Positions 1 to 64,000 of a DNA stretch of 64,000 nucleotides are shown piece by piece (position 1 is the first letter of the stretch; each line of letters begins with the position of its first letter). The stretch is from Escherichia coli. GTDB taxonomy: Bacteria; Pseudomonadota; Gammaproteobacteria; Enterobacterales; Enterobacteriaceae. The stretch is taken from NCBI RefSeq assembly GCF_003018255.1, contig NZ_CP027440.1, one strand, 5' to 3'. A program made the translations under genes and the position numbers. The notes below the pieces were generated by a model. That model did not search any database. It was not told the DNA's origin and saw nothing but the letters and a program-made list of their open reading frames with translations.

Positions 1-1353
<1,353 letters not shown>

Positions 1354-1390
1354 ATAGCGCAATATTTCATCGTTGGTGCAAAAATGTAAC

Positions 1391-1413
1391 GCACTGTGCA
1401 CTGTCATAGTGCG
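1391..1413 (+). promoter_or_regulatory. Possible NtrC enhancer-like palindrome (GCACTGTGCACTGTCATAGTGCG) upstream of glnK
   Basis: TGCAC/GTGCA half-sites about 60 bp upstream of the sigma54 promoter, where NtrC sites of glnK-amtB are expected. Confidence 0.35.
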
Positions 1414-1465
1414 TTTTTGTTTTCAATCTTCTTAACTTCCTGCTCTCCTTCTCGTTTTTCATTTC

Positions 1466-1481
1466 TGGCACACCGCTTGCA
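1466..1481 (+). promoter_or_regulatory. Sigma54 (-24/-12) promoter TGGCAC-N5-TTGCA of glnK-amtB
   Basis: Exact TGGCACaccgcTTGCA consensus about 50 bp upstream of the glnK ATG. Confidence 0.75.
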
Positions 1482-1533
1482 ATACCTTCTTCGTGTAGCA
1501 GAACCATTACCGAATTCTGACCGGAGGGGATCT

Positions 1534-1872
1534 ATGAAGCTGGTGACCGTGATAATCAAACCATTCAAGCTGGAAGACGTTCGTGAAGCGTTATCTTCCA
1601 TTGGTATTCAGGGCCTGACCGTCACCGAAGTGAAAGGTTTCGGGCGTCAGAAAGGGCATGCCGAGCTGTACCGGGGAGCGGAATACAGCGTCAACTTTCT
1701 GCCAAAAGTAAAAATTGATGTGGCGATTGCTGATGACCAACTCGATGAAGTGATCGATATCGTCAGTAAGGCGGCTTACACCGGAAAAATTGGCGACGGC
1801 AAAATCTTTGTCGCTGAATTGCAACGCGTCATTCGTATTCGTACCGGCGAAGCCGACGAAGCGGCGCTGTAA
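1534..1872 (+). CDS. glnK: Nitrogen regulatory protein PII-2 (GlnK), 112 aa
   Basis: Internal Met of ORF 1396..1872; MKLVTVIIKPFKLEDVREAL... is the PII family N-terminus; RBS GGAGGGGA 6 nt upstream. Confidence 0.95.
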   Translation: MKLVTVIIKPFKLEDVREALSSIGIQGLTVTEVKGFGRQKGHAELYRGAEYSVNFLPKVKIDVAIADDQLDEVIDIVSKAAYTGKIGDGKIFVAELQRVIRIRTGEADEAAL

Positions 1873-1901
1873 TCTCTGGCACACAGCAACAGGAACGAAA
1901 A

Positions 1902-3188
1902 ATGAAGATAGCGACGATAAAAACTGGGCTTGCTTCACTGGCGATGCTGCCGGGACTGGTAATGGCTGCACCTGCGGTGGCCGATAAAGCCGACAATGCG
2001 TTTATGATGATCTGTACTGCGCTGGTGCTGTTTATGACTATTCCGGGGATTGCCCTGTTTTACGGTGGGTTGATTCGCGGCAAAAACGTGCTGTCGATGC
2101 TGACGCAGGTGACGGTGACGTTTGCACTGGTCTGTATTCTCTGGGTGGTTTACGGTTACTCGCTGGCGTTTGGTGAGGGCAACAACTTCTTCGGCAACAT
2201 TAACTGGCTGATGCTGAAAAACATCGAACTGACGGCGGTGATGGGCAGCATTTATCAGTATATCCACGTAGCGTTTCAGGGATCGTTTGCCTGCATTACC
2301 GTAGGCTTGATAGTTGGGGCGCTGGCGGAACGAATCCGCTTCTCAGCTGTGTTGATTTTCGTGGTGGTATGGCTGACGCTCTCCTACATTCCGATTGCGC
2401 ATATGGTGTGGGGCGGTGGTTTGCTGGCTTCTCACGGTGCGCTGGATTTCGCGGGTGGCACGGTGGTGCACATTAACGCCGCAATCGCCGGTCTGGTGGG
2501 CGCATATCTGATAGGCAAACGCGTGGGCTTCGGTAAAGAGGCGTTTAAACCGCACAACCTGCCGATGGTCTTCACCGGGACTGCCATTCTCTATATCGGT
2601 TGGTTTGGCTTTAACGCCGGGTCAGCGGGCACGGCGAATGAAATCGCGGCACTGGCATTTGTGAATACTGTGGTCGCAACGGCGGCGGCAATTCTTGGCT
2701 GGATCTTCGGTGAATGGGCGCTGCGCGGAAAGCCTTCACTGCTGGGAGCGTGTTCTGGTGCGATTGCCGGTCTGGTCGGCGTGACGCCAGCGTGTGGCTA
2801 CATTGGTGTTGGCGGCGCGTTGATTATCGGCGTGGTAGCTGGTCTGGCGGGCTTGTGGGGCGTTACCATGCTCAAACGCTTGCTGCGGGTGGATGATCCC
2901 TGCGATGTCTTCGGTGTGCACGGCGTTTGTGGCATTGTCGGCTGTATCATGACCGGGATTTTTGCCGCCAGCTCGCTGGGCGGCGTGGGCTTCGCTGACG
3001 GTGTGACGATGGGCCATCAGTTGCTGGTACAGCTGGAAAGCATCGCCATTACGATCGTCTGGTCCGGTGTGGTGGCGTTTATTGGCTACAAACTGGCAGA
3101 TCTGACGGTTGGCCTGCGTGTGCCGGAAGAACAGGAGCGAGAAGGGCTGGATGTCAACAGCCATGGCGAGAATGCATATAACGCGTAA
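1902..3188 (+). CDS. amtB: Ammonium transporter AmtB (428 aa)
   Basis: Full-length ORF, signal peptide plus 11 TM Amt family sequence, immediately downstream of glnK. Confidence 0.95.
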   Translation: MKIATIKTGLASLAMLPGLVMAAPAVADKADNAFMMICTALVLFMTIPGIALFYGGLIRGKNVLSMLTQVTVTFALVCILWVVYGYSLAFGEGNNFFGNINWLMLKNIELTAVMGSIYQYIHVAFQGSFACITVGLIVGALAERIRFSAVLIFVVVWLTLSYIPIAHMVWGGGLLASHGALDFAGGTVVHINAAIAGLVGAYLIGKRVGFGKEAFKPHNLPMVFTGTAILYIGWFGFNAGSAGTANEIAALAFVNTVVATAAAILGWIFGEWALRGKPSLLGACSGAIAGLVGVTPACGYIGVGGALIIGVVAGLAGLWGVTMLKRLLRVDDPCDVFGVHGVCGIVGCIMTGIFAASSLGGVGFADGVTMGHQLLVQLESIAITIVWSGVVAFIGYKLADLTVGLRVPEEQEREGLDVNSHGENAYNA

Positions 3189-3199
3189 CAAGCACTGCA

Positions 3200-3240
3200 A
3201 AAAAACAGCCGGACGGTTTTCACCTCCGGCTATTTTTTTA
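3200..3240. terminator. Bidirectional rho-independent terminator between amtB and tesB
   Basis: A-tract, hairpin AGCCGGAcggttttcacCTCCGGCT, then T-tract (tattttttt). Confidence 0.7.
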
Positions 3241-4098
3241 ATTATGATTACGCATTACCCCTTCCTGAACGGTCGAGGCAACCAGCACGCCATCCTGGGT
3301 ATAAAACTCACCGCGCACAAAGCCGCGAGCGCTGGACGCCGAGGTGCTCTCCACGCTATACAGCAGCCATTCATTCAAATTAAACGGGCGATGGAACCAC
3401 ATGGAATGGTCAATGGTGGCAATCTGAATCCCCGGTTCGAGAAAACCGATGCCGTGCGGCTGTAAAGCTACCGGCAGGAAATTAAGATCAGAAGCGTAAC
3501 CGAGCAGATACTGATGAACGCGCAGATCATCCGGCACGTTACCATTTGCGCGGATCCACACCTGACGATGCGGTTCTGCGACGTGCCCTTTCAGTGGGTT
3601 ATGAAACTCCACCGGACGGACTTCAAGCGGACGATCGCAGATGAATTTATCTTTCAGCACTGGCGGCAGCAGGTGCGCCAGCGATTGGGCGATTTGCGTT
3701 TCCGAAGGCAGGCCATCAGGCGCTGGCGCGGACGGCATTGTTTTTTGATGTTCGAAACCCGCTTCTGGTGCCTGGAAAGAGGCAGTCATATAAAAAATCG
3801 GTTTGCCGTTTTGAATAGCAGCAACCCGGCGGGCGCTGAAGCTGTTACCGTCACGCAGCGTTTCGACATCATAAATAATCGGCTTCTTACTATCGCCTGG
3901 GCGAAGAAAGTAGCTGTGAAACGAATGTACCAGCCGCTCTTCAGGGACGGTCTCTTTTGCAGCATACAAGGCCTGACCCACGACCTGGCCGCCAAACACC
4001 TGGCGTAAACCTAAATCTTCACTCTGGCCGCGAAAGAGTCCTTCCTCAATTTTTTCCAGATTTAACAATGTCAGTAAATTTTTTAGCGCCTGACTCAT
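3238..4098 (-). CDS. tesB: Acyl-CoA thioesterase II (TesB), 286 aa
   Basis: Internal Met of ORF 3238..4182 ([30 protein letters not shown]...) matches the TesB N-terminus. Confidence 0.92.
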
Positions 4099-4315
4099 AT
4101 AACTCTCCAGTAACAAAGCTGCCGCAGCAAGCCAAAGTGAGTTGAGTATAACGCAAATTTGCCACTGGTCCGATGGGTGCAATGGTCTGAATTACGGGCT
4201 AATTACAGGCAGAAATGCGTGATGTGTGCCACACTTGTTGACGTTACTATTTTGTTAACCACTCTTCCGGCGAGGAAAGTTAGCCCGCTGGTGCATTGAT
4301 AATAAGGAGAAGTGA

Positions 4316-4885
4316 ATGAAACTCGTGCACATGGCCAGTGGTTTAGCGGTTGCGATTGCGTTGGCGGCTTGCGCAGATAAAAGCGCGGATATTCAGACGC
4401 CAGCACCGGCTGCAAATACGTCTATTTCAGCAACACAACCTGCTATCCAGCAACCGAATGTCTCCGGTACCGTCTGGATCCGTCAGAAAGTCGCACTGCC
4501 GCCTGATGCTGTGCTGACCGTGACACTTTCTGACGCGTCGTTAGCCGATGCGCCGTCAAAAGTGCTGGCGCAGAAAGCGGTGCGTACCGAAGGTAAACAG
4601 TCACCATTCAGCTTTGTTCTGCCATTTAACCCGGCAGATGTTCAGCCGAACGCGCGTATTCTATTGAGTGCGGCGATTACCGTGAATGACAAACTGGTAT
4701 TTATTACCGATACCGTTCAGCCGGTGATCAATCAGGGCGGAACTAAAGCCGACCTGACATTGGTGCCGGTGCAGCAAACCGCCGTGCCGGTTCAGGCCAG
4801 CGGTGGCGCAACGGCTACCGTACCTTCGACTTCACCAACTCAGGTGAATCCGTCTTCGGCAGTTCCAGCTCCTACGCAATATTAA
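4316..4885 (+). CDS. ybaY: Lipoprotein YbaY
   Basis: Lipobox LAAC after the signal peptide; Pro/Ala-rich; conserved position between tesB and atl. Confidence 0.85.
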   Translation: MKLVHMASGLAVAIALAACADKSADIQTPAPAANTSISATQPAIQQPNVSGTVWIRQKVALPPDAVLTVTLSDASLADAPSKVLAQKAVRTEGKQSPFSFVLPFNPADVQPNARILLSAAITVNDKLVFITDTVQPVINQGGTKADLTLVPVQQTAVPVQASGGATATVPSTSPTQVNPSSAVPAPTQY

Positions 4886-4887
4886 GC

Positions 4888-4915
4888 GCAGTTAACCCTC
4901 TCCGCCCGGAGAGGG
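4888..4915. terminator. Hairpin terminator (AACCCTCTCCgcccgGAGAGGGTT) between ybaY and atl
   Basis: Perfect 10-bp stem directly after the ybaY stop. Confidence 0.6.
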
Positions 4916-5305
4916 TTAGTAGTTCCAGCGATAACGCTGCAAGTCGATTTGCCCGCTTCCCGATACCATCACACCTTCTGCCAGTAATGCCTGTCGTTGA
5001 CGCTGTAAATCCGGTCCGGTTAGCGAAATTGTGCCGTGGCGATTAACCACCCGGTGCCAGGGCAAGGTGCTGCCTTCGGGGAGACGCTTTAACACACCGC
5101 CTACCTGGCGCGCGGCGCGCGGCGATCCCGCCAGTTTCGCCACATCACCGTAAGTGGTGACATAGCCTTCGGGAATAGCGGCGACGATTTGCCAGACGCG
5201 TTGGGGAAATGAATCTTCTTTTTCCATCTTTTCTTCCTGAGGTAATTTTTCAGCATAATCTGGAAAAACGCCCGAGTGAAGCCGCATTGCGCAAGAAACC
5301 AGCAT
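4916..5305 (-). CDS. atl: DNA base-flipping alkyltransferase-like protein Atl (YbaZ), 129 aa
   Basis: Internal Met of ORF 4916..5326 (MLVSCAMRLHSGVF...); Ogt-like HTH domain (TYGDVAKLAGSPRAARQVGGV) but no active-site PCHR cysteine. Confidence 0.88.
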   Translation of the reverse strand: MLVSCAMRLHSGVFPDYAEKLPQEEKMEKEDSFPQRVWQIVAAIPEGYVTTYGDVAKLAGSPRAARQVGGVLKRLPEGSTLPWHRVVNRHGTISLTGPDLQRQRQALLAEGVMVSGSGQIDLQRYRWNY

Positions 5306-5381
5306 CTGGCACGCAATGGGTTGCAATTAGCCGGGGCAGCAGTGATAATGCGCCTGCGCGTTGGTTCTCAACGCTCTCAAT

Positions 5382-5495
5382 GGGGGCTCTGTTGGTTCTC
5401 CCGCAACGCTACTCTGTTTACCAGGTCAGGTCCGGAAGGAAGCAGCCAAGGCAGATGACGCGTGTGCCGGGATGTAGCTGGCAGGGCCCCCACCC
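5382..5495 (+). ncRNA. ffs: 4.5S RNA (signal recognition particle RNA), 114 nt
   Basis: GGGGGCTCTGTTGGTTCTCCCGCAACGCTACTCTGTTTACCAGGTCAGGTCCGGAAGGAAGCAGCCAAGGCAGATGACGCGTGTGCCGGGATGTAGCTGGCAGGGCCCCCACCC matches E. coli 4.5S RNA, including the GGAA tetraloop of domain IV. Confidence 0.95.
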
Positions 5496-5605
5496 ATTTC
5501 TGCCTCCCCCCGTTTCGTCAAAAAATCCCAACATGGCTAAACTTTAACCACAACTGACGTCGCAAGAATTGTCTGGCTGCGCAGTACGCTTCGGAGGTAT
5601 GTCTG

Positions 5606-5959
5606 ATGAAGTATGTTGATGGTTTTGTTGTTGCCGTTCCTGCCGATAAAAAGGATGCCTATCGGGAAATGGCCGCTAAGGCCGCGCCATTATTTAAAGA
5701 GTTCGGTGCGCTTCGTATTGTCGAATGCTGGGCCAGCGATGTACCGGATGGTAAAGTGACCGATTTTCGTATGGCGGTGAAAGCGGAAGAGAATGAAGAG
5801 GTTGTCTTTAGCTGGATTGAATACCCTTCAAAAGAGGTCCGCGACGCTGCTAATCAAAAGATGATGTCGGACCCACGGATGAAAGAGTTCGGCGAGTCCA
5901 TGCCGTTTGACGGCAAGCGAATGATCTATGGTGGATTCGAATCAATCATCGACGAGTAG
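5606..5959 (+). CDS. ybaA: DUF1428 family protein YbaA (117 aa)
   Basis: Full ORF with a strong RBS (GGAGGT); sequence matches YbaA. Confidence 0.9.
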   Translation: MKYVDGFVVAVPADKKDAYREMAAKAAPLFKEFGALRIVECWASDVPDGKVTDFRMAVKAEENEEVVFSWIEYPSKEVRDAANQKMMSDPRMKEFGESMPFDGKRMIYGGFESIIDE

Positions 5960-6000
5960 GTAGCGTGACGGGCTGTGCGGCGTGCCGTCAGCCCTAAAAT

Positions 6001-7557
6001 TCACAAATGTTGCTCGGCCCAGCGTAAGAAATCCTCTTTCGGTAATGCCTTGCTGTAGAGCCAGCCCTGACCGTAGTGCACGCCATGCTGGCGTAACCAC
6101 TCTTCTTGTTTACTGGTTTCGATTCCCTCCGCTACCATTTTCAGTTTCAGTGTTTTTGCCATTTCGATGATATGCGGCGTGACATTTTTATATTCCAGCG
6201 CATCAACGAAAGATTTATCGATCTTCAGAATGTCGACATCCAGATCCTGTAAATAACTTAAACTTGAATACCCCGTACCAAAATCATCGAGATAAATTTC
6301 ATGGCCCGCCTCCCGGTAGCGAGAAATTATCGGGGCGCTGGTTTTCGGATCGGCAAACTCGCGTTCAGTGAGTTCAAGCGCGATCTGTCTGGGATTAACC
6401 TGATAGTGATTGATCATTTCACGCAGCAATTGCGGGATTTTTTCCGAGGTGAGCACGGTGGATTCAAGATTGATCGAAATATGCTGCTGCGGATGCTGAC
6501 GCAGCCAGTCGCCCATATCTTCGAAGACGCTTCTTATGATCAGTAGCGTCAACGGCTCAGAAAGGCCCGTTTGCTGTGCCAGCGGAATAAAACTATCTGG
6601 TGACAACCAACTACCGTCTGTCTGCGGCCAGCGCGCCAGTGCCTCAGCACCGACAATTTTGCCATTGGCTAAGGAGACAATCGGCTGATAGTGCACGCAA
6701 ATATCACGATTTTCGATAGCATCCTGCAGCCGATGATGCGGTGACTGGATACGGCGCAAAATACGCAGCACAAACATCGCTGCCAGCAGGCCAATCACCA
6801 ACCCGAGCGGTAACCAAATAAAGACTTGCCGATGCCAGCCTTTCTGCAACATTTTCGTTGAAGACCAGGTGATGATCGAAATATTCATTTCCGGGAAGGG
6901 CAGGATATCGTAAATGATTCCATTATTTTCGATATGCTCACCGGGTGTTTTTTGTAGTCTGGTAATAATTCCCTGAGCAATTTCATCGCTGCTGGTTATC
7001 ACAACGTTATGGGCATTGCCAATAATGGCGGCATCAATTTGCCATGAGCTATAGGGAATGACATCAATAAAGGAAGCGGGGTCGATCATGACGACATAAT
7101 GTGCCGTTCCCATGGCAACCATGTAACGGATAATGCCTAAATCGTTATGCGATGTTAACCAGACACGATAACCATCTTTCGAAATTTTACCTGGCTCGGG
7201 GAAGGTATCGGGCGGGCTTTCATGCTCCAGAGACGAACACTGGGGAACGTTGTTATCGATATAAACCACTTCCTGAATATAGCGATAACTGTAAGATACC
7301 CGACGCATTTCCATGAGATGGGCTTCGCTACAGGCAGCGCCTTGCCATCTTTCCAGCTCTTGCAGCGCATCTTTCCCTTGTGTCGCCACCTTATTGGCCC
7401 GAATAGCGACGCGGGAGGAATACGTATTCAGCTCTTCAATAAATGATGTTTCTACCTGCTGATGGGCCAGCCAGATGCTTAAGCCGACAGGCAGCAATAC
7501 TGAAAGAATCAGTACTCCCGAAATAAGGCCGACCAGATGTCGTGTTCTCACCAGCAT
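6001..7557 (-). CDS. pdeB: c-di-GMP phosphodiesterase PdeB (YlaB), CSS-motif sensor plus EAL domain
   Basis: N-terminal TM, periplasmic CSS domain, second TM, then EAL domain (motifs EALAR, DDFGTGYSSL). The annotated start may be the GTG two codons inside the ORF. Confidence 0.9.
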   Translation of the reverse strand: MLVRTRHLVGLISGVLILSVLLPVGLSIWLAHQQVETSFIEELNTYSSRVAIRANKVATQGKDALQELERWQGAACSEAHLMEMRRVSYSYRYIQEVVYIDNNVPQCSSLEHESPPDTFPEPGKISKDGYRVWLTSHNDLGIIRYMVAMGTAHYVVMIDPASFIDVIPYSSWQIDAAIIGNAHNVVITSSDEIAQGIITRLQKTPGEHIENNGIIYDILPFPEMNISIITWSSTKMLQKGWHRQVFIWLPLGLVIGLLAAMFVLRILRRIQSPHHRLQDAIENRDICVHYQPIVSLANGKIVGAEALARWPQTDGSWLSPDSFIPLAQQTGLSEPLTLLIIRSVFEDMGDWLRQHPQQHISINLESTVLTSEKIPQLLREMINHYQVNPRQIALELTEREFADPKTSAPIISRYREAGHEIYLDDFGTGYSSLSYLQDLDVDILKIDKSFVDALEYKNVTPHIIEMAKTLKLKMVAEGIETSKQEEWLRQHGVHYGQGWLYSKALPKEDFLRWAEQHL

Positions 7558-7714
7558 ATCCTTATTAACACAGTGTAGGGAAAGTATATCTGATTGTGGA
7601 AAAAGGCTGGCAGGAGATAAGGAGGTAGAGCCGGGATTTCATGAAGGGATGGGTGGAAACGAACGTTGTCATTTGACCAGGCGCAGAGCTTTACGCCTGG
7701 TATGTAACCCTAAC

Positions 7715-8185
7715 TTAAGATGTTGATTCGGCGCGAGCGAGGGTAAAAATATCGTAAAAAGATAGTTCACCTTTACGGACGATCATTTTTTGCAGTTGTT
7801 CTTTATGAACATCCGCGACACGCGGAGAGTTCAGGATGGCTTCAACTAGCGCGGCAGGTACAAAGCGCGTGTTGTACCATTCGCCGTTATAGCAAACGCG
7901 GAAATCCAGCACGTCGATATCTTCATAGCGGTAGCGTGGGTAGACATCGAAAAAGAAGAAACCATTAAGCAGGATAAATAATACAACCAGTAGCCAGACA
8001 GAGCCTGAAAGCGTTTCGGACTGCAACATCACTGCCAGGGTGGCAAAAAAAGCAACGTACATACCGATAAACAACCCCGGATGTTTACGGATAAAACTGA
8101 TACTAAAGCGGGGTTTGTTGTCGCGTTTTTCGCGGGTATTTAGAGACTCAATTGTTTCGGTCAGCAGGCGTTGTATTTCGGTCAT
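7715..8185 (-). CDS. ylaC: Inner membrane protein YlaC (156 aa)
   Basis: Internal Met of ORF 7715..8224 ([27 protein letters not shown]...). Confidence 0.85.
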
Positions 8186-8300
8186 CGTTTGCCTTCGTGG
8201 TATCTGCAACTTTCCAGGGAACACCCTATTTTAACGTGGGAATAGTAGAGGGAAAGTAACAGATTTACCACAATTTTGCATAACAGTTGCGAAAAACCGA

Positions 8301-8852
8301 TTACAATTTTTTAATTATTCTGGCTGGATTACCGCCCACGACAACGTTGTCCGGGACATCTTTTGTGACAACTGCACCTGAGGCTACCACGACGTTATCA
8401 CCAATGGTCACACCAGGGTTAATGACCGCACGTCCGCCAATCCAGACGTTATTACCGATGGTGACGGGTTTCCCCAGTTCAGCACCGCTATTACGTGCTA
8501 CAGGGTCGATGGGATGTGTTGCCGTGTAGATATGAACGCCTGGTGCCAACATACAGTTATCACCAATGCGAATAGGGCAGACATCAAGCATCACGCAATC
8601 GAAGTTGGCGAAAAAATTATTGCCGAGAAAAATGTTATAACCATAGTCACAGCGAAACGTTGGCTCAATATAAGCCTCTGTCACCTGACCGAATAAATCA
8701 GCAAGAATTTGCTGGCGTAATGTGTGCTCTTCCGCCAGGGAATGATTGTATCGGTGAATAAGCCGACGAGCGCGCAGGCGATCGCGAGATAACGCCTCAT
8801 CTGCCGAGTGATACAACTCACCAGCAATCATCTTTTCTTTTTCTGTGCTCAT
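8301..8852 (-). CDS. maa: Maltose O-acetyltransferase (hexapeptide-repeat acetyltransferase), 183 aa
   Basis: Left-handed beta-helix hexapeptide repeats; [20 protein letters not shown]-terminus. Confidence 0.92.
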
Positions 8853-9024
8853 TACTGACCTCCGGTTGCTGAAAATGCGGCAACACAGTAAGACGAAAAG
8901 TCAGTGAAGAGAACGTTCCCATTACATCTGTGTGATGAAGATCACATAGGGTATGCCTTCATGGCGAAAGAATTATAAAACTCTTAATAAACAGCCGGTT
9001 ATAGCTCCGAAAGCGAGTTATTTA

Positions 9025-9243
9025 TTAGCGAATAAATTTCCATACTGAGGAAGGGATCTTGTCGTACAGTTTATTCATGGTCAATTCGGCGAGGCGGTGA
9101 TCTGCGGCTGAGTAAAATACCGCCAGTTCATTATCTGATAATTCGTATTTATTTTTCTCGATAACACGCTCCAGCGTGTCAATTGTCTGGCAACGACGTA
9201 AACGCATTAAATAATCGGTTTTTGTTAAAGGTTTTTCGGACAT
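9025..9243 (-). CDS. hha: Haemolysin expression modulator Hha (72 aa)
   Basis: Internal Met of ORF 9025..9489: [72 protein letters not shown]. Confidence 0.95.
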
Positions 9244-9268
9244 ACTTCTACCCATGGTTGTAATAATT

Positions 9269-9643
9269 CTAACAAGATAAACTCGCAGGATTCTCTTTCG
9301 TCGCATTGACAAAACAACGGAATAGTCGATTACCTGACTTCCGCCATTTCTGAAGATCCTGCATATTAATACCATAACTACTGAACAACATAAAGGTGTC
9401 ATCCAGATATTCGTCGATCTGCTCAATGAGCTTATTGTCTTCATTATACTTAATTTTGTAATTAAGTGCGAAGGTCGCAATATGCTCAATCAGTTCATTC
9501 AACTGGAGGTTGATCGCCGAGGTTGGGTCGTTAACCCAGCCATGATTGCTTTCTTCAAGGTTTGCAAGACAGTCATGATACAGGGTTTCACAGAGAAACT
9601 TAAGCTGCGCGATATCATGTCTTTTGGGTGAGTATTCATCCAT
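9269..9643 (-). CDS. tomB: Hha toxicity modulator TomB (YbaJ), 124 aa
   Basis: Full [27 protein letters not shown]..., immediately upstream of hha on the same strand. Confidence 0.93.
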
Positions 9644-10144
9644 AACGCGTCCCCTTCTTAGCGGTTGAACTAACGGACACCTTTCGGGATGGAAAAAACT
9701 TACTGACCTGGACTTGCCCTCTCGTTTGTTAGCTTAACTATAAGCCACTCTTTGCAGGTTTTCATCGCATTATTACGAAAAATTACAATTAGGAAGGAAG
9801 CGGGACAGGACTCACTTTTTCATACTAGCACTAACCCGCAGCAGGTAAAAGCAGTTTGCTCGAACTGTTCATAACATTTCAGGATTATCGCCAGATGAAA
9901 TTGGTAACACTAATACCAGGATTGCTCTGAATATGACGTAATAACCGAGGAATGAATAAAGAATTACCGTAAATAATTAAGAATAGCCTCTAAATGATTA
10001 TGGATTATTAAATCTATTAGCGCTACTTAATATAAATTAACTAACAATCAGTATTTTTTATGAATTTTATACGTGTTTAATACTGGTTTTCGTATGAGAT
10101 CCTGAGTTGGTGGTTCAATGACTCCTTAATGTTCGTCGGTTATG

Positions 10145-10170
10145 CATAAAAAAGGCCGCTTGCGCGGCCT
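10145..10170 (-). terminator. Rho-independent terminator of acrAB (GGCCGCGCAAGCGGCC + T6)
   Basis: Perfect 6-bp GC stem with 4-nt loop, followed on the minus strand by TTTTTTAT, 20 nt after the acrB stop. Confidence 0.8.
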
Positions 10171-10188
10171 TAGTGATTACACGTTGTA

Positions 10189-13341
<3,153 letters not shown>

Positions 13342-13360
13342 TTAACGGCTCCTGTTTAAG

Positions 13361-14554
13361 TTAAGACTTGGACTGTTCAGGCTGAGCACCGCTTGCGGCT
13401 TGCTGGTTATTATCAGCGGTAACTTCTTGTGCTTTTACCTGGACACCAGGACGCACTTTCTGCAGCCCACTTATTACTACGCGATCGCCTGCTTTCAGAC
13501 CTTCTGTCACCAGCCACTTATCGCCGATAGCCTGGCTTGCAACGATCGGACGGGTTTCCACTTTGTCATCCGCGCCAACCACCAGTACGGTGGCATCGCC
13601 ACGCGGCGTACGGGTTACGCCCTGTTGCGGGACTAAAATAGCGTTTGGATTAAGCCCTTCTTCCAGACGTGCACGTACGAACATACCCGGCAGCAGAGTG
13701 TGATCCGGGTTCGGGAAGATAGCGCGTAGGGTGATAGACCCGGTGGTCTGATCAACGGTAACGTCAGAGAATTCCAGCGTACCGTCCTGCGGGAACTTAA
13801 TGCCGTCACTGGTGATCAGCGACACTTTGGCTTTGCCGTTCTCTTGTTTCAGCGTGCCATTTGCCAGTTCCTGTTTCAGGCGCAGGAAGTCGTTGCTGGA
13901 CTGGGTCACATCAACGTAGATCGGATCAAGTTGCTGCACGGTTGCCAGCGCAGTCGCCTGACCGTTCTGTACCAATGCGCCTTCTGTCACGTTCGACTTA
14001 CCAATGCGACCGCTAATCGGAGAGGTAACTTTGGTGTAAGCCAGATTGATTCGCGCAGTTTCAACGGCAGCTTTCGCCGCAGTTACCGCAGCATTCGCCT
14101 GTTGCGCATCAGCCAGAGCCTGATCGTACTCTTGTTTACTGATGTACTGAGTACCGAGCAGTTTCTGATAACGATTCACCGTCAATTGCGCGATATTTGC
14201 TGCAGCCTGGGCTTTCGCCAGATCACCTTTCGCACTGTCGTATGCCGCCTGATAGGTCGCAGGATCAATCTGATAGAGAGAGACACCTGCTTCGATGTCG
14301 CTACCTTCTTTGAAATTACGCTTCAGGATAATCCCGCTAACTTGAGGACGAACTTCTGCGATCCGGTAGGCACTGGTGCGACCCGGAAGCTCGGTTGTGA
14401 TCTGCAGAGGTTCAGTTTTGACTGTTACTACGCCAACGGCGGGCATCTGCTGGCCACCTTGTTGGGCCTGTTTGTCGTCACATCCTGTTAGGGCTAAGCT
14501 GCCTGAGAGCATCAGAACGACCGCCAGAGGCGTAAACCCTCTGTTTTTGTTCAT
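13361..14554 (-). CDS. acrA: Periplasmic adaptor (membrane fusion) lipoprotein AcrA, 397 aa
   Basis: Internal Met of ORF 13361..14590 (MNKNRGFTPLAVVLMLSGSLALTGC lipobox); 22 nt upstream of acrB. Confidence 0.96.
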   Translation of the reverse strand: MNKNRGFTPLAVVLMLSGSLALTGCDDKQAQQGGQQMPAVGVVTVKTEPLQITTELPGRTSAYRIAEVRPQVSGIILKRNFKEGSDIEAGVSLYQIDPATYQAAYDSAKGDLAKAQAAANIAQLTVNRYQKLLGTQYISKQEYDQALADAQQANAAVTAAKAAVETARINLAYTKVTSPISGRIGKSNVTEGALVQNGQATALATVQQLDPIYVDVTQSSNDFLRLKQELANGTLKQENGKAKVSLITSDGIKFPQDGTLEFSDVTVDQTTGSITLRAIFPNPDHTLLPGMFVRARLEEGLNPNAILVPQQGVTRTPRGDATVLVVGADDKVETRPIVASQAIGDKWLVTEGLKAGDRVVISGLQKVRPGVQVKAQEVTADNNQQAASGAQPEQSKS

Positions 14555-14643
14555 ATGTAAACCTCGAGTGTCCGATTTCAAATTGGTCAATGGTCAAAAG
14601 TTAATAAACCCATTGCTGCGTTTATATTATCGTCGTGCTATGG

Positions 14644-14667
14644 TACATACATTCACAAATGTATGTA
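14644..14667. promoter_or_regulatory. AcrR operator, 24-bp palindrome TACATACATTcacaAATGTATGTA, in the acrR/acrAB divergent promoter region
   Basis: Perfect inverted repeat between acrA (-) and acrR (+), as expected for a TetR-family operator. Confidence 0.8.
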
Positions 14668-14695
14668 AATCTAACGCCTGTAAATTCACGAACAT

Positions 14696-15343
14696 ATGGC
14701 ACGAAAAACCAAACAAGAAGCGCAAGAAACGCGCCAACACATCCTCGATGTGGCTCTACGTCTTTTCTCACAGCAGGGGGTATCATCCACCTCGCTGGGC
14801 GAGATTGCAAAAGCAGCTGGCGTTACGCGCGGTGCAATCTACTGGCATTTTAAAGACAAGTCGGATTTGTTCAGTGAGATCTGGGAACTGTCAGAATCCA
14901 ATATTGGTGAACTCGAGCTTGAGTATCAGGCAAAATTCCCTGGCGATCCACTCTCAGTATTAAGAGAGATATTAATTCATGTTCTTGAATCCACGGTGAC
15001 AGAAGAACGGCGTCGATTATTGATGGAGATTATATTCCACAAATGCGAATTTGTCGGAGAAATGGCTGTTGTGCAACAGGCACAACGTAATCTCTGTCTG
15101 GAAAGTTATGACCGTATAGAACAAACGTTAAAACATTGTATTGAAGCGAAAATGTTGCCTGCGGATTTAATGACGCGTCGGGCAGCAATTATTATGCGCG
15201 GCTATATTTCCGGCCTGATGGAAAACTGGCTCTTTGCCCCGCAATCTTTTGATCTTAAAAAAGAAGCCCGCGATTACGTCGCCATCTTACTGGAGATGTA
15301 TCTCCTGTGTCCCACGCTTCGTAACCCTTCCATTACCGAATAA
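14696..15343 (+). CDS. acrR: TetR-family repressor AcrR (215 aa)
   Basis: N-terminal TetR HTH ([20 protein letters not shown]); divergent from acrAB. Confidence 0.95.
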
Positions 15344-15470
15344 CCCTGAATCTGACTCCAGGATTTTTCCTGGACATTTTCGTCGTTGCTATTCTGGTTC
15401 ACTGCGTCGTGATATTCTTGCGGTTTGACTTTTTCAGGTCGTTCTTCAGGTTCAGAAACCTTCATTCATC

Positions 15471-18400
15471 ATGACTATGTTCCAGTATTACAAACGATCA
15501 CGGCATTTTGTTTTTTCAGCATTTATTGCTTTTGTTTTTGTCTTGTTATGCCAGAACACGGCGTTTGCGCGGGCGTCATCGAATGGTGATCTGCCGACAA
15601 AAGCGGACCTGCAGGCACAACTTGACTCACTGAATAAACAAAAAGATCTTTCTGCTCAGGACAAACTGGTGCAGCAGGATCTGACAGATACATTAGCTAC
15701 CCTCGATAAAATCGATCGCGTAAAAGAAGAGACAGTTCAGCTACGGCAAAAGGTTGCTGAAGCGCCGGAAAAAATGCGCCAGGCGACCGCGGCGTTAACT
15801 GCACTTAGCGATGTCGATAATGACGAAGAAACGCGCAAAATTCTGAGTACGCTTTCGTTGCGCCAGCTGGAAACTCGCGTTGCCCAGGCGCTGGACGATT
15901 TGCAAAACGCACAAAACGATCTGGCGTCTTATAACAGCCAGCTGGTTTCGTTACAGACGCAGCCCGAACGCGTGCAAAATGCGATGTATAACGCTTCGCA
16001 GCAGCTGCAACAAATTCGCAGTCGTCTGGATGGGACTGATGTCGGCGAGACTGCCTTACGTCCCAGCCAGAAAGTGTTAATGCAGGCTCAGCAGGCGTTG
16101 CTGAATGCCGAGATTGACCAGCAGCGTAAAAGCCTGGAAGGGAACACAGTCTTACAGGATACCTTGCAAAAGCAACGGGATTACGTGACGGCGAACAGCG
16201 CCCGTCTGGAGCACCAGTTGCAGCTGTTGCAAGAAGCAGTAAACAGCAAGCGTCTGACTTTAACCGAAAAAACGGCGCAGGAAGCCGTCTCCCCGGATGA
16301 AGCCGCGCGTATTCAGGCTAATCCGCTGGTGAAGCAGGAACTGGAAATTAACCAGCAGTTAAGTCAGCGTCTGATTACCGCGACTGAAAACGGTAATCAG
16401 TTGATGCAGCAAAACATTAAAGTCAAAAACTGGCTGGAGCGGGCGCTGCAATCGGAACGCAATATTAAAGAGCAGATTGCCGTCCTGAAGGGCAGCTTGC
16501 TGTTGTCTCGTATCCTTTACCAGCAACAACAAACGCTGCCCTCGGCGGATGAACTGGAAAACATGACCAACCGCATCGCGGATTTGCGTCTCGAACAGTT
16601 TGAAGTTAACCAGCAGCGTGATGCACTCTTCCAGAGCGATGCGTTCGTCAACAAACTGGAAGAAGGTCACACCAACGAAGTCAACAGCGAAGTTCACGAT
16701 GCATTATTGCAAGTGGTTGATATGCGTCGCGAATTGCTGGATCAGCTTAACAAACAGTTGGGTAACCAATTGATGATGGCCATTAACCTGCAAATCAACC
16801 AGCAGCAGTTAATGAGTGTGTCGAAAAACCTGAAATCCATCCTGACTCAGCAAATCTTTTGGGTGAACAGTAACCGTCCAATGGACTGGGACTGGATCAA
16901 AGCGTTCCCGCAAAGCCTGAAAGATGAATTTAAGTCGATGAAAATCACGGTGAACTGGGAAAAAGCCTGGCCTGCCGTTTTTATCGCTTTCCTCGCCGGT
17001 TTGCCGCTGCTGTTGATTGCCGGGCTGATCCACTGGCGTCTGGGCTGGCTGAAAGCGTATCAACAAAAACTGGCTTCCGCTGTGGGTTCCCTGCGTAACG
17101 ACAGCCAGCTCAACACACCAAAAGCGATCCTTATCGACCTGATCCGTGCGCTGCCGGTGTGCCTGATTATTCTCGCGGTTGGCCTGATTCTGTTGACCAT
17201 GCAGCTCAACATCAGCGAACTGCTATGGTCGTTCAGTAAAAAACTGGCGATTTTCTGGCTGGTGTTTGGCCTGTGCTGGAAGGTACTGGAGAAAAACGGC
17301 GTTGCCGTGCGTCACTTTGGTATGCCGGAACAGCAGACCAGCCACTGGCGTCGGCAAATTGTCCGCATCAGTCTCGCGTTGCTGCCTATCCATTTCTGGT
17401 CTGTGGTGGCAGAACTTTCCCCGCTGCATCTGATGGATGATGTGCTGGGGCAGGCGATGATTTTCTTCAACTTGCTGCTGATTGCCTTCCTGGTGTGGCC
17501 GATGTGCCGCGAAAGCTGGCGTGATAAAGAGTCGCACACCATGCGACTGGTCACCATTACCGTACTGTCGATTATCCCGATTGCGTTGATGGTGCTGACT
17601 GCCACGGGTTATTTCTACACCACGCTGCGCCTCTCCGGGCGTTGGATTGAAACCGTTTATTTGGTGATCATCTGGAACCTGCTGTACCAGACGGTATTGC
17701 GCGGCTTAAGCGTAGCGGCGCGGCGTATCGCCTGGCGTCGTGCGCTGGCGCGTCGGCAGAATCTGGTGAAAGAGGGCGCAGAAGGTGCTGAACCGCCGGA
17801 AGAACCCACCATTGCACTGGAGCAGGTTAACCAGCAGACGCTGCGTATTACCATGTTGCTGATGTTTGCGCTGTTCGGTGTCATGTTCTGGGCAATTTGG
17901 TCCGATTTGATCACCGTGTTCAGCTATCTGGACAGCATCACGCTCTGGCATTACAACGGCACTGAAGCTGGCGCTGCGGTGGTGAAAAACGTCACCATGG
18001 GCAGTCTGTTGTTTGCGATTATCGCCTCAATGGTGGCCTGGGCGTTGATTCGCAACCTGCCTGGTTTACTGGAAGTGCTGGTGCTCTCGCGACTGAATAT
18101 GCGCCAGGGCGCGTCGTATGCCATTACTACCATCCTTAACTACATCATTATTGCCGTTGGTGCGATGACGGTGTTCGGATCGCTGGGCGTCTCGTGGGAT
18201 AAACTCCAGTGGCTGGCGGCAGCATTATCCGTAGGTCTTGGTTTTGGTTTACAAGAGATCTTCGGTAACTTCGTTTCCGGTTTGATCATTCTGTTCGAAC
18301 GTCCGGTGCGCATAGGCGACACGGTAACCATTGGTAGCTTCTCGGGTACGGTCAGCAAGATCCGTATTCGTGCGACAACGATTACCGATTTCGATCGCAA

Positions 18401-18833
18401 AGAAGTGATTATCCCGAACAAAGCGTTTGTTACCGAGCGTCTGATCAACTGGTCGTTGACTGACACGACTACGCGTCTGGTGATCCGTCTCGGCGTAGCT
18501 TATGGCTCCGATCTGGAAAAAGTGCGTAAAGTGTTGCTGAAGGCGGCGACTGAGCACCCAAGGGTGATGCACGAACCAATGCCGGAAGTCTTCTTTACGG
18601 CATTTGGTGCCAGCACGTTGGATCATGAGCTGCGTCTGTATGTGCGTGAACTGCGTGACCGTAGCCGTACTGTCGATGAGCTGAACCGTACTATCGATCA
18701 GCTGTGCCGTGAAAACGACATCAACATTGCCTTTAACCAGCTTGAAGTGCATCTGCACAACGAGAAGGGCGATGAGGTGACGGAAGTCAAACGCGACTAC
18801 AAAGGCGACGATCCGACGCCAGCGGTAGGGTAA
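15471..18833 (+). CDS. mscK: Potassium-dependent mechanosensitive channel MscK (KefA), 1120 aa
   Basis: Signal peptide, long periplasmic coiled-coil domain, multiple TMs, C-terminal MscS-like domain. Confidence 0.95.
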   Translation: MTMFQYYKRSRHFVFSAFIAFVFVLLCQNTAFARASSNGDLPTKADLQAQLDSLNKQKDLSAQDKLVQQDLTDTLATLDKIDRVKEETVQLRQKVAEAPEKMRQATAALTALSDVDNDEETRKILSTLSLRQLETRVAQALDDLQNAQNDLASYNSQLVSLQTQPERVQNAMYNASQQLQQIRSRLDGTDVGETALRPSQKVLMQAQQALLNAEIDQQRKSLEGNTVLQDTLQKQRDYVTANSARLEHQLQLLQEAVNSKRLTLTEKTAQEAVSPDEAARIQANPLVKQELEINQQLSQRLITATENGNQLMQQNIKVKNWLERALQSERNIKEQIAVLKGSLLLSRILYQQQQTLPSADELENMTNRIADLRLEQFEVNQQRDALFQSDAFVNKLEEGHTNEVNSEVHDALLQVVDMRRELLDQLNKQLGNQLMMAINLQINQQQLMSVSKNLKSILTQQIFWVNSNRPMDWDWIKAFPQSLKDEFKSMKITVNWEKAWPAVFIAFLAGLPLLLIAGLIHWRLGWLKAYQQKLASAVGSLRNDSQLNTPKAILIDLIRALPVCLIILAVGLILLTMQLNISELLWSFSKKLAIFWLVFGLCWKVLEKNGVAVRHFGMPEQQTSHWRRQIVRISLALLPIHFWSVVAELSPLHLMDDVLGQAMIFFNLLLIAFLVWPMCRESWRDKESHTMRLVTITVLSIIPIALMVLTATGYFYTTLRLSGRWIETVYLVIIWNLLYQTVLRGLSVAARRIAWRRALARRQNLVKEGAEGAEPPEEPTIALEQVNQQTLRITMLLMFALFGVMFWAIWSDLITVFSYLDSITLWHYNGTEAGAAVVKNVTMGSLLFAIIASMVAWALIRNLPGLLEVLVLSRLNMRQGASYAITTILNYIIIAVGAMTVFGSLGVSWDKLQWLAAALSVGLGFGLQEIFGNFVSGLIILFERPVRIGDTVTIGSFSGTVSKIRIRATTITDFDRKEVIIPNKAFVTERLINWSLTDTTTRLVIRLGVAYGSDLEKVRKVLLKAATEHPRVMHEPMPEVFFTAFGASTLDHELRLYVRELRDRSRTVDELNRTIDQLCRENDINIAFNQLEVHLHNEKGDEVTEVKRDYKGDDPTPAVG

Positions 18834-18893
18834 TAACCAAAGGGGGCGACATTTAGTTGCCCCGAGATTACTAACAAAGTGCGCGTTGTTCAT

Positions 18894-18990
18894 GCCGGAT
18901 GCGGCGTGACCGCCTTATCCGGCCTACGAAACCGCAAGAATTCAATATATTGCAGGAGCGGTGTAGGCCTGATAAGCGTAGCGCATCAGG
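18894..18990. repeat. REP/BIME element (two inverted REP copies)
   Basis: GCCGGATGCGGCGTGACCGCCTTATCCGGCCTACG and the inverted GTAGGCCTGATAAGCGTAGCGCATCAGGC. Confidence 0.8.
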
Positions 18991-19044
18991 CAGTTTTGCG
19001 TTTGCCCACAATCTTAGGGGACATTTAGCGACCCCATTTATTTC

Positions 19045-19206
19045 TCACTTTTCCGCCTCATCATCGCGCGTTAATTTCTTTTCATAATCGCGTTTTACAA
19101 TATCCAGCGCGCGCAGTACGGTGCGGGCTGGGATCTGATTTTCTTCCAGCAGCACAATCAAATCGACGGCCAGTTTGACATCGTCAGGGGCATTTTCCAG
19201 TGACAT
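19045..19206 (-). CDS. ybaM: Small protein YbaM (53 aa), below the ORF-track length cut-off
   Basis: Translation of the minus strand gives [53 protein letters not shown], then TGA; sits directly downstream of priC. Confidence 0.7.
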
Positions 19207-19219
19207 ACTCTCTCCATTG

Positions 19220-19747
19220 CTAGCGGGTTAAACGCGCTAACCTGTTTTCGATTTTTTCCAGCGCATGGCGGCAGCGTGCCAGGCGCGCTTCATAGGCTTC
19301 CACTTCACGATGCAGCGTTTGCTGTTCCACGAGATCGGTCACCCGCGCCAGGCGGGCTCGACGTTCAGCAACCATCTCACTTAGCCGCCGCTCAAAATCC
19401 TGATGCTGAATACGTTTACGCTGCCAGCGGGCAATTTTCGGTGGCGCACTGTCCCACTCGCGTAGCGACCAGGCTGTGGCTTCACGCGCTATAGCCTCCA
19501 GTTGCGCCGCCAGATGTTCCGCCAGCCAGGCGACTTGCGGCAGCTGTTGCTGCTCAACCGCATGACGAAGCGCAGCCAGATTATCGCCCGCCTCATCGAG
19601 ACAAGCCTGCAGTGTTGTCGCACGAGTCTGAAAAAGATGCCTGTCAAAACGGGCGCTTAGCGTGGCAAATTGCGCTACCGGGGCACAACGCTGACGCAGC
19701 GTAGCGAGCTGTCCTTCCAGTTTTTCCAGCAGCAGGGCGGTTTTCAC
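19220..19747 (-). CDS. priC: Primosomal replication protein N'' (PriC), 175 aa
   Basis: Full [30 protein letters not shown]...; Arg-rich. Confidence 0.92.
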
Positions 19748-19816
19748 GATAAGACCTCAATGAAAATGATAATTGTTATGCTAAAGTAGCAACTCTGTAA
19801 GCTGACAACACTCAAT

Positions 19817-20194
19817 ATGCAACGAATCATTTTAATCATCATTGGCTGGCTGGCGGTAGTGCTGGGTACGCTGGGCGTGGTATTACCGGTATTACCGACG
19901 ACGCCGTTTATCCTGCTGGCGGCCTGGTGCTTTGCCCGTTCTTCCCCGCGCTTTCACGCCTGGTTGCTGTACCGCTCATGGTTTGGCAGCTATCTACGTT
20001 TCTGGCAGAAACATCATGCGATGCCGCGCGGCGTCAAACCGCGGGCGATTTTGCTTATTTTGCTCACGTTTGCCATTTCTCTGTGGTTCGTCCAGATGCC
20101 ATGGGTGCGCATCATGTTGCTGGTAATTCTCGCCTGTTTGCTTTTTTATATGTGGCGAATTCCAGTGATTGATGAAAAGCAAGAAAAGCACTGA
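19817..20194 (+). CDS. ybaN: Inner membrane protein YbaN (DUF454), 125 aa
   Basis: Full ORF with predicted TM helices. Confidence 0.88.
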
Positions 20195-20346
20195 AGCACA
20201 ACAATCGCAGTTGCAATTATTGCGTACAGCCAGTACATTCTGGCGTTTTCGAGCACAGGCGCAGGCGGTCAAAGGTTAAACAACTGTTACTTTTGATACG
20301 TTTAAAACGCGCCGTGAGTACCACCGTAACAAGCAGGCATACACTT

Positions 20347-20898
20347 ATGACCGCGACTGCACAGCAGCTTGAGTATCTCAAAAATAGCATCAAAAGCATT
20401 CAGGACTACCCAAAACCCGGCATTCTTTTCCGCGATGTCACCAGCTTACTGGAAGACCCGAAAGCTTACGCTCTCAGCATCGACTTGCTGGTTGAGCGTT
20501 ACAAAAATGCGGGCATTACCAAAGTGGTCGGCACCGAAGCGCGTGGCTTCTTGTTTGGCGCTCCGGTAGCTCTGGGTCTGGGCGTTGGCTTTGTACCGGT
20601 CCGTAAACCGGGCAAACTGCCGCGTGAAACCATCAGTGAAACTTACGACCTGGAATACGGCACCGATCAGCTGGAAATCCACGTTGATGCCATCAAACCG
20701 GGCGACAAAGTTCTGGTGGTGGACGATTTGCTGGCAACCGGCGGCACTATCGAAGCGACCGTTAAACTGATCCGTCGTCTGGGTGGTGAAGTAGCTGACG
20801 CTGCGTTCATTATCAACCTGTTCGATCTTGGCGGCGAACAGCGTCTCGAAAAACAGGGCATTACCAGCTACAGCCTTGTCCCGTTCCCGGGCCATTAA
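20347..20898 (+). CDS. apt: Adenine phosphoribosyltransferase (183 aa)
   Basis: Internal Met of ORF 20293..20898 ([32 protein letters not shown]); PRPP-binding motif [13 protein letters not shown]. Confidence 0.95.
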
Positions 20899-21026
20899 TT
20901 ATCGTCAGTCTTGCGCTGCTCACGCTACGGGCAGCACAAGATGTGCATTCAGCCTCGCCGTTCTGACGGGGCTGTGTTAGCATTACCCCTTCGTGAATCC
21001 ACCTTCCAGCGTTTCAGAGCCTGCCA

Positions 21027-22958
21027 ATGAGTTATCAGGTCTTAGCCCGAAAATGGCGCCCACAAACCTTTGCTGACGTCGTCGGCCAGGAACATGTGCT
21101 GACCGCACTGGCGAACGGCTTGTCGTTAGGGCGTATTCATCATGCTTATCTTTTTTCCGGCACCCGTGGCGTCGGAAAAACCTCTATCGCCCGACTGCTG
21201 GCGAAGGGGCTAAACTGCGAAACCGGCATTACCGCGACGCCGTGCGGCGTGTGCGATAACTGTCGTGAAATCGAGCAGGGGCGCTTTGTCGATCTGATTG
21301 AAATCGACGCCGCCTCGCGCACTAAAGTTGAAGACACTCGCGACCTGCTGGATAACGTCCAGTACGCTCCGGCGCGTGGTCGTTTCAAAGTTTATCTCAT
21401 CGACGAAGTGCATATGCTGTCGCGTCACAGCTTTAACGCACTGTTAAAAACCCTTGAAGAGCCGCCAGAGCACGTTAAGTTTTTGCTGGCGACGACCGAT
21501 CCGCAGAAATTGCCGGTGACGATTTTGTCACGCTGTCTGCAATTTCATCTCAAGGCGCTGGATGTCGAGCAAATTCGCCATCAGCTTGAGCACATCCTCA
21601 ACGAAGAACATATCGCTCACGAGCCGCGGGCGCTGCAATTGTTGGCACGCGCCGCTGAAGGCAGCCTGCGAGATGCCTTAAGTCTGACCGACCAGGCGAT
21701 TGCCAGCGGTGACGGCCAGGTTTCAACCCAGGCGGTCAGTGCGATGCTGGGTACGCTTGACGACGATCAGGCGTTATCGCTGGTTGAAGCGATGGTCGAG
21801 GCCAACGGCGAGCGCGTAATGGCGCTGATTAATGAAGCTGCTGCCCGTGGTATCGAGTGGGAAGCGTTGCTGGTGGAAATGCTCGGTCTGTTGCATCGTA
21901 TTGCGATGGTACAACTTTCGCCTGCTGCTCTTGGCAACGACATGGCCGCCATTGAGCTGCGGATGCGTGAACTGGCGCGCACCATACCGCCGACGGATAT
22001 TCAGCTTTACTATCAGACGCTGTTGATTGGTCGCAAAGAATTACCGTATGCGCCAGACCGCCGTATGGGTGTTGAGATGACGCTGCTGCGCGCGCTGGCG
22101 TTCCATCCGCGTATGCCGCTGCCTGAGCCAGAAGTGCCACGCCAGTCCTTTGCGCCCGTCGCGCCAACGGCAGTAATGACGCCAACACAGGTGCCGCCGC
22201 AACCGCAATCAGCGCCGCAGCAGGCACCGACTGTACCGCTCCCGGAAACCACCAGCCAGGTGCTGGCGGCGCGCCAGCAGTTGCAGCGCGTGCAGGGAGC
22301 AACCAAAGCAAAAAAGAGTGAACCGGCAGCCGCTACCCGCGCGCGGCCGGTGAATAACGCTGCGCTGGAAAGACTGGCTTCGGTCACCGATCGTGTTCAG
22401 GCGCGCCCGGTGCCATCGGCGCTGGAAAAAGCGCCAGCTAAAAAAGAAGCGTATCGCTGGAAGGCGACCACTCCAGTGATGCAGCAAAAAGAAGTGGTCG
22501 CCACGCCGAAGGCGCTGAAAAAAGCGCTGGAACATGAAAAAACGCCGGAACTGGCGGCGAAGCTGGCGGCAGAAGCCATTGAGCGCGACCCGTGGGCGGC
22601 TCAGGTGAGTCAACTTTCGCTACCAAAACTGGTCGAACAGGTGGCGTTAAATGCCTGGAAAGAGGAGAACGGCAACACGGTGTGTCTGCATTTGCGCTCC
22701 TCTCAGCGTCATCTGAATAACAGTGGCGCACAGCAAAAACTGGCTGAAGCGTTGAGCACGTTAAAAGGTTCAACGGTTGAACTGACTATCGTTGAAGATG
22801 ATAATCCCGCGGTGCGTACGCCGCTGGAATGGCGTCAGGCGATATACGAAGAAAAACTTGCGCAGGCGCGCGAGTCCATTATTGCGGATAATAATATTCA
22901 GACCCTGCGTCGGTTCTTCGATGCGGAGCTGGATGAAGAAAGTATCCGCCCCATTTGA
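21027..22958 (+). CDS. dnaX: DNA polymerase III subunits tau/gamma (643 aa tau)
   Basis: AAA+ Walker A GTRGVGKTS; full length 643 aa. Confidence 0.97.
   Translation: MSYQVLARKWRPQTFADVVGQEHVLTALANGLSLGRIHHAYLFSGTRGVGKTSIARLLAKGLNCETGITATPCGVCDNCREIEQGRFVDLIEIDAASRTKVEDTRDLLDNVQYAPARGRFKVYLIDEVHMLSRHSFNALLKTLEEPPEHVKFLLATTDPQKLPVTILSRCLQFHLKALDVEQIRHQLEHILNEEHIAHEPRALQLLARAAEGSLRDALSLTDQAIASGDGQVSTQAVSAMLGTLDDDQALSLVEAMVEANGERVMALINEAAARGIEWEALLVEMLGLLHRIAMVQLSPAALGNDMAAIELRMRELARTIPPTDIQLYYQTLLIGRKELPYAPDRRMGVEMTLLRALAFHPRMPLPEPEVPRQSFAPVAPTAVMTPTQVPPQPQSAPQQAPTVPLPETTSQVLAARQQLQRVQGATKAKKSEPAAATRARPVNNAALERLASVTDRVQARPVPSALEKAPAKKEAYRWKATTPVMQQKEVVATPKALKKALEHEKTPELAAKLAAEAIERDPWAAQVSQLSLPKLVEQVALNAWKEENGNTVCLHLRSSQRHLNNSGAQQKLAEALSTLKGSTVELTIVEDDNPAVRTPLEWRQAIYEEKLAQARESIIADNNIQTLRRFFDAELDEESIRPI
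22309..22351 (+). other. dnaX programmed -1 ribosomal frameshift signal (A AAA AAG slippery heptamer plus downstream stem-loop) that produces the gamma subunit
   Basis: AAAAAAG at 22309-22315; in the -1 frame GAG TGA follows immediately; GC-rich hairpin CCGGCAGCCGCTACCCGCGCGCGGCCGG lies downstream. Confidence 0.9.
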
Positions 22959-22995
22959 TCGTAAGCACAGCTTACGTTCGTCATCCTTAACGTGA

Positions 22996-23339
<344 letters not shown>

Positions 23340-23340
<1 letters not shown>

Positions 23341-23945
23341 TGCAAACCAGCCCGCTGTTAACACAGCTTATGGAAGCACTGCGCTGTCTGCCGGGCGTTG
23401 GCCCGAAGTCGGCGCAGCGTATGGCGTTCACGCTGCTTCAGCGCGATCGTAGCGGCGGGATGCGTCTGGCGCAGGCGCTCACCCGGGCGATGTCGGAAAT
23501 CGGCCACTGCGCCGATTGCCGCACCTTCACCGAACAGGAAGTCTGTAACATCTGTTCGAATCCGCGTCGTCAGGAAAACGGTCAAATCTGCGTGGTGGAG
23601 AGTCCGGCGGACATCTACGCCATTGAGCAGACGGGGCAGTTTTCAGGCCGTTATTTTGTGTTGATGGGACACCTGTCACCGCTGGACGGCATCGGTCCGG
23701 ATGATATCGGGCTTGATCGTCTGGAACAGCGTCTGGCAGAGGAAAAAATCACTGAAGTGATCCTCGCCACCAACCCCACGGTTGAAGGTGAAGCTACCGC
23801 TAACTACATTGCCGAGCTTTGCGCGCAATATGACGTGGAAGCCAGCCGAATCGCTCATGGCGTACCGGTTGGCGGCGAACTGGAAATGGTCGATGGCACC
23901 ACGCTGTCACACTCCCTTGCCGGGCGTCATAAGATTCGTTTTTAA
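23340..23945 (+). CDS. recR: Recombination protein RecR (201 aa)
   Basis: C4 zinc finger CxxC...CxxC and Toprim domain; ATG overlaps the ybaB TGA. Confidence 0.95.
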
Positions 23946-23974
23946 GCAAACGAGAGCAGGATCACCTGCTCTCG

Positions 23975-24003
23975 CTTGAAATTATTCCCCCTTGTCCCCA
24001 TCT
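23975..24003 (+). promoter_or_regulatory. Sigma32 heat-shock promoter of htpG (-35 CTTGAAA, -10 CCCCATCT)
   Basis: CTTGAAA, 14-bp spacer, CCCCATCT, about 55 bp upstream of the htpG ATG. Confidence 0.75.
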
Positions 24004-24054
24004 CTCCCTCATCCTGTTTTTAACCTTAAAATGGCATTATTGAGGTAGACCTAC

Positions 24055-25929
24055 ATGAAAGGACAAGAAACTCGTGGTTTTCAGTCAGAAGTGAAGCAGC
24101 TTCTGCACCTGATGATCCATTCTCTCTATTCCAATAAAGAAATCTTCCTGCGTGAGCTTATCTCTAACGCCTCCGATGCGGCGGACAAGCTGCGTTTCCG
24201 CGCGCTCTCTAACCCGGATCTGTACGAAGGTGATGGCGAACTGCGCGTTCGTGTCTCTTTCGATAAAGACAAGCGCACGCTGACCATCTCCGATAACGGC
24301 GTGGGGATGACCCGCGACGAAGTGATTGACCATCTGGGGACTATCGCTAAATCCGGCACCAAATCATTCCTCGAATCCCTGGGTTCTGACCAGGCGAAAG
24401 ACAGCCAGCTGATCGGTCAGTTTGGTGTTGGTTTCTACTCTGCGTTTATCGTGGCCGACAAAGTGACCGTGCGTACTCGCGCGGCAGGCGAAAAACCAGA
24501 AAACGGTGTTTTCTGGGAATCGGCTGGTGAAGGTGAATACACCGTTGCCGACATCACCAAAGAAGATCGTGGTACTGAAATCACCCTGCATCTGCGTGAA
24601 GGCGAAGACGAGTTCCTCGATGACTGGCGCGTGCGTTCCATCATCAGCAAATACTCCGACCATATCGCGCTGCCGGTAGAGATCGAAAAACGCGAAGAGA
24701 AAGATGGCGAAACCGTTATCTCCTGGGAGAAAATCAACAAAGCGCAGGCGCTGTGGACCCGTAACAAGTCGGAAATCACCGATGAAGAGTACAAAGAGTT
24801 CTACAAACACATCGCCCACGACTTTAACGATCCGCTGACCTGGAGCCACAACCGTGTTGAAGGTAAGCAGGAGTACACCAGCCTGCTGTACATTCCGTCC
24901 CAGGCTCCGTGGGATATGTGGAACCGCGATCATAAACATGGCCTGAAACTGTACGTCCAGCGTGTGTTCATCATGGACGACGCAGAACAGTTCATGCCGA
25001 ACTATCTGCGCTTCGTGCGTGGTCTGATTGACTCCAGCGATCTGCCGCTGAACGTTTCCCGTGAAATCCTCCAGGACAGCACGGTAACGCGTAACCTGCG
25101 CAATGCGCTGACCAAGCGTGTGCTGCAAATGCTGGAAAAACTGGCGAAAGACGACGCGGAAAAATACCAGACCTTCTGGCAACAGTTTGGCCTGGTACTG
25201 AAAGAAGGTCCGGCGGAAGATTTCGCTAACCAGGAAGCGATCGCCAAACTGCTGCGTTTTGCTTCTACCCATACCGATTCTTCTGCGCAGACCGTGTCTC
25301 TGGAAGACTACGTTTCCCGCATGAAAGAAGGGCAGGAGAAAATCTACTATATCACCGCAGACAGTTACGCGGCAGCGAAGAGCAGCCCGCACCTGGAACT
25401 GCTGCGTAAGAAAGGCATCGAAGTTCTGCTGCTTTCCGACCGCATCGATGAGTGGATGATGAACTATCTGACTGAGTTCGACGGTAAACCGTTCCAGTCT
25501 GTGTCTAAAGTTGACGAGTCGCTGGAAAAACTGGCTGACGAAGTTGATGAGAGCGCGAAAGAAGCGGAGAAAGCACTGACTCCGTTCATCGACCGTGTGA
25601 AAGCCCTGCTCGGCGAGCGCGTGAAAGATGTCCGTCTGACTCACCGTCTGACCGATACGCCAGCGATCGTTTCGACCGACGCGGACGAAATGAGCACTCA
25701 GATGGCGAAACTGTTCGCTGCGGCGGGCCAGAAAGTGCCAGAAGTGAAATACATCTTCGAACTGAACCCGGATCACGTACTGGTGAAACGTGCGGCGGAT
25801 ACTGAAGATGAAGCGAAGTTCAGCGAGTGGGTAGAACTGCTGCTGGATCAGGCGCTGCTGGCAGAACGCGGTACGCTGGAAGATCCGAACCTGTTTATTC
25901 GTCGTATGAACCAGCTGCTGGTTTCCTGA
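24055..25929 (+). CDS. htpG: Chaperone HtpG (Hsp90), 624 aa
   Basis: Full ORF; GHKL ATPase N-terminal domain. Confidence 0.97.
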
Positions 25930-25933
25930 TGTC

Positions 25934-25974
25934 ATGCCGGATGACCTTCGTGTCATCCGGCATTTTTCTTTTCT
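25934..25974 (+). terminator. Rho-independent terminator of htpG
   Basis: ATGCCGGATGACcttcgtGTCATCCGGCAT followed by TTTTTCTTTT. Confidence 0.85.
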
Positions 25975-26037
25975 TCATCTGCACTTTCCGCAAATTATCT
26001 TGCCATTAACCGTTTCAGCCTCAGGTGCCTTTCTTGA

Positions 26038-26754
<717 letters not shown>

Positions 26755-26885
26755 TCAAGCCGCAGCAGATCTGCTTTCGGGCAGGTCTGCTCATCCTCCT
26801 CAGGCAATACCTCTCACAGCAATTAGTTCTTCTTCTTCACTTTTCCGCTACAATTATCAACAAGTTGAATCGATAAGAGGCGGTA

Positions 26886-27848
26886 ATGCGTCAGACTAAA
26901 ACCGGTATCCTGCTGGCAAACCTGGGGACGCCCGATGCCCCCACACCTGAAGCGGTAAAACGCTATCTGAAACAATTTTTAAGCGACAGACGTGTGGTTG
27001 ATACCTCACGGTTGTTATGGTGGCCATTGCTACGCGGCGTGATTTTGCCGCTGCGCTCGCCGCGTGTGGCGAAGCTGTATGCCTCTGTCTGGATGGAAGG
27101 TGGCTCGCCGCTGATGGTTTACAGCCGCCAGCAACAGCAGGCGCTGGCACAACGTTTACCGGAGACGCCCGTAGCGCTGGGAATGAGCTACGGCTCGCCA
27201 TCACTGGAAAGCGCCGTAGATGAACTACTGGCAGAGCATGTAGATCATATTGTGGTGCTGCCGCTTTATCCGCAATTCTCCTGTTCAACGGTCGGTGCGG
27301 TATGGGATGAACTGGCACGCATTCTGGCGCGCAAACGTAGCATTCCGGGGATATCGTTTATACGTGATTACGCCGATAACCACGATTACATTAATGCACT
27401 GGCGAACAGCGTACGCGCTTCTTTTGCCAAACATGGCGAACCGGATCTGCTGCTGCTCTCTTATCATGGCATTCCCCAGCGTTATGCAGATGAAGGCGAT
27501 GATTACCCGCAACGTTGTCGCACAACGACTCGCGAACTGGCTTCCGCACTGGGGATGGCACCGGAAAAAGTGATGATGACCTTTCAGTCGCGCTTTGGGC
27601 GGGAACCCTGGCTGATGCCTTATACCGACGAAACGCTGAAAATGCTCGGAGAAAAAGGTGTAGGTCATATTCAGGTGATGTGCCCGGGCTTTGCTGCGGA
27701 TTGTCTGGAGACGCTGGAAGAGATTGCCGAGCAAAACCGTGAGGTCTTCCTCGGTGCGGGCGGGAAAAAATACGAATATATTCCGGCGCTTAATGCCACG
27801 CCGGAACATATTGAAATGATGGCTAATCTTGTTGCCGCGTATCGCTAA
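26886..27848 (+). CDS. hemH: Ferrochelatase HemH (320 aa)
   Basis: Full ORF, ferrochelatase family. Confidence 0.95.
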
Positions 27849-28804
27849 AGCTGAGCGGTAAAGAATTGAGCGCCGTCGCGAAGAGCCTCGTCGGCGGTTT
27901 TCATCATCCGTGAATAATGCAAAAAGGCGTGCAGCGTGCCTGGGTAGAGTTTGAACTCACAGGGCTGCTGATGCGCCGCTAACGTCTGGTAAAGCAGACG
28001 GCTGTCATCCAGCAGCGGATCGAACTCCGCCCCGGCAATAAAACAGGGCGGAACTTCGCGAGTGAGATCATTATTAAACAGGCAGTAATACGGCGACTCG
28101 CGGTCCGCGTCGTTACTTAAATACGCCTCTTCATACATCTGTAAATCCTGTTGCGTTAAGCCATCCCAGACACCGCCCAACAGACGACGAGTCACGGAAT
28201 CCCGTAATCCGTAAAGCCCATACCACAGCAAAACGCCCGCAACTTTACCGCAATCGATCTGTTTATCACGCAACCACAACGCACTGGCGAGCGCCAGCAT
28301 GGCACCTGCGGAATCACCGGCAAAGCCAATGCGGGACATATTGATTTGATAATCTTCCGCCTGCTGGTGGAAATAACAACAGGCAGCCACAATTTCCTCT
28401 ATCGCTTGCGGAAAACACGCTTCAGGTGAAAGGGTGTAATCAATGCCAATCACCGTACATTGGCTGTAGCTTGCCAGCAGGCGCATGATGCGATCGTGGG
28501 TATCAAGATTGCCGAGAATAAAACCGCCGCCATGCAAATAAAATAGCGTCGCCGGGCTATCTGGCTGCGGACAAAAGAGACGTGTTTCCACCTGCCCATA
28601 TTTTGTTGGAACCATGTAAGCTCTGGTTGCCATTTCTGGAGCGCCCGCATTCCAGAATCGGCGCTCAAGCGTGTAATGCTGTCGTTGCTCAGCAATCGTT
28701 CCCGTTGCGGGCCAGGGCGGTAAATCCGGCTGAAGAGTATTCACAACGGTCTTCATTTCAGCAGAAATAAGGTCCAGAACGGGTAATTTGTTTTCCGGCT
28801 TCAT
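27845..28804 (-). CDS. aes: Acetyl esterase Aes (alpha/beta hydrolase, HSL family), 319 aa
   Basis: HGGGF oxyanion motif and GDSAG nucleophile motif; convergent 4-bp overlap with hemH. Confidence 0.93.
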
Positions 28805-28955
28805 GCAAAAACTCCTTTCAAATTACGTCATTGTAAGGAACCACTGCCATGAAAATGCGATCCCGCCTGCTGATATTGAAACTGGCTGCGTCTCGCGCGC
28901 TCCCGTCAGATTGTGTTAACATTCGCCGCTCAGTTAACCACCCGTAAAAACAACC

Positions 28956-30260
28956 ATGAAATTTCCCGGTAAACGTAAATCCAAACATTACTTCCCCGTA
29001 AATGCACGCGATCCGCTGCTTCAGCAATTCCAGCCAGAAAACGAAACCAGCGCTGCCTGGGTAGTGGGTATCGATCAAACGCTGGTCGATATTGAAGCGA
29101 AAGTGGATGATGAATTCATTGAGCGTTATGGATTAAGCGCCGGGCATTCACTGGTGATTGAGGATGACGTTGCCGAAGCGCTTTATCAGGAACTAAAACA
29201 GAAAAACCTGATTACCCATCAGTTTGCGGGTGGCACCATTGGTAACACCATGCACAACTACTCGGTGCTCGCGGACGACCGTTCGGTGCTGCTGGGCGTC
29301 ATGTGCAGCAATATTGAAATTGGCAGCTATGCCTATCGTTACCTGTGTAACACCTCCAGCCGTACCGATCTTAACTATCTACAAGGCGTGGATGGCCCGA
29401 TTGGTCGTTGCTTTACGCTGATTGGCGAGTCCGGGGAACGTACCTTTGCTATCAGCCCTGGCCACATGAACCAGCTGCGGGCTGAAAGTATTCCGGAAGA
29501 TGTGATTGCCGGAGCCTCGGCACTGGTTCTCACCTCTTATCTGGTGCGTTGCAAGCCGGGTGAACCCATGCCGGAAGCAACCATGAAAGCTATTGAGTAC
29601 GCGAAGAAATATAACGTACCGGTGGTGCTGACGCTGGGCACCAAGTTTGTCATTGCCGAGAATCCGCAGTGGTGGCAGCAATTCCTCAAAGACCACGTCT
29701 CTATCCTTGCGATGAACGAAGATGAAGCCGAAGCGTTGACCGGAGAAAGCGATCCGTTGTTGGCATCTGACAAGGCGCTGGACTGGGTTGATCTGGTGCT
29801 GTGTACCGCAGGGCCAATCGGCTTGTATATGGCGGGCTTTACCGAAGACGAAGCGAAACGTAAAACCCAGCATCCGCTGCTGCCGGGTGCTATAGCGGAA
29901 TTTAACCAGTATGAGTTTAGCCGCGCCATGCGCCACAAGGATTGCCAGAATCCGCTGCGTGTCTATTCGCACATTGCGCCGTACATGGGCGGGCCGGAAA
30001 AAATCATGAACACTAATGGAGCAGGGGATGGCGCACTGGCAGCGTTGCTGCATGACATTACCGCCAACAGCTACCACCGTAGCAACGTACCAAACTCCAG
30101 CAAACATAAATTCACCTGGTTAACTTATTCATCGTTAGCGCAGGTGTGTAAATATGCTAACCGTGTGAGCTATCAGGTACTGAACCAGCATTCACCTCGT
30201 TTAACGCGCGGCTTGCCGGAGCGTGAAGACAGCCTGGAAGAGTCTTACTGGGATCGTTAA
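28956..30260 (+). CDS. gsk: Inosine-guanosine kinase (434 aa)
   Basis: Full ORF, PfkB/ribokinase family. Confidence 0.93.
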   Translation: MKFPGKRKSKHYFPVNARDPLLQQFQPENETSAAWVVGIDQTLVDIEAKVDDEFIERYGLSAGHSLVIEDDVAEALYQELKQKNLITHQFAGGTIGNTMHNYSVLADDRSVLLGVMCSNIEIGSYAYRYLCNTSSRTDLNYLQGVDGPIGRCFTLIGESGERTFAISPGHMNQLRAESIPEDVIAGASALVLTSYLVRCKPGEPMPEATMKAIEYAKKYNVPVVLTLGTKFVIAENPQWWQQFLKDHVSILAMNEDEAEALTGESDPLLASDKALDWVDLVLCTAGPIGLYMAGFTEDEAKRKTQHPLLPGAIAEFNQYEFSRAMRHKDCQNPLRVYSHIAPYMGGPEKIMNTNGAGDGALAALLHDITANSYHRSNVPNSSKHKFTWLTYSSLAQVCKYANRVSYQVLNQHSPRLTRGLPEREDSLEESYWDR

Positions 30261-30289
30261 GTTATCGACCAGACCGGACGACGATGGCA

Positions 30290-30330
30290 TCCGTAGGCCG
30301 GATAAGATGCGTCAGCATCGCATCCGGCAA
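30290..30330. repeat. REP element
   Basis: GTAGGCCGGATAAGATGCGTCAGCATCGCATCCGGC. Confidence 0.75.
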
Positions 30331-30343
30331 TGGAATCAATGTT

Positions 30344-32020
30344 TTACCCCGTCACCACCTCACCCGCCGGTGGCGTTTCCAGCAGTTCCAGCATAGTACG
30401 AGCAATTTCACGCTCACCCATCACTACCTGATTCGCACCACGTTCGGTGATATACGCCACTTCATCGTCATAATGGGCGCGGGCAATAATCTCAATATCC
30501 GGATTTTTCGCGCGGGCAGATGCCACAATCTCGCCCGCTTCATAACCGTTGGGAATCGTCAGGATCAGCCATTTTGCACATTCCAGATGCGCCAGTTGCA
30601 TAATTTCTTCGTTCGCCGCATTGCCCAATACTGCGCGGACCCCGCGCTCTCGCAGTTCATCAACACGGGTTCGTGACGTCTCAATCACCACCAGCGGAAT
30701 ATCAGAGGCGAGCAATTTCTCCCCCAGCAGGCTGCCTACACGACCGTAACCTACCAGTAGCGCATGGTTGCAAATATCCACTGGGATCTGCTTCTCTTCT
30801 TCGATAGCCTCTTCCAGCGTCTGCTCTTCCAGCGTTTCGGTCTTCGCCAGATATTTCTCCAGCAGCGCAAACAGGACCGGGTTGAGCATAATCGACAAAA
30901 TCGCCCCTGCCAGTACCAGGTTCTGCCCGGCTTGCGGCAATAGATCCAGCGCCATGCCCAGTCCCGCCAGGATAAACGCGAACTCACCAATTTGCGCCAG
31001 GCTGGCGGCGATAGTTAATGCCGTACGTTGGGAGTGACCAAACAGTCGCACCAGGAAAAACGCGGCTAACGACTTACCAAACAGAATAATCGCCAGCGTC
31101 GCCAGCACTGCCAGCGGTTGCTGAATCAGAATTAACGGATCAAACAACATCCCGACGGAGACAAAAAACAGCACCGCAAACGCGTCGCGCAATGGCAGCG
31201 TATCGTGGGCGGCACGGTGACTCAGTTCAGACTCGTTCAGTACCATCCCGGCAAAGAACGCACCGAGTGCAAAGGAGACATCAAACAGCTCCACCGCACC
31301 AAAGGCAATCCCTAACGCCAGTGCCAGCACCGACAGGGTAAACAGCTCACGGGAACCGGTTGCTGCGCTACGTGCCATAATCCACGGCACCAGACGGCGA
31401 CCTACCAGCATCATAATGGCGATAAATGCGATCACCTTGCCGATGGTGATCCCCATATCGACAGCAAGAGTGGCAAAGCCCACATCGCCTTGTTCCATCA
31501 TTCCTGCCACTGCGGGCAGCAACACCAGCGTCAGAACCATGACCAGGTCTTCCACAATCAACCAACCGATGGCGATTTGCCCACGCTGACTGTCAATTAA
31601 TTGCCGTTCTTCAAGTGCGCGCAGTAACACCACGGTACTGGCGGTGGAAAGACATAAACCGAACACGATACCGGTCATTAACGACCAACCCAGCACGGCG
31701 GAGAGCGCCATACCCAGCAGCGTAGCCACGGCTATCTGGGCGATCGCGCCGGGAATGGCGATGGCCTTTACCGCCATCAAATCCTTGAGCGAAAAGTGCA
31801 AACCGACGCCAAACATCAACAGAATGACGCCCAGTTCAGCCAGTTCCGGCGCAAGCTTGGTATCGGCAACAAAGCCCGGAGTGAATGGTCCTGCCAGCAC
31901 ACCCGCTAACAGATATCCCACCAGAGGAGAAATACGTAGTTTATTGGCCAGCATGCCGAGGATAAAGGCGAGCACAAGGCCGCCAACAATGGTGGTGATA
32001 AGCGGGGTGGCGTGATGCAT
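30344..32020 (-). CDS. ybaL: CPA2-family K+/H+ antiporter-like protein YbaL (558 aa) with C-terminal TrkA-N/RCK domain
   Basis: 13 TM Na/H-exchanger domain plus Rossmann motif (GYGRVG). Confidence 0.9.
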   Translation of the reverse strand: MHHATPLITTIVGGLVLAFILGMLANKLRISPLVGYLLAGVLAGPFTPGFVADTKLAPELAELGVILLMFGVGLHFSLKDLMAVKAIAIPGAIAQIAVATLLGMALSAVLGWSLMTGIVFGLCLSTASTVVLLRALEERQLIDSQRGQIAIGWLIVEDLVMVLTLVLLPAVAGMMEQGDVGFATLAVDMGITIGKVIAFIAIMMLVGRRLVPWIMARSAATGSRELFTLSVLALALGIAFGAVELFDVSFALGAFFAGMVLNESELSHRAAHDTLPLRDAFAVLFFVSVGMLFDPLILIQQPLAVLATLAIILFGKSLAAFFLVRLFGHSQRTALTIAASLAQIGEFAFILAGLGMALDLLPQAGQNLVLAGAILSIMLNPVLFALLEKYLAKTETLEEQTLEEAIEEEKQIPVDICNHALLVGYGRVGSLLGEKLLASDIPLVVIETSRTRVDELRERGVRAVLGNAANEEIMQLAHLECAKWLILTIPNGYEAGEIVASARAKNPDIEIIARAHYDDEVAYITERGANQVVMGEREIARTMLELLETPPAGEVVTG

Positions 32021-32257
32021 TCCGTCTCCTTTTCCTGGTGGTTATTGTCCATTTTTGGCCGGGAAAACCAAAATTACAGGTAATAGTTTATGACAATTTC
32101 ATTGATGATGTTTATGAATAATTGTTGAATTTTGCAGAAAAATGGAATTAGCTGCAAAAAAAGCACGGATCGGAAAACTGAAGGCGGTTTAACAGAGGAA
32201 AGGCTTATAGCGACTGTAAAACGATGCAGCCAAAGTTTGCCTTTGGCTGCAATGAAA

Positions 32258-33478
32258 TCAGTCTTTATGCCGGTTATCAGGCAGGAATATGGTCAACATC
32301 CCCAATAGTGGCAGGAAAGCACAGATTTTATAGACTAACTCTATGCTGGTGTGGTCGGCGATAAGCCCCAGAACTGCCGCCCCCAGACCTCCCATGCCAA
32401 AAGCAAAACCGAAAAAGAGTCCAGAAACCATACCGATACGTCCCGGAAGTAGCTCCTGAGCGTAGACCAGAATGGCAGAGAATGCCGAAGCGAGGATAAA
32501 TCCAATAATCACCGTTAAAACCCCCGTCCAGTGCAGGCTGGCGTAGGGTAAAATCAGCGTAAACGGCGCAACGCCGAGGATAGAGCCCCAAATCACATAT
32601 TTTCGCCCAATTTTATCCCCTACAGGCCCGCCGATCACCGTACCTGCCGCAACGGCAAACAGGAAGGCAAACAGATGAAGCTGGGCATTCTGGATAGATA
32701 ATCCGAATTTTTGCATCAGATAAAAGGTGTAATAGCTGCTGATGCTCGCCATATAGAAATATTTCGAGAAAATGAGGATTAACAGAATGCTGACCGCCAG
32801 TACCACTTTGTTGCGCGGCAGTGGATTGATAATCGTCGCTTTGGGTTTTCCTTTATTCATTCGGTGCTGTGCCGAGTACCAACGGCTAATTTGCGCCAGC
32901 ACCACGATCGCCAGCAGTGCCGCAAGCACAAACCAGGCAACGTTGCCTTTGCCATAAGGCGCGATAATCACCGCCGCCAGCAAGGGGCCCAGGGAACTGC
33001 CAAAGTTGCCGCCGACCTGAAAGATAGATTGTGCCAGGCCATGCCGCCCGCCGGACGCCATACGGGCCACGCGAGAAGATTCCGGATGAAAGACCGATGA
33101 ACCGGTACCGACCAGCGCCGCCGCCAGCAGAACTGCGCCAAAACTGCCCGCCAGCGCAAGCAGCACCAGACCACTTAAGGTAAAGCACATGCCAATTGGC
33201 AACGACCACGGCATCGGATATTTATCGGTCCAGTAACCGACCACCGGTTGCAGTAGCGAAGAGGCGAGCTGGAAGGTGAGGGTTATCATGCCAATCTGCA
33301 TAAATGTCAGAGAAAACTCTGACTGAAGCAGCGGATAAATCGCCAGAATCAGCGATTGGATCATGTCGTTCAGCAGATGTGAGAGGCTGATAGCACCTAA
33401 AATACCAAACGATGTTCGGGCCTTGGTCGTTGACGCAGCCGCGCCCGCCACAGGCTGGGTTTGTTCACTCATTGCCAT
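32258..33478 (-). CDS. fsr: MFS fosmidomycin resistance protein Fsr (406 aa)
   Basis: 12-TM MFS transporter. Confidence 0.9.
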   Translation of the reverse strand: MAMSEQTQPVAGAAASTTKARTSFGILGAISLSHLLNDMIQSLILAIYPLLQSEFSLTFMQIGMITLTFQLASSLLQPVVGYWTDKYPMPWSLPIGMCFTLSGLVLLALAGSFGAVLLAAALVGTGSSVFHPESSRVARMASGGRHGLAQSIFQVGGNFGSSLGPLLAAVIIAPYGKGNVAWFVLAALLAIVVLAQISRWYSAQHRMNKGKPKATIINPLPRNKVVLAVSILLILIFSKYFYMASISSYYTFYLMQKFGLSIQNAQLHLFAFLFAVAAGTVIGGPVGDKIGRKYVIWGSILGVAPFTLILPYASLHWTGVLTVIIGFILASAFSAILVYAQELLPGRIGMVSGLFFGFAFGMGGLGAAVLGLIADHTSIELVYKICAFLPLLGMLTIFLPDNRHKD

Positions 33479-33695
33479 AGGAAAGTCACTTTTTCAGGGT
33501 TGCGATGTAAAGAATGATCTTATTTGTGATTATTACCCGACTAACATACCTGTATGCGTCGCCTGAAGGAAGTCTCAACGCTGAATACAGAATTTCTAAT
33601 CTGGATGCAGATTTATCTTCACCGGACGCAGACTTGTCTATGATGTCGCGTCATACTATTTTTCAACACGTTGAAATCAGGTCAGGGAGAGAAGT

Positions 33696-35348
33696 ATGAA
33701 ATTATTGCAGCGGGGCGTGGCGTTAGCACTGTTAACCACATTTACACTGGCGAGTGAAGCTGCTCTGGCGTATGAGCAGGATAAAACCTACAAAATTACA
33801 GTTCTGCATACCAATGATCATCATGGGCATTTTTGGCGCAATGAATATGGCGAATATGGTCTGGCGGCGCAAAAAACGCTGGTGGATGGTATCCGCAAAG
33901 AGGTTGCGGCTGAAGGCGGTAGCGTGCTGCTACTTTCCGGTGGCGACATTAACACTGGCGTGCCCGAGTCTGACTTACAGGATGCCGAACCTGATTTTCG
34001 CGGCATGAATCTGGTGGGCTACGATGCGATGGCAATCGGTAATCATGAATTTGATAACCCGCTCACCGTATTACGCCAGCAGGAAAAGTGGGCAAAGTTC
34101 CCGTTACTTTCTGCCAATATCTACCAGAAAAGTACCGGCGAGCGCCTGTTTAAACCATGGGCGCTGTTTAAGCGTCAGGATCTGAAAATTGCCGTTATTG
34201 GCCTGACGACGGATGACACAGCGAAGTTAGGCAACCCAGAAAACTTCACCGATATTGAGTTCCGTAAGCCCGCCGATGAAGCGAAGCTGGTGATTCAGGA
34301 GCTGCAACAGACAGAAAAGCCAGACATTATTATCGCGGCGACCCATATGGGGCATTACGACAATGGTGAGCACGGCTCTAATGCACCGGGCGATGTGGAG
34401 ATGGCACGCGCGCTGCCTGCCGGATCGCTGGCGATGATCGTCGGTGGTCACTCGCAAGATCCGGTCTGCATGGCGGCAGAAAACAAAAAACAGGTCGATT
34501 ACGTGCCGGGTACGCCATGTAAACCGGATCAACAAAACGGCATCTGGATTGTGCAGGCGCATGAGTGGGGCAAATACGTGGGGCGGGCCGACTTTGAGTT
34601 TCGTAATGGCGAAATGAAAATGGTTAACTACCAGCTGATTCCGGTGAACCTGAAGAAGAAAGTGACCTGGGAAGACGGGAAAAGCGAGCGTGTGCTTTAT
34701 ACCCCTGAAATCGCTGAAAACCAGCAAATGATCTCGCTGTTATCGCCGTTCCAGAACAAAGGCAAAGCGCAGCTGGAAGTGAAAATAGGCGAAACCAATG
34801 GTCGTCTGGAAGGCGATCGTGACAAAGTACGTTTTGTACAGACCAATATGGGGCGGTTGATTCTGGCAGCACAAATGGATCGCACTGGTGCCGACTTTGC
34901 GGTGATGAGCGGAGGCGGAATTCGTGATTCTATCGAAGCAGGTGATATCAGCTATAAAAACGTACTGAAAGTGCAGCCATTCGGCAATGTGGTGGTGTAT
35001 GCCGACATGACCGGTAAAGAGGTGATTGATTACCTGACCGCCGTCGCACAAATGAAGCCAGATTCAGGTGCCTACCCGCAATTTGCCAACGTTAGCTTTG
35101 TGGCGAAAGACGGCAAACTCAACGACCTGAAAATCAAAGGCGAACCGGTCGATCCGGCGAAAACTTACCGCATGGCGACATTAAACTTCAATGCCACCGG
35201 CGGGGATGGCTATCCGCGCCTTGATAACAAACCGGGCTATGTGAATACCGGCTTTATTGATGCCGAAGTGCTGAAAGCGTATATCCAGAAAAGCTCGCCG
35301 CTGGATGTGAGTGTTTATGAACCGAAAGGTGAGGTGAGCTGGCAGTAA
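33696..35348 (+). CDS. ushA: Periplasmic UDP-sugar hydrolase / 5'-nucleotidase UshA (550 aa)
   Basis: Signal peptide; calcineurin-like metallophosphoesterase motifs (DHHGH, GNHEFD). Confidence 0.95.
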   Translation: MKLLQRGVALALLTTFTLASEAALAYEQDKTYKITVLHTNDHHGHFWRNEYGEYGLAAQKTLVDGIRKEVAAEGGSVLLLSGGDINTGVPESDLQDAEPDFRGMNLVGYDAMAIGNHEFDNPLTVLRQQEKWAKFPLLSANIYQKSTGERLFKPWALFKRQDLKIAVIGLTTDDTAKLGNPENFTDIEFRKPADEAKLVIQELQQTEKPDIIIAATHMGHYDNGEHGSNAPGDVEMARALPAGSLAMIVGGHSQDPVCMAAENKKQVDYVPGTPCKPDQQNGIWIVQAHEWGKYVGRADFEFRNGEMKMVNYQLIPVNLKKKVTWEDGKSERVLYTPEIAENQQMISLLSPFQNKGKAQLEVKIGETNGRLEGDRDKVRFVQTNMGRLILAAQMDRTGADFAVMSGGGIRDSIEAGDISYKNVLKVQPFGNVVVYADMTGKEVIDYLTAVAQMKPDSGAYPQFANVSFVAKDGKLNDLKIKGEPVDPAKTYRMATLNFNATGGDGYPRLDNKPGYVNTGFIDAEVLKAYIQKSSPLDVSVYEPKGEVSWQ

Positions 35349-35355
35349 TCCGAAA

Positions 35356-35379
35356 GTGCCGGATGTTCGCATCCGGCAC
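35356..35379. terminator. Hairpin (GTGCCGGATGttcgCATCCGGCAC) between convergent ushA and ybaK
   Basis: Perfect 10-bp stem; flanking T-tracts are weak. Confidence 0.55.
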
Positions 35380-35384
35380 AATGC

Positions 35385-35879
<495 letters not shown>

Positions 35880-35985
35880 TTAAACAAAAAAACGAAGCAA
35901 GCATACGCCTGATGGCGGTCCAAAAAAAAGAGTCATCTTGCCTAAGAGTATTGGCAGGATGGTGAGATTGAGCGACAATCGAGTT

Positions 35986-36069
35986 ACACCGTCGCTTAAA
36001 GTGACGGCATAATAATAAAAATATGAAATTCCTCTTTGACGGGCCAATAGCGATATTGGCCATTTTTTT
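35986..36069 (+). ncRNA. chiX: Hfq-dependent sRNA ChiX (MicM/SroB), about 84 nt, with intrinsic terminator
   Basis: ACACCGTCGCTTAAAGTGACGGCATAATAATAAAAATATGAAATTCCTCTTTGACGGGCCAATAGCGATATTGGCCATTTTTTT; terminal hairpin GGCCAATAgcgaTATTGGCC plus T7; located in the ybaK-ybaP intergenic region. Confidence 0.9.
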
Positions 36070-36862
36070 AGCGCAACATCTGCGGCAAATTCCCTTCTCC
36101 ATACAGGTGTAGTGCACCGACCGCGACCACATATCGCCCCGGCGGCATGGCGCGTAATTTGTCCCGCCAGGCGAGATTTCGCTGATGCATCAGCACATCG
36201 TACAGCGACTGACTGAACGTATTAGGCAGCGTTATTTCATTATTTTGTGGCGGTGTATTCAGCCACCAGCTCATCATTTGTTGCAGCAACCGTGCGTTGG
36301 TGTGCCAGTGGGTCAGCGTATCGTCCAGCAGCGCCAGTCCGTTGTCAGGGAGCTGGAGCAACATGGCAATCTGGTTTTCTGCCCCTTCCAGTTCAATCAC
36401 GGGTTTATGTTGTTGCTTCGCCGCCTGCAATAGCTGGTAATCGATACCGTATTCTGCCCGCAGCCCCAGTTTTTGTGCCTGCGTCGCCTGAAGAACCATC
36501 GCGATTTGCCACAGCGGTTGAGTAGAAAAGAGCGACGGAGAAATGCCCATCTCCTGGCTAATATGCTGCAGATTTTGGAGTTGCTCCTCGCTAATGCGCT
36601 CTTCCAGCGTCTCGCAGGCAGGCAAATTAGCAAAAGGCGTATCGCTGGTGGAAACATCCGCCTCGACGATCAGCGCATCGGCGTTTTTGAGCTTTTTGAG
36701 CAAACGGGTGGGCAGGGGAGCCATATCGTGGCTACCCATATGAATACTGCCAATCAGATGAAAATGGCGATTGCCGGGAAGAGAGATATCGATAGCAGGC
36801 CAGGTGTAATGATTACCGCGCAGCGCGGCCCAAAGCGTTTTTACCCGGTACAACAGATCCAT
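36068..36862 (-). CDS. ybaP: TraB/GumN family protein YbaP (264 aa)
   Basis: Full ORF. Confidence 0.88.
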   Translation of the reverse strand: MDLLYRVKTLWAALRGNHYTWPAIDISLPGNRHFHLIGSIHMGSHDMAPLPTRLLKKLKNADALIVEADVSTSDTPFANLPACETLEERISEEQLQNLQHISQEMGISPSLFSTQPLWQIAMVLQATQAQKLGLRAEYGIDYQLLQAAKQQHKPVIELEGAENQIAMLLQLPDNGLALLDDTLTHWHTNARLLQQMMSWWLNTPPQNNEITLPNTFSQSLYDVLMHQRNLAWRDKLRAMPPGRYVVAVGALHLYGEGNLPQMLR

Positions 36863-36994
36863 ACGACCTCCCTTTGTGAAATATCATGCTAGCGCGCGGG
36901 GAGGGATGGCGCAAATGGAGTTGATTGTTGCACTTGCGCACAGTGCTTGTGTGCATTACAATGATTAAATAATGGACAAGGAGATGAGAGAGGA

Positions 36995-37297
36995 ATGGCT
37001 CAAAAGAAAAATATAAGGAGTTTTCGTGATGCCTGGTTGGCTGATTTTTTTGTCCATTCAACGCCACATCGAAAGATCCCTGCTGAAATCCATACCACGT
37101 TATCACGAAAGTTGGACATCATTAATGCTGCCACTTCTCATCGGGATTTACGCTCCCCTCCGGGGAACCGATACGAAGAGTTATCCGGGAAATTACAGGA
37201 ATACTCCTCCATTAGAGTGAATAAACAGTACCGACTGATTTTTAAATGGGTTAATGGCAAGGCCGAAGAATTGTTTTTAGACCCACACAACTACTAA
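36995..37297 (+). CDS. Putative type II toxin, HigB / plasmid-maintenance-killer (RelE/ParE superfamily) family, 100 aa
   Basis: ORF with SD GAGAGAGG 5 nt upstream. The protein follows the Proteus HigB pattern closely: IRSFRD.WLADFF / LSRKLDIINAATSHRDL / GNRYEELSGKLQEYSSIRVNKQYRLIFKWVNGKAEELFLDPHNY versus IKSFKHKGLKLLFE / INDRLQAIDTATEIGEL / GDREGYWSITVRANWRITFQFINGDAYILNYEDYH. It sits 35 nt upstream of the HigA-like ybaQ on the same strand. Confidence 0.7.
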   Translation: MAQKKNIRSFRDAWLADFFVHSTPHRKIPAEIHTTLSRKLDIINAATSHRDLRSPPGNRYEELSGKLQEYSSIRVNKQYRLIFKWVNGKAEELFLDPHNY

Positions 37298-37332
37298 AAC
37301 ATAGCTGTCGTATTGACGAGAAAGGTAAAACT

Positions 37333-37674
37333 ATGAAACAGGCAACAAGAAAACCGACGACACCCGGAGATATTCTTCTCTATGAATATCTGGAACCGCT
37401 CGATTTGAAAATCAATGAGTTAGCAGAGTTGCTGCATGTTCATCGTAATAGCGTCAGTGCACTGATCAATAACAATCGTAAACTCACCACTGAGATGGCA
37501 TTCCGTCTGGCGAAAGTTTTTGATACCACAGTCGATTTTTGGCTAAACCTCCAGGCGGCAGTTGATCTTTGGGAAGTTGAAAACAACATGCGTACCCAGG
37601 AAGAATTGGGACGGATTGAAACAGTGGCTGAATATTTGGCACGCCGTGAAGAGCGTGCAAAAAAGGTCGCGTAG
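37333..37674 (+). CDS. ybaQ: HigA/VapI-family HTH (XRE) antitoxin-like regulator YbaQ (113 aa)
   Basis: HTH NELAELLHVHRNSVSALINNNRKLTTEMAFRLAKVFDTTVDFWLNLQ is typical of HigA antidotes. Confidence 0.88.
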   Translation: MKQATRKPTTPGDILLYEYLEPLDLKINELAELLHVHRNSVSALINNNRKLTTEMAFRLAKVFDTTVDFWLNLQAAVDLWEVENNMRTQEELGRIETVAEYLARREERAKKVA

Positions 37675-37731
37675 AATAATTTCCCTATAACGGATGCGCC
37701 ACCCTAAAGCAGTGCATCCGCAATGATGTAC

Positions 37732-40236
37732 TTATTCCTTCGGTTTAAACCGCAGCAACCGGTTGGCGTTACTCACTACGGTAATCGACGAGAGCGCCAT
37801 TGCCGCTCCGGCGACCACCGGGTTAAGCAGCGTACCGGTGAACGGCCACAAAATACCGGCGGCGACCGGAATACCAATGCTGTTGTAGATAAACGCACCG
37901 AGCAGGTTCTGCTTCATGTTGCGCAGCGTTGCGCGGGAAATTGCGAGCGCATCCGCAACACCCATCAGGCTATGGCGCATCAGGGTAATCGCCGCGGTTT
38001 CAATGGCAACATCACTGCCGCCACCCATCGCAATACCGACATCCGCCTGAGCCAGCGCTGGCGCATCGTTAATGCCGTCGCCCACCATTGCTACCTGACG
38101 TCCTTCACTTTGCAGACGTTTGATCGCTTCGGCTTTACCGTCTGGCAGCACGCCGGCTATCACCTCATCAATCCCTGCTTCTTTAGCGATCGCATTGGCG
38201 GTGGTCGGGTTATCCCCGGTTAGCATCACCAGGCGATATCCCGCTTTATGCAGGCGTTGCAGCGCCGCCACGCTATCACTACGCAACGGATCGCGTACAG
38301 CCAGCAGGGCTACCGCTTTCCCGTCAACCGCCAGCAGCACAGGCGTTGCCCCTTGCGATGCCTGAGCTGAAATATCTGCTTCAATTGCTTTGGTATCGAC
38401 CTGTTGGTCATTTAACAGCGCCTGATTACCCAGCAATACCGCATGACCTTCAGCTTCACCGCTCACACCCAGCCCGCGCAATGTGCGGAAACCGTTGACC
38501 TGCGGCAGCTGCATATCACCTGCTTTATCGAGGATCGCCCGTGCCAGCGGGTGGCTGGAACCTTGCTCCAGCGCCGCCGCCAGACGCAGCGCCTGCGCTT
38601 CATCAACATCAGCAAATGTTTTTACTGCGACAACCTGCGGCTTCCCTTCGGTCAGCGTCCCGGTTTTATCGAACACCACGGTGTCGAGCGTACTGGCGCG
38701 TTGCAGCGCGTCGGCGTCCCGCACCAGCACGCCAAACTCAGCCGCCCGCCCGACGCCCGAAATAATCGACATCGGCGTCGCCAGTCCCAGCGCACACGGA
38801 CAGGCGATAATCAGCACCGTGGTGGCAATCACCAGGGTATAAACAATTTGCGGTGCCGGGCCAAAGAAATACCAGATTGCCGCACTGACCAGCGCAATGA
38901 CTACCACCACCGGCACAAACACAGCGGAGATTTTATCCGCCAGTTGACCGATTTCTGGCTTGCTGCTCTGGGCCTGTCGCACCATGCGAATGATCCGTGA
39001 CAGCGTAGTATGGCTGCCGACCGCACTGGCGCGAAACAGCACACTGCCGTCCTGTACCACTGTCCCGGCATGGACGCTATCGCCTTCGCCTTTTTGCTGC
39101 GGGATTGGTTCGCCCGTCAGCATCGCTTCATCCAGCCACGCTTCGCCCTGGGTAATTTCACCATCTACCGGCACCCGATCACCCGTCGTCAGGCGCAGCA
39201 ACATACCTGGCTGAACATCTGCCAGCGGCACGTTTTTTTCACCTTCGTTGGTGACCAGGCGCGCCGTCGGTGGGGTTAAATCGAGTAATTTCTCCAGCGC
39301 CTTAGAAGAACGCTGACGTGCGCGCGCTTCCAGCATATGACCGAGATTAATCAGACCGATAATCATCGCACTGGCTTCATAGTAAAGATGTCGCGCTTCC
39401 ATCGGGAACCACTGCGGCCACAGGTTGACGCTCATTGAATAGAGCCACGCCACGCCCGTACCCAGCGCCACCAGCGTATCCATCGTCGCTGCACCGTTCA
39501 GCAGGCTTTTCCATGCGCTGCGGTAAAAATGGCCGCCGGCGAAAACCATTACCGCCAGGGTTATCAGGCCGATAACCAACCACAGGCTGCGGTTGTCGGC
39601 GGTGACCATCATGTTATCGCCGATCATCCCCCAGACCATCACCGGGATACCCACCGCCAGTGCGACAATCGCCTGCCAGCGGAAGCGCTTCATCGTAGCG
39701 ACGGCGGTTTCTTGCTGGCGCTCGCGGCGTTTAGCGTCATCTTCAATCGCTTCCGCGCCGTAGCCCGCTTTTTCCACCGCCTGCACTAAATCTTGTGGGG
39801 AGGCACTGCCCATCACCAGCGCAGTACGCTCCGCCAGGTTTACCCGTGCCTGAGTGACGCCCGGTACGCTTTGCAACGCATTTTGTACGCGGGTGACACA
39901 GCTGGCGCAGCTCATGCCGCTCAGCAGCAACTGCTGGCTGTCATCGTCATCGGCGGTCGCTGCCGGAAGCGCCTCAGAAACCGCTGTCAGTGCTTCCGAC
40001 GGGATTGATGACTCCGCCAGCGGTTTAGCCTTTGGGTGGCTTACAGATGCGTCATAACCCGCTTGTTTGATGGTTTCGATCAGCTGTTCTGCACTGGCAG
40101 TCCCGGTAACGTGCGCTTCAGTGACAGACACATCCGCCTGCTCAACATCCGGGCGCTGTTCGAGACTTTCTTTCACGCGTTTAACGCAGTGACCGCAGGA
40201 CAGGCCGTCCAGGGTCAGGTCGATAGTTTGTGACAT
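37732..40236 (-). CDS. copA: Cu(I)-translocating P1B-type ATPase CopA (834 aa)
   Basis: Two N-terminal GMSCASC/GLSCGHC metal-binding domains, CPC motif, DKTGT phosphorylation site. Confidence 0.97.
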
Positions 40237-40284
40237 AAAACACTCCTTTTAAGACAGTTTTGACTGGCTGTGATAAAGGTTAAA

Positions 40285-40303
40285 CCTTCCAGCAAGGGGA
40301 AGG
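40285..40303. promoter_or_regulatory. CueR (MerR-family) operator CCTTCCagcaaggGGAAGG in the copA promoter
   Basis: Perfect 6/6 inverted repeat with 7-bp spacer, about 50 bp upstream of the copA start. Confidence 0.85.
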
Positions 40304-40498
40304 TCAAGAAATTAATAAACCAGGCGGGTAAAAGTCCGTAAAGATTAAAAAATCGGCTCGATTTGCATCAGGATTAGACATTTATCTCTTTGTTTTCCTG
40401 TAGTTAAGTTGCGGGTGCTAAGTTAAATCAGGATGCCTGAAAATTGGCACCGGGGTGAGGAATTACCTCCCGCATCTATAAAAAGGAGTTAACAAAAG

Positions 40499-41431
40499 AT
40501 GTTAGATGCAAACAAATTACAGCAGGCAGTGGATCAGGCTTACACCCAATTTCACTCACTTAACGGCGGACAAAATGCCGACTACATTCCCTTTCTGGCG
40601 AATGTACCTGGTCAACTGGCAGCAGTGGCTATTGTGACCTGCGATGGCAACATCTATCGCGCGGGTGATAGTGATTACCGCTTTGCGCTAGAATCCATCT
40701 CGAAAGTCTGTACGTTAGCCCTTGCGTTAGAAGATGTCGGCCCGCAGGCGGTACAGGACAAAGTTGGCGCTGACCCGACCGGATTGCCCTTTAACTCAGT
40801 TATCGCCTTAGAGTTGCATGGCGGCAAACCGCTGTCGCCACTGGTAAATGCTGGCGCTATTGCCACCACCAGCCTGATTAACGCTGAAAATGCCGAACAA
40901 CGCTGGCAGCGAATTTTACATATCCAACAACAACTGGCTGGTGAGCAGGTAGCGCTCTCTGATGAAGTCAACCAGTCGGAACAAACAACCAACTTCCATA
41001 ACCGGGCCATTGCCTGGCTGCTGTACTCCGCCGGATATCTCTATTGTGATGCAATGGAAGCCTGTGACGTGTACACCCGTCAGTGCTCCACGCTCATCAA
41101 TACTGTTGAACTGGCAACGCTTGGCGCGACGCTGGCGGCGGGTGGTGTGAATCCGCTGACGCATAAACGCGTTCTTCAGGCCGACAACGTGCCGTACATT
41201 CTGGCTGAAATGATGATGGAAGGGCTGTATGGTCGCTCCGGTGACTGGGCGTATCGCGTTGGTTTACCGGGCAAAAGCGGTGTAGGTGGCGGTATTCTGG
41301 CGGTCGTCCCTGGCGTGATGGGAATTGCCGCGTTCTCACCACCGCTGGACGAAGAAGGCAACAGTGTTCGCGGTCAAAAAATGGTGGCATCGGTCGCTAA
41401 GCAACTCGGCTATAACGTGTTTAAGGGCTGA
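40499..41431 (+). CDS. glsA: Glutaminase 1 (GlsA/YbaS), 310 aa
   Basis: Full ORF, serine-dependent glutaminase family. Confidence 0.93.
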   Translation: MLDANKLQQAVDQAYTQFHSLNGGQNADYIPFLANVPGQLAAVAIVTCDGNIYRAGDSDYRFALESISKVCTLALALEDVGPQAVQDKVGADPTGLPFNSVIALELHGGKPLSPLVNAGAIATTSLINAENAEQRWQRILHIQQQLAGEQVALSDEVNQSEQTTNFHNRAIAWLLYSAGYLYCDAMEACDVYTRQCSTLINTVELATLGATLAAGGVNPLTHKRVLQADNVPYILAEMMMEGLYGRSGDWAYRVGLPGKSGVGGGILAVVPGVMGIAAFSPPLDEEGNSVRGQKMVASVAKQLGYNVFKG

Positions 41432-41433
41432 TC

Positions 41434-42726
41434 ATGATGAACACGGAAGGTAATAACGATAACAAACCCCTCGGTCTATGGAACGTCGTTTCCATCGGTA
41501 TTGGGGCAATGGTGGGGGCGGGGATCTTCGCGCTGCTGGGGCAGGCTGCGTTGCTAATGGAAGCCTCGACCTGGGTCGCCTTTGCTTTTGGCGGTATTGT
41601 GGCGATGTTTTCCGGTTATGCCTATGCGCGCCTAGGGGCGAGCTATCCCAGCAATGGCGGTATTATCGACTTCTTTCGTCGCGGATTAGGCAACGGCGTC
41701 TTTTCGCTGGCACTCTCGTTATTGTACCTGTTGACGCTGGCGGTGAGCATCGCCATGGTCGCCCGTGCTTTTGGCGCTTATGCCGTGCAGTTTTTGCATG
41801 AAGGCAGTCAGGAGGAGCACCTTATATTGCTCTACGCGTTGGGGATCATTGCGGTGATGACGCTTTTCAACTCCTTAAGCAACCATGCGGTAGGGCGGCT
41901 GGAAGTGATCCTCGTCGGCATTAAAATGATGATCCTGTTATTGCTGATCATTGCCGGTGTCTGGTCGCTGCAACCGGCGCATATTTCCGTCTCTGCGCCC
42001 CCCAGCTCCGGTGCGTTCTTCTCCTGTATCGGGATAACCTTCCTTGCCTATGCGGGCTTTGGCATGATGGCGAACGCGGCGGATAAAGTGAAAGATCCGC
42101 AGGTCATTATGCCACGGGCGTTTCTGGTGGCGATTGGCGTTACCACGTTGCTTTATATCTCGCTGGCGCTGGTTTTGCTTAGCGATGTATCGGCATTAGA
42201 GTTAGAAAAATATGCCGATACCGCCGTAGCGCAGGCTGCTTCTCCGCTGCTCGGGCATGTGGGTTATGTGATCGTCGTCATCGGCGCTTTACTGGCGACG
42301 GCTTCAGCCATAAACGCGAACCTGTTCGCCGTGTTTAACATCATGGACAACATGGGCAGCGAACGCGAACTGCCGAAGCTAATGAATAAATCCCTGTGGC
42401 GGCAGAGTACCTGGGGCAACATCATTGTCGTGGTGCTGATTATGCTGATGACGGCGGCGCTGAATTTAGGCTCACTCGCCAGCGTTGCCAGCGCCACCTT
42501 TTTGATCTGCTATCTGGCGGTGTTTGTGGTGGCGATCCGCCTGCGTCATGATATTCACGCCTCGTTGCCGATTCTTATCGTTGGTACGTTGGTTATGTTG
42601 TTGGTGATCGTTGGCTTTATCTACAGTCTCTGGTCCCAGGGCAGCCGTGCGCTGATATGGATTATTGGCGCACTCTTACTCAGCCTTATTGTGGCAATGG
42701 TCATGAAGCGCAATAAAACTGTATAA
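41434..42726 (+). CDS. ybaT: APC-family amino acid permease YbaT (430 aa)
   Basis: 12-TM permease, 3 nt after glsA (operon). Confidence 0.9.
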   Translation: MMNTEGNNDNKPLGLWNVVSIGIGAMVGAGIFALLGQAALLMEASTWVAFAFGGIVAMFSGYAYARLGASYPSNGGIIDFFRRGLGNGVFSLALSLLYLLTLAVSIAMVARAFGAYAVQFLHEGSQEEHLILLYALGIIAVMTLFNSLSNHAVGRLEVILVGIKMMILLLLIIAGVWSLQPAHISVSAPPSSGAFFSCIGITFLAYAGFGMMANAADKVKDPQVIMPRAFLVAIGVTTLLYISLALVLLSDVSALELEKYADTAVAQAASPLLGHVGYVIVVIGALLATASAINANLFAVFNIMDNMGSERELPKLMNKSLWRQSTWGNIIVVVLIMLMTAALNLGSLASVASATFLICYLAVFVVAIRLRHDIHASLPILIVGTLVMLLVIVGFIYSLWSQGSRALIWIIGALLLSLIVAMVMKRNKTV

Positions 42727-42850
42727 CATCTCTCTGTGCGCAGTACCTCCTGTATTATTGTGGTGGCGGTCGATATTCGCACTGGCAAAAAAACGTGCTT
42801 GAATATCTGTTGAAACCCTTTAACAAAGCACAGGAGGCGTTGCGCGAACG

Positions 42851-43258
42851 ATGAACATTAGCGATGTAGCAAAAATTACCGGCCTGACCAGCAAAGCCAT
42901 TCGCTTCTATGAAGAGAAGGGGCTGGTGACGCCGCCGATGCGCAGCGAAAACGGTTATCGCACCTACACGCAGCAGCATCTCAACGAACTGACCTTACTG
43001 CGCCAGGCACGCCAGGTGGGCTTTAACCTGGAGGAGAGCGGCGAACTGGTGAATCTGTTTAACGATCCGCAGCGTCACAGCGCCGACGTCAAACGTCGTA
43101 CGCTGGAGAAAGTGGCGGAGATCGAACAGCATATCGAAGAACTGCAATCCATGCGTAACCAGCTGCTGGCGCTGGCGAATGCCTGCCCCGGTGATGACAG
43201 CGCCGACTGCCCGATTATCGAAAATCTCTCCGGCTGCTGTCATCATCGGGCGGGGTGA
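42851..43258 (+). CDS. cueR: Copper-responsive MerR-family regulator CueR (135 aa)
   Basis: Mer[30 protein letters not shown]; C-terminal CxGxxxxDC Cu(I)-binding loop. Confidence 0.95.
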
Positions 43259-43771
43259 TTAAGGCTTGCGAAAATAGTCGTCCATTATTTTCGTCAGCTC
43301 CGGACGTTCCCCGTCATCATTGATGGCAAAATCCAGAAAAAAAGCATCTGCTTGCGGCGTTCGGTTTTGCGCCATCAACCGGAAGGTGAGGGGGCCTGAC
43401 CAGGTTTCGGATGGGCTGATGTGCTTATCAGGGCCGAAACTCTCCCATGCGTTGGGCGGTAATGTTTTGCACGCGGTGAGTTTTGGTATGTGGTATTGCA
43501 GCTCTGTTTTGTGCAGACATTCCCCGCCAGGAAATACCAGGGTTTGTTGCTCATCATTAAAATGGGTTGCCGTGCTGAGCACCAGTGTTTTGAGCGGTCG
43601 CCCTTCCAGCGCGGCGGCAGTAGCCTTATGGTGTCCGTCGAGCAGAACGCAGAGATAGGAATCAGGGAGATACCAGGCCAGAGCGCGGGCGATTCCAGTT
43701 TTCGAGAGCAGACAAAAACCGGGCGGCTCCCTGTTCACCCTCCGCAAAACCGCTGTAGACAAATTCCGCAC
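43259..43771 (-). CDS. Hypothetical protein (170 aa), probably the 3' part of a frameshifted gene; abuts the cueR stop
   Basis: ORF on the minus strand; the overlapping upstream ORF 43735..43989 on the same strand in another frame suggests a single gene of about 240 aa broken by a frameshift. No family recognised. Confidence 0.4.
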   Translation of the reverse strand: MRNLSTAVLRRVNREPPGFCLLSKTGIARALAWYLPDSYLCVLLDGHHKATAAALEGRPLKTLVLSTATHFNDEQQTLVFPGGECLHKTELQYHIPKLTACKTLPPNAWESFGPDKHISPSETWSGPLTFRLMAQNRTPQADAFFLDFAINDDGERPELTKIMDDYFRKP

Positions 43772-43989
43772 AGGTAGGGCAACCAGCCTCGGACCAGAAA
43801 CGTATTAACGGGACATCCTTGCCAGCAGAGCGAATGGATAAGACCGTGCGAGTGCGGATCGTAAATCACACATTGACGCAGAAATCCTTTCCCGGACTTC
43901 ACCGAAAAAATGACGCCCGCAGCGGTATTTTTCAGCAGACGTACTTCAGGTTTTCGAAAGGGGAAAAAGCATGGCCACTCCTTAGCCAA
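43735..43989 (-). pseudogene. 5' part of the same putative frameshifted gene (84-aa ORF, Cys/His-rich: DPHSHG, CWQGCP, CGIC)
   Basis: Overlaps the start of ORF 43259..43771 by 37 nt in a different frame on the same strand. Confidence 0.3.
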
Positions 43990-44060
43990 AATTTCAGTTC
44001 CCTGAACTGTGCCAGAAAATTACGCTGGTGACTATTGCTCTGGAAATGGAAACAGTGTCC

Positions 44061-44267
44061 TTACCCATTAATCCCCGTTTGTACCGAAAGAATATGTTGC
44101 AAACTTTCTACCATAATGCGCCCCGACTGAAATAAGCCTTCCTGGATTTCATTGTTAACATTCACAGCGTGAACCAGGGAGGCTAATAACACCACTTGCA
44201 AGAAGGCAAAAATAAACGCACCGATAATCATAATATGCGTCAGGGGGATTTTCCTTTGCTCCTTCAT
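44061..44267 (-). CDS. Small hydrophobic protein (68 aa, single TM) translationally coupled to the upstream lipoprotein
   Basis: ATGA start/stop overlap with ORF 44264..44686; TM segment IIGAFIFAFLQVVLLASLV. Confidence 0.45.
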   Translation of the reverse strand: MKEQRKIPLTHIMIIGAFIFAFLQVVLLASLVHAVNVNNEIQEGLFQSGRIMVESLQHILSVQTGING

Positions 44268-44686
44268 TTTAAATAACCCACAAACTGGCCTTCTTTCATT
44301 AAGGCGACTTTTCCTGTGTGATGATAAACAATGACATTATACAGACCCGACTGATAAACCGTGGCATCGGCATTATCTTCATCTATGGCACATAATGAAT
44401 CATTGAGATAAGCAAAATTCTTACTACTCATTCTAAAGGTCATGCCAAATCCTTTATAAATGGCTTTTTTTGCCGCCTGGGCATGTTGTGCGGCTTCTGC
44501 ATTTTTAAATGCCTGCGCTTCAGAAGCACTTAAAATAGCCGTCTGGCGCTGCTGTTCTGCGAGATAACAGGTGTCATGGCTGACGCCCTGCGCCTGACAA
44601 TCTGCGATGCGGGAAGCGGGTGAGCTACAGCCAGCCAGTAATATAACCGCCAGCAGGGAAAAGGATTTAATGGAGCTATTCATCAT
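44264..44686 (-). CDS. Lipoprotein (140 aa), possibly a TAA-biogenesis helper
   Basis: Signal peptide plus lipobox LLAGC; located directly downstream of the YadA-anchor adhesin gene. Confidence 0.6.
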   Translation of the reverse strand: MMNSSIKSFSLLAVILLAGCSSPASRIADCQAQGVSHDTCYLAEQQRQTAILSASEAQAFKNAEAAQHAQAAKKAIYKGFGMTFRMSSKNFAYLNDSLCAIDEDNADATVYQSGLYNVIVYHHTGKVALMKEGQFVGYLK

Positions 44687-44771
44687 TGTTAACCTTAAAT
44701 AATGTGCGAATTAATGAAGAGGTGAAACCCGGCAAGCTTCCTTGCTCTTATTTATATTGAGGATTGAAATA

Positions 44772-45788
44772 TTAGAACGAATATCCTACGCCGACACCTG
44801 CGCCGAAATCAGATTGCGTATCCGCAGAAATACCGGCTTTAAGTACCGTATGCGTTCCGGCATTAAAAGATGTTCCGACAGACACCGCAGATTCACCGTT
44901 GAAGGTTCCCGCTCCCGCTGACACCATCATCACGTCACCGGTTTTAACCTGTGGTTGTGAGGCGATAGCGATGGCAGATGCAGTTCCCGCATTGGCTTCT
45001 TTACGGTTGTCCTCAACTTCGTTTTTCAGCGAACTGTAATGGTTATTGAGCGTGTTAATTTGTTGGCTGTTATCTGCGACCCGTTTTTGCGTGTTGCTTA
45101 ACTGTTGCTGCGTTTGTGCGGAATCTTGTCTCAGACTTTCAATTTGCTCATGTGCCTGGACAGACTTCTGCGCCAGACTTTGCATTTGTTTATCGTATTG
45201 AGCCCTTTCTTTTTGCTGTTGTGCTGCCACATCGGTTGTCAGTGCATTCATTTTCTGCCCTTGTTCCGTGGTAGTGCGCTGATTAGCCTCATTTTGAGCC
45301 GCCAGTCTGGCATTAATCATCTCCTGATAATGCGCAGTATTTTGCGTATCTCCAGTCGCGGCGAGCGTTTTTTGTGTGGCTACGATCTGCGCCTGTTGCT
45401 CTGTAATTTGCGTTTGCTGGGCATCAGTTACCGCAGACTGTCGGGCGTTGATCATGCTCTGATAACGGGCAGGTGTCTGTGTATCACCTGTAGCGGCAAC
45501 GGTTTTTTGTCCTGCGTCAGGATCTGTCTGGACAGTGGGAGTCTGAGTGGTATCAGGTGTTTCAGAAGGGATGTAGTGATGTTCAGTCAAATAGGTATAC
45601 GCAGCGGGGCTGTTGTCTGTGCGTTCTAAAAAGCGGGTAATCTTCTGCTCAATCTCCGATTGCGACATGCCAGAGTTAATGGCTGAAAGCTCTGTTGCCG
45701 CCGCTTCAATGGTATCACCAGCTAAAACAACAGGGCTGGATGTTGCTGAAATTATGAGTGCCAGTAAAGCTACGTTTACAGTTTTCAT
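44772..45788 (-). CDS. Small trimeric-autotransporter-like adhesin (338 aa): signal peptide, Q-rich coiled-coil stalk with a tandem 43-aa repeat, C-terminal YadA-type beta-barrel anchor
   Basis: N-terminal signal MKTVNVALLALIISATSSPVVLAGD. Repeats ...AATGDTQTPARYQSMINARQSAV... and ...AATGDTQNTAHYQEMINARLAAQ.... C-terminus AIAIASQPQV...GAGVGVGYSF matches the YadA anchor (terminal aromatic). Confidence 0.7.
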   Translation of the reverse strand: MKTVNVALLALIISATSSPVVLAGDTIEAAATELSAINSGMSQSEIEQKITRFLERTDNSPAAYTYLTEHHYIPSETPDTTQTPTVQTDPDAGQKTVAATGDTQTPARYQSMINARQSAVTDAQQTQITEQQAQIVATQKTLAATGDTQNTAHYQEMINARLAAQNEANQRTTTEQGQKMNALTTDVAAQQQKERAQYDKQMQSLAQKSVQAHEQIESLRQDSAQTQQQLSNTQKRVADNSQQINTLNNHYSSLKNEVEDNRKEANAGTASAIAIASQPQVKTGDVMMVSAGAGTFNGESAVSVGTSFNAGTHTVLKAGISADTQSDFGAGVGVGYSF

Positions 45789-45822
45789 TCATTTTCTCTT
45801 GTTCAAAATAAGTCGCATTAAT

Positions 45823-45839
45823 GTTTCTATAAGAAACAA
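45823..45839. promoter_or_regulatory. Palindrome TGTTTCTaTAAGAAACA in the island's divergent promoter region
   Basis: Perfect inverted repeat, 35 bp upstream of the adhesin start codon. Confidence 0.45.
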
Positions 45840-45948
45840 ATAATATTATTTTAAGAAATAAACTGCGTTGCAATTTAATCGAAATCTACGCCGCCATTTG
45901 TGTGATGTAAAGCGCATTTTTGTCTGGTGTAAGCGTAAACACCACCAA

Positions 45949-45969
45949 TAAGAAACAAAAAATGTTTCT
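45949..45969. promoter_or_regulatory. Second palindrome AAGAAACAaaaaaTGTTTCTT, same half-site in the opposite arrangement
   Basis: Shares the TGTTTCT/AGAAACA half-sites with the first palindrome about 125 bp away. Confidence 0.45.
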
Positions 45970-46154
45970 TATATAAATAAAATCGAAAATCATTTTGTGC
46001 TCTTTCAATGTAAAAAAGAGTAAAGACTTGTTTTGATAAGCGAAATAAATTCTGTTTCTGGACTAAACGTGAAGCGGTTCCTGATGTGTGCTAAAATGCG
46101 TTTCTTTGATAAATCTCAATTTTTAAGAGGTTTACGCCAGGCAGGAAAATTTAA

Positions 46155-46517
46155 ATGAATGAATTTGAGAAGATTTTTAATGAAATGAATCTGGACCGGG
46201 CATTGTTACCGATCCTTTTTCGTTCGAACCGGTCGACAGTGTGGAAGTATTTAAGCGGCGATAGTACGGCTCCTGCCTCTGCCATGTCGCTGATCATGCT
46301 GTTGCAGTTGATCCAGAAACGAAACCCCGATCTGTTAGCCGAATGGTTAACGCTTTCTGATTTCACCATTCCGCCAGAAGTTTACCTGGACCAACCTGAT
46401 TACTGGAAAGGGTGGGTGTATACCCAACACAAGGTCAATAAAAACGTCCTGGAATATCTAAAAAAACACTATCCGGATGAAGACCAAAAAAGTATGGGTA
46501 AAGGCCGGGAAGAGTAA
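46155..46517 (+). CDS. Hypothetical 120-aa protein with a possible HTH (RSNRSTVWKYLSGDSTAPASAMSLIMLL), divergent from the adhesin operon
   Basis: ORF with RBS AAGAGG 9 nt upstream; XRE/Cro-like pattern (STV.+.L.G...P). Confidence 0.45.
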   Translation: MNEFEKIFNEMNLDRALLPILFRSNRSTVWKYLSGDSTAPASAMSLIMLLQLIQKRNPDLLAEWLTLSDFTIPPEVYLDQPDYWKGWVYTQHKVNKNVLEYLKKHYPDEDQKSMGKGREE

Positions 46518-46538
46518 TTTTGCCTCTACTCGGCTATA

Positions 46539-46626
46539 TGCCGGATGCGGCGCAAGCGCCTTATCTGGCCTACGATTCGGGCATATTTTGTAGGCATGAT
46601 AAGACGCGCCAGCGTCGCATCAGGCG
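46539..46626. repeat. REP/BIME element pair at the island/ybbJ boundary
   Basis: GCCGGATGCGGCGCAAGCGCCTTATCTGGCCTACG ... GTAGGCATGATAAGACGCGCCAGCGTCGCATCAGGCG. Confidence 0.75.
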
Positions 46627-47078
46627 ATGACCGCACGGATAATCAGCGTTATCCCTTCTATCGCAATCACCTCAACATGCGTACCTGCACTGAGATCCTC
46701 GCTGGCGCTGACAGGCCATGAACTGTCACCGACGCGCATATGACCACGCCCGTTGACCAGCGGAGATTCCAGAACAAAACGTCGGCCAATCAACTGCTGC
46801 CCGCGCTGGTTTAAATGACTGTCGCTGTGCTTTTGTTCGCGCACCCGCCGCGACAACCATTTCCACCACAGCCAGGCGGCGAGCAGCGTCAGGACGGCAA
46901 ACATTACCCCTTGCCACTCCCAACCCAGCGGCAGCAACCAGACCACCAGACCGGTAATCACCGCTGCCACGCCGCTCCACAACAGATAACCATTGCCGCC
47001 CAACATCTCGGCTGCCAGCAGCAAACCGCCGAGACTTAGCCAGAAAATATGTGGATGAACGACCATTAACTCCATCAT
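46620..47078 (-). CDS. ybbJ: NfeD-like inner membrane protein YbbJ (152 aa)
   Basis: Full ORF with TM N-terminus and OB-fold C-terminus; overlaps qmcA by 4 nt. Confidence 0.9.
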
Positions 47079-47992
47079 GGCTGAGTCCGTTTGTTGGCGC
47101 TGTCTTTCACCAGCTCAGCAATCCCGGCAATCGACCCCATCAGGCTGCTGGCCTCTAATGGCATCATCACCACTTTGCTGTTACTGGACGAACCGATCTG
47201 CTGTAACGCTTCGGTGTATTTCTGTGCGACGAAGTAGTTCACCGCCTGAATATCACCGGAGGCAATGGCTTCAGACACCATTTTAGTGGCGCGGGCTTCT
47301 GCTTCAGCGGAACGTTCACGCGCTTCAGCCTGTAAAAACGCCGACTGACGTTCGCCTTCCGCTTTCAGGATTTGCGACTGTTTTTCACCTTCGGCTTTGA
47401 GGATTTCCGCCTGACGGATCCCTTCCGCTTCAAGGATGTAAGCGCGTTTGGTACGTTCCGCTTTCATCTGCGCGTTCATTGAAGAGATAAGCTCTGCCGG
47501 TGGGCGCACGTCGCGAATTTCAATACGGGTGACTTTAATCCCCCACGGGTTGGTGGCCTCATCGACAATACGCAGCAGGCGTGAGTTGATGCTGTCGCGC
47601 TGAGAGAGCATTTCGTCAAGTTCCATTGAACCCAGCACGGTACGGATGTTAGTCATGGTCAGGTTGATGATCGCCAGCTCCAGATTGCTGACTTCATAAG
47701 CCGCGCGCGGCGCGTCAATCACCTGAATAAAGCACACGGCGTCGATGGTAACGTTGGCGTTATCTTTCGAGATAACTTCCTGGGAAGGGATATCGAGCAC
47801 TTGCTCCATCATATTGATCTTGCGACCAATGCGATCCATAAACGGCACCACCAGACTGAGCCCCGGCTGTAACGTTTTGGTATAGCGACCAAAACGTTCT
47901 ACTGTCCACTGATAGCCCTGCGGCACGATTTTGACGCCCGCGCCGACAATGACCAGCGCGACAAAAATGAGAATCGGGATAAAGATAAGCAT
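47075..47992 (-). CDS. qmcA: SPFH/stomatin-family protein QmcA (YbbK), 305 aa
   Basis: Full ORF, N-terminal TM plus band-7 domain. Confidence 0.93.
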
Positions 47993-48137
47993 CGGAAAAA
48001 CCTCCTGTTGTACCGTCCATAATCAGCAAAATTGCTGCTTGATTAAACAAATTATACCTGATTACTGAAAGAGAGTTCCCCCTTATTCCTGCGAAGGATA
48101 AACTGTTTTTAGTAAAAATCAGAAAAAGGGAACAGTG

Positions 48138-48815
48138 ATGCAGGAAAATAGTCCTTTGCTTCAGCTACAAAACGTAGGATATCTGGCGGGTGATGCGAAG
48201 ATTCTTAATAACATCAATTTTTCGCTGCGTGCTGGCGAATTTAAGTTAATTACCGGTCCTTCTGGTTGTGGCAAAAGTACGCTGCTAAAAATAGTTGCTT
48301 CATTGATCAGCCCAACCAGCGGAACGTTACTGTTTGAAGGTGAGGATGTCAGCACACTAAAGCCAGAAATCTACCGCCAGCAAGTCTCTTATTGCGCCCA
48401 GACGCCGACGCTGTTTGGCGACACGGTATACGATAATCTGATCTTTCCCTGGCAGATCCGTAACCAGCAGCCTGACCCAGCCATTTTTCTCGATTTTCTC
48501 GAACGCTTCGCCTTACCGGACACCATTTTGACGAAGAATATCGCCGAGCTATCTGGTGGTGAAAAACAACGCATCTCATTGATTCGTAACCTGCAATTTA
48601 TGCCGAAGGTTTTATTGCTGGATGAAATAACCAGTGCGCTGGACGAAAGTAATAAACATAACGTTAATGAGATGATCCACCGTTATGTGCGCGAGCAAAA
48701 TATTGCCGTGCTGTGGGTGACACACGATAAAGACGAAATTAATCATGCGGATAAAGTGATTACACTGCAACCGCATGCCGGAGAAATGCAGGAAGCACGC
48801 TATGAACTCGCATAA
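48138..48815 (+). CDS. fetA: Iron-export ABC transporter ATP-binding protein FetA (YbbL), 225 aa
   Basis: Walker A GPSGCGKST, signature LSGGEKQR, Walker B LLLDE. Confidence 0.92.
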   Translation: MQENSPLLQLQNVGYLAGDAKILNNINFSLRAGEFKLITGPSGCGKSTLLKIVASLISPTSGTLLFEGEDVSTLKPEIYRQQVSYCAQTPTLFGDTVYDNLIFPWQIRNQQPDPAIFLDFLERFALPDTILTKNIAELSGGEKQRISLIRNLQFMPKVLLLDEITSALDESNKHNVNEMIHRYVREQNIAVLWVTHDKDEINHADKVITLQPHAGEMQEARYELA

Positions 48816-49581
48816 TATTACTAACGAATCATTAGCACTGGCATTGATGCTGGTGGTGGTGGCAATCTTAATTAGCCATAAAGAAAAACTGGCGCTGGAG
48901 AAAGATATTCTCTGGAGCGTCGGGCGCGCGATAATCCAGCTGATTATTGTCGGCTATGTGCTGAAGTATATTTTCAGCGTGGATGATGCCAGCCTGACAT
49001 TATTGATGGTGTTATTTATCTGCTTTAATGCGGCGTGGAACGCGCAAAAACGCAGTAAATATATTGCTAAAGCTTTTATCTCATCGTTTATTGCCATTAC
49101 GGTCGGGGCGGGAATTACCCTGGCGGTGCTGATTCTCTCAGGGTCGATTGAATTTATCCCGATGCAGGTGATCCCTATCGCCGGGATGATAGCCGGCAAC
49201 GCCATGGTAGCGGTGGGGTTGTGTTACAACAATTTAGGGCAACGGGTCATTAGCGAACAGCAACAGATTCAGGAGAAACTGAGTCTTGGCGCGACGCCGA
49301 AACAGGCTTCAGCGATATTGATTCGCGACAGTATTCGCGCGGCTTTAATTCCGACGGTCGATTCAGCAAAAACGGTAGGCTTAGTGAGTTTACCAGGAAT
49401 GATGTCCGGGCTGATATTTGCCGGGATTGATCCGGTGAAGGCGATTAAATATCAGATTATGGTGACCTTTATGCTGCTCTCAACCGCCAGCTTGTCGACC
49501 ATTATTGCCTGCTATTTAACCTATCGTAAGTTTTACAATTCGCGCCACCAATTGGTGGTGACGCAATTGAAGAAGAAATGA
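48802..49581 (+). CDS. fetB: Iron-export ABC transporter permease FetB (YbbM), 259 aa
   Basis: Internal Met MNSHNITNESLALALML...; multi-TM protein; 14-nt overlap with fetA. Confidence 0.9.
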   Translation: MNSHNITNESLALALMLVVVAILISHKEKLALEKDILWSVGRAIIQLIIVGYVLKYIFSVDDASLTLLMVLFICFNAAWNAQKRSKYIAKAFISSFIAITVGAGITLAVLILSGSIEFIPMQVIPIAGMIAGNAMVAVGLCYNNLGQRVISEQQQIQEKLSLGATPKQASAILIRDSIRAALIPTVDSAKTVGLVSLPGMMSGLIFAGIDPVKAIKYQIMVTFMLLSTASLSTIIACYLTYRKFYNSRHQLVVTQLKKK

Positions 49582-49615
49582 TGCGATGCCGGACGCGCAG
49601 CATCGCATCCGGCGT
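49580..49615 (+). terminator. Hairpin after fetB (GATGCGATGC-cggacgcgca-GCATCGCATC)
   Basis: 10-bp perfect stem beginning at the fetB stop codon; REP-like. Confidence 0.55.
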
Positions 49616-49643
49616 TGTGGTTCATGTGCCGATCAACGGAAAC

Positions 49644-50540
<897 letters not shown>

Positions 50541-50558
50541 TTAAGCGCGCGCTTCAAC

Positions 50559-51368
50559 TCACCCCTGCAATATTTTGTCCATCACGCGCCCCGGCAGCAG
50601 GCGCTTAAGCACCATTACCGCCCAGGTCACCAGCGTTACCGGATAGCGCATCTTCGGCTTCTCGCTAATAAAAGCATGGCGTACTTTGTCCACCACCGCT
50701 TCCGGTCCCAACGTAAAGCGGGCGGCGATGCCGGGATTTTCGACTGGTTTATCACTTTGCGTCTGGTTGACGTTGTCGGTGAAGCGAGTACGAATGGGAC
50801 CGGGTTCGATCAGGCTGACTTTAATTCCACAGTGGCGTAGCTCCATGCGCAGCGCGTCTGACCACGCCTCCAGCGCATATTTACTGGCCGCGTAAGCACC
50901 ACGACCCGGCGTGGAGATTAATCCCATCACCGATGAGGTCATCACAATACGCCCTTCACCGTGCGGTAACATCGCGGGTAACAGGCGCATGGTGAGCTGG
51001 TGTGCGCCGAAAAAGTTGGCGGAAAACTGCTGTTCCATCTGCGCACGGCTGATGGTGGAAAGGGGGCCATACATGCCGAATCCGGCATTGTTAAAGATCC
51101 CATACAGACAATTATCGGTCAGGGCGATCACCTCGTTGGCTGCGCGATCAACACTTTCTGGTGAATCCAGATCGATCAACACGCCGGTAAATCCCATGCT
51201 GTTCATGCGCTCAACATCATCCGGTTTCCGGCAACCTGCCAGCACATGAAAACCCTGGCGTTTTAATTCGAGCGCGCTTTCCAGGCCAATTCCACTGGAA
51301 CATCCGGTAATTAAGACCGATTTTTGCATAACTTTACCTGTCAGGATCTCCGTTGCTTTATGAGTCAT
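50559..51368 (-). CDS. ybbO: Short-chain dehydrogenase/reductase YbbO (269 aa)
   Basis: TGCSSGIG cofactor motif; YxxxK catalytic motif. Confidence 0.9.
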   Translation of the reverse strand: MTHKATEILTGKVMQKSVLITGCSSGIGLESALELKRQGFHVLAGCRKPDDVERMNSMGFTGVLIDLDSPESVDRAANEVIALTDNCLYGIFNNAGFGMYGPLSTISRAQMEQQFSANFFGAHQLTMRLLPAMLPHGEGRIVMTSSVMGLISTPGRGAYAASKYALEAWSDALRMELRHCGIKVSLIEPGPIRTRFTDNVNQTQSDKPVENPGIAARFTLGPEAVVDKVRHAFISEKPKMRYPVTLVTWAVMVLKRLLPGRVMDKILQG

Positions 51369-51984
51369 GATTTACTAAAGGCTGCAACTGCTTCGCCATC
51401 CAGTCGGCAATAAACGGCTGGGCGTCGCGGTTGGGATGAATACCGTCATCCTGCATCCATTGTGGTTTGAGGTAGACCTCTTCCATAAAAAAGGGCAGCA
51501 GCGGAACATCAAACTCTTTGGCGAGTTTGGGGTAAATGGCGCTAAAGGCTTCATTATAACGGCGACCATAGTTTGCAGGCAGACGTATTTGCATTAACAA
51601 TGGTTCAGCGTTGGCGGCTTTGACATCCTGCAATATCTGGCGCAGCGTTTGCTCGGTTTGTTGTGGCTGAAAACCACGCAAACCGTCATTGCCGCCCAGT
51701 TCTACCAGCACCCAGCGCGGCTGATGCTGTTTCAGCAGAGCCGGAAGGCGCGCCAGCCCTTGTTGCGAGGTGTCGCCGCTGATGCTGGCATTGACTACCG
51801 ACGTTTTACTCTGCCACTTATCGTTCAACAAGGCAGGCCAGGCCGCGCTGGCAGACATTCGATACCCGGCGCTCAGGCTATCACCCAGAATCAATAACGT
51901 GTCCGCTGCGGCGGCACGGAAGGTTAACAGGACCAGGAACAGGAAGGGCAAATGCCAGCGGAAAACATTGTTGAAGTTCATCAT
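51358..51984 (-). CDS. tesA: Multifunctional acyl-CoA thioesterase I / protease I / lysophospholipase L1 TesA (208 aa)
   Basis: Internal Met MMNFNNVFRWHLPFLFLVLLTF; GDSL motif (LILGDSLSAGY). Confidence 0.93.
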   Translation of the reverse strand: MMNFNNVFRWHLPFLFLVLLTFRAAAADTLLILGDSLSAGYRMSASAAWPALLNDKWQSKTSVVNASISGDTSQQGLARLPALLKQHQPRWVLVELGGNDGLRGFQPQQTEQTLRQILQDVKAANAEPLLMQIRLPANYGRRYNEAFSAIYPKLAKEFDVPLLPFFMEEVYLKPQWMQDDGIHPNRDAQPFIADWMAKQLQPLVNHDS

Positions 51985-52638
51985 CTTAAGAAGTCCGTCG
52001 GTCAGGGGGAGCATGAACTCTCCATCCTCACCGGAGTTGAGCTGGTTGTCAAACGTGGCGAGACCATCGCACTGGTGGGCGAGTCGGGATCGGGTAAGTC
52101 AACTTTGCTGGCGATCCTCGCCGGGCTGGATGACGGCAGCAGTGGCGAAGTGAGTCTGGTGGGACAACCGCTACATAATATGGACGAAGAAGCGCGGGCA
52201 AAGTTGCGCGCGAAGCACGTCGGCTTTGTTTTTCAGTCATTTATGTTAATTCCTACCCTTAACGCGCTGGAAAACGTCGAGCTTCCGGCGCTGCTGCGCG
52301 GTGAGAGTAGCGCGGAAAGTCGTAACGGGGCGAAAGCGTTGCTCGAACAGTTAGGGCTGGGTAAACGTCTGGATCATCTTCCGGCACAGCTTTCCGGCGG
52401 TGAACAGCAACGAGTGGCGCTGGCACGAGCCTTTAACGGTCGACCTGATGTGCTGTTTGCCGACGAACCCACCGGCAATCTTGACCGACAGACGGGCGAT
52501 AAAATTGCCGACCTGCTATTTTCCCTCAACCGTGAGCATGGCACCACGTTGATTATGGTGACCCACGACCTGCAACTGGCGGCACGCTGCGACCGCTGCT
52601 TACGGCTGGTGAACGGGCAATTGCAGGAGGAAGCATGA
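51952..52638 (+). CDS. ybbA: ABC transporter ATP-binding protein YbbA (228 aa)
   Basis: Walker A GESGSGKST, signature LSGGEQQR. Confidence 0.92.
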   Translation: MPAENIVEVHHLKKSVGQGEHELSILTGVELVVKRGETIALVGESGSGKSTLLAILAGLDDGSSGEVSLVGQPLHNMDEEARAKLRAKHVGFVFQSFMLIPTLNALENVELPALLRGESSAESRNGAKALLEQLGLGKRLDHLPAQLSGGEQQRVALARAFNGRPDVLFADEPTGNLDRQTGDKIADLLFSLNREHGTTLIMVTHDLQLAARCDRCLRLVNGQLQEEA

Positions 52639-55049
52639 TTGCACGTTGGTTCTGGCGCGAATGGCGCTCGCCGTCGCTATTAATTGTCTGGCTGGCGCTA
52701 AGCCTGGCGGTGGCCTGCGTGCTGGCGCTGGGCAATATCAGCGATCGCATGGAGAAGGGCTTAAGCCAGCAAAGCCGGGAGTTTATGGCGGGCGATCGGG
52801 CGTTGCGCAGTTCACGCGAAGTGCCACAAGCGTGGCTGGAGGAAGCGCAAAAGCGCGGCCTGAAAGTCGGCAAGCAGCTGACTTTCGCCACAATGACCTT
52901 TGCAGGCGACACACCGCAGCTGGCGAACGTCAAAGCGGTGGATGATATCTACCCGATGTATGGCGATCTGCAAACTAATCCCCCTGGCCTGAAACCGCAG
53001 GCGGGCAGCGTATTGCTGGCCCCACGCCTGATGGCACTGCTTAACCTGAAAACAGGCGACACCATCGACGTGGGTGATGCCACCTTGCGGATTGCCGGAG
53101 AAGTGATTCAGGAACCGGATTCCGGTTTTAACCCCTTCCAGATGGCTCCGCGTCTGATGATGAATCTGGCGGATGTCGATAAAACCGGAGCCGTGCAGCC
53201 GGGGAGTCGGGTCACCTGGCGCTATAAATTCGGCGGCAGCGAGAACCAGCTCGACGGCTATGAGAAATGGTTGTTACCCCAGCTTAAACCTGAACAACGC
53301 TGGTACGGTCTGGAACAGGACGAAGGCGCGCTGGGGCGATCGATAGAACGTTCGCAACAGTTCCTGCTGCTTTCGGCGCTTCTGACCTTGCTGCTGGCGG
53401 TGGCGGCGGTTGCGGTGGCGATGAATCATTACTGTCGCAGTCGCTACGACTTGGTGGCGATCCTCAAGACGCTGGGGGCAGGGCGAGCGCAACTGCGTAA
53501 GTTAATCGTCGGTCAGTGGTTGATGGTGCTGGCGCTTTCAGCCGTTACCGGTGGTGCGATAGGCCTGTTGTTCGAAAACGTGTTGATGGTGCTGCTCAAG
53601 CCCGTTTTGCCTGCTGCACTACCGCCAGCCAGCCTCTGGCCGTGGTTGTGGGCGCTGGGCACCATGACGGTCATCTCGCTGCTGGTGGGGCTACGACCGT
53701 ACCGCTTGTTGCTGGCAACGCAGCCTTTACGCGTATTACGTAATGATGTGGTCGCGAACGTCTGGCCGCTGAAGTTTTATCTGCCGATTGTCAGTGTGGT
53801 GGTTGTGCTGCTGCTCGCCGGATTAATGGGTGGCAGCATGCTGCTTTGGGCGGTGCTGGCGGGCGCGGTAGTACTGGCTTTGCTGTGCGGTGTGCTGGGC
53901 TGGATGCTGCTGAATGTACTTCGCCGCATGACGCTGAAATCGCTACCTCTGCGCCTGGCGGTTAGCCGCCTGTTACGTCAGCCGTGGTCAACGTTAAGCC
54001 AGCTTTCGGCATTTTCGCTCTCCTTTATGCTGCTGGCGCTGTTGCTGGTATTGCGTGGCGATCTGCTCGACCGCTGGCAGCAGCAGCTACCTCCAGAAAG
54101 CCCGAACTACTTTTTAATTAACATCGCCACAGAACAGGTAGCACCGCTAAAAGCGTTCCTCGCGGAACATCAGATAGTCCCGGAATCGTTTTATCCGGTG
54201 GTGCGGGCGCGGCTGACGGCGATTAACGATAAGCCGACAGAAGGCAATGAAGATGAGGCGCTCAATCGCGAACTCAATCTTACCTGGCAAAATACGCGGC
54301 CCGATCATAATCCGATTGTCGCCGGTAACTGGCCGCCAAAAGCCGATGAAGTGTCGATGGAAGAGGGGCTGGCGAAACGCTTAAACGTTGCCCTCGGTGA
54401 TACCGTGACTTTTATGGGCGATACCCAGGAGTTCCGCGCTAAAGTGACCAGCCTGCGCAAAGTGGACTGGGAAAGTCTGCGGCCTAATTTCTATTTTATT
54501 TTCCCTGAAGGGGCATTAGACGGGCAACCGCAGAGCTGGCTTACCAGTTTCCGCTGGGAGAATGGCAACGGCATGTTGACGCAACTCAACCGCCAGTTCC
54601 CTACTATTAGCCTGTTAGACATTGGCGCGATTTTAAAACAGGTCGGTCAGGTGCTGGAGCAGGTAAGTCGGGCGCTGGAGGTGATGGTGGTGCTGGTCAC
54701 CGCCTGCGGTATGTTGCTGTTGCTGGCACAGGTGCAGGTGGGAATGCGTCAGCGTCATCAGGAGCTGGTGGTGTGGCGCACACTCGGTGCGGGGAAAAAA
54801 CTGCTGCGTACCACGTTGTGGTGTGAGTTCGCCATGCTTGGGTTTGTTTCTGGCCTGGTAGCCGCAATTGGTGCGGAAACGGCGCTGGCAGTGTTGCAGG
54901 CGAAAGTGTTTGATTTTCCGTGGGAGCCAGACTGGCGATTGTGGATTGTGCTGCCGTGCAGCGGTGCACTGCTGCTGTCGCTTTTCGGCGGCTGGCTGGG
55001 TGCGCGACTGGTTAAGGGTAAGGCGCTGTTCAGGCAGTTTGCGGGATGA
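52635..55049 (+). CDS. ybbP: FtsX-like ABC transporter permease YbbP (804 aa)
   Basis: Two FtsX-like TM modules; 4-nt overlap with ybbA. Confidence 0.92.
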   Translation: MIARWFWREWRSPSLLIVWLALSLAVACVLALGNISDRMEKGLSQQSREFMAGDRALRSSREVPQAWLEEAQKRGLKVGKQLTFATMTFAGDTPQLANVKAVDDIYPMYGDLQTNPPGLKPQAGSVLLAPRLMALLNLKTGDTIDVGDATLRIAGEVIQEPDSGFNPFQMAPRLMMNLADVDKTGAVQPGSRVTWRYKFGGSENQLDGYEKWLLPQLKPEQRWYGLEQDEGALGRSIERSQQFLLLSALLTLLLAVAAVAVAMNHYCRSRYDLVAILKTLGAGRAQLRKLIVGQWLMVLALSAVTGGAIGLLFENVLMVLLKPVLPAALPPASLWPWLWALGTMTVISLLVGLRPYRLLLATQPLRVLRNDVVANVWPLKFYLPIVSVVVVLLLAGLMGGSMLLWAVLAGAVVLALLCGVLGWMLLNVLRRMTLKSLPLRLAVSRLLRQPWSTLSQLSAFSLSFMLLALLLVLRGDLLDRWQQQLPPESPNYFLINIATEQVAPLKAFLAEHQIVPESFYPVVRARLTAINDKPTEGNEDEALNRELNLTWQNTRPDHNPIVAGNWPPKADEVSMEEGLAKRLNVALGDTVTFMGDTQEFRAKVTSLRKVDWESLRPNFYFIFPEGALDGQPQSWLTSFRWENGNGMLTQLNRQFPTISLLDIGAILKQVGQVLEQVSRALEVMVVLVTACGMLLLLAQVQVGMRQRHQELVVWRTLGAGKKLLRTTLWCEFAMLGFVSGLVAAIGAETALAVLQAKVFDFPWEPDWRLWIVLPCSGALLLSLFGGWLGARLVKGKALFRQFAG

Positions 55050-55062
55050 TGAGAGTAAATAA

Positions 55063-55096
55063 GGGGCGTTCTGGTTGAATGGAACGCCTTGTTTAA
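55063..55096 (+). terminator. Rho-independent terminator after ybbP
   Basis: GGGGCGTTCtggttgaatgGAACGCCTT followed by GTTT. Confidence 0.7.
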
Positions 55097-55477
55097 ATTA
55101 ATTCTACAATATGTTTCATTGATGATGTTATTGAATTGGTGATTTCCTATCTTTCTATTGCTGATATTAATCTGAATCGGTGGAGTTTAATGATTTTAAA
55201 TATAGCCCTACAAAAATAACTCAGACTAATAAAATCATAAATCATATGCGTTGAATGGATATTATCCATATAGTGAATTTGTTGATAATGAATTCATCTG
55301 TGCTAAAAATGTTAGTTTAATAAAATATTGAAAGTGACCTGTAATAACAGTTGTTGTTGATTGAGAACAAATAAGTTTATGTGAAAAATATATAAATACA
55401 TTAGCTGGTCTTGTGTGTCATTTTATTTTTTTGTTGCTAACACAGGGATATGAACAATAACTAAAAGGGCACTTTAT

Positions 55478-56932
55478 ATGAGCGGAAAACCAGCGGCGCG
55501 TCAGGGAGATATGACTCAGTATGGCGGTCCCATTGTCCAGGGTTCGGCAGGTGTAAGAATTGGCGCGCCCACCGGCGTGGCGTGCTCGGTGTGTCCGGGC
55601 GGGATGACCTCGGGCAACCCGGTAAATCCGCTGCTGGGGGCGAAGGTGCTGCCCGGCGAGACGGACCTTGCGCTGCCCGGCCCGCTGCCGTTCATTCTCT
55701 CCCGCACCTACAGCAGCTACCGGACGAAGACGCCTGCGCCGGTGGGGATTTTTGGCCCCGGCTGGAAAGCGCCTTCTGATATCCGCTTACAGATACGCGA
55801 TGATGTACTGGTACTCAACGACAACGGCGGACGGAGCATTCACTTTGAGCCGCTGCTGCCGGGTGAGGCGGTGTACAGCCGCAGCGAGTCCCTGTGGCTG
55901 GTGCGTGGCGGTAAGGCAACGCAGCCGGACGGCCACACGCTGGCACGGCTGTGGGCGTCGCTGCCGCCGGATATCCGGTTAAGCCCGCATCTTTACCTGG
56001 CGACCAGCAGCGCACAGGGGCCGTGGTGGATACTGGGGTGGTCTGAGCGGGTGCCGGGTGCTGAGGACGTACTGCCAGCGCCGCTGCCGCCGTACCGGAT
56101 GCTTACCGGGCTGGCGGACCGCTTCGGGCAGACGCTGACGTACCGGCGTGAGGCCGCCGGTGACCTGGCCGGGGAAATCACCGGCGTGACGGACGGTGCC
56201 GGGCGGGAGTTCCGTCTGGTGCTGACCACGCAGGCGCAGCGGGCGGAAGAGGCCCGTAAACAGCACACCGCTTCCTTATTTTCCCCTGACACCCCCCGCC
56301 CTCTTTCAGACTCTGCGTTCCCCGACACACTGCCCGGTACGGAATACGGCCCCGACAGGGGCATCCGTCTTTCGGCGGTGTGGCTGATGCACGACCCGGC
56401 ATACCCGGAAAGCCTGCCCGGTGCGCCACTGGCGCGGTACACGTATACGGAAGCCGGTGAACTGCTGGCGGTATATGACCGCAGCAATACGCAGGTGCGC
56501 GCTTTCACGTATGACGCGCAGCACCCGGGCCGGATGGTGGGGCACCGTTATGCGGGAAGGCCGGAGATGCGCTACCGCTACGACGATGCGGGGCGGGTGG
56601 TGGAGCAGCTGAACCCGACAGGCCTGAGTTACCGCTACCAGTATGAGCAGGACCGCATCACCATCACGGACAGCCTGAACCGGCGAGAGGTGCTGCATAC
56701 AGAAGGCGGGGCCGGGCTGAAGCGGGTGGTGAAAAAAGAACTGGCGGACGGCAGCGTCACGCACAGCGGGTATGACGCGGCAGGAAGGCTCACGGCACAG
56801 ACGGACGCGGCGGGACGGCGGACAGAGTACGGCCTGAATGTGGTGTCCGGCGATATCACGGATATCACCACGCCGGACGGGCGGGAGACGAAATTTTACT
56901 ATAACGACGGGAACCAGTTAACGGCGGTGGTG
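55478..56932 (+). pseudogene. rhsD: rhs core gene, N-terminal 485 codons (RhsD-like), interrupted by an IS
   Basis: MSGKPAARQGDMTQYGGPIVQGSAGVRIGAPTG PAAR-like start, YD repeats. The reading frame runs into the IS terminal repeat (…NQLTAVV|[12 protein letters not shown]). Confidence 0.85.
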
Positions 56933-56967
56933 TCCTTGACCCACGATATTCAGACAGTCGTTGTATC

Positions 56968-57849
56968 TTAAGTTGACGTTACCCGCTGACGTCGATATTC
57001 CCTTGGTGAGAGATAACCTAACGCACTATGCGGATGGGTTTCATTGTAATGCTCGATCGCCACTGCAAGGTTATGCAATGCCGTTCTTACATTCGGTTTC
57101 GGCATGAACGCGATGTAGTCTTCTTTCATCGTTTTCACGAACCTTTCTGCCATTCCATTGCTCTGAGGGCTACTGACTGCCGTTGTGCAGGGCTCCAGAT
57201 TCAACTCTCTGGCGAACTGCCGTGTTTCATGAGCTGTATAAGCCGAACCGTTATCAGTCAGCCACTGGATTGGCCGTTCCGCTCCTTTATCGCCAAAGCG
57301 TTTTTCTATTGCTCCTAACATGACATCCTGCACCGTTGCTTTGTCATAACCTCCCGTGCTTGCGGCCCAGTCTATGGCTTCACGATCGCAACAGTCCAGT
57401 GCGAACGTGACACGCAGTTTTGCGCCATCATCACAACCGAACTCAAAGCCATCGGAACACCAGCGCTGGTCGCTTTCCTTCACCGATATTCGGCCTTTAT
57501 GTTCCCGCTGCGGCCGTGAAGGTTTGTCATGTAACAACAACAGGTTATTTTCGCTCATTATCCGATAAACGCGCTTTGCATTCACGAACGGCACTCCTTT
57601 GTTACGGGACTGTCGTCTGAGAATGGCCCAGACACGACGATAGCCATATGTCGGCATATCGCTGATGATATCAAGGATACGTGCTAACACTTCCGCATCC
57701 GCAGCCTCATCACATCTGCGACGACGTTTATTCGGCTTATTACCAGATGTTTTCATCCGTTGTGCCAGTTGCGCACGCGACACGCCCAGAATACGGCTTA
57801 CCAGGGTTATTCCTTGTCCGTTGGCAACAAGGGCGCATGCGCTATCCAT
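56968..57849 (-). CDS. IS transposase OrfB (DDE integrase domain), likely expressed as an OrfAB fusion by -1 frameshift
   Basis: 293-aa ORF, similar to IS2 InsD (…[10 protein letters not shown]…DCCDRE…WLTDNGS…HPHSALGY…). Confidence 0.85.
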
Positions 57850-58199
57850 TTTCGCGACTGACCATACTCCACCGCTTCTTTGAGGATCTCAACTTCCATG
57901 GTTTTCTTACCCAGCAAGCGCTGTAACTCTTTTATTTGTTTTATAGCGGCAGCCAGTTCTGAGGCAGGAACGACATCCTCTCCGGCAGCAACAGCAGTGA
58001 GACTTCCTTCCAGATATTGTTTTTTCCACTTAAACAACAGGCTGGGCTGAATACCATGCAAACGCGCCACATGGGACACCGTCATACCGGGTTCCATTGT
58101 CTGCTGAATAATGGCGATTTTTTCCTGAGGAGTTTTACGTTTACGAAGCTCCTGCCCCAGCAAAATTCCAGTCATCTCAAAATTAGCACTAGTAGACAT
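57807..58199 (-). CDS. IS transposase OrfA (HTH), IS2 InsC-like
   Basis: …[78 protein letters not shown]… Start taken at the internal Met, because the first Met of the ORF would lie inside the terminal IR. Confidence 0.75.
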
Positions 58200-58263
58200 A
58201 TATCCAAGCCTATCTCTTATTTTAAGATACATCCACTGTCTGGCGTTTCAAGGGGCCGGTTCA

Positions 58264-61038
58264 CAGTTAACGGCGGTGGTGTACCCGGACGGGCTGGAGA
58301 GCAGCCGGGCATATGATGAGCTGGACAGACTGGTATCGGAGACATCGCGCAGCGGGGAGACAGTACGCTACCGCTACGATGACGTGCACAGTGAGTTACC
58401 GGCGACGACAACGGATGCGACGGGCAGCACCCGGCAGATGACCTGGAGCCGCTACGGGCAGTTGCTGGCCTTCACCGACTGCTCGGGCTACCAGACCCGC
58501 TATGAATACGACCACTTTGGTCAGATGACGGCGGTCCATCGTGAGGAAGGCATCAGCACGTACAATACCTATAACCCGCGCGGCCAGCTGGTCAGCCGGA
58601 AAGACGCACAGGGCCGTGAAACGCGGTATGAATACAACGCCGCAGGCGACCTGACTGCCGTTATCACCCCGGACGGCAACCGGAGCGAGACACAGTACGA
58701 TGCGTGGGGAAAGGCGGTCAGCACCACGCAGGGCGGGCTGACGCGCAGTATGGAGTACGATGCTGCCGGACGTGTCATCAGCCTGACCAACGAGAACGGC
58801 AGTCACAGCGACTTCAGCTACGATACGCTTGACCGGCTGGTACAGCAGCGCGGCTTTGACGGGCGGACGCAACGTTATCATTATGACCTGACCGGAAAAC
58901 TCACGCAGAGTGAAGATGAGGGGCTTGTCATCCTCTGGTACTACGATGAATCGGACCGTATCACTCACCGCACGGTGAACGGCGAACCGGCAGAGCAGTG
59001 GCAGTATGATGGCCACGGCTGGCTGAGAGAAATCAGCCACCTGAGCGAAGGCCACCGTGTTGCCGTCCACTATGGCTACGACGATAAGGGCCGTCTGACC
59101 GGGGAGCGCCAGACGGTGGAGAACCCGGAGACGGGGGAACTGCTGTGGCAGCATGAGACGAAACAGGCATACAACGAACAGGGGCTGGCAAACCGCGTCA
59201 CGCCGGACAGCCTGCCGCCGGTGGAGTGGCTGGCCTATGGCAGCGGTTATCTGGCGGGCATGAAGCTGGGCGGGACGCCGCTGCTGGAGTACACGCGCGA
59301 CCGCCTGCACCGGGAGACGGTGCGCAGCTTCGGCAGCATGGCAGGCAATACAGCCGCATATGAACTGACCAGCACTTACACCCCCGCAGGCCAGTTACAG
59401 AGCCGGCACCTGAACAGCCTGGTGTTTGATTGTGACTATAACTGGAATGACAACGGCGACCTGATGCGCATCAGCGGCCCGCGACAGACGCGGGAATACG
59501 GCTACAGCGCCACGGGCAGGCTGGAGAGCGTGCGCACCCTCGCACCGGACCTGGACATCCGCATCCCGTATGCCACCGACCCGGCGGGCAACCGGCTGCC
59601 GGACCCGGAGCTGCACCCGGACAGTACACTCACAGTGTGGCCGGATAACCGAATCACCGAAGACGCGCACTACCTGTACCGTTACGATGAATACGGCAGG
59701 CTGGCGGAGAAGACGGACCGCATCCCGGCGGGTGTGATACGGACGGACGACGAGCGGACCCACCACTACCACTACGACAGCCAGCACCGCCTGGTGTTCT
59801 ATACGCGGATACAGCATGGCGAGCCACTGGTCGAGAGCCGCTACCTTTACGACCCGCTGGGCCGCCGGACGGGTAAACGGGTGTGGCGTCGCGGGCGTGA
59901 CCTGACAGGATGGATGTCGCTGTCGCGTAAACCGGAGGAGACGTGGTACGGGTGGGACGGCGACAGGCTGACGACGGTGCAGACTGACAGCACGCGTATC
60001 CAGACGGTGTACCAGCCGGGAAGCTTCACACCGCTCATCCGCATCGAAACAGACGTGACCGAACTGGAGAAAGCGCAGCGGCGGAGCCTGGCGGAGAAGC
60101 TCCAGCAGGAAGGGAGCGAGGACGGACACGGCGTGGTGTTCCCGGCTGAACTGGTGCGGCTGCTGGACAGGCTGGAGGAAGAAATCCGGACAGACCGCGT
60201 GAGCAGTGAAAGCCGGGCGTGGCTTGCGCAGTGCGGGCTGACGGTGGAGCAACTGGAAAAACAGGTGGAGCCGGAATATACACCGGCGCGAAAAGTTCAT
60301 CTTTACCACTGCGACCACCGGGGCCTGCCGCTGGCGCTTATCAGCGAAGACGGCAATACGGTGTGGAGCGCGGAGTATGATGAATGGGGAAACCTGCTTA
60401 ATGAGGAGAACCCGCATCATGTGTATCAGTCATACCGTCTGCCGGGGCAGCAGCATGATGAGGAGTCGGGGCTGTACTACAACCGGAACCGGTACTACAA
60501 TCCGTTGCTGGGACGATATATTACTCAGGACCCGATTGGGCTGGCGGGGGGATGGAGTCTGTATGCGTATCCGCTGAATCCGGTGAATGGTATTGATCCA
60601 TTAGGATTAAGTCCTGCAGATGTAGCGTTAATGCGAAAAAAAGAACAATTAAACCATCAAAGAGCATGGGATATATTATCTGATACTTATGATGATATGA
60701 AGAGATTAAATTTAGGTGGGACTGATCAATTTTTCCATTGTATGGCATTTTGTCGAGTGTCTAAATTAAATGACGCTGGTGTTAGCCGATCAGCGAAAGG
60801 GCTGGGTTATGAAAAAGAGATTAGAGATTACGGGTTAAATATGTTCGGTATGTACGGCAGAAAAGTAAAGTTATCCCATTCTGAGATGATTGAAGATAAT
60901 AAAAAAGACTTGGCTGTAAATGAACATGGGTTGACATGTCCATTAACACAAGATTGCTCAAATAGATGTATTGATTATATTAATCCAGAGCATAAAAAAA
61001 CGATAAAGGCTTTACAAGATGCTGGCTATCTCAAGTAA
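58264..61038 (+). CDS. rhs core gene continuation (YD repeats, RHS core, PxxxxDPxGL) plus variable C-terminal toxin domain; separated from its 5' part by the IS
   Basis: The frame resumes exactly: QLTAVV|[18 protein letters not shown]… DPIGLAGG demarcation motif at aa about 755 of this ORF, followed by an about 165-aa AT-rich C-terminal tip. Confidence 0.85.
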
Positions 61039-61510
61039 CATCTCAAAGATGGTAATATTTATTTTTGCTATTATAATCGTTGTTTTTTTATGCGTGACTA
61101 CTTATCTTTATTTACACAAAGATGAATCTCTTGTAAGTAAGCATTACATAAACTATATGGCAATACCAGAAAGTGATGGGGTTTTTACATGGCTCCCAGA
61201 TTTTTTTCCGCACGTAGCGGTGGATATATCAATATCCACAAATGTAGAAGATGATTATTTTTTTTCTTATTTTTCCCTAACAATCGATGATGGGGGGAGG
61301 TTTAAGAAAACATTGACTGTGAGGGCCAGGGAACAAGTGGCGAAAATCGTATCAGAGAATGATCCAGATACAAAAAAAGTGTGGTGTAAATATGGTAAAA
61401 TACCAGGGCAAGGGGATAGCGTAAACCTTTTTTTTGTTGGTGAAATTAATGTTACGCATTATTTTATAACAAATATTGGAGCTGGGTTACCTGATGCTTG
61501 TGCAGAGTAA
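61019..61510 (+). CDS. Putative Rhs immunity protein (163 aa, N-terminal TM helix), AT-rich
   Basis: ORF overlaps the rhs stop; an alternative start is at 61049. Hydrophobic segment [22 protein letters not shown]. Its position immediately 3' of the Rhs C-terminal tip is canonical for rhsI. Confidence 0.6.
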
Positions 61511-61876
61511 TTGCTTGAATTAAGAGTCTATCCCATATCGAAGTCGTCAACTTCGTAGTGAGGAAAAGTATAATCCCTGACTGAGAAAAGACATGTCGGC
61601 TATTGTGTAAAGCCATATAGCTCAGACGATGAATATCTACTCGTATTCAGTTGTTTATTGAGGGTGAGTTCCGACCCTGAAACAACAAATAAAATGAACA
61701 GCCAGAGAGTTTACATAGAATTGCACTGGTCTTTTACGATATCTGACATTGTGTAATACATATTCAGCCATGCATTAATTAAAATGTTACGTGTTTAATG
61801 TGAGTCCCTATCTGAAAATAAATAATCCTTCCGGATTAAAATAAATTCTCGCCGGGAAAGAAAGAGGAAATAAACC

Positions 61877-62010
61877 ATTAGCGGAAAACCAGCGGCACGC
61901 CAGGGTGACATGCCCCAGTACGGCGGCCCGATAGTCCAGGGTTCAGCGGGGGTACTGATAGTCGCGCCGACTGCATCGAGAACTCCATACAACTTTTTAC
62001 GGAACGTCAC
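61877..62010 (+). pseudogene. Orphan rhs 5' remnant (codons 2 to about 35 of an rhs gene, no start codon)
   Basis: SGKPAARQGDMPQYGGPIVQGSAGV is 80-90% nucleotide identity to positions 55481-55570 of the rhs start, then diverges and stops. Confidence 0.6.
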
Positions 62011-62024
62011 CTGATAAAATTTGT

Positions 62025-62432
62025 TCAGTATCGTCTTTTGAGATTCTCAAGGTTATGGAGTAACCAGACAGAACGGACACCACTGTCGGAGATAAAAACC
62101 CCCTGTTTACGCAGCTCGTTGCTGGCCCGGTGCTGACCATGTGTCGGGAAAGCGACGGCGTAATCAACAACAGCCTGTTCAATTGCCTCATCGGTACGGT
62201 TCTTAAGGTTAGGAGCGCGGCGACTACGATTAATCTGCGCATCCACACCGCCTTCAGCGGCCAGTTCGCGGTAACGATAAAACGTATCACGCGAAACGCC
62301 CATGATTTTACAGGCTTTTGATACGTTGCTGAGTTCTTCAGCCAGATTGAGCAAACCGGCTTTGTGTTTGATGACGGGATTGGCAGTATGAAGCATGAGA
62401 GTTACCTCTTGTTTTGGATAAGGATTCGACAC
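62025..62432 (-). pseudogene. ylbG: IS481-like transposase N-terminal HTH fragment (YlbG-like), truncated
   Basis: 135-aa ORF with HTH CKIMGVSRDTFYRYRELAAEGG and no integrase core downstream. Confidence 0.6.
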
Positions 62433-62511
62433 TCATATCAAAACCGGTAACTCTCAACCTTTCAAGGCCATGTGTCAGATCAAGTCGCGACTAATACAAA
62501 TACGTCCCTCA

Positions 62512-63621
<1,110 letters not shown>

Positions 63622-63674
63622 TCAAATCAGCTTGCGCGCTATTTTACGCGCCAACGCGCAAGGAAACTTGATTT

Positions 63675-64000
63675 TTAACTGCGTGGGTTGCCGAAAATTT
63701 CTAAAAATCCGCTGATTTCCGGCCTGCGCTGGGTAAACAAGGTCACAATATCTTCTATCGCTTTGCCGCTGCCAAATTTGCGCCATGCCAGACTCAATGG
63801 TGAAGGAGGGCGCATCGTTGGGATTACCCGGCTGACCAGTTGTTGATTATCGATCATTGACTGGCAAAGTGATTTTGGCAAAAAACCAATGCCAACGCCC
63901 GCCAGATGGGCGGCGATTTTCGTTTCCATATCGGGAACAATAATCTCTTTTTGCCCCGGCAATCGCCAGGCGACGCGTTTGGTTAGTGTGCGGGCGCTGT
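63675..64000 (-). CDS. allS: LysR-family allantoin regulator AllS, C-terminal part only (gene continues beyond the window end)
   Basis: The 95-aa ORF is the end of a LysR substrate-binding domain; the first M of the listed ORF is internal because the frame is open to the window edge. Confidence 0.7.

What the first reader, a model, noticed from the sequence alone, without database searches (positions are those of the whole stretch)
36995..37674. Toxin-first HigB/HigA-like type II TA module: an unlisted 100-aa RelE/HigB-family ORF directly upstream of ybaQ
ybaQ is usually treated as a stand-alone HTH regulator. Here a well-formed ORF (SD plus ATG) 35 nt upstream on the same strand shows the HigB (plasmid maintenance killer) signature, including the C-terminal ...IRVNKQYRLIFKWVNGKAEELFLDPHNY block, and YbaQ has the HigA/VapI HTH. 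The toxin-before-antitoxin order is the hallmark of HigBA loci. If the toxin is intact this is a chromosomal mRNA-interferase module sitting between ybaP and copA.
Basis: partly seen in the sequence, partly recalled or inferred. Interest (0 to 1): 0.6.

Follow-up and report, generated by a model that had tools for sequence, protein, structure and literature searches.

The report
HigB-like toxin with YbaQ antitoxin
This is a real, intact toxin-antitoxin gene pair (a HigB-type toxin followed by its antidote YbaQ) that about a quarter of E. coli strains carry and K-12 lacks, but public genome annotation already lists it and a 2020 study tested it, so it is not new.

Summary
A 100-codon ORF at 36995..37297 (+) lies 35 nt upstream of ybaQ (37333..37674). 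It is a full-length HigB-like toxin (Pfam PF05015, E 2.7e-32). YbaQ is an equivalog-level HigA antitoxin (TIGR02607, E 1.1e-30). The toxin-first HigBA reading is supported.

It is not new. RefSeq annotates the pair in all 1265 of 5426 complete E. coli genomes that carry the toxin. Rousset et al. (bioRxiv 10.1101/2020.05.25.114553) named the toxin higB-1. They showed that ybaQ is essential only in B2/F strains with an intact higB-1, and that ybaQ knock-down derepresses it in strain S88. The S88 toxin differs from this one by a single residue.

What I add:
- A promoter-operator (GCAC-N4-GCAC-N-GTGC-N4-GTGC, 36930..36954) conserved in all 18 toxin-bearing loci of ten or more genera, and absent from solitary ybaQ loci.
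- Strong purifying selection on both genes.
- A clade-specific C-terminal D-P-H-x-Y motif in place of the canonical D-Y-H.
- A published ClpXP degron at the YbaQ C-terminus.
- In K-12 the toxin and operator are replaced by 79 unrelated nt, not left as a degraded copy.
- A paralogue with 80% identity on D6-like phage-plasmids.

RNase activity itself is inferred, not shown.

The parts
36930..36954 (.). Putative YbaQ operator. Four half-sites, GCAC-N4-GCAC-N1-GTGC-N4-GTGC, which read as two overlapping GCAC-N9-GTGC inverted repeats offset by 8 bp. It covers the -35 element and the spacer.
   Evidence: It is the only match in the 64-kb window even with 2 mismatches allowed, against 0.04 expected. 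The half-sites are nearly invariant in all 18 toxin-bearing loci from ten or more genera, while the flanks are not conserved. The motif is absent upstream of solitary ybaQ. It is also present on the D6-like phage-plasmid. Rousset et al. report a YbaQ binding motif in this promoter. Binding was not tested here.
36934..36939 (+). Putative -35 hexamer TTGCGC of the higB-ybaQ promoter
   Evidence: The TTG is invariant in the 18-locus alignment and lies 17 nt from the -10 element. With only 3 of 6 matches to consensus it was not reported by the generic scan. Inferred.
36957..36962 (+). Putative -10 hexamer TACAAT
   Evidence: The T, A and final T (TAnnnT) are invariant or nearly so across the 18 loci, at a fixed distance from the operator. 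Inferred; no transcription start data.
36995..37297 (+). HigB-like (GraT/HigB clade, RelE superfamily) toxin gene, 100 aa, intact. It is the 'higB-1' of Rousset et al. and RefSeq protein WP_000057523.1.
   Evidence: PF05015, E 2.7e-32. A profile of 18 orthologues matches GraT (6f8s_B) at E 3.6e-27 and P. vulgaris HigB (4mct_B) at E 6.8e-11, both end to end. PGAP annotates it as a toxin. dN/dS is 0.05 against E. ruysiae. It differs by one residue (R50 here, W50 there) from the experimentally tested S88 allele.
37298..37332 (+). 35-nt spacer carrying the ybaQ ribosome-binding site (AAGG at 37322..37325, 7 nt before the ATG). No terminator or consensus promoter was detected in it.
   Evidence: Sequence read. 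The scan found no terminator-like or promoter-like site between the genes.
37333..37674 (+). ybaQ, a HigA-family antitoxin and Xre-type HTH repressor, 113 aa
   Evidence: TIGR02607 equivalog, E 1.1e-30. HTH_3, E 3e-11. Identical to PDB 2eby. Same RefSeq protein (WP_000806442.1) in strains with and without the toxin.
37654..37671 (+). C-terminal RAKKVA of YbaQ, a ClpXP recognition signal (C-motif 2) that would make the antitoxin labile
   Evidence: Listed as a ClpXP C-motif-2 substrate tag (PMC9775585). Used as a portable degradation tag (PMC2907309; PMC6195910). A C-terminal ...K/N-x-V/A-A is kept in YbaQ homologues of other genera.

Best explanation
This is a functional chromosomal type II toxin-antitoxin operon of the HigBA type, in the GraTA-like branch. 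A single promoter (TTGCGC-17-TACAAT) drives the toxin gene first and ybaQ second. The 100-aa toxin has the RelE/HigB fold family. It most likely arrests growth by cleaving mRNA on the ribosome, which is inferred from its family. YbaQ dimers neutralise it by direct binding. By analogy with GraA this would block ribosome access rather than occlude the active site. YbaQ also represses the operon by binding the four GCAC/GTGC half-sites that overlap the -35 element and the spacer. YbaQ carries a ClpXP degron, so it must be made continuously. When its synthesis stops, the toxin is both freed and derepressed, which is why ybaQ is essential only in strains with an intact toxin. Shown in the literature: the conditional essentiality of ybaQ and the derepression of higB-1 on ybaQ knock-down. 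Shown here: family membership, integrity of the ORF, purifying selection, and the conserved promoter-operator. Inferred: RNase chemistry, mode of neutralisation, stoichiometry at the operator, and in vivo instability of YbaQ within this module.
For: Family membership rests.

In 20 of the 21 loci outside the ybaP-copA site, a YbaQ homologue (42-83% identical) has a toxin homologue or its remnant immediately upstream, in unrelated genomic contexts. The two genes therefore travel as a pair.

Both genes are under purifying selection. Toxin dN/dS against E. ruysiae is 0.05. Between genera dN is 0.11-0.33 while dS is saturated.

The operator and promoter are conserved in 18 of 18 toxin-bearing loci and missing from solitary ybaQ loci.

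For experimental support, ybaQ is essential by CRISPRi in the B2/F strains that carry higB-1, except CFT073 where the toxin is truncated. ybaQ knock-down strongly overexpresses higB-1 in S88 (bioRxiv 10.1101/2020.05.25.114553). The S88 toxin differs from this one at 1 of 100 residues, and its promoter at 1 of 132 nt. The YbaQ C-terminus is a ClpXP degron.
Against: No biochemical assay of this toxin appears in the 24 library papers that mention ybaQ or in the 4 that combine higB-1, Escherichia coli and phylogroup. The canonical C-terminal D-Y-H active-site motif of P. vulgaris HigB and GraT is not present as such. This clade has a conserved D-P-H-x-Y, and both MAFFT and HMMER align it out of register with D-Y-H. 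The equivalent of HigB His54 is Glu, as in GraT. The toxin's ribosome-binding site is poorly spaced. The toxin decays often: it is frameshifted in the Nissle 1917/ST73 lineage, has a stop codon or frameshift in two other genera, and is absent from about 77% of E. coli. The module is therefore dispensable.
Confidence: 0.88

Rival explanations
1. The pair is a TA module, but the toxin behaves like P. putida GraT rather than like canonical P. vulgaris HigB. Toxicity would be mild and condition-dependent (for example cold-dependent) and linked to ribosome biogenesis. The toxin's flexible N-terminus would make the toxin-antitoxin complex a derepressor rather than a co-repressor.
For: GraT is by far the closest solved relative: E 2.8e-15 with the single sequence and 3.6e-27 with the profile, against 0.022 and 6.8e-11 for P. 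vulgaris HigB. The same Glu replaces HigB His54. The operator has four half-sites, a central palindrome plus two distal sites, like the graTA operator that binds two GraA dimers on different faces of the DNA (PMC6393540).
Against: ybaQ knock-down was lethal under standard growth conditions in B2/F strains, so toxicity is not weak at the temperatures used. The C-terminal motif differs from that of GraT. Nothing about the order or disorder of the N-terminus was tested here.
Confidence: 0.3
2. The toxin in this window is an inactive relic. YbaQ works mainly as a stand-alone transcription factor, as in K-12.
For: Most E. coli keep an identical YbaQ protein without any toxin. ChIP-exo in K-12 treated YbaQ as a transcription factor with sites elsewhere (PMC6237786). 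The catalytic motif is non-canonical.
Against: The ORF is full length with dN/dS 0.05. D-P-H-x-Y is conserved across genera, so it is not a lesion. ybaQ is essential only where the toxin is intact. This allele has the family-consensus Arg at the single position where it differs from the tested S88 toxin.
Confidence: 0.05
3. The biological role of the locus is defence or competition between mobile elements, not stress-induced growth arrest. It could act as abortive infection against phage. Alternatively, YbaQ could act as an anti-addiction factor against the closely related HigBA of D6-like phage-plasmids.
For: The closest mobile paralogue lies on phage D6 and on about 92 D6-like plasmid prophages. 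Its toxin is 80% identical and its antitoxin 75%. The HTH is almost identical and the four operator half-sites are the same. That module is regarded as a post-segregational killing system (PMC6799933). Solitary ybaQ is kept in about 66% of E. coli.
Against: PADLOC gives no hit for the toxin and only two non-significant hits (E about 0.003) for YbaQ. There are no co-occurrence or cross-neutralisation data. This reading concerns the role of the module, not its mechanism, and is compatible with the main explanation.
Confidence: 0.2
4. The ORF is a chance open reading frame in an intergenic region.
For: Many chance ORFs of 80-170 codons occur in the window.
Against: Pfam E 2.7e-32. Orthologues at 61-81% identity occur in ten or more genera.
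Confidence: 0.01

Closest known systems
E. coli higB-1/ybaQ of phylogroups B2 and F (Rousset et al., bioRxiv 10.1101/2020.05.25.114553; RefSeq proteins WP_000057523.1 / WP_000057524.1 with WP_000806442.1)
   Same: It is the same locus, between ybaP and copA. The antitoxin protein is identical, the toxin is 99-100% identical, and the promoter matches at 131 of 132 nt.
   Different: Nothing material. This window has R50 where S88 has W50.
Pseudomonas putida GraT/GraA (PDB 6f8s, 6f8h; PMC6393540)
   Same: GraT is the closest solved toxin and aligns end to end. GraA matches YbaQ at E 3e-10. Both loci are toxin-first. Both operators have four half-sites overlapping the promoter.
   Different: The half-site sequence differs (TAAC in graTA, GCAC here), as does the spacing. 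GraT ends in D-Y-H whereas this toxin ends in D-P-H-N-Y. YbaQ has a longer C-terminal tail carrying a ClpXP degron. No cold dependence is known for this module.
Proteus vulgaris Rts1 HigB/HigA (PDB 4mct, 4mcx; ribosome complexes 4w4g, 4ypb)
   Same: Same Pfam family, same toxin-first order, and an Xre-HTH antitoxin. Arg73 is conserved as R80.
   Different: Sequence similarity is weak with the single sequence (E 0.022). His54 is replaced by Glu, Asn71 by Gln, and the D-Y-H C-terminus by D-P-H-x-Y. Rts1 HigBA is plasmid-borne.
higBA of Escherichia phage D6 and D6-like plasmid prophages (MF356679; pYU39_89 CP011430; PMC6799933)
   Same: The toxin is 80% identical and the antitoxin 75%. It has the same D-P-H-x-Y motif, the same operator half-sites and the same gene order.
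   Different: It sits on a P1-like phage-plasmid, where it is regarded as a post-segregational killing system. The antitoxin tail ends KKAA rather than KKVA.
E. coli K-12 HigB/HigA (ygjN-ygjM)
   Same: It is also a toxin-first chromosomal HigBA module with an HTH antitoxin (established knowledge; PDB 2icp HigA matches YbaQ at E 3.3e-09).
   Different: It is a different locus. From my own knowledge, not tested here, its toxin belongs to a different Pfam family from PF05015. It did not appear among the PDB hits of this toxin.

Membership tests
HigBA type II toxin-antitoxin systems (PF05015 HigB-like branch) | The toxin belongs to the HigB-like / RelE-superfamily sequence family | tested here: met
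   PF05015 at 111.6 bits against a cut-off of 27, E 2.7e-32, with full-length profile coverage. The orthologue profile matches GraT at 3.6e-27 and HigB at 6.8e-11. The ParE_like and RelE_StbE models score below their cut-offs.
HigBA type II toxin-antitoxin systems (PF05015 HigB-like branch) | The antitoxin is a HigA-type Xre/HTH_3 protein | tested here: met
   TIGR02607 antidote_HigA (equivalog) at 105.3 bits against a cut-off of 47.7. HTH_3, E 3e-11. PDB relatives include VapI and the HigA/GraA antitoxins.
HigBA type II toxin-antitoxin systems (PF05015 HigB-like branch) | Reverse gene order: toxin upstream of antitoxin, in one operon | tested here: met
   The toxin is at 36995..37297 and the antitoxin at 37333..37674, on the same strand with a 35-nt gap. 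No terminator lies between them. The same order is seen in every related locus that has a toxin homologue.
HigBA type II toxin-antitoxin systems (PF05015 HigB-like branch) | Conserved active-site residues of HigB (P. vulgaris His54, Arg73, Asp90-Tyr91-His92) | tested here: inconclusive
   Arg73 is kept as R80. His54 is Glu61, as in GraT. The C-terminus reads D96-P97-H98-N99-Y100 instead of D-Y-H, and it aligns out of register with D-Y-H. The variant motif is conserved across genera, so it is probably functional, but equivalence was not shown.
HigBA type II toxin-antitoxin systems (PF05015 HigB-like branch) | The toxin is growth-inhibitory and is neutralised by the cognate antitoxin | not testable with these tools
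   Literature only. ybaQ is essential in B2/F strains with intact higB-1 but not in CFT073, where the toxin is truncated.
HigBA type II toxin-antitoxin systems (PF05015 HigB-like branch) | The antitoxin autoregulates the operon through an operator in the promoter | tested here: met
   A palindromic four-half-site element overlaps the -35 element and the spacer. It is conserved in 18 of 18 toxin-bearing loci and absent from solitary ybaQ loci. Rousset et al. saw derepression of higB-1 on ybaQ knock-down. This is comparative evidence; direct binding was not tested.
HigBA type II toxin-antitoxin systems (PF05015 HigB-like branch) | The antitoxin is proteolytically labile | not testable with these tools
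   The C-terminal RAKKVA is present in the sequence. The literature lists it as a ClpXP C-motif-2 degron and uses it as a degradation tag. The half-life of YbaQ in this module is not known.
HigBA type II toxin-antitoxin systems (PF05015 HigB-like branch) | Ribosome-dependent cleavage of mRNA | not testable with these tools
   No assay for this protein appeared in the library papers returned by the ybaQ and higB-1 searches. Inferred from P. vulgaris HigB and GraT.
Known anti-phage defence systems (PADLOC) | Match to a defence-system protein model | tested here: not met
   There is no hit for the toxin. YbaQ gives only two non-significant hits, with E about 0.003.

The most novel reading that the evidence does not exclude
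The solitary ybaQ kept by about two thirds of E. coli, and the YbaQ of this module, may act as a chromosomal anti-addiction or immunity factor against the closely related HigBA killing module of D6-like P1-type phage-plasmids. The D6-type toxin is 80% identical, the HTH is nearly identical, and the four operator half-sites are the same. YbaQ could therefore both neutralise the incoming toxin and repress its promoter, letting cells lose such plasmids without dying. A second and smaller point is that the conserved D-P-H-x-Y C-terminus may define a HigB subclade with a rearranged active site.
Probability: 0.2. Interest if true: 0.5.

Novelty: already known. Interest (0 to 1): 0.15.

Why it matters
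The locus explains why a 'core' regulator gene, ybaQ, is essential in some E. coli lineages (B2/F, which include many extra-intestinal pathogens) and dispensable in K-12. That point has already been made in print. Three questions remain open. What does the toxin do biochemically, given its non-canonical C-terminus? Why is toxin-less ybaQ so strongly conserved? Does it cross-talk with the D6-type phage-plasmid module?

Tried and rejected
(1) I tested whether K-12 keeps a degraded copy of the toxin. Local alignment of the K-12-specific 79 nt upstream of ybaQ against the whole promoter-toxin-spacer region scored no better than shuffled sequence: score 15 against a shuffle mean of 16.2, with 384 of 500 shuffles at least as good. 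It is therefore a replacement or an old deletion, not a recognisable pseudogene.

(2) The generic sigma-70 scan did not report the promoter, because the -35 element matches consensus at only 3 of 6 positions. The promoter assignment rests on cross-genus conservation instead.

(3) I looked for an internal promoter for ybaQ inside the toxin gene or the spacer. None reached consensus level.

(4) The stem-loop after ybaQ (37691..37720) is weak, with z -1.55 and no T-run. I do not claim it as a terminator.

(5) dN/dS between genera could not be computed because synonymous sites are saturated.

(6) I did not run the large protein-database searches, structure prediction or fold search. Family membership was already unambiguous, and the tools would not give residue-level active-site geometry.

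(7) The YbaQ motif from the K-12 ChIP-exo study is shown only in a supplementary figure that is not held as text. I could not compare it with my operator.

Full report
**1. What is in the sequence**

The window is E. coli chromosome running from mdlB to allW. It is 99.3% identical over 55 kb to strain 104.

At the finding's coordinates there is an ATG-started ORF at 36995..37297 (+) of 100 aa. ybaQ follows at 37333..37674 (+) after a 35-nt gap. The pair lies between the divergent ybaP (36068..36862, -) and the convergent copA (37732..40236, -).

ORFs of this size are common by chance in the window. The case therefore rests on homology, not on ORF length.

**2. Identity of the two proteins**

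- **Toxin.** The 100-aa protein matches Pfam PF05015 (HigB-like toxin) over the whole profile at 111.6 bits, E 2.7e-32. The ParE-like and RelE/StbE models fall below their cut-offs.
- **Toxin, solved relatives.** The closest solved structure is P. putida GraT (6f8s_B, E 2.8e-15), followed by P. vulgaris HigB (E 0.022). With a profile of 18 orthologues these improve to 3.6e-27 and 6.8e-11, both end to end.
- **Antitoxin.** YbaQ reaches the equivalog model TIGR02607 'HigA family addiction module antitoxin' (105 bits, E 1.1e-30) and HTH_3. It is identical to PDB 2eby. It is related to VapI, P. aeruginosa and other HigA proteins, and GraA.

**3. It is already annotated and published**

RefSeq/PGAP calls the pair 'type II toxin-antitoxin system RelE/ParE family toxin' plus 'ybaQ: HigA family addiction module antitoxin'.

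Across the 5426 complete E. coli genomes:

| Genotype | Genomes | Share |
|---|---|---|
| Toxin gene present (always one chromosomal copy) | 1265 | 23% |
| ybaQ present | 4833 | 89% |
| ybaQ without toxin | about 3568 | 66% |
| Neither gene | about 593 | 11% |

Rousset et al. (bioRxiv 10.1101/2020.05.25.114553) describe exactly this locus.
- The exception is CFT073, where higB-1 is truncated.
- The higB-1 promoter contains the YbaQ motif.
- ybaQ knock-down strongly overexpresses higB-1 in S88.
- higB-1 is absent from most phylogroups, including K-12, and both genes were lost in phylogroup D.

I fetched the S88 locus. Its toxin differs from the window's at one residue (W50 there, R50 here, and R is the family consensus). 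Its promoter matches at 131 of 132 nt, and YbaQ is the same RefSeq protein.

As early as 2007, RASTA-Bacteria flagged K-12 YbaQ as a solitary antitoxin (PMC2374986).

**4.

In K-12-type strains, ybaQ is preceded by 137 nt of intergenic DNA. The first 58 nt are shared with the window. The remaining 79 nt show no significant similarity to the window's promoter, toxin gene or spacer. The toxin and its operator are therefore missing rather than visibly degraded.

Other alleles also exist:
- Both genes deleted, leaving the last 25 nt of ybaQ (RM14516).
- An unrelated 428-bp filler between ybaP and copA (KKa019).
- A frameshifted toxin in Nissle 1917, caused by loss of one T from the T7 run at 37044..37050. 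Seven of 60 evenly spaced rows have this 302-nt allele, so roughly a tenth of carriers do.

**5. Evidence from other genomes that the pair is a unit**

A scan of one genome per species with YbaQ gave 30 loci.
- Only Escherichia has the gene between ybaP and copA. E. ruysiae has the full pair there.
- In Trabulsiella, Citrobacter, Enterobacter, Mixta, Kluyvera, Pantoea, Sodalis, Erwinia, E. albertii and three distant MAGs, the homologue sits elsewhere.
- In 20 of those 21 loci it is immediately preceded by a toxin homologue or its remnant. The enterobacterial homologues are 61-81% identical, and the gap to the antitoxin is 19-90 nt in all but one locus.
- Some of these toxins are decaying: a stop codon in C. 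portucalensis, a frameshift in Enterobacter Bisph1, and an N-terminal truncation in Escherichia sp. ESNIH1.
- Between genera, dN is 0.11-0.33 while dS is saturated. Against E. ruysiae the toxin's dN/dS is 0.05.

**6. Promoter and operator**

Upstream regions of the 18 toxin-bearing loci share no similarity except one block, TGCACTTGnGCACnGTGCannnGTGCrnTAnnnT.

In the window this block gives:
- a -35 element, TTGCGC (36934..36939);
- a 17-nt spacer;
- a -10 element, TACAAT (36957..36962), whose invariant TAnnnT positions are the conserved ones;
- four half-sites, GCAC-N4-GCAC-N-GTGC-N4-GTGC (36930..36954).

The four-half-site pattern is unique in the window, against 0.04 matches expected by chance. 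It is absent upstream of every solitary ybaQ examined.

It can be read as two GCAC-N9-GTGC inverted repeats offset by 8 bp. This is reminiscent of the graTA operator, where two GraA dimers bind a central palindrome plus two distal half-sites on different faces of the DNA (PMC6393540). That two YbaQ dimers bind in this way is my inference.

**7. Antitoxin lability**

YbaQ ends in RAKKVA (37654..37671). The literature lists this as a ClpXP C-motif-2 recognition signal and uses it as a portable degradation tag. Homologues in other genera keep a C-terminal K/N-x-V/A-A.

**8. What is not canonical**

P. vulgaris HigB and GraT end in D-Y-H. The active site is described as a cleft around His92 (the HigB residue numbering is from my own knowledge of the HigB literature).

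The YbaQ-linked enterobacterial clade instead ends in a conserved L-D-P-H-x-Y, sometimes followed by 1-4 more residues. MAFFT and HMMER both align it one position out of register with D-Y-H.

Arg73 is kept as R80. His54 is Glu, as in GraT, and Asn71 is Gln.

The genetics show the toxin is active. Its chemistry may nevertheless differ in detail, and no biochemical study turned up in the library papers returned by the ybaQ and higB-1 searches.

**9. Relatives on mobile elements**

The toxin has homologues on 2133 plasmids, most below 60% identity. The closest group (80-81% identical, about 92 plasmids of Salmonella, E. coli and Citrobacter, the top-listed ones 75-95 kb) consists of D6-like plasmid prophages, plus phage D6 itself.

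There, higBA is regarded as a post-segregational killing system alongside phd-doc (PMC6799933). The D6-type antitoxin is 75% identical to YbaQ, with an almost identical HTH. Its operator has the same four half-sites.

This makes cross-talk with chromosomal YbaQ plausible (the anti-addiction idea). Nothing here tests it.

**10. Verdict**

The mechanism is that of a HigBA/GraTA-type type II TA operon, with repression by YbaQ and conditional essentiality of ybaQ.

The finding is ordinary in the sense that it is already annotated and experimentally described. Interest is low. The residual open points are the variant C-terminal motif, the strong conservation of toxin-less ybaQ, and the possible interplay with D6-like phage-plasmids.

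Noticed in passing
window 55052..62517: An Rhs element (RhsD position, between ybbP and mnmH) whose core ORF is split into 55478..56971 and 58276..61038. The split is caused by an IS3-family insertion sequence on the minus strand (orfA 57807..58232, orfB 56968..57849). Strain 104, otherwise 99.3% identical, has only about 0.7 kb there, with an annotated dinQ-like type I toxin. No complete E. coli genome covers more than 83% of this stretch in one place.
   Followed up: partly
window 37333..37674 versus L007 (E. ruysiae) 4001..4342: ybaQ is 98.8% identical at nucleotide level between E. coli and E. ruysiae. The flanking genes are much more diverged: ybaP 93.6%, the toxin gene 93.7%, copA 91.8%. 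Toxin dS is 0.29 against 0.04 for ybaQ. This points either to recent introgression of ybaQ or to an unusual constraint on its DNA or RNA.
   Followed up: partly
window 37044..37050: A T7 homopolymer inside the toxin gene. Loss of one T here is the inactivating frameshift of the Nissle 1917 allele, and 7 of 60 evenly sampled carrier genomes have the same 302-nt allele.
   Followed up: yes
L002 (K-12-like) 2980..3294 versus window 37675..37731: K-12-type strains carry about 260 bp of tandem REP/BIME-like repeats between ybaQ and copA. These are absent from the window, where the gap is 57 nt. KKa019 (L004) instead has a 428-bp GC-rich palindromic filler replacing both genes.
   Followed up: no
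window 37026..37220 (+): A 64-codon ORF in another frame inside the toxin gene. It is preceded by a near-perfect Shine-Dalgarno sequence (AAGGAG at 37011..37016) and starts at GTG. It is probably chance and was not examined further.
   Followed up: no
window 35986..36069, 22291..22355, 5390..5486: Three Rfam matches at gathering score: the sRNA sroB just downstream of ybaP, the dnaX frameshift element, and the SRP RNA ffs. All are expected for this region.
   Followed up: no
window about 9000..9650 (the tomB-hha position in strain 104; L038 27220..27838): By synteny with strain 104, a second toxin-antitoxin-like pair, tomB-hha, lies in the same window. A YadA-family autotransporter island absent from K-12 also sits between cueR and ybbJ. 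The window coordinates were not checked individually.
   Followed up: no
L020 (E. albertii) 3627..4315 and L021 (Escherichia sp. E1V33) 3627..4315: These second copies of the pair are 93-94% identical to the D6-type toxin and lie outside the ybaP-copA locus. They are therefore probably resident D6-like plasmid prophages. E1V33 additionally has a solitary chromosomal ybaQ (L016).
   Followed up: partly
window 37691..37720: A 9-bp GC-rich stem-loop (GGAUGCGCC...GCAGUGCAUCC region) lies between the convergent ybaQ and copA genes. It has no T-run and z -1.55, so it is at best a weak bidirectional terminator.
   Followed up: partly

Follow-up and report, generated by a model that had tools for sequence, protein, structure and literature searches.

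The question raised by this locus is why an insertion sequence (IS) that resembles IS2 is flanked, within an rhs gene of Escherichia coli, by a 16-bp direct repeat, when IS2 would have led one to expect 5 bp. The locus lies in a stretch of 64,000 nucleotides of contig NZ_CP027440.1, called here the window, and the split gene belongs to the ybbP-rhsD-ybbD locus. The 5' part of the rhs core gene (55478-56930, plus strand) is 97-98% identical to E. coli genes for rhsD and RHS element core proteins. In the list of open reading frames (ORFs) its N-terminal ORF continues into the IS and stops at 56971 after 497 aa, thus the position of the insertion, described as frame-preserving in an earlier note on this DNA, has no functional meaning. 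The 3' part (58264-61038, plus strand), delimited from the ORF list, alignments and a domain search, contains the remaining core, the RHS core-end motif and the C-terminal toxin region; it lacks an upstream start, and its longest internal ORF is 58276-61038. It is followed by an intact gene of 163 aa (61019-61510, plus strand; 'YbbD family protein' in relatives), which had no detectable Pfam match and which, judged by its position, is presumed to be the cognate immunity gene. Removal of the IS and one copy of the repeat from the sequence yields an uninterrupted ORF of 1403 aa, consistent with the 1400-plus-aa Rhs that had been foreseen as the product of excision through the repeat. All domains are present in this reconstructed protein: DUF6531, RHS_repeat in eight stretches (E 1e-72) and PF03527 RHS at residues 1157-1193. 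The RHS/YD repeats, the core-end motif preceding a variable C-terminus and the small downstream gene identify the product as a predicted Rhs polymorphic toxin, with the same layout as in the Rhs elements at the rhsD locus of E. coli.

That an IS2-like element of the IS3 family, flanked by a 16-bp repeat, splits the rhs core gene was correctly recognized in the earlier note. The length of the element had been given as 1331 bp; comparison with more than ten other copies set the tips at 56931 (TGTCCTTGACCC...) and 58263 (...GGCCGGTTCA), which makes the IS 1333 bp long (56931-58263, minus strand). Its right end (IRR, 56931-56971, minus strand), downstream of orfB, has the tip 5'-TGTCCTTGACCC and the conserved CAGACAG core 20 nt from the tip, as found by an inverted repeat search and by comparison with the ends of IS2 and ISEcl1. 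The left end (IRL, 58222-58263, minus strand), upstream of orfA, has the tip 5'-TGAACCGGCCCC, as opposed to TAGACTGGCCCC in IS2. The internal arms of the inverted repeats are 21 nt long and 90% complementary, and the tips conform to the TG...CA ends of the IS3 family.

The two-ORF layout is also that of the IS3 family. The 293-aa orfB (56968-57849, minus strand) encodes the catalytic portion of the transposase, which is of the DDE (rve) type; an identical protein has the Pfam domains HTH_21, rve and rve_3. The gene orfA (57807-58232, minus strand), identified from the ORF list and NCBIfam, encodes the HTH regulator and the N-terminal part of OrfAB. The true start of orfA is likely to be further inside this 141-aa ORF; a 131-aa version of OrfA was not found in the exact-match protein index. 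The two ORFs (58232-57807 and 57849-56968) overlap by 43 nt, and the distance between their starts (58232 - 57849 = 383 = 3x127 + 2) puts orfB in the -1 frame. Near-identical copies are annotated by PGAP as 'IS3 family transposase, programmed frameshift', and the exact OrfB sequence is present on 882 E. coli contigs.

The transposase passed the IS3-family model NF033516, a test of the DDE type, with 211 bits (cut-off 160). The best NCBIfam matches were the models of IS2, with scores below the cut-offs for both TnpA (201.6 bits, cut-off 229) and TnpB (411.6 bits, cut-off 597). These nearest models, together with the shared core and spacing of the terminal repeats, place the element in the IS2 group. 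It is not IS2 itself or an isoform, because the nucleotide identity to IS2 is 69% (over 1117 bp), the OrfB identity 62-65%, and the scores fall short of the IS2 cut-offs. The earlier note had taken the element for IS2 and hence expected 5 bp; it belongs instead to a widespread sister clade, whose duplications are 15-16 bp long. In this clade, which includes ISEcl1 and ISEc48, the nucleotide identity is about 78% to ISEcl1 and 88% to an ISEc48-family copy, and the OrfB identity 77% and 89%, respectively. ISEc48 is the nearest family named by NCBI. No specific IS name was found in the annotation, where the cluster names go no further than 'IS3 family transposase' or 'integrase core domain'. Membership in the IS481 or IS1202 families was rejected on the grounds of the two-ORF IS3 layout and the score with the IS481 model (NF033577, 100.8 bits, below the cut-off of 224); the likeness to these families is one of behaviour only.

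An exact direct repeat of 19 nt, CAGTTAACGGCGGTGGTGT, is found at 56915-56933 and 58264-58282, of which 16 bp, CAGTTAACGGCGGTGG, is duplicated target (left copy 56915-56930, right copy 58264-58279). Elsewhere in the window the 16-mer is absent, and shuffled sequences predicted no matches. The additional TGT of the 19-nt repeat is a chance identity between the tip of the IS and the rhs sequence after the duplication. The closest intact allele, that of E. coli JNE112863 (our locus L002), was used as the empty site. The 16-mer is present there once, at position 8001 of L002, and the alignments of the left and right rhs parts to this allele overlap by exactly 16 bp (8001-8016), therefore the repeat is a true target-site duplication (TSD). 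The possibility that a part of it is donor-flank DNA carried in the spacer of a circle junction was rejected, since the empty site holds all 16 bp. Nor did redefinition of the termini from other copies reduce the repeat to a 5-bp duplication, an outcome that the earlier note had allowed for.

Between mdlB and allS the window and JNE112863 are collinear, with 99.0-99.5% identity, and the sole structural difference is 1349 bp, i.e. the 1333-bp IS plus 16 bp. This comparison also bears on a more complicated origin of the repeat, in which two IS copies, each with a 5-bp TSD, were inserted about 11 bp apart in different rhs paralogues, and recombination or gene conversion then created a hybrid with a 16-bp repeat. 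E. coli genomes do offer partners for such an event: near-identical rhs cores are present at several places per genome (median 3-4), and at the same locus strain DETEC-S792 has a tandem pair of rhs genes. Moreover, the rhs core is only about 97% identical to that of JNE112863, against 100% for the flanking genes, a contrast suggestive of earlier conversion among cores. However, the two rhs halves stand at the same distance from JNE112863 (97.2% and 97.4% identity), and this, together with the 100% identical flanking genes, gives no sign of a chimera. The C-terminal toxin region and the immunity gene are 99.9-100% identical to those of JNE112863 and DETEC-S792, and over the C-terminal toxin, the immunity gene and the two flanks the window agrees with the locus of JNE112863, which has a single rhs.

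The length of the duplication at other sites was more informative. We collected 22 independent sites of the ISEcl1/ISEc48 clade, in Escherichia, Yersinia, Citrobacter, Klebsiella, Pantoea, Scandinavium, Atlantibacter and Sodalis (in the latter the ends were taken from copy-to-copy alignment). The TSD was 15 bp at 12 sites, 16 bp at nine and 14 bp at one; the 5 bp characteristic of the IS2 group was found at none. Other E. coli copies of the same element, on chromosomes and plasmids (L003, L004/L007, L005, L009-L012 and L017), had unrelated repeats of 16, 15, 16, 16, 15, 15, 16 and 15 bp. The relatives in the seven other genera (73-80% OrfB identity) had repeats of 15-16 bp, in one case 14 bp; they include ISEcl1-type copies with 15-16-bp duplications (L027, L030, L031, L040, L042 and L056), the Klebsiella element being equated with ISEcl1 through the IS1-ISEcl1 module described in PMC7319535. 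IS2 and IS2-like elements (62-65% OrfB identity to our element) had exactly 5 bp at 13 of 13 sites. In a neighbour-joining tree of OrfB the two TSD classes form separate clades with a clean split. Both classes were found in E. coli as well as in Klebsiella, thus the host does not set the length of the duplication. The 22 sites had no clear consensus target motif; the duplicated sequences are 56% A+T.

Not all copies were informative. Plasmid copies of ISEc48-like elements and ISEcl1 (L014-L016) adjoin IS2 or IS1 ends and tell nothing about duplications. Many copies lack a duplication altogether (L006, L008, L018, L033, L037, L039, L041 and about 25 copies in Sodalis). We attribute these to recombination between copies, of which L006, whose right flank is that of L004, was the only one with a direct sign.

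Because duplications of 15-16 bp were found around this element and related ones at 21 further, unrelated sites, the 16-bp repeat is the normal footprint of the clade. These sites are outside rhs genes, so no special event is needed to account for the repeat, and a 5-bp duplication was seen in no copy of the clade. Recombination between rhs paralogues is thus highly improbable, and the recombined rhs copies, gene conversion or unusual transposition product suggested earlier can be dispensed with. The survey speaks equally to an assembly artefact, i.e. a mis-join or duplication made by a short-read assembler where a repeated element begins or ends. Assemblies are well known to break at insertion sequences, and the rhs/IS junction, with the same element at the same insertion point, was absent from all 5426 complete E. 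coli genomes searched. The truncated 497-aa Rhs was likewise not found in the exact-match protein index, thus the junction is without independent confirmation. An artefact would not, however, have precisely the length class that recurs for this clade in numerous independent complete genomes and plasmids. Elsewhere the window runs collinear to a finished genome and has no further anomaly; we consider this explanation extremely improbable.

We conclude that the rhs gene at the rhsD locus was very probably inactivated when an active IS of the ISEcl1/ISEc48 clade inserted into it and left a 16-bp TSD, which reflects a clade-specific stagger; both the pathway and the stagger we infer from genomic footprints. 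The 16-bp duplication is derived from the target; as a rule, members of this clade duplicate 15-16 bp and IS2 duplicates 5 bp, and each class corresponds to a transposase clade of its own. It is the element that determines the stagger, and neither the host nor the locus does so. As expected for an IS3-family element, movement would most likely occur by copy-out-paste-in. A predicted -1 frameshift would yield the OrfAB transposase, and a circular copy with abutted ends would then integrate into the target. The two strand transfers would take place 15-16 nt apart in the target, instead of 5 nt as for IS2, and gap repair would duplicate the 15-16 bp between them. The difference from IS2 would amount to about one helical turn of DNA (5 + ~10.5 bp), with which the mixture of 15 and 16 bp is consistent, and in the transposase complex the two active sites may be spaced wider by one helical turn. 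Between the two TSD clades OrfB differs by substitutions and three indels of 1-2 residues only, with no evident structural cause of the longer stagger.

The locus itself is an ordinary, private and probably recent knock-out of an Rhs toxin by an IS, and as such of little importance. Other strains also have insertions in this rhs region (IS1 in H62-H80, ISAs1 in DETEC-S792). The earlier note saw in it a possible switchable toxin gene, for which precise excision through the repeat would have to restore the toxin at a biologically useful rate. The reconstructed ORF, with the toxin tip and the immunity gene intact, would permit this, and on general grounds a 16-bp repeat should favour slippage-type deletion over a repeat of 3-5 bp. 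However, the repeat is a by-product of the insertion of this element anywhere, thus any gene struck by it has the same theoretical route of reversion. We saw no sign that the IS is excised, that the population is mixed or that the insertion is conserved (none in other complete E. coli genomes), and two 16-bp repeats separated by 1.3 kb should seldom give rise to a deletion. Such a switch is therefore very unlikely. As to the clade in general, its insertions have longer repeats and would therefore be expected to revert by slippage more readily than those of other IS3-family elements.

TSD length serves as a signature of families and subgroups, and an enterobacterial clade of the IS2 group breaks this rule in a quantised manner. 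With annotation software that expects repeats of 3-5 bp, the termini of such elements will be placed wrongly or their footprints overlooked. Correct footprints matter for the reconstruction of resistance regions, because ISEcl1 is common beside mcr-8, qnrS and other resistance genes. It comes from Enterobacter cloacae and is common on IncFIB plasmids of Klebsiella.

The biochemistry of IS2 transposition is established. IS2 and our element share a length of ~1.33 kb, an orfA/orfB overlap in the -1 frame, a DDE transposase of the rve type, and homologous terminal repeats of roughly 41 bp with a CAGACA core 20-21 nt from the tips. They differ in the left-end tip (TA in IS2, TG here) and in the TSD. 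ISEcl1 and ISEc48 share the TGA...TCA tips with our element, which is divergent enough from them to count as distinct and is labelled by NCBI only as 'IS3 family transposase'. The IS3 family is treated as having conserved duplications of 3-5 bp, with 5 bp in the IS2 subgroup (PMC10045372). ISEcl1 is tabulated in the IS2 group with a 5-bp repeat (PMC10425158, citing ISfinder), which appears to be the generic group value, whereas another paper describes it as 'flanked by two 14-bp DRs' (PMC10913469). This remark was the only instance of an IS3-family element with 14-16-bp repeats that we found in the literature searched. It is quite possible, and we propose it tentatively, that the ISEcl1/ISEc48 clade is an unrecognised lineage of the IS3 family that cuts its target one helical turn wider than its sister IS2, IS2 and ISEcl1 then being the closest pair of transposases in this comparison with different TSD classes. 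The two transposases, 62-65% identical, differ by no gain or loss of domains, and both lineages are found in E. coli. A sister pair of this kind permits the mapping of the stagger determinant with chimeras, and would be a tractable system for what sets the discrete staggers in IS481, IS1202 and IS481EU.

Duplications in the IS1202 family are 5-6 bp for ISAba32, 15-17 bp for ISTde1 and 27-28 bp for IS1202, and those of IS481 and IS481EU are ~4-6, ~15 and ~25 bp (bioRxiv 10.1101/2022.12.17.520857; PMC10045372). The authors of the IS481EU study, with classes of 4, 15 and 25 bp, had 'no clue' how the longer duplications arise. These are other families with a single-ORF transposase, and the classes of IS1202 are accompanied by indels of 5-30 residues specific to each group, as opposed to the 1-2 residues found here. 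They have nevertheless related DDE transposases and, as in the IS2 group, discrete TSD classes about one helical turn apart, which follow the transposase clades and the differences between terminal repeats.

An insertion sequence occupies positions 56931-58263 of the window, its transposase genes lying on the minus strand (orfA, 58232-57807; orfB, 57849-56968, in the -1 frame). It is 1333 bp long, starts with TGTCCTTGACCC... and finishes with ...GGCCGGTTCA. To set the tips, we compared the element with further copies from E. coli genomes: the alignments started at 56930/56931 and most of them stopped at 58263, and direct inspection of ten copies of the element confirmed both positions. The direct repeat that the earlier note had described on the two sides of the element in the rhs gene was confirmed as an exact 19-nt match (CAGTTAACGGCGGTGGTGT, 56915-56933 and 58264-58282), of which, with the tips at 56931 and 58263, 16 bp (CAGTTAACGGCGGTGG, 56915-56930 and 58264-58279) are duplicated target. 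The extra TGT beyond the 16 bp matches by chance, the tip of the element happening to agree with the rhs sequence 3' of the duplication. In the 64-kb window the 16-mer occurs only at these two places, and no occurrence is expected in shuffled sequence.

The element had been taken for IS2. This identity could not be upheld: nucleotide identity to IS2 is 69% over 1117 bp, and the element's proteins, although their best model matches are IS2 TnpA and TnpB, score under both curated cut-offs and pass the general IS3-family model. Annotation sources name it merely 'IS3 family transposase'. More closely related are an element of the ISEc48 family, at 88% nucleotide identity, and another at approximately 78%, which is abundant on Klebsiella plasmids. 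We take the latter to be ISEcl1, because on an IncFIB plasmid (comparison locus L016) it adjoins IS1 at about 14 kb, matching the 'IS1X1-ISEcl1' module known on IncFIB-family Klebsiella plasmids (PMC7319535). ISEcl1 is an IS3-family element of 1336 bp (PMC5001619), in agreement with the length of the copies found here.

Perfect flanking repeats, unrelated in sequence, were found at eight of ten other copies of the window element on chromosomes and plasmids of E. coli; they are 16 bp long at loci L003, L005, L009 and L012, and 15 bp at L010, L011 and the one site shared by L004 and L007. The flanking repeat is absent from the remaining two copies, one of which (L006) has its right flank in common with L004 and was therefore marked as a recombinant. 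Wider sampling came from an OrfB search of species-representative genomes, which yielded 80 loci; tips were placed with the help of the terminal repeats' conserved core, and for the Sodalis element by copy-to-copy alignment. In the clade of the window element (OrfB 73-80% identical, tips TGA...TCA) the target-site duplication (TSD) was 15 bp at 12, 16 bp at nine and 14 bp at one of 22 distinct sites in Escherichia, Yersinia, Atlantibacter, Citrobacter, Scandinavium, Klebsiella, Pantoea and Candidatus Sodalis, with one mismatch in the repeat at two of the 22 (L042 and L059). No copy of this clade that we examined had a 5-bp repeat. In the IS2 clade (OrfB 62-65% identical, left tip TAGA...) the TSD was exactly 5 bp at 13 sites in Escherichia, Klebsiella, Enterobacter, Superficieibacter, Scandinavium, Lonsdalea and Aeromonas. 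The two length classes fall in two separate clades of the neighbour-joining OrfB tree. Both are present in E. coli and in Klebsiella, thus the length is set by the element, and the host could be rejected as its determinant.

Copies without a duplication were also seen in other contexts. The insect endosymbiont Candidatus Sodalis endolongispinus (NZ_JAFJYC01, L043-L096) carries at least 40 copies of a same-clade element, 95-99% alike; of the 31 copies with both ends found, about 25 have no repeat and six keep a 14-16-bp TSD. This points to extensive recombination between copies, and repeat-less IS1202 copies have likewise been read as recombination (bioRxiv 10.1101/2022.12.17.520857). A 1325-bp copy without flanking duplication recurs beside a gene for a phage-type integrase in many assemblies (several of E. 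coli, others metagenome contigs; L018-L025), some with an IS110-family element inserted in the orfA region of this copy; its context is widely shared, whereas the rhs insertion is private.

The gene order around the window element (ybbA, ybbP, rhs, a YbbD-family gene, ylbG, mnmH, allS) is that of the rhsD locus. E. coli JNE112863 has there a single intact rhs gene with the 16-mer present once. The two genomes are collinear from mdlB to allS at 99.0-99.5% identity, and their sole structural difference is 1349 bp, the length of the element (1333 bp) together with 16 bp. When the rhs segments on either side of the element are aligned to JNE112863, they overlap by exactly 16 bp (8001-8016 of that locus, L002). 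The earlier note had attributed the long repeat to recombination between rhs copies, gene conversion or an aberrant transposition product. These causes are unsupported, because a 15-16-bp repeat is the element's standard footprint, the locus matches the single-rhs arrangement, and the two rhs halves are equally diverged from the JNE112863 allele (97.2% and 97.4%) between identical flanks. The rhs/element junction was covered by none of 5426 other complete E. coli genomes, thus the insertion is private and probably recent. At present the N-terminal rhs ORF stops at 56971, within the element. The toxin tip is intact, as is the YbbD-family gene downstream, and both match JNE112863 and E. coli DETEC-S792 at 99.9-100% identity. 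Deleting the element and one repeat copy in silico restores an ORF of 1403 aa that encodes DUF6531, the RHS core-end motif and RHS repeats in eight stretches. The proposed switchable toxin goes no further than this arithmetic and is unsupported. The rhs locus itself is ordinary.

Identity to JNE112863 is approximately 97% in the rhs core (within 55478-60400) and 99.9-100% in the flanks (52635-55477 and 60401-63700), the toxin tip and the presumed immunity gene. A diverged core between near-identical flanks fits an exchange of sequence between paralogous rhs cores that is independent of the IS insertion. The ybbP-allS locus of DETEC-S792 (L001, NZ_CP116067.1, 4857064-4868411) has two complete tandem rhs genes that differ in C-terminal tip and in immunity gene (ydcD-type and ybbD-type), with ISAs1 copies in between; it is the second of these that the window matches at 100% identity in toxin tip and presumed immunity gene.

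IS3-family elements such as IS911, IS2 and IS3 transpose by copy-out-paste-in. In this pathway one 3' end of the element attacks beside its other end, and replication gives rise to a circle in which the two ends abut. The transposase OrfAB inserts the circle through two strand transfers at staggered positions in the target, and the TSD arises when the gaps left behind are repaired. Circle junctions have been detected for other insertion sequences (PMC5001619). Read in this way, the duplications would show a stagger of 5 nt for IS2 and of 15-16 nt for the window element's clade. The two differ by 10-11 bp, one turn of the helix, and lengths of 15 and 16 bp in nearly equal numbers are what 5 + 10.5 would give. 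We infer that the two active sites of the complex contact the target DNA on the same face at positions one turn more widely spaced, or that the target is less strongly bent. In OrfB the clades are separated solely by substitutions, with residue sets that do not overlap at 33 columns, and by three indels 1-2 residues long, thus the determinant of the stagger is subtle.

On two unrelated plasmids a clade element lies tip-to-tip with the IS2 left end (TAGACTGGCCCCC...). In E. coli ETEC1720 (NZ_CP122860.1; L014, 300-470) 2 bp (AT) separate the right tip of an ISEc48-like element from the tip of an IS2 that is present over at least 378 bp, and in K. pneumoniae pMB8251_1 (NZ_CP103561.1; L016, 300-470) 1 bp (G) lies between the ISEcl1 right tip and a 98-bp remnant of the IS2 left end. 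The spacer in IS2 circle junctions is also 1-2 bp, thus the clade transposase may recognise an IS2 end as target.

It is instructive to compare these lengths with published ones. IS3-family TSD lengths track subgroups (IS407 4 bp, IS2 5 bp, others 3 bp), and this conservation was contrasted with the discrete classes of approximately 4-6, 15-17 and 24-29 bp in IS481, IS1202 and IS481EU, the long ones being stated to be of unknown origin (PMC10045372). IS1202 has three transposase subgroups with repeats of 5-6, 15-17 and 27-28 bp (bioRxiv 10.1101/2022.12.17.520857). An ISfinder-derived table assigns ISEcl1 to the IS2 group and gives its repeat as 5 bp (PMC10425158), and one ISEcl1 insertion was reported, without comment, as 'flanked by two 14-bp DRs' (PMC10913469). 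Full-text literature searches returned no description of an IS3-family lineage with a 14-16-bp TSD, although individual ISfinder entries may record such lengths. The result to retain is the 15-16-bp duplication found throughout a clade that is sister to IS2: IS2 has a 5-bp TSD and the left tip TA, whereas the window element's clade has a 14-16-bp TSD and the left tip TG.
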